Positions 1 to 64,000 of a stretch of DNA of 64,000 nucleotides are shown piece by piece. Each line of letters starts with the position of its first letter. Position 1 is the stretch's first letter. The notes beneath the pieces are model-generated. The model saw nothing but the letters and a program-made list of their open reading frames with translations. It was not told where the DNA came from and searched no databases. Both the position numbers and the translations under genes were made by a program. The DNA is from Dictyostelium fasciculatum. Lineage: Eukaryota. The DNA lies in contig NW_004457624.1 of NCBI RefSeq assembly GCF_000203815.1, positions 3,122,354-3,186,353 on the forward strand, given 5' to 3'.

Positions 1-12217: not shown

Positions 12218-15071
12218 TCAATCCATGATTTGATATAGAATCAACTCATAATCTTTGAGTTTGGTGTCACCATTTAGTTTCTTTTCAATCGAGAGCAAGT
12301 ATGCAATGAATTCAATAATCTTTTCATTCATATTGTCTTGGTTGTCACCGCTGTTTGTTGGTTTCTTGGATACAATGTGTGACGAATGACAGAATAAATG
12401 CGAGAGATTTGGTGTTTCAGAGGAATCTGTCGATTTGATTGGCTGCACAAATAATACTCGATGATCTGAGTACTCCATATACTGTTGCGAGTGGCATCAT
12501 ATGTGCTCCAATGCTTCATTTGATAGTTTTACTAATTGCAACTCTTCCAGTTGATCCAATCGATCCCCAAATAATAGCTGTTGCTGTCAATCCACAATTT
12601 CTACGGTGTTGAGCAAGATGATCGAGGAATGAATTGGCAACTGCATAACTGAAACTTTCTCTTCCAGAGTATTGAGCAATCGATGACAGTAAATGGAAAT
12701 GATTTAATTTCCATTGCAGCTCTTTAAATAAATTGTGAAGATTCAATGCACCGATTGCTTTGGCCATCATTGCTTGTCGATGATTCTCCATTGTAACATC
12801 ATCTGCATCTGCAAATACATAGGTATTGGCACAATGTATAACTGATTTGACTGGTTTAATGGTTGAATCATTGTAACACTTTACTTAAAGTTGTTGAATT
12901 GATAAAGAGAGTTGATCATAATTTCCAATATAACATTGAACATAATGTCATCTAAGGTGTGATTGGTGTTTGTTGATATGATTCATTAATAATTGAATTT
13001 CATATTTTGGTGATGAATAGGAAACAACAATTGTATCACGTAGTTGAGGTGCATGTTTGATGATATAATGAAGTGATTCAACAGCAACTCCTGTTTGACC
13101 AGTGATGAGAAGAGTATCTTGAACACCATCAAGTTGATAGTGTACTCTTTCTATCTGTTTTCTATCTCTTTCACGTAACAATGGCTCGACCAAATCTCTT
13201 TCAGCATTTTCATAATCAATGACAACCTTTCCAATATGTTTTCTTGTTCTGATGTGTTGTTTGTGCTCTAAAATATTTAATATTGACAAACCGACACCGC
13301 CAGTTGCACTGTGAATGAGAATTGAATCCGACGAAACAATACTGGCTTTTTTGAGTACCGTGTAGGCAGTTCCCATTGTAACCGGCAGAGATGCAGCTTC
13401 AACAAATGAGAGTTCCTTTGGCTTATGAACTAGATTATTTTCCAAAGCAACTGAATAGGTAAAAGCATGAGACAAACCAAAAACTTCATCACCAATCTTG
13501 AAATTTGTTACTTTTGATCCGATTCTTGTGACGATACCAGCAAGATCTTGTCCAAGTATATTTCTTTTTTGATCGACTCTACCTTCCAAAGTCATAAGAT
13601 CTTTGAAATTGACTGATGCTGCTTTGGCTTGAACTTCAACTTGATAATCTTCGAATGTCAGACCTCTGCCTTTGATTTAAGATGGTATTTAGAATCCTTT
13701 TCAAACTTGACTCTAATATCTTGTTTATCATTAATAATGCATCTTGAACCCAATTCCAATGCTTTGGGACTTGAATAACTTGATCATTACATTCCAATTT
13801 AATATTCTTTTCACCAATGAAATCACTGTTGGAATATTGCATGATTTGAGAGAGTGAAAGTTGATTACAACTTTGATGATCCATGCTGATTGATATCGAA
13901 TCAAATGCTCGAACATGTCAGATGGACGATCATAATCTCTGCAAATTGGAACCAAACATTGATTGAGTTGACCAGTTATCAATGTTATTAATTTGACAGG
14001 TAGTTGTTCCTTTCTTAATATTTGGTGTAATCTGATGAGTTGCATTGATTTCTTGTCAAGATTACTCGAATTCATCTCTATCAATGATTCCAAATAAATA
14101 ATTACAACCTTTTCTCCTTCTCTAAATGATACGAATCCAATAATGATTGATATTTACTTTCATCCATAATATCATCACTTGAAATACTTTACGTGTTTTG
14201 AAATTGATGATGCTTGTGAAATCAATCTGGTTGATAACTTTGAAGAAGAGGATGGAGTAATAAATAATATATTATCAATATTATCGAAATTGGTTTCTTC
14301 GATTGATGCCTTTTTACAAATCATTGTAATATCTTCATGATCTAGTGTTGAGTTATTATTATTAATATGTTGAATTTTGAGTTGTGTTGATTTAATATCT
14401 CTGATGATTAATTCTTTGCTATTTTCATCGACGACCACTGAATCATTGTTGATTACAAAGAGTTGACCATTTGGATTTAATAGTTGATATAATTGTGTTG
14501 TAATATTTTGATTATTTTGAATAAATTCTTGAAAGGAAACCTTGGTCATTCAAAGACATGGATGAATTGAACTCTTTAAATAATTTAATTGATAAATTAT
14601 TATTCTCGAGATAATAGATTGGATAGGTGAATGAGAAATCTTGGGAAGTTAAATCAATGATCGTTGATGTTGGCTCCAAACTTGTGGTAGTGCCAATGGA
14701 AAGAAGTTCATCAAATCCAATACTCTAATCATTCCTTGCGTAGACTCTAATGATTTAACATATCTTTGTAAATATTTAACATTATTATTGTTGTCAGAGG
14801 AGGAGATGATGGAAGGGGATGGAGATGGTGAATTCTTTGGTTGATTAATTAATCGTTTGGTGAATTTTGATGGATATTTAGCTTGATGTACTTTTAATAC
14901 TTTGACCAATGATTTACAAATCAATGATTCAAATTTGATGATAATATTACCATGTTGGACAATAATATCAAGTGATCCTTTAAATTCATTTCCTCTTTGT
15001 TGTTGTCGATTTCTACTCGACACGAACGATCGTCGACATGTATGAATTTGTTGGCTACTTCCAACATGCAT
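12218..15071 (-). pseudogene. Polyketide synthase pseudogene, C-terminal tail (methyltransferase-like region, ER, KR, ACP), frame-disrupted
   Basis: A string of minus-strand ORF pieces, each under 220 aa, lies in different and partly overlapping frames (12218..12478, 12516..12791, 12948..13595, 13636..13884, 13731..14093, 14175..14549, 14649..15071). The enoyl-reductase/MDR signature is present (GDEVFGL…ILIHSATGGVGLSILNILE). A KR C-terminal motif is present (ANSFLDHLAQHRRNCGLTATAIIWGSIGSTG). The KS-AT-DH part is absent upstream. Confidence 0.55.
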
Positions 15072-15734
15072 CGTCGAAAGTCATAACACCATGCATCTCG
15101 CGCGTGCTATCTACAATGATCACAGTCAGCAGTGCTGTATCTAGATAGAGAGCAAACTATATATCAGTCCTTTCCAAAAACCCTTGTCATTGACAAAAGT
15201 TGCATCACGACGTGAACCATTCGAATATTCATAGCAAAGGCTTTGGTATCATGATCACATCCTTTGGTATGTGAATGATTGGGGACGTAAAGAGTTGTGA
15301 CACATATAACATTGCTGGCATGGGCCTCTTCAAACCCAAAGTAAAGATGTGAAGAGCAGGTGATGATATCTTCTTCAAGTATTCATTCTCTCTATAATAG
15401 CGATTGTATTAATAGATTGATCATGCAAATAACAAGAAAAAAAAAACCATACCTATATGTAATCCATTAAAATTGTACTTGTTGTTTATCAACCACCAAT
15501 AGTTCTTTGGATGCGATCAGTGATAGAAAATATGAAAAAAATGCATTGAAAATATCAATATGGATCACACTCAAAGCCAGCTCAGACCGACTGAACGATT
15601 TCAATCAACATACACACTAATAAATCGTTCAGTCTATCAGTGCACAGCTATGTAGGTCAGTCATGATCAGGAGGACTAGCTATAAAATGAGCATTCCAAC
15701 ATGCTCTTCATCATTACTTTCATCAACAACAACA

Positions 15735-15765
<31 letters not shown>

Positions 15766-15789
15766 TTACAACAACAACAACAAATACAA

Positions 15790-16877
15790 ATGAAGCGTAG
15801 TTATTTTAGTTTCAACTCTGAACCTCTCATTACAATCACTGCCTCTCTTGCCAAGGTCTCAACAGTCCCCAAGCTTAAGCGACGAATTGCTGACCCAGTG
15901 CCTGATGTCCCATTGGTTGAACCAGTGCCCGCTGTTCAAATGGCCGAGCCCTTGACCGATGTACCAATCATTGCTCCAGTAGCTGATGTACCACAGTTGC
16001 CACAAGTACCCGGACCTTTTGTTTTGCCAACCGTTCTTTGTGACTGTGATAAAACAAACTATCGATGTAAAAATTGCCAGTAATCGTCACCTAAAGATCG
16101 TCAAAGAGATATATATTTTTTTAGATTTTTAACCTTTTTTTTCTTTTTTCTTTTTTCTTTTTTCTTTTTTATCTATTTAGATTGGTTGAAAATTTTAATG
16201 ATAGAAGTACCTCATTGTATACCGCTCAGGTTCGTGATAGTGAACGTAGACCCCACTTTGGTAAAAAGCAAGGAGAATATGAAATTGGTGTCACCGATCC
16301 TCACGGCAAGTCCAGTGAACAGAATCGCCTTTGTGCCATCTCCAATGCTATAATGGTAGCCGTGCCATTGTCTGATTGTCAAGATAGCCTCGACCGTATC
16401 AAGGACCATAATACATATATGCCAGACAACTGCCGCCTCATATGTAGAGAGTTCAATACCTCTGCCAAGTGGACCACCGAGTTGCTAAGAGAAGTTTACA
16501 AGGAAGTATTTGGAAATATAACCAGGACTGCTCCCCGCCACCGTCTCGTTGATGCAATGGAAAAGGAAAGAAAATTGGAATGGGTCAAATCAGTCAGTCA
16601 TCTTGCCAAACCTGTCGAATACACTGAGGAAGTTATTGCCAAGCTCAGTGCCCAAAGATACAAGAATGCCAAAGTCGTTCCAATTCGCCGAGAGACGCCA
16701 AAACAAATCCTTCTAGGAAAGGATATGTTTCCAAGTCTTTTTGCCAAGAAAAGATTCCAGCCCCTTCCAATTAGACTTGTAGATTTGGATTACCTTCCTA
16801 AATCATTTTATGATGATGAAGAAGAAGAAGAAGAGGAAGAGGAAGAGTATGATGAAATTATGGAATATCAAGAATAA
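15790..16877 (+). CDS. Hypothetical protein, family 'X' (2 exons: 15790..16079, 16181..16877). Paralog of 45239..47106.
   Basis: TATAAAA at 15681. Exon 1 ends …PGPFVLPTVLCDCDKTNYRCKNCQ with donor CA|GTAATC. The acceptor TATTTAG|A restores the frame to …LVENFNDR…LCAISNAIMVAVPLSDCQDSLDRIKD…CREFNTSAKWTTELLR…, with an acidic tail DDEEEEEEEEEEEYDE. Confidence 0.6.
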
Positions 16878-17391
16878 TAAATTAATAAAATGTAAATTAT
16901 TGTAAATGACATATCAATCACCGTTGTTTTGACTTTTTATTTTGGATGTTGCATCAACTTTTATTTGGATTCTCAACATCCTTTCTATAATAATAATATT
17001 TGTAAAAACATACAACTATCAACACCAGATCGACCTATCTCTACCCTCTCACTCGAGATCTACAACACTTCAACTCTCAGCTCTAGTTTCTTTATAAATC
17101 AACCAAGTAGACAAACAACATTAATTAAAAAGGATAAATAAAAAAGGGTAGTTATGATTGGATGTAATGATTGATGGTGTCAAAAGTTGGTTCCGCTTTG
17201 AAAATAAATGAAATAATATTTGCCAATTAATGGTAATGTTGATTTAACTAGTAATAAAAGAAACAATTATGATTATAATATGTATAGAAATATAAAATGG
17301 ATTGGAGTTGAAAATTAATGCTTGATGCGTATATTGAGGTGGTCAATGATACGATGTGATAACCAATACACTCATTTGGTTGTGACACTAT

Positions 17392-17767
17392 GTTAGATCT
17401 AGATTGTTTAAAATCAATGATATCTCAATGATATTTCATGGATATCTCATTGAACTCAATATACTCAATCCTGGTTAGGATAAGTCAAATATGTAAAGTA
17501 TTTTGGATAAAATACTAACGACTAACCATCGTCAGTTAGTCGTCTGGATCAACAATTATAAAAAGGATTAGAATAATCCAATAAAGACACTCTACATTCT
17601 ATATTCTATATTAATATTCTATATTCATCTTTTATTACTATAATTAATAATCAATTACAATCTAAAGTCATTATTACTATCTATATATTCATATATCTAT
17701 ATATTATTATTATTATATACCTCTCAAACTAAATATATATTTACCAAGTATCTATATAGTTATTACA
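17392..17767 (+). repeat. LTR-like repeat (family shared with 41250..41581 and 48223..48405); variant 5' end, canonical 3' end …TCTATATAGTTATTACA
   Basis: The last roughly 180 bp are near-identical to 41400..41581. The 5' part (tgttagatctagattgtttaaaatcaatgatat…caatgatatttcat) matches the arms of the hairpin at 48223..48405. It lies about 285 bp upstream of tRNA-Ser. Confidence 0.6.
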
Positions 17768-18050
17768 CACTACATGATCAAGTACACAATTTAATTGAAT
17801 TGAAAGAGATGATAAAACGGTTGTTGATTATTTAAAAAATATTTAATTAATAATGAAGACAATGTCACCCAAGACTGGAATCAAACATGTCTAAAAAATA
17901 TAAAATTAATTTATGATTAAAATAAAATAAAATAAAAGATTAAATAACATAGAAAGAGTACACACAAAGCTAAATGGCAGATGTCATTTATTTGAAACGG
18001 CTATTTGGGCGGATATCACGGTTGTTTTAAAAATGTCACCAATTCGTTTT

Positions 18051-18132
18051 GGCAATTTGGGTGAGTGGTCTAAGCCGATGCACTCGAAATGCATTCTCTT
18101 CGGAGGCGCAGGTTCAAACCCTGCAGTTGTCG
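18051..18132 (+). tRNA. tRNA-Ser (anticodon CGA)
   Basis: GGCAATT-TG-GGTGAGTGGTCTAAGCC-GATGCA-CTCGAAA-TGCATT-CTCTTCGGAGG-CGCAGG-TTCAAAC-CCTGC-AGTTGTC-G. Cloverleaf with a long variable arm; the anticodon loop position gives CGA. Confidence 0.8.
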
Positions 18133-18428
18133 ATCTTTTGCCCTTTTGCCGCATGCGACATCGCCCCACGCCTCCCTCGCACCCCTCTACCACCAAATAA
18201 TACTCTATCTGTACTGTTTATCTCTTAAAATGTGGAATGAGACTTTTGATAGTCACAAAAAAAAAAATTGATCAATTTTTGTCATGAAAAAATCTCACCC
18301 AAAAAAAAAAAATTTGATCTTCCAAGAATAAATTTTTAAAACTGCAATACCAAAATTTTCAAACCTCGATTCATTTCACTTTTGACAACATACAAAATAA
18401 CCAAAGAATATAGATAGATATATATAAA

Positions 18429-21101
18429 ATGAATAACGACACATCAAATACAACAAATAAAATGTCACCTCTTAAAAGTTCAAGTGATCTATCACAAATG
18501 ATAGACCCAGAATATTTTAAAAGAGAAAATGATAAAAAGATTATTGATCAACCAATTAATAGTAATAATAATAATAATAATAATAGTCAATCAAGTTTAC
18601 CTCCTTCATCTTTATCTCAACAACAACAATCAATATCAACACCAACAAAGAATAATAATAGTAGTACTAGTACTAGTACTAGTCAATCAATACAATCATC
18701 ACCAATGAATACAAGTTCATTACAAAATATGAATGCAAATGTCATACAATCATCATTTGATGCACACATTCAAGAACAAACATTTCAAACATCCTCCCCA
18801 ACAAGAAAAAGAATTGTTAGATTTACAGATCCCTCACCAGTTTCATCTCCTCAACCTAGTCAAAGAGAACAAAGAGAACATCAACCTCTTAGACAATCAT
18901 TTACACAAAATGAATCATTGGATATTTTTGGTAGTTTAGATTTTAGTCAAACTTTTGAACAACCAGATAGTCAAGAAATTGCACCAATATCATTTACTCT
19001 AAGTACTGATGGTGATTTAATCTTTACTTTGGACGACGAGGAAGAAGAAGAATCTATTAAAGAATCGATTCAATTTGATTTTGACATTTATCAATCAATG
19101 TCATTACCAATATGGGATGCAGTAACCAGTCAAGATCCAAAGATGGTAATGAAAAGAGGAGGAAAGATCAAGAGAAAGAGAGGGTTGGTCATACCCAATT
19201 GGAAAAAGAAGCAACCAGAAGTGACGATTGACGACTTGATGAAACAAAACTATCTAAAGATTGGTGATCGTCTAACGTATAGTATTGCCGGTTCAACACA
19301 TACTGCCATTCTATTGGCTGACGGTTACATTGAATATGGTAGTGGTAATGAATTACGTATTCGTCTCCCATCTGTTCATGCTTGGATCATTCAAATCCTA
19401 TCCAAACTAACACCAAACAAAAAATATCATTGGTTTTCTCCATGGGATTCAATTTTCATTAAAGGAAAATCTTTAAATTATATTAGAAAATCTTTTGAAT
19501 CTAAAAATAGAAAAGAAATTAATAATAATAATGATGAAAAAGTAATTATTAAAACAAATATTACAAAAAAGAAAAGAGAAGAAGAAGAAGAAGAAGAAGA
19601 AATAGAATCTCAACAAATCAAGAAAAAGGTAAAACCTACAATTGTTGAATTTAAACAACCTCTACCAATTCAACCACAACCTTCATTGATTGATCAAGAT
19701 GCAACACAAAAAGTAGATGAAGAGTCAACCATCAAAGTAGATGAAGAAGCAACAATCAAAGTAGATCAAGAACCAATTGTAGATGAAGAAGCAACTATTA
19801 AAGTTTATGATGAATTTGATCCAAAAACTCAACTATTAAATTCTACAACTACAATTAATTTAAATCAAGTTGATTTTAATTCTCAAGAAATGGAAATTGA
19901 AAAGGAAAATGAAAATGAAAAAGAAAAAGAACCATCACAAAAATCATCTCAATCAAGTCATCATTCTTCTTCTTCTTCTTCTTCTTTATCTTTTCCAAAT
20001 TTCAATTCAACCTCTCAACCAACAAATAATCAACATCAAAATAATAATAATAATAATAATTTATTTTCTTCACAACCACTTCCATCCAAAGGAGGTCATA
20101 TTGGATCACCATTAAAATATAATACTCCAATTTCATCTCAACCACCACCTTCACAATCAAAGAATAATGTATTATCAACATCAATTCAATTTGAAACATC
20201 TCAACAATTTTCACAACAACCAAAAGAATCATCAATTAGTTTACCATTACATCAACCATCACTTAAATCAAATAATTCAAATGTTTCAGAACAACAAAAA
20301 ATAAGTCAAACATTTTCAATTCCAGATTTATCTCAACAACAACCAAGTCAATTATTTTCAATACCAGGATATCAAATTGAATCTACTACTGGACCAGTAA
20401 TATTAGGAACAGGATTATCAAGATTAATGCAAATTCATATAATTACATTAACCAATTCAATAGGAGGTAGATATGTAACTAGTTTTGATCAATCTGTTAC
20501 ACATATTGTATGTGCAACTGAAGAACAAGGACAAATGGCCAAAAGAACCATTAAATATCAAATGGGAGTAGCCAAGGGACTTTGGATTGTGTCATTTGAT
20601 TGGATTTTAGAATCACTCAATGAACAAAAATGGCTAGACGAAGATGCCTATGAAATACAAGGTGATGAACAATCTGGTATTCAAGGATCACCAAACAAGG
20701 CACGCCAACAATTATTATTCTCTGAAAAACGTCTCTTTTATGGTTTGGCGTTTTATTTGGCAGGTGAATTTGATCAACCTAGTCGTCAAGAAATTGAATC
20801 GGTCATCAAAGAGGCAGGTGGTATAGTATTGGATGCACCACCACCAAAACCATCAAATACCAAAGAATTATTAAAATCAAAATGTACAGTCATTGTTCAT
20901 CCATCATATACCTCTTCTCATCAACAACTGTCACAAATTCACCTAACCACCAAACAATTACCAATTAGTTATAAATGGATTTTTGATTCAATTTCAAATT
21001 ATCAATTAATTCCAAAAGATAAATATTTAATCTTTAAAAGTAGTACTATAAATCAATCAAACTATGGTTCAATTCATACTCAACAATCTCATGCATACTA
21101 A
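18429..21101 (+). CDS. BRCT-domain protein (tandem C-terminal BRCT repeats), long N/S/Q-rich N-terminus, single exon
   Basis: ORF of 890 aa. Its C-terminus has two BRCT-like units (…FDQSVTHIVCATEEQGQMAKRTIKYQMGVAKGLWIVSFDWILESL… and …LFYGLAFYLAGEFDQPSRQEIESVIKEAGGIVLD…CTVIVHP…). Confidence 0.55.
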   Translation: MNNDTSNTTNKMSPLKSSSDLSQMIDPEYFKRENDKKIIDQPINSNNNNNNNSQSSLPPSSLSQQQQSISTPTKNNNSSTSTSTSQSIQSSPMNTSSLQNMNANVIQSSFDAHIQEQTFQTSSPTRKRIVRFTDPSPVSSPQPSQREQREHQPLRQSFTQNESLDIFGSLDFSQTFEQPDSQEIAPISFTLSTDGDLIFTLDDEEEEESIKESIQFDFDIYQSMSLPIWDAVTSQDPKMVMKRGGKIKRKRGLVIPNWKKKQPEVTIDDLMKQNYLKIGDRLTYSIAGSTHTAILLADGYIEYGSGNELRIRLPSVHAWIIQILSKLTPNKKYHWFSPWDSIFIKGKSLNYIRKSFESKNRKEINNNNDEKVIIKTNITKKKREEEEEEEEIESQQIKKKVKPTIVEFKQPLPIQPQPSLIDQDATQKVDEESTIKVDEEATIKVDQEPIVDEEATIKVYDEFDPKTQLLNSTTTINLNQVDFNSQEMEIEKENENEKEKEPSQKSSQSSHHSSSSSSSLSFPNFNSTSQPTNNQHQNNNNNNNLFSSQPLPSKGGHIGSPLKYNTPISSQPPPSQSKNNVLSTSIQFETSQQFSQQPKESSISLPLHQPSLKSNNSNVSEQQKISQTFSIPDLSQQQPSQLFSIPGYQIESTTGPVILGTGLSRLMQIHIITLTNSIGGRYVTSFDQSVTHIVCATEEQGQMAKRTIKYQMGVAKGLWIVSFDWILESLNEQKWLDEDAYEIQGDEQSGIQGSPNKARQQLLFSEKRLFYGLAFYLAGEFDQPSRQEIESVIKEAGGIVLDAPPPKPSNTKELLKSKCTVIVHPSYTSSHQQLSQIHLTTKQLPISYKWIFDSISNYQLIPKDKYLIFKSSTINQSNYGSIHTQQSHAY

Positions 21102-21352
21102 ACGTGTATAAATAAATTAAAACATAATTTTTAAATTTTCCCGCTTTTTTGTTTTTTTGTTTTTTTTGTTTTTTTTTTTAGCTTTTTTTTTTTTTTTGCA
21201 ACGGATTCAAAAAAAGTTTGGAGGGTGATGTTCATTATTATTTTTTAATTTATTTTTTTATATTTTCATTGTACACACAAACAACAACTATTTCAATTTT
21301 AGTGTTTGTTTTTCAACACTATATCTATATTTATATATTTATATTAATTTGA

Positions 21353-23795
21353 ATGGAAGGACAAACAATACATTTATGTGCAGAGAGTGGTGATCAAGCA
21401 GGAGTAGTAAAATGGATATCGTCGGGAGCAGATGTGAATCAGCCCGATAGTTCGAATCGTTCACCATTGCATTATGCAGCGATCAGTGGACATACAAGCA
21501 TTGTAGCACTATTACTGTCTAGTGGATCATCGGTCAATTGTCAGACGAATCGTGGAGCTACACCTCTACACTATAGTGCGAGATCAGGTAATGTCGAATG
21601 CCTGTCACTTTTACTAGAGAATGGAGGTGATGTCAATTGTCGCGATAGTTCTGGCAACACACCTCTTCATGCAGCCATCAACTGTCACGAAGTCAAAGCT
21701 GCATTGGCTCTTGTTCAAAACTATGGTTCCGACGTCAACATTCAAAACAAAGAAGATCAATCACCTCTCTTTTTGGCTTGTCAAATGGGTTACAAAGATG
21801 TTATCATTCAATTATTAGAAAAAGGTGCTAAAACAAATGTTAGAGATAAATCTGGTAATACTTGTTTATCAGTTTTATCATTTATTGGTAAATATAGAAA
21901 ATAGAAAATAGAAAATAGAAAATATAGAAATAGAAATATTCATTCTTTTTTCTTTTTTTCTTTAATTTTTAGAAATAGAGAAAAAAGAAGAATTGGAAGA
22001 ATTAATTTATAATGGTAAATCAACATCATTGGAAAATGATATTGGTAGTTTAATGTATGTTGTAAAAAAAGCAACGACAACTGAAACAAATGGAAATAAT
22101 ACAGCAGATCAAATGGATACATCTCTTGAAGATGAAAATACAAATATTGGAATCTATTCAGATATTACATTAATTGTTGAAGGTCATTCAATTCCTGCTC
22201 ATCGTTCAATTTTAGCATCTCGTTGTCCTCATTTTAAATCTTTATTAAAGAAATCAAACTCTTCTGAAATTGAAATTACAGATGTTAAATTTAATTTATT
22301 CATCTTATTATTAGAATGGTAAATAGAATCAAAAGAAATAATATATATTATATTTTAATTTTAATTTACTTAACTTTTTATTTTTTAGGATATATAAAGA
22401 TAAATTAAAAGAAATTATAAAACCAGATCAAATTGATTTATCAAGTGCATTTTCATTATTGGTTTTAGCAGAAAGATATCAAATCAAGGCATTGGTAGGG
22501 GTTTGTGAAAAGTTTTTAATTCATAATCTAACTACAACCACTATTGTATCGGTTTGGCCAGAATTGAAAAAGACATCTAATCAATTGAAACAGTCATGTC
22601 CAGAATTGATGCGTAGCTGTGCTCAGTTTATCATTAAAAACTGGAATGTCTTGTCAGTTAGCAAGATGGGTGATTTAATGAACAAGGTTGATTTTGTCAA
22701 TCTAATCAATATTTTACCAATTAAACCATTTGATCCAAATGAACCTATTGTACCTCAACAACCAACCTCTACAACTACAACTAAACCTTCTAAATCTAGT
22801 AGTAGTGGTAATTCAAATGCTCCCGCCACCACCGCCGCCGCTACTACTACTACTACAACACGTCAATCACGTGCAAGTACAGGTGGATCATCAAGTAAAA
22901 GTTCAGCAACTCCAAAGAAATCTCATTCTACCTCTTCTTCTTCTTCTTCCTCGACTACATCTTCAGAATCTACACCAACAACAGATATAATGGATAAAAA
23001 GAATTTAGAATTATGTAATGGTATTTATACTCAAATATATAAACGTAAAAACGCAGAGGTATTTCATTATCCTGTTGATCCAGTTGCTGATGGTGTACCA
23101 ACCTATCTCGACATTATCAAGAATCCAATGGATCTTGGTACCATGAAAACCAAGTTGGACAATGGTTCATACAAGACCATCAAGGAATTTGCTGCAGACA
23201 TGAGACTCATGTTTATCAATGCACTCACCTTTAATCTCGATGGTACTCCCATTTGGAAACTTGCCAAAAGTCTTCTCCAAAACTTTAATACAAAGTTTGG
23301 TCAAACTTTTCCATTTGAACCAATTCCTGAAATACCTATAATTGCTCCAAGTATAATAGTAGGAACAAATAATAATAATATTAATAATAATAATAATAAT
23401 AATCCACCTGAAACTCCTGAAAAAAAACGTAAATCAACTCCTGCTCCTTCAACTACTGCTACAACAACCAACGTACCAACTCCAACTACAACTGAAATTA
23501 AACCAGAAAATATTAAAAAGTATGAAAAATAGAAAATATAAAATATAGGATTAATTTAATTTAATTTTATCAATCTAGGAAATATACAGATGATGATAGA
23601 AGAATTTTAATGGAAAAAATCAATGATTTAAATGAAGCACAATTACAAAACATTTTAGATATTATAGAACCAAAGGCCATCAAACAAAATGATGAAGGTG
23701 TTGAAATTGACATGTATGAAGTTAGTGATCAAAATCTTGAACAATTGGAAGATTTTATTATTTCTTGTCTCAAAAAAAGGAAAACAGATTAAAAA
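21353..23795 (+). CDS. Ankyrin-repeat / BTB(POZ) / bromodomain / ET-domain protein. Four exons: 21353..21887, 21973..22318, 22389..23519, 23579..23795.
   Basis: Exon 1 has ANK repeats (…SPLHYAAISGHTSIVALLLSSGSSVN…, …TPLHYSARSGNVECLSLLLENGGDVN…). The donor ATTG|GTAAAT and acceptor TTTTAG|AA give …EIEKKEELEELIYNG… leading into a BTB domain (DITLIVEGHSIPAHRSILASRCPHFKSLL…). That domain is split by the intron TG|GTAAAT…TTTTTAG|G (…LLEW|IYKDKL…LVLAERYQIKALVGVCEKFL). A bromodomain follows (…FHYPVDPVADGVPTYLDIIKNPMDLGTMKTKLDNGSYKTIKEFAADMRLMFINALTFN…). The last exon encodes an ET-domain-like segment (LNEAQLQNILDIIEP…EIDMYEVSDQNLEQLEDFIISCLKKRK). All junctions are GT-AG and frame-consistent. Confidence 0.65.
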
Positions 23796-24023
23796 AAAAT
23801 GAAATCAAATCAAATCAAATCAAATTAAATGAAATGAATAATTATTAAATAAATAAATAAAATAAAATGTTATAATAATAGAAGATAGAGAGCAAAATTG
23901 GCGCCAATTTTTTAATTTTTTTCAAGAATTTTTGAAAAAGAGGAGGGTATTCAAACAACTTCACTTTTTTTTTTTTTTTTTAATATACATATATTCATAG
24001 TAGGAGTATATATATATAGAAAG

Positions 24024-27000
24024 ATGGTAACTAAAAAACCAACAAAAGCAGTATCTAAAAAGAAACCTGCTGCTGCTGCTTCAACAACAAGAGGTAGAAA
24101 AAAGATTCAACAAGATCAATCATCATCAGAAGATGAAATGAGTGTTGATGAAAAGAATAATAGTAGTAGTGAAGGAGAAGAAGAATCAAATAGTGAATCA
24201 GAACAAGAATCATCATCATCATCAGAAGATGAAAAGAAAAAAAAGAAAACAACACCAACTAAACCAAAAGCTAAACCATCACCTTCAAAAAAGAAGAAAC
24301 CTGCTGCTGCTAGTAGTAAAAAGAAAGTTATACAACAACAAGAAGAAAGTAGTGAAGAAGAGGAATCAGAAGAAGAATCATCATCATCAGAAGAAGAATT
24401 ACCAAAACCAAAACCATCATCACAACCAAAAAAACAATCATCACATCAACAATCTAACAAGAATCAAAAACAATTTCAAATTAAAAATCTTAAACCAGAA
24501 AGATTAAATGATACAACTTATATTTCATCAACATTACCATCAAATAAATTAATTAAAAGATTAATGGTAAGTAAAATTATACAAATATAACCTCTCTATA
24601 TATTAATTTTTTTTTTTTTATTCTTTAAGAAAATTGATAAATATTTATATCAACAACCAATATTAAAAAATAATGAATATGATATAATATCAAAATCATT
24701 ATTAACAAATTCATTATTGGAAACAAAAGATTCAGAAGTTAAATTGGTGCTGGCAAGTTGTTTGGCAGAAATTATACGTTTGGATAGTGAAATATTGGCT
24801 CAAACCTCTTCTACTGCTTCATTAAAGGTTTATCAAATATTTAAAGATGAATTATTTGGGTTGTATGATTTGGATGAATCACTTTTCCCACAATATTATC
24901 ATCTAGTTGAAAGATTAGAATCCATCAAGATTTTTTCTGGATTGGATCAAGTTGAACCAGATTCTGTGCCACCATTTATTCTCAAAATGTTGAACGATTT
25001 GGTTGCAAAGGACGGTCTTGCAACAAGTCTTGTTCCACTCTTTGAAAATATCATTATTAGTACTTTGGAATCAATTAAAAAGGTTCCATCGGAAATTTGG
25101 GATCGTTTAACTGAATTTCTACTTGAAGGTGAAAAGAGAATTGTTGATCGTACTACTGGATCAAAAGATGCATCTGAATTACCACCACGTATCCTATTGG
25201 CAAGATCAATCCTCTCTACCAAATCATTCAAAGATCCATATCGTTATTATCTTCGTAGTTTTCATTCAAATGACCTAGCACCAAAAAGTAAACTTCTTCC
25301 TCGTCGTAATGAAATTCTCTATTCAGTTTTTAAACTTAATCCAAATCTCATCAGTGTCTATGATTTTAGTCAAGATATTCACAATGAAGATCCTTCCCTA
25401 AGAAAACATTGTGTTATGGTATTATCTAAATTATTTACTTCAAGTCTTGAATTTGAAGATCAATATTCTGATATTTTTATTAAAGTATGTAAAAATCTAA
25501 ATCACATCATTCATTATTTATTATTTATTTACTTTTTTTTTTTTTTTTACCTTAGTTTATAAAAAGATTTGAAGATGCAGATCCAAAAATTAGAATATTA
25601 TTATTAGATTTTTCACAAATTTATTCAATAGATTCAACCTATGGAGATGTTATATTGGATTTTATAACAAAAAGATTAAGTGATACGGTTCATGAAATTA
25701 GATCGATGTCCATTTTTTCGCTGACCAAATATATGATTAGAAAACCACAATTGGTATCGATCAAGATTATGGAAAAGGTTTATGATAGATTGCGTGACAA
25801 GGAAACCAATGTACGTAAAGATGCAATCACCAAATTGGCAACTGTATTTCAAATTCTACGTACGGAAAATGGTGATCCAAGTAAATGGGATGCTCATTTG
25901 AAAAGTTGTTTTGGTAGTATTCCAACCAAATTGGTATCATGTTTTGGAATGTATGAAGTTGACAAGTTTTTTACCGAAGTTTCCATCGACACTATTCTTC
26001 TTGGTGATCCACATGGTCAAAAGAATAATGTTCAAGATAGAACCTATCGTTTCTTGGAATTGTATGGTTATCTAGACAACAAATCAAAAGAACATCTATT
26101 CCAATTCTTTGAAAAAAAGAGTACTCTTCAACGTGAATTTACCTTTCTCTACAATACCGTCGACGAAAAACCAAAAGGTGGTAAAAAGGCAACCGCTCAA
26201 GATGAAGAAAAACATCAAAAAGATATTGAAAAAGCATTCACCTATCTCTATAATCAATTACCAAAATTTCAAAACGAAAATCCAAAACATCTTTTAAAAT
26301 CCCTATTTGATCATAAAAAGGAATTTAAATGGTTAAAAGTTATTTGTGATGAAAATACTACTTATCAAGAACAACATAATATTAAAGTAAGTAAAAAAAA
26401 ATTAAAAAGAATCAAATATAAATATAAATATATTAATTTTTTTATTTTTATTTTTCATTTAGGTTGATATATCAAATAAAAAATCAACATCAAAAAAAGT
26501 AACAGACCAAAGATTTTATGAATGTATAAAATATCTTGTATTTTATCTTAGTTTTGGTATTATTGGTAAAGAACATCTTGCTTACATTTTTGATTATGTC
26601 CGTCAAGATATAACATCAAAACCAACTGATCATTTTGATATTAAAACTTATTCAAAAGATATTAAATCTTTACCTGAACCTATAGAATTATTAGTTGTAA
26701 GTAAAAAAAAACAAAAAAAACAAATATATATTTATCTATTTATTTATTAATTTTTTTTATTTTATTTTTATTTTAGAAATTATCATCAATATTTCCAAGT
26801 TTATTTAGAGGATATGAAGAAGAATTAATATCATTTCTTTATTATCCAAAAGCAATTACAAATGAATTTCTTTTAATTTTATATAATACAATTGATTCAA
26901 ATCAATTTAGACCTTCAAAATCAATTTTAAAGTATGAAAGAAAAAAAATTTTAGAACCTAATTATCTTTTTATTAATTTATCTCTCTCCTATACTAGAAA

Positions 27001-28674
27001 ACTGCAAGAGATATTAAGAAATTTATGTGAAATTGGATCACCAAAGATTGTTAAAATGTCATTTAGATTATTAGATAGAATAACATTAAACAAGGAACAA
27101 TTAAAGACTATATTAAAGGAGATGGGAGAGGAAATGGTAACACAACTTCAAGAACAATCACCAAAAAATGTTATTTCTTCATTGGTTACACTTGGATTGA
27201 TTGCACGTTTTCATCATTCCATTTTGGATCAACAAGAATGCTACGAGTTTATGGAAATTTTAGTCTACAAACAAATTATGAATGGTACTTGTAAATTGGA
27301 TGTAAATACAAAAGCATTGGGTAAATTGGATTATGCCTATTCTAAAGATGCCCTCCTACGAATTCATGGTATCTATTATCTTGGAAATTATCTTGTTGGT
27401 TTACCTTCTGAACAAATTAAAAGAAAGGTTTTTGAATTAACTACATTTTTATTTGATATTATTTATCGTCCTGATAAATTAAAAAAATTATCGTATGTAA
27501 CAAAATAGATATGATGAATCTAATTTATCTAATTATTTTTTTTATTTTTTAGATCGATGGAACAATATCATATTCAATTATCAGTAAATTTTGAAATTAT
27601 TAGAATGTTGAGATATAAACATTTTATAATGTGTTTTCAACCAGTACATTTTATAGCATTTTGTAATGTAGCATCAATTAGAACCGAGATTAAAAATGAT
27701 CATCTTCAACATCGATTCTTTAGTAAATTGGAAAAGGCCATTAAATTGAATCGTCTTCAAATCAAGTTTATGGCTGCTTTTGGTATGACTGCCAATCAAC
27801 CAGCTTCCATTACCACCTCGATCAAACGACAAGTATCATCCATCATCAAGATGAAAAGAATGGCAATCTCTAGAACCAATGTAGAACTAAAGGGTGAAAT
27901 CCTTCCAGAACACTCTTTTCCCTACTTTATCTATCTCATCTCTCATCGTCCCACCGTCGAAAAGGAATATCCAAACTTTGAAGAAACTAGTAAATTCTTT
28001 AAATACTATACAAATATGATGATTGAAGAAAAGGATAATTATTCAATCCTAATGAACTATTTAGATTTCATTTCTCAATCTATGGATCAAATGGACCCGT
28101 ACAGTAAAGATACTCGTCGTGTTGCAAAACATGGTCTTCAAATCTTGGCTCAAGAATATAAAGACAAGAAATGGAAAACTCAAAAATTCTCTTCTCTCAT
28201 GATCCTACCAGTTGAATATTTCCGTTTCAGTAAAGATATTGATTTTGAAGATTATGATAAAGATACTTCTGATAAATTACCAAATAATTATGTTGTAACT
28301 GTAAGTAATAAAAATAAAAATAACAAACAAACAAAAATAAAATAAATATTAACCATCTTTTTTTTTTTGTCTAGACTGGAAAAGGAGCTGATAGATTACA
28401 TGAAAGTCCTGTTTATATTCAACAACAAAAAAATAAGTTGGAAAAGGAAAAAAAGGAAAAAGAAAAAGAAAAGGAAAAGGAAAATGATCCAGATCAAGAT
28501 ATGGATAAAAGTAAAGAAGAAGAAGAGGAAGTTGAAAAGAAAAGAAAATCAACTGATGATGAAATAGAAGAAGAAGTAGAGGAAGAGGAGGAAGAAGAAA
28601 ATGAAGAAGAAAAAGAGGAAAAAGAAGAAGAAGAAAAAGAGATTAAAAAACAAAAAACAAAGAAAATAAATTAA
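24024..28674 (+). CDS. pds5: Sister-chromatid cohesion protein Pds5 homolog (HEAT-repeat protein). Seven exons: 24024..24566, 24630..25484, 25556..26386, 26463..26696, 26777..27492, 27553..28300, 28375..28674, about 1400 aa.
   Basis: All donors are GTAAGT or GTATGT and all acceptors are (T)nAG. The frame is verified across every junction and links track ORFs 24024, 24717, 25655, 27056, 27557 and 28438. The N-terminal K/S/E-rich extension, then …KLIKRLM|KIDKYL…LLETKDSEVKLVLASCLAEIIRLDSEILAQ…YYHLVERLESIK…, parallels the human PDS5 N-terminus (…MIKRLK…[30 protein letters not shown]…YFYLLENLA…). The acidic/Lys-rich C-tail (EEEVEEEEEEENEEEKEEKEEEEKE) is typical of Pds5. Confidence 0.7.
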
Positions 28675-28920
28675 AGAGATTTGTTTTTTTATTAAACAAT
28701 AAAGTTTAAAAAGAAATATAAGGATGGAATCTGTTGTTGTCTGTTGTTGTTGTTTTGTTGATGTTTACAATGATACCATTTATCAATTAAAAATAATACA
28801 AAAAAAAGATAAATAGTATGGTTTATGTGTTGTTGTCTGGGGAATAAACCATTGAATTTAAACAATGATCATTCATTCATTTTGGATAAAGTTTTGATTA
28901 TATATTTTTTTCTTTTAATG

Positions 28921-29615
28921 TTATTCGACCAAATAAGGGAAAAGTTGGCAGAAAGTATCTATTTTCTTATTATATTCGGCAGATTTTGATGCAAGTATTC
29001 TTTTTTCGTCATTGGTGGTTGTTATGCTACCAAGAGTTGAATCATTGTCTACCATAAATGATAATAAACCAATTAAAATTGAAGAAACTGTCCATGATGG
29101 TGACCATGATTCTGGATGATCTAAAAAAATAAGTAAAAAATTAATAAAATATATCTATAATCTCTCTCTTTCTCTCTCTCTTTTTCTTTTTGTTTTTGTT
29201 TTACATACAATCACTAATTGAAAGACATAAACGAGTATCAGTTTGAAATCTACCAGAAGGAGTAGTCATAATGATGGATGGGGGAGATAAAGGATAGTTG
29301 TATTTGAAAATCAATTTACCATAATACAAGCCACTTTCATATACAGTATTTTCGGGTCCTAATATTACATAATGCCATTCCAATATATTTTCTGGGTGTG
29401 GACATACCACTATATTCTCTACAGGATTCTTATTAATCTCTAAAAATTCTTTTCGAAGTCGACTCTAAAAAAATAATAGATAGATAGAGAGATAGAAAGA
29501 AAGAGTAAGAAAACACATCACATAATCAAAAGTATAGATTCACTCTATTCCCTTTTTGTTATCTTACAATACAATCTTTTGTTGGAGGATGTTGAATTTC
29601 TTTACTAGTAGACAT
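28921..29615 (-). CDS. ubc6: Ubiquitin-conjugating enzyme E2, Ubc6/UBE2J type. Three exons on the minus strand: 29615..29568, 29464..29209, 29120..28921.
   Basis: MSTSKEIQHPPTKDCI|SRLRKEFLEINKNPVENIVVCPHPENILEWHYVILGPENTVYESGLYYGKLIFKYNYPLSPPSIIMTTPSGRFQTDTRLCLSISD|YHPESWSPSWTVSSILIGLLSFMVDNDSTLGSITTTNDEKRILASKSAEYNKKIDTFCQLFPYLVE*. The UBC-fold signature with active-site Cys in RLCLSISD matches UBE2J (…[32 protein letters not shown]…). Donors are GTAAGA and GTATGT. No C-terminal tail-anchor is seen in these exons. Confidence 0.7.
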
Positions 29616-30178
29616 GTTTTTCTCCTTTTATTCTCTACTTTTTTCTAAAAGAAAAGGACTAGTCTTTTTGTTTTTCGTTTGTTATAGCTATTTGATTATA
29701 TAAAATACAAATAAAGAAAGAATATATATACACACAACAGAAAACCAAAAGTACTACTTTTAATATATATATAAAAAAGACGATTCGTCCTTTTTGTTTT
29801 TTTACTGATGCCTTTTTCTTTGTTACTGTGAATTAAACATATAAATAAATTAAAATAAATGATATAAATTCTCTCTCTCTCTCTCTATATATATAAATAT
29901 AAATATATGTATTGTTGTTATTGCGTTTAAAAAAAAGGCTTTTTTTGTTCTGTTTTAAAAAAAAAGTCAGTTGAATCTTGTCTTTTTTGCAAATCAAATA
30001 AATTTTTAAATAAAAAAAATATATATTTTTAAAAAATGAAAAAAAACAGTGACCTTTTGTAGTCTCTCTATCTATCTTTTTTTTTTTTTTTTATTTATAT
30101 AAAAAAATGGTTTAATTTTATTTTTTTTTTGTTTTTTATATATATAACACATGTGATGAGATTTATAAAATCTCTTTT

Positions 30179-31301
30179 TTAATTATTCTTTTTGGCGGTA
30201 GTGGTATGCTTTGGCATATAGTTGTGAGCCAAGTGGATCATGTCCTTGAGGGTAGCCTTGACCTTGGCGAGTTGTTCGTCAATGATTTGTTGCTTTTCAA
30301 GGTAGAGTCTTGGGGCGATAAAAGCAACGAGGAAGACGAGGTAGAGGATGGTGGCACCACTGATGCACTTGGCAACGGTGGCAACAACAAAGAATAAAAG
30401 AGCTGCCTCGGCAGTCAATACAATATTCTTGCAACCAAAGATATCCTTGGCCAAAGCTAAAACAGAGTTGACCAATTGTCCAACACCCTTTACATATTTT
30501 TGTACAACTTCATCTTCAACATGGAAATTTAATGTCTTTAACTTATCACTAAAAGAAAAAAGAAAAAAAAGAAAAAGGTTAGAGAGAGAGAGTTGATTTG
30601 TTTTTGTTTTTTGTTTTCTTTTTTGTTTTCTAATTCTTACAGAATTGGATTATCCAAAGTACAATTTGGAATGTATTTATCACAGACTGAAGAGACTATA
30701 CGGAATAAAACAGAAGAGACAGAGGCGACCATACAAGAGTAACCGACAAGTGAGATTATAGAGTATTGGCATACGCAGACCAAGAAGAAAACGAGATTGA
30801 TGATACCAAATAATAAACCGGTTTGGACCAAATCATCCCATACCAATATTTTTTTTGAACATTCGTGACATGGAAGACTCTTGACAGCACCACATATGTT
30901 TTCAAAGTGTTGACAAATTGATACATCACCACACATTAATGCTGGACAACATGTTGATGTTGCTGGGCATGTAGAAGAAGAGGATGAGGAGGTTGATGAT
31001 GAAACTGGACAAGTAGTAGCAGCCTTTACAGTCTCTGCAGCATTATTAATGACAGCCTTTGCTTCTTCCTTTACTTGTTCTTTAACTTCTTCAATCTTTT
31101 CAACAGTTTCTCCTATAACTTCATTGACTTGTTCTTTTGTTTCTTCAACAGTCTCTTCAATTTCTTTTATTATTTCTATAAGAAAAATAGTAATAAAGAA
31201 AGAAAAGAAAAAAAGTTAATAACAAATGATCGGGTAAGTAATCTTGACTATTCGAGTCAAACTAGTTGATTTGTTGTTTTCTTACCTTCAGTGTCAGACA
31301 T
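30179..31301 (-). CDS. Reticulon (RHD-domain) protein. Three exons on the minus strand: 31301..31286, 31175..30641, 30547..30179. There is an apparent 1-nt frame discontinuity near 30479.
   Basis: ATGTCTGACACTGAAG|GTAAGA, then …EIEETVEETKEQVNEV…STCCPALMCGDVSICQHFENICGAVKSLPCHECSKKILVWDDLVQTGLLFGIINLVFFLVCVCQYSIISLVGYSCMVASVSSVLFRIVSSVCDKYIPNCTLDNPIL|GTAAGA. The last exon gives …LDKLKTLNFHVEDEVVQKYVKGV (frame A), then …QLVNSVLALAKDIF…VLTAEAALLFFVVATVAKCISGATILYLVFLVAFIAPRLYLEKQQIIDEQLAKVKATLKDM… (frame A+1). The reticulon hallmarks are present: a double hydrophobic hairpin, FRI(Y/V) and …YEK.Q..ID. Confidence 0.6.
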
Positions 31302-32072
31302 GATTGATTTATATATATTCTATTTACAATGAGAAAAGATTTGTGTTAATGTATTATTTACAAATTAAGAAATCTAATTTAAATGAAATGATAACAATAA
31401 AAAAAAAAAGTTGTTTGTTGTTGATGAATAATAAAACAAAAATTGCGAAATTAAAAAAATAATAATAATAATAATGATGATCAACCCTCGTTACTTGGTT
31501 TTTTTTTTCCTCTTTTTTTACTCTCTCAATCCAGTCACAAGTGGTGTCATCTTATAAAATGTATTACAGTGACTGTTTGTTTGTTGGAATAAAACTAAAT
31601 CTCTTCATTGAAAAGAAGGTTCTTTGTGTGTCTCTTTGTGATTGTACAAATCACCAAACCATCATTCCTTTTTCTCTTTTATCTCTATCTCTTTCTCTCT
31701 TTTTTTGTCTTTGTCTCTATGTTTTTTCAAAAAATCAACATTTACCCTTTTTATATTATTTATATTAATAAAAATTTACAACTATATAAAAAAAAGAAGA
31801 TGTGATGTTCATGATGTCAAAGAACTTGATGGGGGATGTCTGTCACTCTGAGAGAGGAAAAAAAAAAAAAAAAAGAAATTAAAAAAAAAAAAAATGAATT
31901 TTTTGAGCGATTCTTGGTCTCACTCAAACGAATGATCAGATTAATATGAGAGCAAGTCTAAGATCATTTTCATCTCTCATCCCTTTTCCTTCTTCTTCTT
32001 CTTTGTATATAGTTTGTAACTACTCTCTATTCTATAGTATAGTTACACAACAACCAGTATATACTTACTACA

Positions 32073-33890
32073 ATGTTGGGATTAAGATCAGTACTTAGAA
32101 ATCATTCTAGCACCAACATTTTAATGTTGAGTGCAAGATCATCACAATCATCATTATTATCTCAATCATCATCGTCATTTAGATATTATGGTAGTAAGAA
32201 AAAAGAACCATCACAAGAAGAGGTAGATGATAAAAAGGATGCAGCATTTATCGCAGCCAAATTAGATGGAGCATTCCCAGCGGGCAACTACAACTCTTTC
32301 TACCCAGGCGACCCACAACGCAAGGTGGTAGAGACACAGTTTTCAGAGGACGGTCTCAACACGTTTAGAACACGTATGGAGTTGCTCAAGAATATAAACA
32401 ATGCCGAGCACCAACACGGCTTGGATAACCGTGACTACAACATTGCCAACTTTTTGTCGATGGACGACGACGACACCAAGGCCGACATTAAGCGTGAGCA
32501 GGCAGCTCGCGAGGCAGTCGAGTCACGACAAGACGACGTCGAGCAGGCCAAGTTGGACGCCGACATTGATCGTCTCAGAGCCGAGGAAGGCGCCGGTATG
32601 AACTTGGAGGCCTTTTCCAACCTCATCACACGTTACGACGACGCACACCGTCAAGAGCGTGTCGACATGCAAAAAGAGAAGCGTCGCGATCAAGAGGAAC
32701 TCGAGGCACTCGACCAAGAGATAGAGGACGACCTCCAGACGGACGAGTTCCGCGCACAGTTTGCCGAACGTGGTTACGTCGGCGAAGAGGGTGAGCCCGA
32801 CAAGGACGACGACGACAGAGATGACGACGATGGACTCGTCGACGAAGACGAGGGTCAAGAAGGTGAAGACGGCCAAGACGACGACGAAGACGGTGCACCA
32901 GCCGCCCACGTTGAAGAGGAAGCCGATCAATACGGCATGGAAGCGATCTATGGAACAACACGTTTCGCCAACTCGATTGACATTTCGCCGTTTGAGGAGA
33001 AAGGCGAGTTTGACCAAGCCACAGACTTGCTCAACGAAGAGATTGAGCAAACCGACGTCGTCTACACACCACGTGTGCTCACCAAGCGTCGTTTGATGCG
33101 TGTGGGACAACACACCCGTGTCACCAAGGGTGGTCGTATCAACTCGTACTCGGCGCTCGTGCTCGTCGGAAACGGACTTGGTTCGGGAGGTATCGGTTAC
33201 GGCAAGGGTGAGTCTGTGTCGGTCGCTTTGAAGCGTGCCGGCAGAGACGCCGAGCGTAAGGCATTTACACTCCACCTCTTCCAAAACCGCATCGTCCCAA
33301 CCGGTCTCGACCTCCAGTACCGTAGCACCAAGATCAGATTCTACCGTGCCGGTAAGGGTCGGTCGGTCATTGGTATGATCGGTCACAAGCAACGTTTCAT
33401 CAACGGTATGTTTGGTATCCGCGGTGTCAATTACCGTACCTATGGTCGTCGTGGATGGCGTGCTATCCTCAACGTCTTCCAGTACGCCCTACCCGACAGT
33501 TGGATCAACCCCGACGAGCTCTCCACCGTCCTCGGTAAAAAGTTTGTCACTCGTGAAACCCTCCAAGAAAAGAAGCTTTCATTGGCCAACATGTTGACAT
33601 CACGTATTCCCAACAAGGAATCAGACCCATACAACTATGGCATCATTGGCAAGTTCCTCACCGATCTCGAACAACCCAAGGACAAATCCAACGAAGAATT
33701 TGACAACATGTACAACTCTATAAAGGAAATGCTCAAATCTGAAACCTCTATCAATGCCTCTTTCCGTCGTGTCGCTCGTGACCCTGAATCAAGTCAAAAA
33801 CTTGCCATCGATCCAATGAACAAATGGAAACGTTCAAAATATTTGGCTTCAAAAAAATTAGAACAATCAAGATTAAATAATCATTTTTAA
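32073..33890 (+). CDS. Mitochondrial ribosomal protein uS5 (S5) with an N-terminal presequence and a long acidic insertion, single exon
   Basis: ORF of 605 aa. The S5 N-terminal dsRBD-like motif is present (…RVTKGGRINSYSALVLVGNGLGSGGIGYGKGESVSVALKRAGRDAERKA…). The start MLGLRSVLRNHSS… is Arg/Ser-rich and looks like an import signal. The middle of the gene (32270..33560) is strongly GC3-rich (GAC/GAG/GTC codons). Confidence 0.65.
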   Translation: MLGLRSVLRNHSSTNILMLSARSSQSSLLSQSSSSFRYYGSKKKEPSQEEVDDKKDAAFIAAKLDGAFPAGNYNSFYPGDPQRKVVETQFSEDGLNTFRTRMELLKNINNAEHQHGLDNRDYNIANFLSMDDDDTKADIKREQAAREAVESRQDDVEQAKLDADIDRLRAEEGAGMNLEAFSNLITRYDDAHRQERVDMQKEKRRDQEELEALDQEIEDDLQTDEFRAQFAERGYVGEEGEPDKDDDDRDDDDGLVDEDEGQEGEDGQDDDEDGAPAAHVEEEADQYGMEAIYGTTRFANSIDISPFEEKGEFDQATDLLNEEIEQTDVVYTPRVLTKRRLMRVGQHTRVTKGGRINSYSALVLVGNGLGSGGIGYGKGESVSVALKRAGRDAERKAFTLHLFQNRIVPTGLDLQYRSTKIRFYRAGKGRSVIGMIGHKQRFINGMFGIRGVNYRTYGRRGWRAILNVFQYALPDSWINPDELSTVLGKKFVTRETLQEKKLSLANMLTSRIPNKESDPYNYGIIGKFLTDLEQPKDKSNEEFDNMYNSIKEMLKSETSINASFRRVARDPESSQKLAIDPMNKWKRSKYLASKKLEQSRLNNHF

Positions 33891-34323
33891 AAAACAAAAA
33901 AAAAAAAGTATATTAAAATAAAAATAAAAATAAAAAATAAATTAAAAAAAAAATTAAAAAAAAAATTAAAAAAAAACAAAAAAAAAAAGGAAAATGATGA
34001 GCGAAAGAGAGAGGAGAGAGGAGATGGGTGTATTTTTTTTTCTTTTACAAGTTATATTTCAAACAAAGATTAAGTAAGTACTTTTAAACAACTAAAAGTT
34101 ATTATTAATAATTAATTGTTATTATCTTTAGATCTTTTCAAAATCTATAGATAATGAATGGGTTTAGTTTGGGAAAAGCCAATCAAAAAAAAACCTAAAC
34201 CCAAAATTGGAGAATCAATGTCAACCAATATGATGATGGAATTGGGTCTACCCTTTTTTAAACCTTTAAATAGATCTGAAACCACAATCAAAACTGATCA
34301 TAATATTTTTAATCAATATATAA

Positions 34324-35900
34324 ATGAAATTAAATAATCTACTTTTATTATTAAATTTTTTTTTGGTTATAGTTAATATAATCAATACATTTGATAGTAA
34401 TCAAGATGTAAGAGATGGTATACTTCCATATATTTGGGTACATTCAGAGGGACAAAAGGAATTTTCTCATGGTCAATATGGTATGTACATATCTTTAATT
34501 TATTAATTATATTTTTTATCTCTTTTTTTTTTTATTTTTTTAGCATTTGCAATTTATGGAAAATTGGGAGGATTAGATGTATTAAAAGGGGTTGATTTAA
34601 AAAACAAGGATCCAAAGACTAGTTTTACTGTTTGCGATGCTGGCAATTCAAGATATTTTGAAAAAGTTCATACATTGGACAAAAACAATTTTAATATTGA
34701 AAGATTGCCAGATACCAAAGCTACCACTGCTGCACCTACCATTGCGTTACAGACAATGAGCGAATTATTCAAATCACCCTTTCATTCTGAAAGTATGATT
34801 ATCAAATCATTGTTTTATTTCACACACCCTGCTCACCCAGTCCCCGCCCTGTCACCACAACCCATTCGGTACCTCTACTCTCAGTATCAATAGTATTGCC
34901 AGTGATAGAGTTCGTGCCAACAATATAAACGGACCAAAGGTTGAACCCTATCCAACGCCAGAACCAGATAGTGGTGATTCGGTTACCAACCTTTTGTATC
35001 CAACCGACCCAACAACACAACGTCTCTATGTCTTGTTTTCTAGACAATGGGATCTAGACTATTGCCATTATTTCAATGTCCGTCAACTCGCCGATACACC
35101 AGGTATCCAAGTAGTGTCGGCTGCCACCAATCGGGACAAGATTATTCAAGTTGGATTTCAATCACTACTCTTAATTGAGCTTTTAAGAATGTCAACTATC
35201 GACTTGTCACAACCAGATGGATCGAAAAAACAGGAAACATTTATTTTCCCTACCACCTCTGCTTCTCTAGATGACAATTGGAAGTATCTAATCGACCAAG
35301 CATTTGACTATTTCTCTGTCAATTTTGTTCAAAACTTTAGATCCTATGAAAATTGGAAGGAATTTCTTGATTCTAAAGGTTATCCAAAACAAATTCATCA
35401 AATTGTAAAAGGGCACTTGTAAAAACAAAGAGAGAAGATTGGTACGTTAAAAATCAAAATTTTAATATCATAACCATCTACTTGTAATATTTATATTTAT
35501 TCTTTCATTTATTAGTTTGTGGTCACAAAAGATTCAAAAGTTATATAGAGGAAGTAGGAAATTGATGGATTTTCAATTTACAATGATCCCAATTGACCCT
35601 CCTTTTAATATTCCCAAACCAACTTGCAAACCAGGTACCACAATCAAAGAGTTTCCTTGTGTTGACACACCAACAAACTTTGTTGAGACCTTCCCAAAGA
35701 ACAATGTGAAATTGTAGATGAATTCAAAGCTAAATGGATCAAAGTTTTAATTGAATCACCTGGTTCCGTCGCAACTACAATGACAATGACACCAATCCAA
35801 CAAACACAGTTTGTAACTGATATATCCAATGACTTTTCTACCAAATTTGAAAGTTTCTATTCAAACTCTGAAAAGAAAGTTCCTGTTTTATGTGCTACAA
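34324..35900 (+). pseudogene. Secreted-protein family 'S', copy A, decayed (at least three frame disruptions)
   Basis: Exon 1 gives MKLNNLLLLLNFFLVIVNIINT… with donor TATG|GTATGT at 34481. It is homologous to copies B and C over its whole length. The frame breaks at about 34885 (YSQYQ*, a deletion relative to C), at about 35420 (…VKGHL* against C's …VEKALVGTKREDW, indels) and in the last exon (35700, …NNVKL* with the homologous sequence continuing in another frame). Confidence 0.55.
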
Positions 35901-35989
35901 AACCTTTCTAACAAAACAAATAAATAGAGTTTTAATCAGATAATTATTAGTATTTGTTTTTTTTTTTTTTCACGTGAGCCATGGTGTGT

Positions 35990-36340
35990 ACACGACATTA
36001 TCAAGTATTACATCACATACTACAAGAGAATTCGATATCTAGATATCATCTACTTTAACCACATAGATTAACAACGATGACATTAATGGGGTTTGATAAG
36101 CCAATCACAAACCCAACCGAATAATTAATTAATGGGCATCATCCACAAAGAGATATGTGCATGTATGTTGGGTTGCTTTGAGCACGACAAGGTGGGCTGA
36201 TTCATGCAAGGCTATTCGAGTAAGACCCTCGATTCGGTGAAGACTCTTTTATTCTTTAAATAAAAGTGTCAACGTAGCAGCACCAATATCAAATCAACTT
36301 CAATCGATCAATCAATCAATCATAATAATAATTAGTAGTA
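35990..36340 (+). promoter_or_regulatory. Conserved upstream block of family 'S' (copies B and C). It contains a CCAAT-type core …ATTAATGGG(G)TTTGATAAGCCAATC…
   Basis: 35990..36340 aligns with 38130..38480 (about 85% identity; both GC-richer than the surrounding spacer). A shorter version sits upstream of copy A at about 34150..34200 (aatgggtttagtttgggaaaagccaatca). Confidence 0.4.
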
Positions 36341-36343
36341 ATA

Positions 36344-38061
36344 ATGAAATTATTTAATCATCAATTTAAAACAACAATTATCACATTGGTATTATTGTTG
36401 TTGGTGATATCTAATACGATCAATGCATTTGATAGCAATGAAAAAGTAAGAGATGATCTACATCCATACATTATGGCACATACAGAAGGAGTAAAGGACA
36501 TGCGACATGGTCAATATGGTATGTATAGTTTTTAGAAATTATATTATTATTATATTTATTATTAATGTATCATTTTTTTTTTTTAGCATTTGCATTTTAT
36601 GGTTCTTTGGGTGCACAGGGTGGTGCATTTCCATTGAATCGATTTAAAAGTTTAGATTTGACAACTCTAGGAACATCATATTATGTTTGTGATATCAACA
36701 ATTTTAGATATTTTAAACAAGAAGAAGAAATTACCGTAAAGAACCCTATCAATTATAAAATTGTACGACAAGTGACCAAAGCACCTCCTATAGTGGCTGC
36801 ACCCATCGCAGTGTTACAAACCATCTCTAAAATCACCACCTCACCTATCACTCGGAAAGTGTCATCATCAAATCGCTTGGTTATTTCAAAGATCCTCTTT
36901 ACTCCTTCCCCAAACTGGTATACCAACCCATTCGATACCTCTACACTCAGTATCATCCATGTTCTGTTTGTACAACCAAAATATTAAACAGCAGCTTTGT
37001 CAATGATATGATCAATGATAACATTCGAATTAGAAATTTAAATGGACGTGGAGCCATGTTAAAACCACTACCACCAACCACCCCCATCGCTTACAAGATA
37101 AACAGTGAAGAAACGGTCACCAACCTTTTATTGCCAAAAAATATAGAAAACGAACGTCTTTATCTATCGTTTTCTCGACAATGGGATATTGACTATTGCC
37201 ATTATATCAATATTCTCCAACTCAGTGCCCCTACTCGAGGTATCCAGGTAGTGTCGGCTGCCACTAATCGGTATGGTGATAGACACGTCGGATATCAATC
37301 GACACTGGTGACAGAACTAGAGAGAAGTTCAATGATCAACATAAGACGACCAGATGGATCTATAGTGTCTGAACTATTCACTTTTCCAACGACTTTTAAA
37401 TCCCGTGAATTCAACTGGCAGTATCTAATCAATCAGGCATTTGATTTTTTCATTACCAACAAAGTTGAAAACTTTAGATCATTTGAAAATTGGAAGATAT
37501 TTCTTGACTCTGCTGGATATCAAGATCCATTTCCTCAAATTGTAAAGAAAGCACTTATCAAAACACAGAAAGCAGATTGGTAAGAAATTTAAAAAAAAAA
37601 AAGATTAGAATATAAAGAATATTTTTTTTAACTCTCTCTTTTTTCATTTCTTTCAATTATTTAGTAAATGGTCACAAATGATTCAAAGAGTAAAAGGAAG
37701 TGGAAAACAATTGATGTTCCTTAAAGAAACAGTGATTCCAATTGACCCTCCTTTTGATGTTTCCGAGCCAACTTGCAAACCAAATGCCCCTTGGAAAATG
37801 TTTCCTTGTTTAAAGACACCACTACCAAACTTTGTAAAGGACCCCAACAATCCCACATTTGATTGTGACATTACCGCTCAATTCCGAGACCAGTGGAAAG
37901 AAGCTATCATCGAATCAGCTACACAAAATGGAAAGATACCACCAGCAGATCCAACAAAATTTATCGATGAAAAAACGGAAGAGTTCAAAGTAGGATTTCA
38001 ATCATTTTATTCAAATGATAAAAGAAATGGTGTCATTGAATGTGCTAAACTAAATAAATAA
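36344..38061 (+). pseudogene. Secreted-protein family 'S', copy B. A single 1-nt deletion near 36851 shifts the frame; this is either a very recent pseudogene or a sequence error. Exons: 36344..36518, 36587..37579, 37665..38061.
   Basis: B is near-identical to copy C. B has tcaccTATCACTCGG where C has tcaccCTATCACTCGG. After that point B reads …PITRKVSSSNRLVISKILFTPSPNWYTNPFDTSTLSIIHVLFVQPKY* and stops. Restoring one C rejoins the frame of ORF 37008..37583 (MINDNIRIRNLNGRGAML…). Donors are GTATGT at 36519 and GTAAGA at 37580; the acceptor is TATTTAG at 37664. Confidence 0.5.
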
Positions 38062-38487
38062 ATAAATAAATAATAAGAAATGAAATACCTAAATAAAAAA
38101 ATAAATATTAATTTTTTTAAAAAGAACTTTAAAAAGTCGTCATTTAAAAAATTGTGTTGTTGCACGACATTGTCAATAGTATTACACAAACACATACAAA
38201 TGAAGTGATAATAAGATATCTGGATATAATCTAAACCACATAGATTAATAACGATGACATTAATGGGTTTTGATAAGCCAATCGATTGTACAAGCCCAAC
38301 CTAATGCACAAAGAGATGCGTGTTGGGTTGGGTTGCTTTGAACACGACAGGTAGGCTGATTCGGGTAAGGCCTCACTCGATTCGGTGAAGACTCTCTTGT
38401 TCTTCTTTAAATAAAAGTGTCAACTCATCAGCAGTCTGCTCAAATCAACTTCAATCGATCAATCAAACAAATAATAATTATAGAATA

Positions 38488-40230
38488 ATGAAATTATTTA
38501 ATCATAAATTTAAAACAACAATTACTTTGATCACATTGGTATTATTGTTGTTGGTGATATCTAATACGATCAATGCATTTGATAGCAATGAAAAAGTAAG
38601 AAATGATCTACATAAATACATTATGGCACATACAGAAGGAGTAAAGGACATGCGACATGGTCAATATGGTATGTATATAGTATAGTAATATTCTATAGTT
38701 TTGAATTGTCATTATTATATCATTATTTATTAATAATGTATCATTTTTTTTAGCATTTGCATTTTATGGGTCTTTGGGTGCACAAGGTGGTGCATTTCCA
38801 TTGAATCGATTTACAAGTTTAGATTTGACAGCCCAAGGAACATCATATTATGTTTGTGATATCAACGATTTTAGATATTTTAAAGAAAAAGAGGAAATTA
38901 TAGTAAAGAACCCTATAAATTATAACATTATACGAGAGGAGACCAACCAACCTCCTATAGTGGCAGCACCCATCACAGTGTTACAAACCATGTCTAAACT
39001 CACCACCTCACCCTATCACTCGGAAAGTGTCATCATCAAATCACTAGGTTATTTCACAGATCCTAATTACCCCAAACCCAAACTGGTATACCAACCCATT
39101 CGATACCTCTACACTCAGTATCATCCATGTTCTGTTTGTACAACCAAAATAATGAACAGCAGCTTTGTCAATGATATGACCAATGATAACATTCGAATAA
39201 GAAATTTAAATGGACTTGGAGCTATGTTACCATCCACACCACCACCAACCACCCCCATCGCTTACAAGATAAACAGTGAAGAATCGGTCACCAACCTTTT
39301 ATTACCAAGTGATACATCAAAAGAACGTCTTTATCTATCGTTTTCTCGACAATGGGATATTGACTATTGCCACTATATCAACATTCGCAAACTTGCCGCT
39401 AAACCAGGTATCCAGGTAGTGTCGGCTGCTACTAATCGGTATGGTGATAGACACGTCGGATATCAATCGACACTAGTGACAGAACTAGAGAGAAGTTCAA
39501 TGATCGACACGAGACGACCAGATGGATCTATAGTATCTGAACTATTCACTTTTCCAACGACTTTTAAATCCCGTGAATCCAACTGGCAGTATCTAATCAA
39601 TCAGGCATTTGATTTTTTCATTGCCAACAAAGTTGAAAACTTTAGATCCTTTGAAAGTTGGAAGGCATTTCTTGACTCTGCTGGATATCAACAGCCATTT
39701 TATCAAATTGTAGAAAAGGCACTCGTCGGCACAAAAAGAGAAGATTGGTAAGTTGAAACTTCTAGGAGCATGTCAATCTTTAGAGTAAAAATTCTAAATC
39801 TTTTTTTTTTTTTTTTTTTTTTTTATCATCTACTATTAGTGATTGGTCACAAACCATTCAAAGAGTAAAAGGAGGCAAAGGATTAATGTTATTTAAAGAA
39901 ACAATGATTCCAATTGACCCTCCTTTTGATGTTTCCGAACCAACTTGCAAACCAAATGCCCCTTTGAAAAAGTTTCCTTGTTTAAAGACACCACTACCAA
40001 ACTTTGTAAAGGACCCCAACCCCATTCAGAAACCTGATTGTGTTATTACCAGTCAGTTCCGTGATCGATGGAACGAAGCTATCATCGAATCTGTTACACA
40101 AACAGGAAAACCAACCCCATCAACTCTGTTTATCGATGAAAAAACGGAAGAGTTCAAAGTAGGATTTAAATCATTTTATTCAAATGTTCAAAAAAATGTT
40201 GCTATTGATTGTGCTAAAAGAAATAGCTAA
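38488..40230 (+). CDS. Secreted-protein family 'S', copy C (intact; signal peptide; 3 exons: 38488..38668, 38754..39747, 39840..40230). Function unknown.
   Basis: MKLFNHKFKTTITLITLVLLLLVISNTINA… with donor TATG|GTATGT, and acceptor TTTTTAG|CATTTGC giving …AFYGSLGAQGGAFPLNRF…LYLSFSRQWDIDYCHYINIRKLAAKPGIQVVSAATNRYGDRHVGYQS…KREDC, with donor TG|GTAAGT. The acceptor TATTAG|T gives …DWSQTIQRVKGGKGLMLFKETMIPIDPPFDVSEPTCKPNAP…CAKRNS*. All junctions are frame-consistent. Confidence 0.65.
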
Positions 40231-41249
40231 AATAAAATTTATTAGACAAACTTATCAAAAAATATTAATAAATAAAATTAATTTTTCAGTGTAACTCTGC
40301 AGAGAATGCCTCTCCTCTCAATTGTAGAAATAATATTATACATATATTTTTCAACTCAAAAAAACAACAACAACAATTTAATAATATATTTAGAATAAAG
40401 TGTACTCCTTCCTCGGCATTGAAAGATGCAGTACGATGATTGCATTTCAAGGTCTAAAATTCAAATCAAAACAAAGTACTACTGGTGGATCGATACACAA
40501 CATCAACCCAACAACAGAAAAAAAATTAAAATAATTAAAGTAAATTATTTTTAGATTAAATATTAATATTTATTAATAGAATTATTCAAAGGTTTTTTTT
40601 TTGAATTTTTATTTACAAATATCACCAGTACATTTTAATTTTCTTAAATGTTTTGTTTTTCTGTCTGGTGCTGGAAGTTGATCTTTATCACTCTCGCTAA
40701 GCTTTTGATAAACTCGATGATATGATCTATAGTTTACTCATAGGTTAATTGTAAAAGGTTTTTTTGATAGAAAAAAACAATAAAACGTCATACCAATGGA
40801 AAAAAATGAAAGATTGTATATCTTGTGCCACATAAAGTTATCAATGTTCATCACTTTACAAATGTTCAAATATCCATTGCATTGTTTTTCATTGCCATCC
40901 AAAGATATTTTTCTGTGTAAATAAATAAGGGCGGAACTAAATCTTGCAATCTTTTAAATTGATCCAAATTATCATTGCTAAAAAAGGTTCCATCATTTTT
41001 TGACAAAAACTCTTTTACCTCTTCATCAGAGCTTTGTTTTAAAAGAATTGCAAGTTCTTTGATGGTTGATTGTTCAATTTCATTGTATCGATATTTTGGG
41101 TAAATGTATTGATATCTGAATATTGACGATCGTTACCAAAACCATTTCCAAAAGTAATAATGTCCTTGTGATCTTTTAAAAGATTCGCCAACACGATAAA
41201 CTTTTCAAGTGATCCATAATGACCAAAATGTAAATTCTTTTTTGGGTTG

Positions 41250-41581
41250 TGTAATAACTATATAGATACTTGGTAAATATATAATTAGTCAATGATATTT
41301 CATCTATTTATCAACATACTTAATCCTGGTGCCAAATATAGAAAGTATGCTGGATAAAATACTAACGCCTAAACTATTGTCGGTTAGGCGTCTCGAACAA
41401 CAAACTATAAAAGACCAATGAAATCAATAAACATTAATTCATCTTTTATTACTATAATTAATAATCATTTACAATCTAAAGTCATTATTACTATCTATAT
41501 ATTCATATATCTATATATTATTATTATTATATACCTCTCAAACTAATTATATATTTACCAAGCATCTATATAGTTATTACA
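41250..41581 (+). mobile_element. LTR-like or TIR-bearing repeat unit (332 bp) with a 19/20-bp terminal inverted repeat TGTAATAACTATATAGATAC…GCATCTATATAGTTATTACA; solo copy
   Basis: The termini are seen directly. The internal sequence is shared with 17392..17767 and with the arms of 48223..48405. There is an internal palindrome (acgcctaaactattgtcggttaggcgt). Confidence 0.6.
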
Positions 41582-41779
41582 TCCCTTATCTTTAACAAAT
41601 TTCTCTAAAAGTACATCTTGATATGAGCTTTGTTCATCTACTACAGCTTGATGTGTGATTTGTTCATCTACTTTTACATCTTTATCTTTTGTGTAGGTAA
41701 GCAATTTCAGAATAGACCACCTAAATAAATAAATAAATAAAATAAAAGTTATTATTTTAAATTTTTCGATTCAATATAG

Positions 41780-42500
41780 TTCTTTAAAAAGTTTGTATAT
41801 TTACAATTCTCCAAATTGGTAACAATTTCATAATATATTGATAATGAATGTTATCCTTGTCCCATTGTCTAGAGGAAAAAAATAAAAAAAAAAGTTAAGT
41901 TAGTTTTGGTTTGTTATTGAAAAATATATATATATAAAAACAATAATATCCTTCATACCTAGAAAATGCAAGAAAGAGCTGGTTATTATTTTCTTTGTTT
42001 AGGACTGGAATATTTCTAACGACAGAGTTACTCGATAGAGGTTCCCCAAGTTTTTTAGGATTCAATCGATGATCATTACCTTTTTCTAATGTTATTACGT
42101 CTTTATAGTTTGGGTTACCTTTTAGACCTTTGTTTTCTCTGTATTCTAAAGTGGCTGGTTCAGTAAGGTAAGTGATAGACACCTTGTAATCTAGTTCATA
42201 ATTACCAAACTCTTGTTTAAACTTTTCAAAGTCGGTATGTGTAGTGGCACAAATTCATCTTTGAGTTGTGGGTTCTTTAGAATCTTCCAATCCTTTTTAA
42301 CAATGGCTCTTCTTGTTTTCTCTTTTGATCAAATTCTTTTTTTTTATCTCTCTCGTCCATGAGTATCGCTCTATCTTCTCCTGGTTTGAGTTTTTTAAAG
42401 GTAATTTGGTATTCGTTATCTGTTTTGAAAAGGGAAAATCGGTTAATATCAAATTTGCAATGCGAGGTACAAAATTTATAAATTTTAAACATTCCATCAA
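41780..42500 (-). pseudogene. Secreted-protein family 'S', copy D: a divergent, inverted fragment that ends at the LTR-like element
   Basis: Minus-strand pieces give …CKFDINRFSLFKTDNEYQITFKK… (compare C: FPLNRFTSLDLT…YYVCDINDFRYFKEKEEI) and …NNQLFLAFSR|GTATGA…TCTAG|QWDKDNIHYQYIMKLLPIWRIVNIQTF* (compare C: RLYLSFSRQWDIDYCHYINI). It stops early, and the reading is followed at once by the repeat at 41250..41581. Confidence 0.45.
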
Positions 42501-43145
42501 TTTTTTTTTTGCATTATATCATTGTTGATGCTACTCACATAGAGACTACTAGCTAGCTTGGCAGTGCAGTGTTGACAAGGGAAAAATAGGAAAACAGGAA
42601 AATATCTTTGCCTTTCATTTGCGAGTTTACAGCATCACCATAATAACCTAGGTATTTCAATATTGTTGGTTCACTGTGGTAGGGAGTGCTTTTGAAATTG
42701 TTGATCACCATCTTTGGTTTGGCTTGATCTGTTTCACCAAATTGAAAAATATCCCTTTTTTTTCTTACTGGCTCTGAAATGACACCTTGATTTGAATCTT
42801 GTTGACTTGATTCTTGAATGTACTGTAGGCAAAGTCAAAACAGAAAATTGTGTAGATATTCGGATAGGAAAGGTTGGTAGTTTGGTGCAAAATTCAATCT
42901 CGTCTGGAATCTTACTCTCCTGCTTTTTCTTTTCCTCCACTTTTTGAACTGTAATCTCACTCTTTTCCTTTTTATTTTCCTCCTCTGTTTGAACTGGAAT
43001 CTTACTCTTCTCCTCTTCCTTCTTTTCCCCCTCTTTTTGAATACACACTAGGTTCTTGAAAGAGTTGATCAGAACTTTGTTGTCGATTGAATATTGATCA
43101 CCATGACCCACATTGGATAAAAAACAAACAAGAATCAACAAGGTA

Positions 43146-43324
43146 ACAAATTGGCAACAAATTGGCAACAAATTGGCAACAAATTGGCAACAAATTGGCA
43201 ACAAATTGGCAACAAATTGGCAACAAATTGGCAACAAATTGGCAACAAATTGGCAACAAATTGGCAACAAATTGGCAACAAATTGGCAACAAATTGGCAA
43301 CAAATTGGCAACAAATTGGCAACA
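43146..43324. repeat. 11-bp tandem repeat (AACAAATTGGC)n, about 16 copies, perfect
   Basis: Seen directly. It abuts the 3' end of tRNA-Thr (43329). Track ORFs 42734..43336, 43098..43485 and 43113..43405 are read-throughs of this array. Confidence 0.9.
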
Positions 43325-43328
43325 AGGA

Positions 43329-43401
43329 TGGCCCAAAGGAGATTCGAACTCCTGACCTTCGGTTTACAAGACCGACGCTCTGCCGCTAGAGCTATTGGGC
43401 C
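43329..43401 (-). tRNA. tRNA-Thr (anticodon UGU), 73 nt
   Basis: The reverse complement GGCCCAA-TA-GCTC-TAGCGGCA-GAGC-G-TCGGT-CTTGTAA-ACCGA-AGGTC-AGGAG-TTCGAAT-CTCCT-TTGGGCC-A is a perfect cloverleaf. Confidence 0.85.
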
Positions 43402-43526
43402 TTGAATTTGCGGTTTTTTGCCCTGTTTGGACCCTAATTTAACCCCACGGGCAAGTTTTTCAATATGGCAGAGCGAAAAGATCAAAAGGTCATATAATCA
43501 CTTTTTGATGCATTATGTCTCAATAT

Positions 43527-43572
43527 CCTTCGGTTTACAAGACCGACGCTCTGCCGCTAGAGCTATTGGGCC
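43527..43572 (-). pseudogene. tRNA-Thr 5'-half pseudocopy (acceptor through anticodon stem) with about 45 bp of duplicated upstream flank
   Basis: ccttcggtttacaagaccgacgctctgccgctagagctattgggcc is identical to 43356..43401. The following ttgaatttgcggttttttgccctgtttgg(a/t)ccctaatt is also duplicated (43402..43445 against 43573..43616). Confidence 0.7.
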
Positions 43573-45238
43573 TTGAATTTGCGGTTTTTTGCCCTGTTTG
43601 GTCCCTAATTTTTTCTTGGCCAAAAATTCCTTCCCCTATGGCATCATGAATAGATGTTTGGTTCATTTGGCTACTATTTTAATAGGAGCCTCCTCAATTT
43701 CAATTTTTTTTAAATTGTACATTCAAATATCAACCCTGTTCATTTGAATGTCTCGGTACGGAGACTTGTGACGACGATCCCCACTTCCGCGCCGTTGCAT
43801 AATAAATTAAATTTTTTCAGTGCACAGATTTCCAATTTAAGTAAAGTATCAAAAAGAAAATGAGAGATTAAAAGGAAAAGAAATGATGACACCAACAAAA
43901 AATCATGATAAATAATAATATTAACATCAACAAAAGTAAGAAAATAGATTTCATCCTTTCCTACAACCCTGCCACCTACATTTTAAAATCCTGCAAATGG
44001 AGTCATGAAGTTTGGATGGAAAAGATAAACAAGAAGAAAAGATAGTTTTTGATAACTCAATAGACCTAAATCTTTGGTACTTTCAGATAGAACTTGAAGT
44101 GGTTACAACAAACCATTTGTTCTGCTCTTAGCCACCCACTCACCAAATTATATGTCGACCTTTTTTTTTTTAAAAATAATATTAACCATTGACCACACTC
44201 ATACAATTTAAATAAAAAAAAACACTAGTGTAAAAAATCATTGGCAAATGAACAGACAGAGATCATCAAGTATTTAGTTTATTATAATATCAAAGACAAA
44301 AGATATTCAATCATGTTGTGAAGAAGAGATAAACAATATTGATTGATGTGAGAATAACATGAGAAAAAAGGAAAGGATATTGTAAAGTTAACGAGGTGGT
44401 GTTGGAAGTCATGACTGCAGCTATGATATCTAGTATATTTATAATTGATAATGACGTATGAACTTTGTTATTTTTATTCATTGATTGACTTTTAGCCTAA
44501 CAATTTATATCTTTCAAATAGTTTATACTTATGCTCAACCGCATCTCAACACCAAACTGAATATCCTATTCACCATAGTACACCAACATGTTGTAATATC
44601 TATTGCAATGATTTGTCATGGTTCAAAACCAAACTTTCATATCACCAACACAACATCCTCCTCTTACCTGCAATCATTGATTCACCTGTTGGCACATTGG
44701 ATAGGTTGGATGGATGAATTTTGGATAGAATGACCAGAGACTGCTGAAAGTTGGGATAGATTCTCTAAAGAAAATAAAATTGGAAAGAAGAAGAGAGATG
44801 GAATTGAAAGATAGAAATGTTAGCACTATACATAGATTGATGAAAAATAATTGTAGAGTGTTGGATGGATGACAATGATTTCGTCGACAACATACTGAAC
44901 AACATATTATAATTATAGGTAAATAGAATGATTTTAATTAATAATTTTTAATTTGATAAACTTACTACTACTTTATTTATAGTTTTAAAGCAACCATTAT
45001 TACTCTAAAAATCAAATCAAAAATCCAAAACTATATTAAATATTCCTATTTTAGAATTGGGGGTATTAGGTAATCATTTTAGAATAATACTTGGGGTTTT
45101 TGATTGATTTTAACAATGGTTTTAGAACTATAAATATTCTACTTTACTTTCTTTTAAATTCATCAATTCAACAAAAGTATACAAATAATATTATTACTAT
45201 TAAAAAAAAAAAAACATTTTATTCTTTTCAATTATAAT

Positions 45239-47106
45239 ATGATTGGTATGTATACAATGAACAAGTACGATTATATAATTAATATATTTACATTTATTAA
45301 CCTTTTCTTTTCTCATTTCTTTTCTCTTTTCATTTCTTTAGAAAACCCATCACCAACTTGCGATAATGAAGGAACCAATCAAAATGTGACCATGGAAAGT
45401 TGTTCAGATGCTCTTCAAGCACCACCAGGTCCATTTGTTTTGCCAACAGAACTTGAATGTGATTGCAAAAAACAAAAGGCACAATGTCAAGTCTGCAAGT
45501 AAGATCTTTGATTATATTATATAATTATTAATAATTAAAATCACTTTATTACTTTTACTAACCTTTTTTTTTTCTCTTTACAGATTTAGTATATCAATTC
45601 AACAGAAGAGTTGATACTCTACACAAATCTCTCGTTATTGATAGTTCTCGTCGTGATATGCACTCCAAGATTGGAGATCATGAGATCGATGTTGTCGATC
45701 TAAACAACATTCGAGAAAAGGAGAAGGGGCTTTGCGCTGTCTCTAGTGCCTACATGGTGGACGAACCACTCTCTGACTGCCAGTCCAGCTTGGATCGTTT
45801 TCGCGACAGCACAAATTACCTACAGGATAACATCCGTCTGGTATGTCGCGAATTCAACACCAATGCCAAGTGGACCACTGACCTACTTAGATCAATTGGT
45901 TTCGAAAGTGAATTCAACCAGTCTTTTGCCGACCCCTCTTTTGACGAACTCAAAGAATTGTTTATCTCCAACAAGGTGGAGAGTTATCTCAAGTCGCTTT
46001 GGAGAAATGCCAAGGAAAATAATGACAAACGTAATGGTCTACGAACAAGAGATCTGGACAATCCAATGGGATTTGACATTACGGTACCCTTTCTCACTCG
46101 TCTCTGGCTCTTTTTAAAGGCAAGATGTTACTATTCTGGCATCGATTTTGAATACACGCCTCATGTGATTATCGATCAAGTATCCAAAGTCGTCAAGCCC
46201 CAACCTGTCCAACCAGTGGCCGAGTCTCAACCAGTGGCCAAGATCCAATCCATCAACTATGATGACCTCCTTGACGAAGAGATATCTGACGACCAAGACC
46301 TCTCTGACCTCTCTGATGACGAGGACCTTTCTGACCACGCCGCCGCCAATCGATCTACCTCTACTGGTCAATCCACCTCCAACGGTCAATCCAAGGATGA
46401 GGTAATCACCAGAGTGAAATCCCCAAATCCTTACAAGTTGTCAATTGAACGTCTTGATCCCACACTGGGATATCTTCAATCCAACACGGTTCTCATTCTG
46501 TATTGCTTCCAATCAGGTGTGACCACCAGTTACCACAAGAACAATTTGGTCAAGCAACAACTCAAAGCTGCCCAAGACCACTTGGATTCATTGCTCAAGC
46601 AACCGTTGGACTCGCAAGATCCGTTGGAGATTAAAAGATTGCAAGATATTGTTACCAGACTTGGTAAATATCGTGGTTTTTTTGGTAATTGGTCCAAGAT
46701 GAAGCTCTCGTACTTTTTGGCTTGTGACAAGTTGGCCCAGGAGAATCGACACAGTGAAATTGTTTCATTTGAATGTTATCAATCTCAAGTTTCATTTGAG
46801 CATTTTGACCAACTTGACAAGCAGAGATTGGATTGGTTGGAAACCGTGAGACACCTCTCTCGACCCATTCTTTATACACCAGAAAGAATGTTGGAGCTTA
46901 GAGAGGAGCGTTATCAAGATAAGAAGCATTTGCTTCCACGCGTCGAACAACCCAAACAAGTGGTACTTGGAAAAGATCTATGGCCTGAATTATATGCCAC
47001 CAAACCATTACCAAATATCAACCCACAGGACTTGTATGACTCTCTTCCAGCAAGCATTCGCAATGAACTATTTTCAAATGATGATGATGAAATGACTGAT
47101 GTTTAA
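45239..47106 (+). CDS. Hypothetical protein, family 'X' paralog. Three exons: 45239..45245, 45342..45498, 45584..47106. The phase at the last junction is unresolved.
   Basis: ATGATTG|GTATGT gives a micro-exon. Then TTTCTTTAG|AAAACCC…PGPFVLPTELECDCKKQKAQCQVCK ends with donor AA|GTAAGA. The intron has a TACTAAC branch site and a TTTACAG acceptor at 45583. Downstream, …DLVYQFNRRVDTLHKSLVIDSSRRDMHSKIGDHEID…LCAVSSAYMVDEPLSDCQSSLDRFRD…CREFNTNAKWTTDLLR… is colinear with 16181..16877. The exon 2/3 phases differ by 1 nt, so either a GC donor at 45495 is used or there is a frameshift. Confidence 0.5.
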
Positions 47107-47587
47107 GTTCATTTCAACTTGTAAATCTACTACTTTCACCTTTAATTTTTTTAAATTAATAATTGTTTTAATAAAATGTTAAATAAAAATCACAAAAAAT
47201 ATATAATTTGTTTGTGGCGACCACAATTATCATAAACAGGTGATTTCTATACCCTCCAACTTTTCAATTGAAATAAATAAAACCAGAATAAATATTTATT
47301 TATTTATTTAAAAATTTCAATTTTTTTTTTTTTTTTTGTTGGAAATTAAAACAATAAAACTATGATAATTAAAGCAATTATAAATGTAATGGTACAAGAT
47401 AAAGAAGAAGAAGAAGAAGAAGAGGTGATTGCCAAAGTTTGTTGTGGTTTCAAAACTAAATATGGAAAAAAAATAAAATTAATATTAATATTTTGAAATA
47501 TTTTTTTATTTTTTTCATACCTTTTAAAATAGTAGTATTCAATGTAATTGTTTGTTGATCAATTGAATCTGGAAGTGATGTAACTTT

Positions 47588-47863
47588 TTAACGAATAGTA
47601 TATTGAGAGATCAATGTTTCTTTGGTCAAACCAACAAAACATGGTTTTGGAGTTGTATCTTGTTGACAATAGATTGTATCATTGACAAGGACAGTGTAGA
47701 ATGTTTGACTGTTGTTGTTTTGTCGTGAAGCATATTCAATGACAAATTGAGAATTATCATATTGATATGCTTTTAGGCCGGTGATGTTGACATTATTGGG
47801 TGTAAAATTGAAATAGGATGAATATAATGTTTTATATCCATTGATACCAAATACTTTGACCAT
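47588..47863 (-). CDS. Hypothetical small Cys-containing protein fragment or ORF (may be the 3' part of a gene split by the retroelement)
   Basis: ORF of 91 aa, plausibly extending upstream in frame (…NVQLQPNTFY). It has N-glycosylation-like sites and Cys residues. There is no domain call. Confidence 0.25.
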   Translation of the reverse strand: MVKVFGINGYKTLYSSYFNFTPNNVNITGLKAYQYDNSQFVIEYASRQNNNSQTFYTVLVNDTIYCQQDTTPKPCFVGLTKETLISQYTIR

Positions 47864-48222
47864 GTAAAATGTGTTGGGTTGGAGTTGAACATTGGATCTA
47901 TTACACTTTTCATGTGAAAGAGGTCATATAATCATCTCCTACAACATCAACCAATTCCAATAAAGCTGATCTTGATCCAATACCAACAACTCTAACATTA
48001 AATTTTAATTCTTTACAAATAGAAAAAAAGAAAAAGATAGAATAGTTATTAATAAAATTATTCTTTTTGATATTTAAATTTACAAACCTTGATAAATATG
48101 AAAATTTAAACCAAGAGGTAGTTTTCGAGATAGGAAACCATCACAATCAGCAACAAAATTAAACTTTCGAGTATAGTTACTGAAACCTGCCAACGTATGA
48201 TCAATGAAGAGACTGGTAGTAT

Positions 48223-51200
48223 GTTAGATTCAGATTGTAAATTAAAGTACAGTTCAATGATTAGTCAATGATATTTCATCTATTTTATCCAGCATACTTT
48301 CTATATTTGGCACCAGGATTAAGTATGTTGATAATTAGATGAAATATCATTGACTAATCATTGAACTGTACTTTAATTTACAATCTGAATCTAACATTCT
48401 CCCTTCTTAAATTGTGACCGAGTCCCACGTACCACGCTTGTTGAGATGGTAGGAAAACCATGGTTGCAACACTTGGTCACTGCAACCTGGACTAAAAACC
48501 TTACCGGTGGATACAATGGCTAGGGATACTTGTTGAGTCTTTGATACGGCCCGGACGTGTTGTTGATTGACTAGATCGTTTGGCATCCATACTTCACAAT
48601 CGTTGATGTTAATGAGATATTCCGTTCTACTACGTCCATTTCCTTGATACTTGAATGTTCTCTTTGACTTGACGATAAACAGAGGTTTCAACCATGCTCT
48701 GCTTGTGATTACTCCAATACTATTGACTATATCTTTTGTTGGGGAATCATTGTTGTTTTGTTGTAATGATTGTATGATTCTAATTGAGTTCATTTCTTTC
48801 ATATTGAAATATTTAGTTGTAGTTGGGGAGGATAGTTGTTGTCTGTATTGATGTAATAATTCTTTAAAGTTGATTTTGGTATCGTCATAATTTATCTTTG
48901 AAATATTGTAATTGGTGATGACGATATCTTCTTTTTCTATAATTCGATTATTATCTTTATCCTGTAATTTACTCTTACCTTTACCTATACTCTCTTCTAC
49001 CTTTTTAAGAGTATCATTCAACACAACTCTTTGCTTGGTCCAGTCAGCCGTATTTGGGACGTCGTCATAGATGTCGCCTGGCGCCTGGCTCACTATTCCT
49101 TGGTCTCCACCGGTTACACCTTGTCCTTGCAATGTCGATTGAATCTTGTTTAAATCTTGATACAGAGTTCGATCGTCACCGACTCGTCCATCCAAATTGT
49201 CACGTGCACCTTGAGCTCCTTCCGTATGAACGGGATAACCTTGTACGTTCTCCGCACCTTCCGTATGAACGGGATAACCTTGTGCATTCTCAGCACCTTC
49301 CGTATGAACGGGATTTCCTTGTGCATTCTTAGCACCTTCCGTATGAACGGGATTGCTTGTAGCCAATAATGGTTTCAACGTTTTGATAAATCTAGGATTA
49401 ACCAATAAGTCCTTTGACGCCGAACCATCTGCTCCAGCCACATAATCTTTAACTTCGACATTTCCACGAGTGTCCACTCCATTTACCAACAAAGGACCAG
49501 AATAGATAGGTTCTGTCTTATTTATGTGTGTATCTCTGTCACGACGCACATAAACCAAATCACCCGATTTAATATTATTCTCTACCTTGTTGTGATCATA
49601 TTTTGCTTTGTTGATTGCGTTGCCTTCGTTAATTCTCTTTATAACTATGTCTCTTATTATCTCTTTCAATTTATGATTCTCTGTTATTTTGATGTCTGTG
49701 TTATCATTGAAGTTTGGTGTAAAAGTGTCTAGTAGATTAAGAGGAGATAAAGGATTTGATCCGAGATAAATAGTAAAAGGAGAATAAACAGTTGTTGAAT
49801 GTACTGTATTGTTGATAGCAAATTCGATATTATCAATGCACTCTGCCCATGATATTTTGTGATTCTCTGCACTACTTTGTAATAAATCTTTTCTAATGAT
49901 ATTTTCTATAGTTCTTATCATACGCTCTACTTGTCCATTACTCTGATGTTGTACATTGACTCTAATTTTTTAAATAATTTCGAGGTGAACTTCGAGTCAG
50001 AATCAGAGATGATCTGTTTTGGTAAACCATGCAGTTTGAATATCTCTCGATTGAATAGAGATATTACACCATGTGATTTAAGAGTAGTTGTGGTAGGTAT
50101 TAAACGATTCATTTTAGATAGCGCATCGACAACTACTAACAAAGCATTTACTGTTTTACCATGATATTTAGCATTAGGTAAACCAGTAATAACGTCTATA
50201 TGAACACGTTGAAAGCAATAATTAGGTGGTTGTAATGGTTGTAACAAACCGATACGTTTATCACGATGATCACTACCTCTTTTGCAAACGATACACTGAT
50301 TGCAATGGTCTAAAATCTCTTCACGCATACCCATCCAAAAGAACTTTGATTTGATGGCGTCCAATGTCTTCTTTGGGCTACTGTGACCAGCCCATACCGA
50401 GTCATGATATCTATACAATACTTGATTAATGATAGGTGCTATCCTTGGTACCACAATTTTACCAAGATGTCTGCGTAAACCAAATTGATCTACAATGTAA
50501 GTTGCACTACAAGGAGCAAGTGTCTTGTTACGGATTGCAATATTTTCTTCTTCATAACCATTAATCATTTCTTTCAATAAATTATCTTCTAGTGTTGGTG
50601 AAACAATTTGTGTAGTAAAGGTGTTGCGAGACAAACCGTCAGCGATGACATTGTCAGTACCTTTGATATGGAGTAACTTGGGTTGGAATCCACGGATGAC
50701 CTCCATCCAACGATTTAACCTTTGATTGATGCCGATCTTCATATTCTCGTTGATAAATGGTATATTTTTGTGATCCGTGAAAACTGTAATGTCACGACCA
50801 ACGAGATGGTAGTAATTTGTTTTCAAAATCCATGGTTCTTTCTTGTAATTCCTTATAGATGGTCTTGACATTGTAAAATGCATTTTTGTACGCCAGTACA
50901 AAACTTCGATTGTCATTATTTTCGTAAACACGACCAGCAATGATGGTGAAAGCATTTGTAAATGACGAGACCGTCCACTTGGTATCATAACGGAATTGTG
51001 TGAGAACACGGTTCATCACGGCAAGGTCAGTGGAATCGGATGCAAAGACGGTGAGGAACGCTTCTCTAAATGCATCCCAATGTTCGAATTCCAGATCTAC
51101 CGTATTCCTAAAGACAGATAGGAATCTAGCTGACATTTTCTCGACATACACTTGGATTTCCTATTAAATGTATAATAAATATATATTAATATTAATATAT

Positions 51201-51240
51201 ATGATGATAATTATAATATATTATATCATACCTCCTTTAA
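48223..51240 (-). mobile_element. Ty3/gypsy-type LTR retrotransposon fragment: gag/pol remnant, RNase H, integrase, and an aberrant 3' LTR hairpin. It is 5'-truncated (protease and RT are absent).
   Basis: ORF 49927..51009 carries the RNase H tail (…FTDHKNIPFINE…LNRWMEVIRGFQPKLLHIKGTDNVIADGLSR) and the integrase HHCC and DDE core (…YHDSVWAGHSSPKKTL…HCNQCIVCKRG…VHIDVITGLP…KTVNALLVVVDALSKM…ISDSDSKFTS). ORF 48407..49921 is the integrase C-terminus, with PVHTEGAENAQG-type repeats. ORF 50792..51151 is a gag/pol remnant. At 48223..48405 there is an LTR start followed by an inverted copy of itself: an imperfect palindrome of about 65-bp arms. Confidence 0.7.
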
Positions 51241-51244
51241 TTGA

Positions 51245-51553
51245 TCAACTAGCATAGACTGTAGATAAATTGATTCTTTCTATTTTTATAGAAAGGTCGG
51301 GAACAACCGGTTCTGCCAAAGTTGTTATCCAAAGATGAGAATAATCAGTGTCATTGGGACATTTGGTGACCAAATAATAGGCTCCAGGATAGGAGGGCAT
51401 AAGACCAATACATCTTAATGTGTAGTTTGTTGTGGCAACTGGTGTGCAGTCAATCTTTTCATCTGTATAATAATCTTTTACATATGGTATTATGATTCCC
51501 CCACCTAAACAATTTGTAGAGTATGAAACATACGCTGAACTAACTCCAATCAC
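51245..51553 (-). CDS. Hypothetical Cys-containing protein fragment or ORF (possible 5' part of a gene interrupted by the retroelement)
   Basis: ORF of 102 aa with no recognisable domain. It lies directly next to the truncated retroelement. Confidence 0.2.
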   Translation of the reverse strand: MIGVSSAYVSYSTNCLGGGIIIPYVKDYYTDEKIDCTPVATTNYTLRCIGLMPSYPGAYYLVTKCPNDTDYSHLWITTLAEPVVPDLSIKIERINLSTVYAS

Positions 51554-51813
51554 TACCTTGTCACTTTGGTTTTATCCATTGAAGACATTCATTCCTTTCC
51601 ATAAGGTTTCCATTTTTTGGTCCTTTTTTGACTCTAAATAGCCCCCTGCCTCCCTAATAATGTGAGTTTTACACTCCAAAGAGTGTTGAAATTGGTTTAT
51701 ACTGGCAAAAATTAGGGTCTCTGAAGAACACCGTTTCGACAAGTATTTTATTTGTTTTGGAAAAAAAATATTTATTTATTTATTTAAAAAGTATTCTATT
51801 GTATTTTTTATGA

Positions 51814-54264
51814 TCAATTAAGTTTTCTTGGAGGAATTGGAGGACGAGTTTGAGGATTTGCATTTGGGGTGTGGATGGGAGATGTAATGGTATTGTCATA
51901 TATTTGAACCGAAGTGGTAGCAGGTGGTTGGGATGGGACAGTGCTCGGTTGGAGAATAGAACCAACTGCATCAATACCCTCTTGTTTATCATTATTATTA
52001 TTATTATTATTATTAATATCTATTTTAATATTATTTTGATTAATTTCATTGAATGCATTGATACCCTCTTGTTTATAAGCATTGTACATTTTTTTGTTGA
52101 AAAATTGAATACCAGTAGACAAGTTGGGGAATTTACCAAATAGTGTTTCACATACCCAAGTGAATGGTCTAAAATCACAATCTCCACAACATTCACAACA
52201 ACAACCACGATACATTCCATCTTTTTGTTTTTCTTTTGGTGCTATTGGTTGGAGATGAATAATTTTAACTTTTCTTTGATTTTGTTGATGTGTTGCATTG
52301 ATGATCAAACGACGACGCATTTCACTATTATTATTATTATTTATATTAATCTCTGGTTGAGAAAATCGTAACAGTGCATCTTTTAGATCCGGAAATTCTG
52401 GACTAGTAAAAGTCCAACCATTCATTCTTCCAATCCTCAATACTTTTTTAAGATCCTTTAATCTACGACCACTATCTTCATAACCAGCAGCAGCCACAAT
52501 CGTATCAATATGTGGACAATGAAAGAGGATAGCAAGGATTCCAGTGTTTTCCAAATGACCACCATCCGATAGGTATGTACCAACCAATTCCTTTGAATAG
52601 ATGGGGATACTAAACAAATGTCTAATATCTTGAATTAAACGCGGTACGATTGGGAGATTACCAAAATATCGATCAAAGGCCAGTGACAATGCAATCATGA
52701 CAACTGGTGAGAGGAAAATAGTCCATCCATAATCTGTAGCAGAATCGACAATCAATCCAATACTGACTAGGACGCTTGCAACAAAGTTGACGCCTATGTA
52801 TGTCAATGCATTTTTGAGAGTCCTTTCTTGCTGTGGACCCATCCAAGATCCCAAACTTAGATTGGTAATCTTTAGCTGACTTTCAGCGCTGCCAAACTGA
52901 TTTTTGTTTGGTGCAATGGCAGCTCCAGAATTGGCCATCAAATAGGGCATCGATATTTGATATGGCATTGGATGTATATTGGCAATGGTAGGTTCATTCA
53001 TGTTGATGGTAGAGTACCCGACATTGGAATTTGGAGGGTTAGCACCATTTTGACCAAGGGAATCAGATCTAGGTCCAAAATCACCAACAGAAATAATAAA
53101 ATGTGACGACAATTTGGATGATTGGACCCAGGCATTGGAGGATAAATTAGAGATATATCTATTCCTGTTTTTTAGAGAACTGACAAGTGGTGATACATTG
53201 GCGCCATAGAATGATTTGGTGATGGACACTCGATAGTACTTTGATAGGGCTCGATCATATACCAACGTGAGAAATGGATAAAGTACAATGAGACCGATAC
53301 TGATATAATAGAATATCAACCAGACGTCATGGTTGTAGGTTAATCGGTCATAAAGCAGAAAATTGTTGGGCGCATTTCCTTTTAATTTCCAACTGGTAAT
53401 AATTCCAACAAGAGAGATGACCCAAACCAGTCCAGCAAGTCGACTGAGTACCCCAGACTTTATGACTCCAAACAATTGGACGAGTTTTGAAACGATACTA
53501 AATCCCAATGCAAACGATTCGTCCACAACAATTGATAGTTTTTTAAATGCATCGGCCGACATGACAGATAGTGTGAGAAAACATTGAATAAACAATATTA
53601 TAAACAGTATCTTTAATGCATTTTTGATCCATAAAACGGAGGCATTTCTTTTAGAGTGGGGCTTTAATAAGAGAAGGATCTTTGAAGCTACCCAGAGGAT
53701 GGTGGCTGCTGCTCCAGAGATGATAATCGATATAAATGCCCAAAAAATTGGAATACTTTCAATAAAAAAAGTTAGACACTCTGTTGCAATGATGACAAAT
53801 GGAAACAGCTTCAAGATTGACGTGACCAAGGCAAATAATAGCAATGGTAAAAGCTTGACGAAAATGTCCAACAACCACCAACCACCTTCAAAATTGATGA
53901 GGTAACCAATATTGTTTTTAGAGGAACGTAGCTGATCATCCAACTTGGAGTAAGCACGCCATCTACCTAGGGGATCACTTTCTTGTGACATTATATAACA
54001 AAAACCACTACCAATATAGCCTCCACCAGATACACAAGAAAATACAAATCTTTTCTCTTTATAAATATTTAATAGACATAGACATTTTAAAACACCACTA
54101 CAAAATGATGCACTCCTAATTCCACCACCAGAAAATGCAATTCCAACTTCTTCTTTATCTGTCGAAAATATATTATTATCTATAATATTAAATATTTAAA
54201 ATAAATGTGTCAATAGATTTAGAAATATCATAAAACTATAATATTATTTTTTAATCTTACCCAT
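51814..54264 (-). CDS. Patatin/cPLA2-like phospholipase with a polytopic membrane region and a C-terminal Cys-cluster. Two exons: 54264..54261 (ATGG) and 54179..51814, about 788 aa.
   Basis: Micro-exon ATGG|GTAAGA; the acceptor TATTATAG|AT restores the frame. MDNNIFSTDKEEVGIAFSGGGIRSASF…(oxyanion GGGxR)…FSCVSGGGYIGSG (GxSxG nucleophile)…TYLSDGGHLENTGILAIL (catalytic DGG). There are many hydrophobic segments between the motifs. The C-terminal motif is GCCCECCGDCDF. Confidence 0.6.
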
Positions 54265-54832
54265 TTAAAAAAATATTAATCTAGGTTTTGATTAAAATTG
54301 TTACATTTAAAATACAATGATCAAAACAGAGAGAGGTCTCAGTATACCATTTCCATTCAATGCAATGAATGAGATTGATTGAGTACTGTATGTGATTGAT
54401 TGCCGCGGGGACCTAATTTTTTAATTCCTTTTACACCCACATTGTGGGTTAAACCTCAATCGCTATATTCTTCATATGAGGTGAGCTACAGGTGATTACC
54501 CAAACTCCATTACTACTATAGTGAGAGAGATCCATATACCAATGATTAAATCTATCCCACTGCTGTGATTTCTTTACAAGTGTGTGGTATATCATCAATT
54601 TGTTTGCTCTATGCGTAGGGTTATATTGAGTAATAGATAGATTGATTGATCAGCTGATTGTTGTTAGACTTTTATCATATGATGAGTGAGTGATGGAGTG
54701 ATGTTATTCCCAATGTGCACATTTTGTTGTTTTTGAATTGTTGTGCACTCTCTCAACGATCGACATCATAATCTTTTGCATTCATTCAGCGACAACCTTT
54801 GATCATATAAAAAATTCATTTTATTAATATTA

Positions 54833-55423
54833 TTAATTATTAATTATTATTATATTATTTTGATTAATTTCATTGAAAGCATTGATACCCTCTTGTTTAT
54901 AAGCATTGTACATTTTTTTGTTGAAAAATTGAATACCAGTAGACAAGTTGGGGAATTTACCAAATAGTTTTTCACATACCCAAGTGAATGGCTTAAAATC
55001 ACAATCTCCACAACATTCACAACAACATCCACTATACATTCCATCATCTTGTTTTTCTTTTGGTTCTATTGGTTGGAGATGAATAATTTTGACGGTTCTT
55101 TCATTTTGTTGATGTGTTGCATTGATGATCAAATGACGACGCATTTGATTATTATTATTATTAATCCCTGGTTGAGAAAATTTGTCTAGTACAAATTTTA
55201 GATCGTTTGAATCTGGACTAGTAAAAGTCCAACCATTCATTCGTCCTATCTTTAATACTTTTTTAAGATCCTTTAATTTTCTACCACCATGATAATAAAT
55301 GGAAATAATTTTAATATTGACGTGACCAAGGCAAATAATATTAATATTAAAAGTTTGAATAAATCCAATATCATATACCAAAGGCAAAGGTCGATGAGGT
55401 GAGAATACCAAAAAGCTTAACAT
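54833..55423 (-). pseudogene. Rearranged partial duplicate of the phospholipase gene (copy of 52020..52480 fused to a copy of about 53790..53870)
   Basis: …GRKLKDLKKVLKIGRMNGWTFTSPDSNDLK…RRHLIINATHQQNERTVKIIHLQPIEPKEKQDDGMYSGCCCECCGDCDFKPFTWVCEKLFGKFPNLSTGIQFFNKKMYNAYKQEGINAFNEINQNNI is nearly identical to the C-terminus of 51814..53991. The upstream 60 bp (ttgacgtgaccaaggcaaataata) matches 53815..53850. Confidence 0.6.
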
Positions 55424-55679
55424 TTAATTAAAAAAGAATATTTAGAATTATTATTATTATTTTACTATTATTATTTTGATCGATAGCAATACATACAAAT
55501 AAAGAGAGTAATAACAAACAATAAAAGATTTGATTATTAAAAGTGTGATGATCATCTATCTCTTCAAGATAGAATGATTGTCATCAAGTTATTAATTAAT
55601 TAATCTTAATGATCGTGAATATATATATGCTGTATTTGAGAGATATCAGGTTCATTGTATACAATATTGACAGATACTC

Positions 55680-55684
55680 TTATG

Positions 55685-55718
<34 letters not shown>
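55680..55718. repeat. (AT)n microsatellite
   Basis: atatatatatatatatatatatatatat, seen directly. Confidence 0.9.
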
Positions 55719-55720
<2 letters not shown>

Positions 55721-55965
55721 CTCTTAACTATCTGTTTATCTATAGAGGTGAGATACACACAAAACTGTTACTAACAATGAATAAAAAATAATTCAAAAAT
55801 AAATAAGAAAGATATCTTCTTCTTCTTTGCTCGCTGAGTTTATTTTATTATTATTAAACTTTTTTTTCTTTTAGCTAAAACCATCATCACATCATCATCA
55901 ATCATGAATACTATACTATACGATAATATTATCAATTTTAAGTTTTAATCATTACTCTTTATATT

Positions 55966-58500
55966 ATGAATAATCAAACATTTAAATTTGTAATATTTAA
56001 TAGATATCTATTTAATATCATTGTTGATTATGTTTATTATATAAATCGTTTACAAGTAGCTCAAAAGACACAAGATGATACACTACTATTTGCAAAAGAG
56101 AATAGAATGAAGTTGGTCTATGCAGACAAGGATCAGAGAAAGATTGACCTATTCTATAAACTCAAACATGAGGGCAATCCATTCACACGTGATTGTTACA
56201 TGGTGACAGTCATCCCAGTCAACAAGTATCACAAGAGTCGTAGTTGTTTTGGTATGTCTAGATGTAACCAATACACTCTCCAACACCCATCGTTGGGCAC
56301 TCGTACCTATAAATCGGCACTATCTGTAAAGTGGTTACTCAAACATCGTCACGTCGGTCTGCTCCAAGAGAAACTACATAAAGGGATGTACCTCGACTTT
56401 ACCAAACCAATGTGGGTCAAATATGCTACAGCTGATCGTCTCGGATCATGGTCGGATGAAACCGTCGTTCAATTAATCAAAAGATCGGAAGAGTTTTATA
56501 GACAACAAGACCAATTACCAAATATCAAGAATGTCATTATACTTGGTATCATCTTTAATGATTCAAGGTTACTCAATCCATTATTGGTACATTACAAGAG
56601 TTCACAATTGTGGGTTGTCGTAACAAACAATCCTCAAAATATATTGGGTGCATTGGCATCAACCGGTCAATTGGAACTACTCAAAACGACAATACATGAA
56701 TGTAATACAAGAGGTAAGCCATCTGGAAATGGCAAGCCATTTACATTGTCCATGTTGACACAAGCTCCCGCTGCTACCGAAATTGCTCGACTGGGATATT
56801 TGGCACTAAAGAATGGTCAGACCGAAGTATTTAGATATTTGTACGATACCTTTAACCAAGAATTCACCACTGAAAAGGGTATCTCTATTCTAAGTAAACA
56901 AGGAGAAGACTTGGTATCTGCTCTCTTTCTTTGTAAAGACATTGTATTGATGAAAAGAGTTTTAAAAGATTTGAAAAAATCAATTAATCGTTTTCAACAA
57001 TTATCCTCTCAATCTTGGTCAATGTATATTCATGCTGTACTTGATAAAATTCTCTTTGTAGAGGAACCAAATTCAAAGTCATTGGATATTCCAACAATCA
57101 ATCAAACCAATCAACTTGAAATAATTAAAATCATTCTTGAAGTTTATCAAAACAAGATTGAATCAACTACAATAGAATCTGTTCAATCAAAATTAAAAAA
57201 GTTTATATCAGAAGATTGGAAAGGAGAGTATAAAGGAATGGTTTATAATTTCTCTCAACTGTCAGTTTGTTTGGCAATATTACAAGTACTATTGGAGGAA
57301 ATGGAAAAAGATTATAAAATTTATTATTCACATGTAAAGGCAATGGGTCGTATACTTTCATTAACCAATATGGGTGGTGAAGGTCTATGTCAATACCTTT
57401 TGACAGTATTCCCAAGTCGTATGTTGTTGGAAAGTTCTGCATGGTCACCATTCCCATCAAATGTCGTCTGTTTTCATCAACAATTGGTCGACGAGGGTGT
57501 AGCTCCAACCCCATTATCAGACTCTGCTCCAGTGACACTAGAAACCTACAATACTCTTCAATCATTAGGATATATTGATCCATTATCATTATTTTCAATT
57601 CTAAAACGTCCCATTAAATCATTAGATTTTGAACTTGTCAAACAAATCATCAACGATATCCTACTCTATCAAGTCACTGAAAGACCACAATATTTGGTAG
57701 TTTTGGCACTTGAAACTTGTAACATTGAAATGGTTAAATGTATACTACACCCATTATACCAACAACAACAATTACCAATCACATTAACACCAACACATAA
57801 TAGTAGAATTCTAGATAACCCAACAGTCACCCATTTCATTGTATGCAACTTTAAATCACTTTCAAATTGCTTTGAATGGGAGCACCCAGAAAGATTTATA
57901 CATTTTGCAATGTATTTTACAAAAATCGATGTTTTAAAACACTATCTAGTCGATTCCCAAACAACAGAACAACAAACCAACGCCTATAGAACAAAATATA
58001 AAAACGTATCAAATTATAGATTTCTTTTGGATTATTGTTTCAACTTTTATTCAACCAAATTGATCAATTTCAACAATGATGAAGATCAACATTTATTATA
58101 TCAGCAACAACAAGATATAATTCATTATGTTTGTCAATTTATTGGTACATCTCATTTGGGTGCAGCTGCATCAAGTAGATTAGGATCGGTACTTGGTTCA
58201 ATTGGTAGTACAACTTTGGTTGATACTATTCAGTCATATGCTAGTGCGTTGCCTCTAGTGCCATCACTGAATAAAAATATTTTAATCAAGGCATTTACCA
58301 ATGGAAGATTAGATCTAATCAAACATATGGATTTCAAGTATCATCTATCAAAAATCTTCTCTGTCGAAAATATGCAATTGGCCATTGCAAATAATCATCA
58401 ACATATTGTAGATTATTATTTAAAGTATAGAAATAGTAATAACAAAATTGTAAATGATAAATTACAAAATAATAGAAAAAATTATGAAATCAAATTTTAA
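55966..58500 (+). CDS. Large hypothetical protein (844 aa) with a C-terminal ankyrin-like helical repeat region
   Basis: Long single ORF with coding-type composition. The C-terminus has ANK-like pairs (…ILIKAFTNGRLDLIKHMDFKYH…LAIANNHQHIVDYYLKY…). No other domain was recognised. Confidence 0.45.
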   Translation: MNNQTFKFVIFNRYLFNIIVDYVYYINRLQVAQKTQDDTLLFAKENRMKLVYADKDQRKIDLFYKLKHEGNPFTRDCYMVTVIPVNKYHKSRSCFGMSRCNQYTLQHPSLGTRTYKSALSVKWLLKHRHVGLLQEKLHKGMYLDFTKPMWVKYATADRLGSWSDETVVQLIKRSEEFYRQQDQLPNIKNVIILGIIFNDSRLLNPLLVHYKSSQLWVVVTNNPQNILGALASTGQLELLKTTIHECNTRGKPSGNGKPFTLSMLTQAPAATEIARLGYLALKNGQTEVFRYLYDTFNQEFTTEKGISILSKQGEDLVSALFLCKDIVLMKRVLKDLKKSINRFQQLSSQSWSMYIHAVLDKILFVEEPNSKSLDIPTINQTNQLEIIKIILEVYQNKIESTTIESVQSKLKKFISEDWKGEYKGMVYNFSQLSVCLAILQVLLEEMEKDYKIYYSHVKAMGRILSLTNMGGEGLCQYLLTVFPSRMLLESSAWSPFPSNVVCFHQQLVDEGVAPTPLSDSAPVTLETYNTLQSLGYIDPLSLFSILKRPIKSLDFELVKQIINDILLYQVTERPQYLVVLALETCNIEMVKCILHPLYQQQQLPITLTPTHNSRILDNPTVTHFIVCNFKSLSNCFEWEHPERFIHFAMYFTKIDVLKHYLVDSQTTEQQTNAYRTKYKNVSNYRFLLDYCFNFYSTKLINFNNDEDQHLLYQQQQDIIHYVCQFIGTSHLGAAASSRLGSVLGSIGSTTLVDTIQSYASALPLVPSLNKNILIKAFTNGRLDLIKHMDFKYHLSKIFSVENMQLAIANNHQHIVDYYLKYRNSNNKIVNDKLQNNRKNYEIKF

Positions 58501-59298
58501 TAAATTAATTAAATTAATTAAATTAAATAATTAATATAAGTAATTATGACGTTCGGTTTCATTTTTTTCTATTTTCTATACTTGTTTCAATGAAAAAATA
58601 TGAACTACTTTTGTTCTACTCTTTAATAGTCAAGATGGTAGAGGAAACCTCTTCGGCAAACTCTTTATCATTTTCGTGAGTCTAGCAAACAAAAACTAGT
58701 ATGATTTGGTGATTTCGTGATTTGGTGTCAATTATTTCATAATTTTTGTAGCACTGGGCATGACGTGCAAATAGTCTCGGTTAGGGTAACACAAAATCAT
58801 CAAATTATTTGATTAAACTACTCTTGTTTTGATCTGACATGATATGATTAAACTCGACTGTCCCTGAACCACGCGATCTCATCATTTGCCATTTCCCCAT
58901 TTAGCTCTATGAATCTAGATATTTTCGGTAGCCAAAAAAAACTCTATAAACAACATTACACCTCATCATACGGCGTATGGGTTGGGCTAAACCCACTCAA
59001 TTCATCAAAGATATTATAAGAAAAGACGCGCAAAACCAAGGGCTTTCATTGCCGTCAAATCCAGATTTTTTCAAGATATCTTAAAGTGTTTTTTTGAATG
59101 AAACCGAGAGAACGAATTAATATTAATTTAAATCATATTAAATAGAATAGAAAGCTATTTAAACATACAAACTCAGTCTAACAAAAAAATGATCATTCAT
59201 TAATATTAATAATAATAACCTATATTAATAAATATTCAATACATATAAATATATAAATACACACTTTACAATGATGAAAATAATATTATCAATAATAA

Positions 59299-60975
59299 AT
59301 TGGAATAATTTGTTTAATTAATCCATCAATTTCACAACAACCACCAGTATCAGTACAATTTGAAGTTAGATCATGTTCAAGTGGATGTGATTGGTTTAAT
59401 CCATCAAATTGGGTTGGTGGCTCAGTCCCAGACTCGACACAAAACGCCGTAATTGATTTCTCTACTAGTCTATTCGATGCTGCCATCATCACTGCCGCTC
59501 AACCAATCAATGTCGCTCAATTGACCATTATCAACGACAACGTTAGACAACTCTTTATCGAGTTGCAAGCCGCTGGAAAGGTTGGTGGATCAATGTCCAT
59601 TACTGGTAATTCCACCGTTAATATTGCCGATAGTCTTGCCTATATTGTAGATGGTGATTTGTATATTGGTGATTATTCAACTCTTGCTCTCCAAACCGAC
59701 GCTGTCATTGTCGTCTCTAATACTACCACTACCACTCCACTCGCCGCTATTGTCCTCGGTCCAGGGTCACTTATTACTATTGATGGTGTTGCCACCCTTG
59801 CCGGTAGTTTCAGTGCCGATCCATCATCTGGTGTTGAACTCAACGAATACGCCGTCGTCTCTGGTATCATCATGGGAGGTGCTTTCAACTCTGCCAAGAA
59901 TGTTACTTTTATCGGACCAAACAGTGTCGTTGTCGCATCGATAATCTCCAACGGAAACATCACTCTTGTCAGTGGTGCCAACGTTGCCGTCGACAGTATC
60001 CTCGCTACCGGCACCTATTACCTCTCTGCTGGAACCAGTCTTGAAATCTTTGGTACCGACACTTCGTCGACCGTCATTCAAACTTTGGTTGGTGAAGTTG
60101 GTTCAACCTTGTCCGTCTCTGGTGGTGACTCTACCAGCATTAGAAATGTCCTCTTTGACGGTACCATCACCATCAACGATGCCCAATCCGTCTTTGGTGT
60201 TGGTCGCATTAACCAACTCAGTCTCCAATCATCCTCTGCTCAAACTCTTTACGTCTCCCTCCAAAACATCACCGTCGCCACTGTCAACAGTGTCGCCTCT
60301 GTCTCTATCAACTTGGTCTGCAGTGTATACTGTGAAATCAACTCTATTCCAGGTGCCGCTCAATTGTTTGTCATTGCCGGTGCCTCTGCCACTCTCAACT
60401 TTACCAACTCTCATATCAACCTCTACCCAACCTCCAGAGTCATGGGTTCACCAAACTCTCTCATCATCTTGAACAATACCATCATGTCTGCTCCAACCGT
60501 CGCCACTGACAACTCTCAAGTCCTTATCATCTCTTCCAACATTACATCGTCGATTGTCGGTTCTGAAGATTCACAAATCATCTTTTTAGGTGCTTCGACC
60601 GTCAACTATGTCGAACTCTACAACAGTCAAATGAACGTCACCAACGGTCCATTGATCATCCAAAATGAATTGTCTGCATGGCAAGGATCCACCTTGAATC
60701 TTGTCCTCGACACTCTCTCTGAGCGTTCCGAACAAGTCCCAGTCTCTGTCACCAACCAAATCATCTTTGACTCTTCCAACATTGTCGTTTCAAGTTCATC
60801 CAAGGCTTTGCAACCAGGTTTGGTCTACTTTACCCTCTCTTCATCCGTCACTCTTTCAGTACCATTTGACAATTGTACCTTTGTTCCAACTCAACAAAAC
60901 CAAGATACTACTTTTATCGATACCTATACCAATGGTCTTTACTATTTAACTTTTTCATTCCATCAACAAGAATAA
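59299..60975 (+). CDS. Secreted or cell-surface Ser/Thr/Asn/Val-rich repeat protein (predicted parallel beta-helix-like). The N-terminal start is unresolved.
   Basis: ORF 59521..60975 extends in frame upstream to 59299 (…IICLINPSISQQPPVSVQFEVRSCSSGCDWFNPSNW…). The ATG at 59271 (MMKIILSIINW…) is in the +1 frame relative to it. The body is full of short (I/V)-x-(S/T/N/G) beta-strand repeats and N-x-S/T sites. Confidence 0.45.
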   Translation: MGIICLINPSISQQPPVSVQFEVRSCSSGCDWFNPSNWVGGSVPDSTQNAVIDFSTSLFDAAIITAAQPINVAQLTIINDNVRQLFIELQAAGKVGGSMSITGNSTVNIADSLAYIVDGDLYIGDYSTLALQTDAVIVVSNTTTTTPLAAIVLGPGSLITIDGVATLAGSFSADPSSGVELNEYAVVSGIIMGGAFNSAKNVTFIGPNSVVVASIISNGNITLVSGANVAVDSILATGTYYLSAGTSLEIFGTDTSSTVIQTLVGEVGSTLSVSGGDSTSIRNVLFDGTITINDAQSVFGVGRINQLSLQSSSAQTLYVSLQNITVATVNSVASVSINLVCSVYCEINSIPGAAQLFVIAGASATLNFTNSHINLYPTSRVMGSPNSLIILNNTIMSAPTVATDNSQVLIISSNITSSIVGSEDSQIIFLGASTVNYVELYNSQMNVTNGPLIIQNELSAWQGSTLNLVLDTLSERSEQVPVSVTNQIIFDSSNIVVSSSSKALQPGLVYFTLSSSVTLSVPFDNCTFVPTQQNQDTTFIDTYTNGLYYLTFSFHQQE

Positions 60976-61117
60976 ATGAAACAAACAATAAAATTAAATA
61001 AATTAAAACTATTATAGTTAAAATACATATATTTTAATTAATTTATACACCACCCATGTATCCATCCTAGTGATGACTTTTTGATTGATTGGTTATCTAT
61101 CTATTTATTATTTACAT

Positions 61118-63959
61118 TTATTGTTTTTTAACCTTTTTTCTAGTGCTTTTACTTTGACTATCTTCTTCTACGATATATTCATCACCAATTTGAGGTTTTG
61201 GTTTTGGTCTTGTCATATTTCTTTCTTTTGGTAAACCAACCAATTTAGGAGGTTTAAAGGTTTTAAAGAGTGTGGGAATGGGTGTTTGTTTGAATTGTAC
61301 GTCAAACTCTGATTTGAACTGCGTGGTAAAAGTGGCCGACGAAGAGGGATTGGTGGCGGCAATGTAAAAGGCGTGATCGTTGAGATAGGGATAGGCACCA
61401 ACAGTGGCTTCGGTACGTTTGCAAGGTGGGATAAAATATTTAAAGTATTTGTGGTAGACTGTGAGAATGTCTGCTGCTGTGACCTTTTGGAACCGGGCCA
61501 ATAGGTTAATGTCAGAGTCTAGTGAGGGTAGTCCCTTAAAGAGTGACATGTGAGCCTCGTAGATAACCTCGGATGGTGTTGTCTTTGTTGAATAAAAGTC
61601 ATAGACTTCGGTAGAGACAGTGGTCTCGAGTTCATAGGGTGCTGCCAACTCGTTGATCTTGGCGGGCAACTCTATGAGGAACTTGTGGAAACACTCTAGT
61701 GCTTTGACCGGGTTGGTTGCATCGGTGATTGAGAAGCTGATAATCGACTTGGTCGTGTCGATGGTAAGGCTGTTGCCATAGGCATAGCCCTTGCTACGGA
61801 TCTCTCCTTCCTTGGAATGGAAGAGATCGCATAGTAGTGCCGACGGCGCATAGTCGGCGTGTACGAGTTTAATTGGGAAATCAACCATCTGTGTCATGTT
61901 GTTGGTTTCGGAACTCTTAATCTCGACTTGATGAGCGACGGTGGTTGCGGGGATACGCACAGGGTGTCTTGCGAGTGGACTGAAAAACTCGATCTGTCCT
62001 GGAAGACGGTTGTCACCCGTATGCTCATAATAGCGACGCACGTCAGACAATGAACCAATGACTGCGTGTTGAGCGACCTGCTCCTTCCACACCTTTGTAA
62101 AGATGGTATTGATTGTTTCAAATGGCATTGATGGTGTGTATGCAATCTGCACAAACATCTTGTACGGGTTGGACAACATGTGTTGTTGGATACCAAGAAT
62201 ATTGGCAACGATCTGTGCCAACGGCTCTTCCTTGTCTTGTTTGAGTTGTGCTTTGAGATGTGTCAAGAAATGTTTTTGCTCATAGATTGAGATTTGTCCT
62301 TCATTGCTGTTTTTTGTGTCTCCAATCAGCTGATACGCCGAATACGACGTGCAAACAGACGAAGAGTCACGACTCGTCTCATTGAGTGACGTCAAGAGGT
62401 TATTAACAACACTGACCAACCTCTTCTTTGTAATATCCATGTTGAACAGACAGTTGGTCATCCAATGTACCAGTTTCTGTACGCCCTGTTCGGTTGGTTC
62501 GCATGTACCAACCACTCTAAACAACTCGGCGGTCCAACAACTAAACACACCACTTGAAAAGCCGCATCCACCTTCAAGCGAAACTGTCTCTCTTGAGATA
62601 AGCTCGCACACTTCCTTGTAATCGATACGCGTACCATCCTTTGTCACAATGTCTGTCTCAAACAACAAACTGTTGAATATAGTGAGATAAGGTCTGAGAT
62701 GACCTGGCAATTCTTGCAAATAAAAGTATGTATAGATTTGAGGGAATCTAGTGTTGATGCCAACCTTTTGAATGGTCCAATCTTCTGAATATTCATAACC
62801 AACGGTCAATGGAATCATTGGAATATTTTTAATGGGTGGTATAGTGGCAGGCAACTTTGATCTAAACGACTCTGGGAATGATTTGTTACTTTCAATGCAT
62901 GCTTTCAAGTATTCATCCTTTTGTTTGAGACCTTCTTCTTTGAGTTGTAAACATCTTTCAGCAAGACGATTCTTTGTCGATTCACCCATTTCAACGGCCA
63001 ATTGACGATCTGGTACCATGATGGCTTCGACATGATGAGCATTTAAAATGTATCGATCCAACAAATCCACCCAAAAACTACGATCCACATCAACCAACTT
63101 GTCCAAACTTTCAAGCATATCAAATCTAGTTGAAATATCCTTTTTCGTTGCTCTTGCTTCCTCTACCGTCTTTGCATTGTGTGGTGGGAAACAAATATCA
63201 CTCAAAAGTGTACCAAATACCATTCCCATTGGATCTTCTTCATATCCTTCATAAATCTTTACCTTTTCTCTATCAATTGCTTGATTCATCAATTCTTTTC
63301 CTAATCCATTCTCTTTTAATTCATTTAATAATTTAATTAATCTATTATAAATTATATTTGGTTCTCTAAACAAATAAAATAAAAAAAGAAAAGGGTTAAT
63401 AAATAATTAAATTAATAATTAATAAATATTTTTAAAACTTACAAATAATTTTCTTTTTCTTCTTCTTTTTCTTTTTCTTTATCTTGACTAGTTTGTTTTT
63501 CTTCTGTTTCCATTTTAACATTATCTTTTTCTTTTTCTTCTTCTTTTCTTCTTCCTCATCTCCTTCTTCTTCATCTCCTTCTTCCTCATCTCCTTCTTCT
63601 TCTTCTTCTTCACCTTCTCCATCTTCATCATCTTCACTTTCAGTTTCAGATTCAGATTCCTTTTCTTTTTTAAAAGGAACACCAGAAAATTCTATAACCA
63701 ATTTTGTAGATTTAACTTCTTGAACAAAGAATGAGATATTATTTGCAAGGGGAGAGGAGATGTGAACAAATTCTTGTGGAAGAGGGGATGAGGTATTTCC
63801 ATTGAGGTATCGAGTGAGGACAGATAGAGCTGTAAGGGTATGAGTATCTTGAATATGGGGACCTCTCCAACCCATGGTGATGGATCCAACCGATTCATCG
63901 TCACTTGGGAATCGGATAGTTTGTACTTTTGAATCGACGAGTGGTGGGATTTCCTCCAT
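61118..63959 (-). CDS. Peptidase M16 (pitrilysin/PreP-like) family protein, C-terminal part. The last exon is 63365..61118; the preceding exon 63959..63443 continues beyond the window end.
   Basis: Donor TATTT|GTAAGT (rc at 63437..63442) and acceptor TTTGTTTAG|AGAACC give …ENYL|EPNIIYNRLIKLLNELKENG…. The upstream exon has an M16 'inactive-domain'-like motif (…HTLTALSVLTRYLNGNTSSPLPQEFV…) and an acidic tract (ESESETESEDDEDGEGEEEEEEGDEEEGDEEEGDEEEE). The family assignment is tentative. Confidence 0.4.
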
Positions 63960-64000
63960 CCATGGGAGATAGACGGGTGACTTGGCGTCGTGGAAAGGAC

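Follow-up and report, generated by a model that had tools for sequence, protein, structure and literature searches.

An 8.5-kb segment within a 64,000-nucleotide stretch of the Dictyostelium fasciculatum genome (contig NW_004457624.1; the whole stretch is hereafter the window) contains four related gene copies, denoted A to D, and raises the question of which family they belong to, which of them can still encode a working protein, and how and when the others were lost. The initial annotation had described them as an uncharacterized family of secreted proteins, of the kind that in dictyostelids often encodes signaling or adhesion factors, imaged at a moment of very recent tandem duplication and rapid pseudogenization. 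The best overall explanation, to which we assign a probability of roughly 0.8, is an array of the deaminase-family genes DFA_12259 to DFA_12261 in which copies A and B were recently disabled, accompanied by an older inverted remnant, copy D.

Family identity and organization of the cluster

Upon tblastn searching of the 64-kb window with copy C as query, copies B (E 1e-170) and A (E 1e-96) were retrieved, together with a weak minus-strand match to copy D (E 3e-5), and a family HMM scan of the window returned the same four loci and no additional ones, confirming the presence of four related copies. Sequence identity assigns A, B and C to the annotated Cavenderia fasciculata genes DFA_12259, DFA_12260 and DFA_12261, respectively, with copy C being 100% identical to the last, while two further paralogs, DFA_07865 and DFA_04020, are unlinked. 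All five aligned family members match PF18752, the Dictyosteliid AID/APOBEC-like Deaminase (DAAD) family, whose curated gathering cut-off is 25 bits. Copy C reaches 375 bits (E=4.9e-112) over residues 31-346, frame-repaired copy A 260.8 bits (E=2.9e-77), and frame-stitched copy D 40.2 bits (E=4.8e-10) over profile positions 100-232 of 291. Judged by these matches, the cluster is a tandem array of predicted DAAD genes, one apparently intact and three disabled, and it can no longer be called uncharacterized, since the family was described by Krishnan et al. (2018, PNAS, PMC5889660).

According to the main text of that article, dictyosteliids possess AID/APOBEC-like deaminases (AADs) that are secreted, bear signal peptides and have four cysteines in a C-terminal domain; an immune role is proposed for them, and D. 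fasciculatum has 6-7 DAAD copies clustered in one genomic region; these and the A-C cluster are almost certainly the same genes. The searchable part of its main text makes no mention of frameshifted or deleted copies in the cluster, nor of GenBank models masking them, and a literature search retrieved no experimental paper on DAADs. The family being already described, the present locus adds detail and annotation corrections rather than a new family.

Two GT-AG introns interrupt each of copies A, B and C at identical positions, in agreement with the common three-exon structure first proposed; the six introns have GC contents of 0.10-0.22, and exons of 0.24-0.39. The duplicated unit spans ~2.1 kb and consists of a promoter-like region plus the three-exon gene. 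As part of this unit, the region upstream of B (35960..36343, + strand) is homologous to the promoter-like region upstream of C (38120..38487, + strand), with 81% identity and a conservation exceeding that of the introns. The upstream regions of B and A have GCCAATC and CTTTAAATA(A/G)A motifs in common.

The intact copy and its predicted active site

Copy C (38488..40230, + strand; exons 38488-38668, 38754-39747 and 39840-40230) keeps an open reading frame of 521 codons over its three exons, and its description as intact stands. A putative signal peptide covers approximately residues 1-30 and combines a hydrophobic core with a basic n-region and a cleavage-like site between INA and F, this N-terminal segment being the sole 19-mer of the protein with a Kyte-Doolittle score >1.6. 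Its conservation extends from C to A, B and DFA_07865, and the signal peptides attributed to A, B and C are retained as predictions.

The HSE motif is found at residues 149-151 (39017-39025) and PCSVC at residues 185-189 (39125-39139); neither HSE nor PCxxC varies in DFA_07865 and DFA_04020, both of them intact paralogs. The HxE-to-PCxxC spacing in the family is 33 residues, somewhat longer than in classical APOBECs. Both catalytic motifs had been overlooked in the initial annotation. The C-terminal domain contains Cys392, Cys428, Cys439, Cys459 and Cys516, all invariant in five paralogs except Cys459, which is present in four. Considering these features, we infer that copy C would enter the secretory pathway through its N-terminal signal peptide and that its deaminase domain would coordinate zinc by His149, Cys186 and Cys189, protons being shuttled by Glu151. 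The enzyme may turn the cytosines of single-stranded nucleic acid into uracil, and its C-terminal domain is probably stabilized by disulfides among the five conserved cysteines.

Lesions in copies A, B and D

Copy A (DFA_12259; 34324..35911, + strand; exons 34324-34480, 34544-35441 and 35516-35911) is a DAAD pseudogene in which the expected minimum of at least three frame breaks is accounted for by frame-disrupting deletions of 47, 1 and 10 nt. The largest one, at 34886/34887, shows TCA microhomology at its junction and eliminates HPCSVCTTKIMNSSF, the PCxxC zinc motif, while the others are located near 35407 and at 35688/35689, respectively, all on the + strand. Outside the deletions, HSE is kept (34783-34791, + strand), the repaired frame shows zero nonsense codons, and 13 private changes are counted at otherwise conserved sites, versus 17 in intact DFA_07865. 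Removal of PCxxC by a microhomology deletion, together with the two other deletions, is what disabled copy A.

Copy B (DFA_12260; 36344..38061, + strand; exons 36344-36518, 36587-37579 and 37665-38061) is a DAAD gene with one frameshift. It reads CC (36844-36845) in place of the ancestral CCC found in C (39011-39013) and A, in line with the single-nucleotide deletion already noticed in the initial annotation, which had placed it at 36848-36853, 3-4 nt off. The lesion falls one codon before Tyr-HSE and leaves the HSE codons (36849-36857) out of frame; PCSVC (36957-36971) is likewise out of frame with the start, and a stop is reached in the shifted frame at 36985-36987, all on the + strand. The coding length of 1565 nt is 1 nt short of in-frame. 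This deletion would be sufficient to disable B. Rescue by splicing was considered and ruled out, because the deletion sits one codon before Tyr148-His149, so that with any frame-restoring intron HSE is either lost or still read in the wrong frame; rescue by ribosomal frameshifting was also ruled out, the site not being a slippery sequence.

Copy D (41790..42800, minus strand), detected by tblastn, the family HMM and PF18752, is an old, multiply broken fragment of the deaminase core, carrying several frameshifts and stops. The family HMM covers it at profile positions ~139-275 only, corresponding to HSE, PCxxC and a degenerate LFLAFSRQWDKDNIHY; the latter is the part that D keeps of the motifs once reported as common to the four paralogs, PIDPPF and TCKP being absent. 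Signal peptide, N-terminal third and C-terminal domain are also missing. On the minus strand, HSE (42678-42670) lies within PYHSEP, FPCQHC (42580-42566) is in a different frame from HSE, and LFLAFS and RQWDKDNIHY (~41985-41830) are separated by a GT-AG intron-like gap. Immediately downstream of the last detectable D homology is a 332-bp repeat element (41250-41581, no strand assigned) that begins with TG, ends with CA and is bounded by 40-nt terminal inverted repeats of 98% complementarity; a further copy of its terminus occurs at 17728-17767. On its other flank, D is bordered by an 11-mer microsatellite and a tRNA-Thr gene. The 332-bp element is probably the LTR-like repeat against which D was said to be truncated. 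D is indeed inverted and partial, whereas the repeat is an element with 40-nt inverted termini.

Divergence and timing of the inactivations

Copies B and C are separated by ~160 substitutions and six in-frame indels, with 83% amino-acid identity, dS of 0.154 and dN of 0.100, figures at odds with the handful of differences initially proposed. Identity between them is 85-98% in exons and 58-69% in introns, a contrast that speaks for constraint on the coding part. Divergence of A from either B or C is larger (dS ~0.69). The dN/dS ratio of ~0.6 indicates fast evolution. With the frame breaks set aside, A and B still look constrained, which suggests a young inactivation or, in the case of B, perhaps an error of sequencing. 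The indications are, for A, its number of private changes at conserved sites relative to DFA_07865 and, for B, the mostly in-frame indels, the stop-free repaired frame and the unaltered family-invariant sites described below. Of the recent duplication with rapid gene death initially envisaged, tandem paralogy, gene death and recent inactivation are retained, whereas the duplications themselves, with dS of 0.15 for B/C and ~0.69 for A, are not recent. On this comparison, the losses of A and B appear young and the duplications that produced them do not.

Alternative readings of the locus

The frameshift of B concerns one base of a short homopolymer in one assembly, and it could therefore be an error. 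Copy B would then be a working gene whose missing C stems from faulty sequencing or assembly, or from polymorphism between strains, and the locus would encode two intact secreted deaminases, B and C. The remainder of B agrees with this: its repaired frame has no stop codon (P=0.009 if 80 substitutions were neutral), six of its seven indels relative to C are in-frame, the lesion being the exception, and no change is observed at family-invariant sites. On the contrary, a three-base run is an atypical place for a length error, and B accumulates more private amino-acid changes than C when A is the outgroup (25:8, p=0.003), although the ratios with other outgroups disagree (13:6 and 8:15). Since the outcome of this relative-rate test varies with the outgroup, relaxed constraint in B was dropped as a firm conclusion. 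Exact-product look-ups retrieved no second assembly or transcript covering the B site. Altogether, a functional B is considered unlikely. Far less probable is that the GenBank models are right and that splicing bypasses the lesions of A and B to yield secreted, catalytically dead DAAD-like proteins with a non-enzymatic role, for instance that of decoys, binders or regulators. DFA_12259 (450 aa) and DFA_12260 (498 aa) are indeed open reading frames with GT-AG introns, and the rest of the A and B sequences is well conserved. Nonetheless, the DFA_12260 annotation reads the shifted frame, giving 40 out-of-frame residues over the HSE region, and then skips PCxxC via a 68-nt pseudo-intron (36966-37033) whose GC content of 0.29 is exon-like, versus 0.10-0.22 in the six shared introns, and whose homologous stretch in C and the unlinked paralogs is coding and includes PCSVC. 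DFA_12259, for its part, omits the signal peptide. These traits look like gene-finder workarounds for frameshifts; the GenBank models appear to mask the lesions by artificial introns, and the three-exon, signal-peptide models of the initial annotation are better.

It might also be argued that HxE/PCxxC is not a nucleic-acid deaminase site and belongs to some other zinc hydrolase, or that these proteins are the signaling or adhesion factors first suggested, a proposal for which no support was obtained. In favor of this reading are the 33-residue spacing between the motifs and the fact that the link between DAAD and AID/APOBEC was not recovered here by profile or structure. The hhalign comparison of the DAAD core with human AID, whose sequence was checked against the PDB, gave no signal (probability 0.3%), a profile search of PDB sequences gave no match, and the AlphaFold models of DAAD (pLDDT 38.9 and 51.2) were too poor for use in recognizing the superfamily fold, in which HxE and PCxxC begin two helices packed on a five-stranded sheet. 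The alignment for structure prediction had 5-9 rows, because phmmer did not reach the DAADs that PMC5889660 lists for T. lacteum and Acytostelium; its exhaustive search returned four relatives only, all from C. fasciculata. Word-indexed homolog searches, profiles included, gave DFA_12261 and DFA_12260 or nothing, low-complexity words having probably swamped the candidates. On the other side, (i) Pfam curates PF18752 as an AID/APOBEC-like deaminase, (ii) Krishnan et al. assign DAADs to that class, as their main text describes, by profile-profile and synapomorphy analysis, (iii) no intact member departs from HSE and PCxxC, and (iv) paralog DFA_04020 shows weak, sub-threshold matches to NAD1 (E=0.0047) and APOBEC_N (E=0.055) exactly across the HxE...PCxxC region. 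A function other than deamination is accordingly regarded as very unlikely, and the locus continues to be read as a DAAD array with recently disabled A and B copies and an older remnant.

Discussion

The cluster belongs to DAAD (PF18752), with which it shares the Pfam match, the HxE/PCxxC motifs, a C-terminal domain rich in Cys, a predicted signal peptide, and both clustering and lineage-specific expansion; no difference in kind is apparent. SNADs are, as presented in the main text of PMC5889660, also predicted secreted deaminases with signal peptides, disulfide-stabilized additions, fast evolution and lineage-specific expansions. Nonetheless, the C-terminal domain of DAAD is distinct, no SNAD Pfam model matched, and in that text a specific relationship is not established either, "extreme divergence" being cited. 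The same text draws an analogy with the mammalian APOBEC3 locus, likewise made of tandem cytidine deaminase paralogs subject to duplication, loss and rapid change. APOBEC3 proteins, in contrast to the predicted secreted DAADs, are intracellular, have neither signal peptide nor C-terminal Cys domain and possess proven antiviral ssDNA deaminase activity, and our sequence and structure comparisons detected no APOBEC3-type similarity to DAAD. Deaminase domains of bacterial polymorphic toxins are exported deaminases directed against other cells, as DAADs would be, and the text of PMC5889660 reports them as a proposed evolutionary source of eukaryotic AADs. Unlike DAAD, they form the C-terminal part of large bacterial toxins, each countered by a cognate immunity protein. 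A pattern scan plus tblastn of 185,579 prokaryotic genomes, and of metagenomes, found no relatives. DFA identifiers were not found in the paper texts, nor in the supplements of two transcriptome papers, searched for expression data.

For users of the genome, the public models DFA_12259, DFA_12260 and DFA_12261 contain errors that conceal catalytic-site lesions. Among the four copies of the locus, C would be the only one able to encode an active enzyme, and the copies suited to biochemical tests are DFA_12261 (521-aa model), DFA_07865 and DFA_04020. The loss of A and B, very recent and specifically at the catalytic center, may reflect selection against costly, self-mutagenic or autotoxic deaminases, or an APOBEC3-like presence/absence polymorphism between strains; we regard this idea as rather improbable. 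If it were true, the working DAAD set of the species would amount to about three genes instead of 6-7. As to function, a likely role would be that of a mutagenic effector aimed at prey or competitors, or at pathogens or viruses, which would account for both the fast evolution and the gene turnover. Secreted AID/APOBEC-like deaminases in a bacterivorous amoeba would then be mutagenic enzymes that the cell releases as weapons or for immunity, as hypothesized in 2018.

Organization and identity of the cluster

The window, with a GC content of ~32%, encodes proteins identical to annotated Cavenderia (formerly Dictyostelium) fasciculata proteins, and three tandem plus-strand paralogs within it correspond to DFA_12259 (copy A), DFA_12260 (copy B) and DFA_12261 (copy C, 100% identity). 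Their gene models were rebuilt from sequence, with exons at 34324-34480, 34544-35441 and 35516-35911 for A, 36344-36518, 36587-37579 and 37665-38061 for B, and 38488-38668, 38754-39747 and 39840-40230 for C. As initially annotated, the three share a 3-exon structure with both introns at identical positions; these begin with GTA, finish with TAG and show GC values of 0.10-0.22 versus 0.24-0.39 for exons. Copy C is likewise confirmed as intact, its translation running for 521 aa without interruption. Used as tblastn query against the window, it recovered B (E 1e-170), A (E 1e-96) and, as weak matches on the minus strand (42735-42500 and 41870-41790), a fourth copy, D; a five-member family HMM found the same four places in the 64 kb and no others. 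Because both searches recover these places, the four-copy cluster is real and far beyond chance.

The family, initially described as uncharacterised, is already recorded as Pfam PF18752 (DAAD, Dictyosteliid AID/APOBEC-like Deaminase). Copy C matches this profile over residues 31-346 (E=4.9e-112, 375 bits against a cut-off of 25), frame-repaired A with E=2.9e-77, and a frame-stitched translation of D with E=4.8e-10 (positions 100-232 of the 291 in the profile). The zinc-deaminase motifs of C are HSE at 149-151 and PCSVC at 185-189, its sole hydrophobic stretch is N-terminal and signal-like (residues 6-33, ending in ...TINA before FD), and conserved cysteines occupy positions 392, 428, 439, 459 and 516 towards its C-terminus. 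Secreted AID/APOBEC-like deaminases (AADs) of D. fasciculatum, Tieghemostelium lacteum and Acytostelium were described by Krishnan, Iyer, Holland, Boehm and Aravind (PNAS 2018, PMC5889660), who report that the genes have expanded independently, in a lineage-specific manner, to 6-7 copies, that paralogs lie together in a single region of the genome and that sequence entropy is high. An exhaustive phmmer run against 1.84 billion representative proteins returned relatives from C. fasciculata only: DFA_12260, DFA_12259 and two paralogs that are intact and unlinked to the cluster, DFA_07865 (512 aa) and DFA_04020 (596 aa). Including D, the family thus totals six copies, in agreement with the published count. 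Novelty is low, since family and cluster are already published and curated.

Regarding the wider superfamily, no match was obtained by hhalign with human AID as target or by PDB profile search, and a single paralog gave sub-threshold NAD1 and APOBEC_N matches, over the motif region. AlphaFold models built from 5-9 sequences reached pLDDT values of 38.9 and 51.2. Relatives sought in prokaryotic genomes and metagenomes were not found, nor did a literature search find an experimental study on any DAAD.

Lesions and their age

Copy B (spliced length 1565 nt) carries the single-C deletion initially reported, with CC at 36844-36845 versus CCC in C (39011-39013) and A. The sequences of C and A, together with the codon usage of other paralogs (Ser/Thr-Pro-Tyr/Phe), indicate CCC as the ancestral state. 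Because the deletion lies one codon ahead of Tyr148-His149, the catalytic HSE and everything downstream are out of frame, and the shifted frame ends at 36985-36987. That this single-base lesion is an assembly error appears unlikely, though still a reading to be reckoned with; searches for a check on this base turned up neither another assembly nor a transcript or expression table. Copy A shows three frame breaks, in keeping with the at least three previously noted: a 47-nt deletion at 34886/34887 that takes out HPCSVCTTKIMNSSF codons, PCxxC zinc ligands included, and further deletions of 1 nt near 35407 and 10 nt at 35688/35689. The junction of the largest displays TCA microhomology, as expected of a real deletion.

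The duplications themselves are not very recent, nor do B and C differ by very few changes, as had been claimed. They share 83% amino-acid identity, with ~160 substitutions and six in-frame indels (dS 0.154, dN 0.100, elevated omega of 0.64), their identity being 85-98% in exons, 58-69% in introns and 81% in the 370-bp upstream region, while A is 49-53% identical to both (dS ~0.69). The repaired frame of B nonetheless has no stop codon, whereas in simulations of 80 neutral substitutions (half of those separating B from C) the frame stays open in only 0.9% of trials; six of the seven indels between B and C have lengths divisible by three, and no family-invariant residue is changed in B. The repaired frame of A contains zero nonsense codons, and at positions conserved among the other four members A has 13 private changes, not exceeding the 17 of intact DFA_07865. 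Relative-rate tests for faster evolution of B depend on the outgroup (25:8 with A, 13:6 with DFA_07865, 8:15 with DFA_04020). From these divergences and the constraint in the repaired frames it follows that the duplications are old and the gene deaths recent, the inactivations of A and B looking young. Both sets of lesions fall on the catalytic centre; this coincidence, observed post hoc, is suggestive and statistically not compelling. Copy C alone is potentially active at this locus.

Copy D and its flanks

Copy D is the truly decayed copy, inverted and truncated as initially proposed: on the minus strand, it lacks the signal peptide, N-terminal third and C-terminal domain. It keeps PYHSEP (HSE 42678-42670) and FPCQHC (42580-42566) in differing frames, with additional frame shifts at A/T runs followed by stops, and a GT-AG intron-like gap interrupts its LFLAFS-RQWDKDNIHY motif after LFLAFS. 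Just past the last detectable D homology lies a 332-bp element (41250-41581) with 40-nt inverted termini, 98% complementary, TG...CA ends and no obvious target-site duplication. Its terminus and ~40 nt of internal sequence recur at 17728-17767 (minus), ~300 bp from a tRNA-Ser gene, and the element resembles a small, repeated mobile sequence of MITE-like or solo-LTR-like type. The other side of D holds a coding-like tandem repeat of 45 nt and, within 43145-43611, a perfect 11-mer AACAAATTGGC microsatellite (16.5 copies, 100% matches) and the tRNA-Thr(UGU) gene that it directly abuts (43329-43401, minus); part of this tRNA gene is duplicated with its flank at 43527-43611 (85 nt, 99% identical).

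Public annotation and upstream regions

The initial observation proves largely correct and the initial gene models good, the latter being better than the database models, in which DFA_12259, DFA_12260 and DFA_12261 (33995-40440) are all mis-predicted through artificial introns or shifted-frame translation across frameshifts. The GenBank models mask the lesions. That of DFA_12260 translates ~40 residues from the shifted frame (…SPITRKVSSSNRLV…) and then splices out 36966-37033 (GC 0.29, homologous to PCSVC-coding sequence in C), so the annotated protein lacks both catalytic motifs. That of DFA_12259 starts at an upstream ATG, has lost its signal peptide and bypasses the lesions. The DFA_12261 model has a spurious 35-aa N-terminal extension and unrelated sequence where C has its conserved C-terminus (…VGFKSFYSNVQKNVAIDCAKRNS), alignable to A, B, DFA_07865 and DFA_04020. 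These public models need correction.

Regions upstream of A (33990-34323), B (35960-36343) and C (38120-38487) have in common a GCCAATC motif and a TATA-like CTTTAAATA(A/G)A motif ~50-60 nt 5' of the ATG. Conservation of the B and C upstream regions above that of their introns suggests a shared promoter.

Other features of the window

Consecutive plus-strand ORFs at 2679-7322, with TIG and DUF4062 followed by NACHT (a weak match) and strong TPR repeats, are probably a single NLR/STAND-like gene, possibly an innate-immunity-type receptor, ~27 kb from the deaminase cluster. Two tRNA-Ser(CGA) genes (9515-9598, minus; 18050-18133, plus) are inverted, 8.5 kb apart, with equal Rfam scores. In an 890-aa ORF (18429-21101, plus), a RAMA domain (restriction-enzyme/adenine-methylase-associated) occurs together with two BRCT domains, a pairing unusual in a eukaryotic protein. 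At 32073-33890, a 605-aa ORF with a Ribosomal_S5 N-terminal domain has a GC of 46%, unusually high for this genome (~32%), and is overlapped by a 289-aa antisense ORF. Adjacent minus-strand ORFs at 48407-51009, with integrase zinc-binding, integrase core and RT-RNase H domains, form a Ty3/gypsy-type retroelement remnant, with a 39-nt tandem repeat (49204-49353) inside the downstream ORF. A multi-pass membrane ORF of 725 aa (51814-53991, minus; CCCECCGDC motif) has its C-terminal portion partially duplicated (52012-52483/54836-55298, 94% and 81% identity) into a 196-aa ORF (54833-55423).

Proposed mechanism

Judging from its family and from what is established about deaminase chemistry, C would enter secretion, bind zinc through His149, Cys186 and Cys189, and catalyse cytosine deamination in single-stranded nucleic acid, with Glu151 acting as the proton shuttle. 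Its targets would be non-self; Krishnan et al. (PMC5889660) propose an effector role for AADs, with delivery into infected cells or parasites/pathogens. Such conflict may drive fast divergence and gene turnover, in likeness to APOBEC3 loci.
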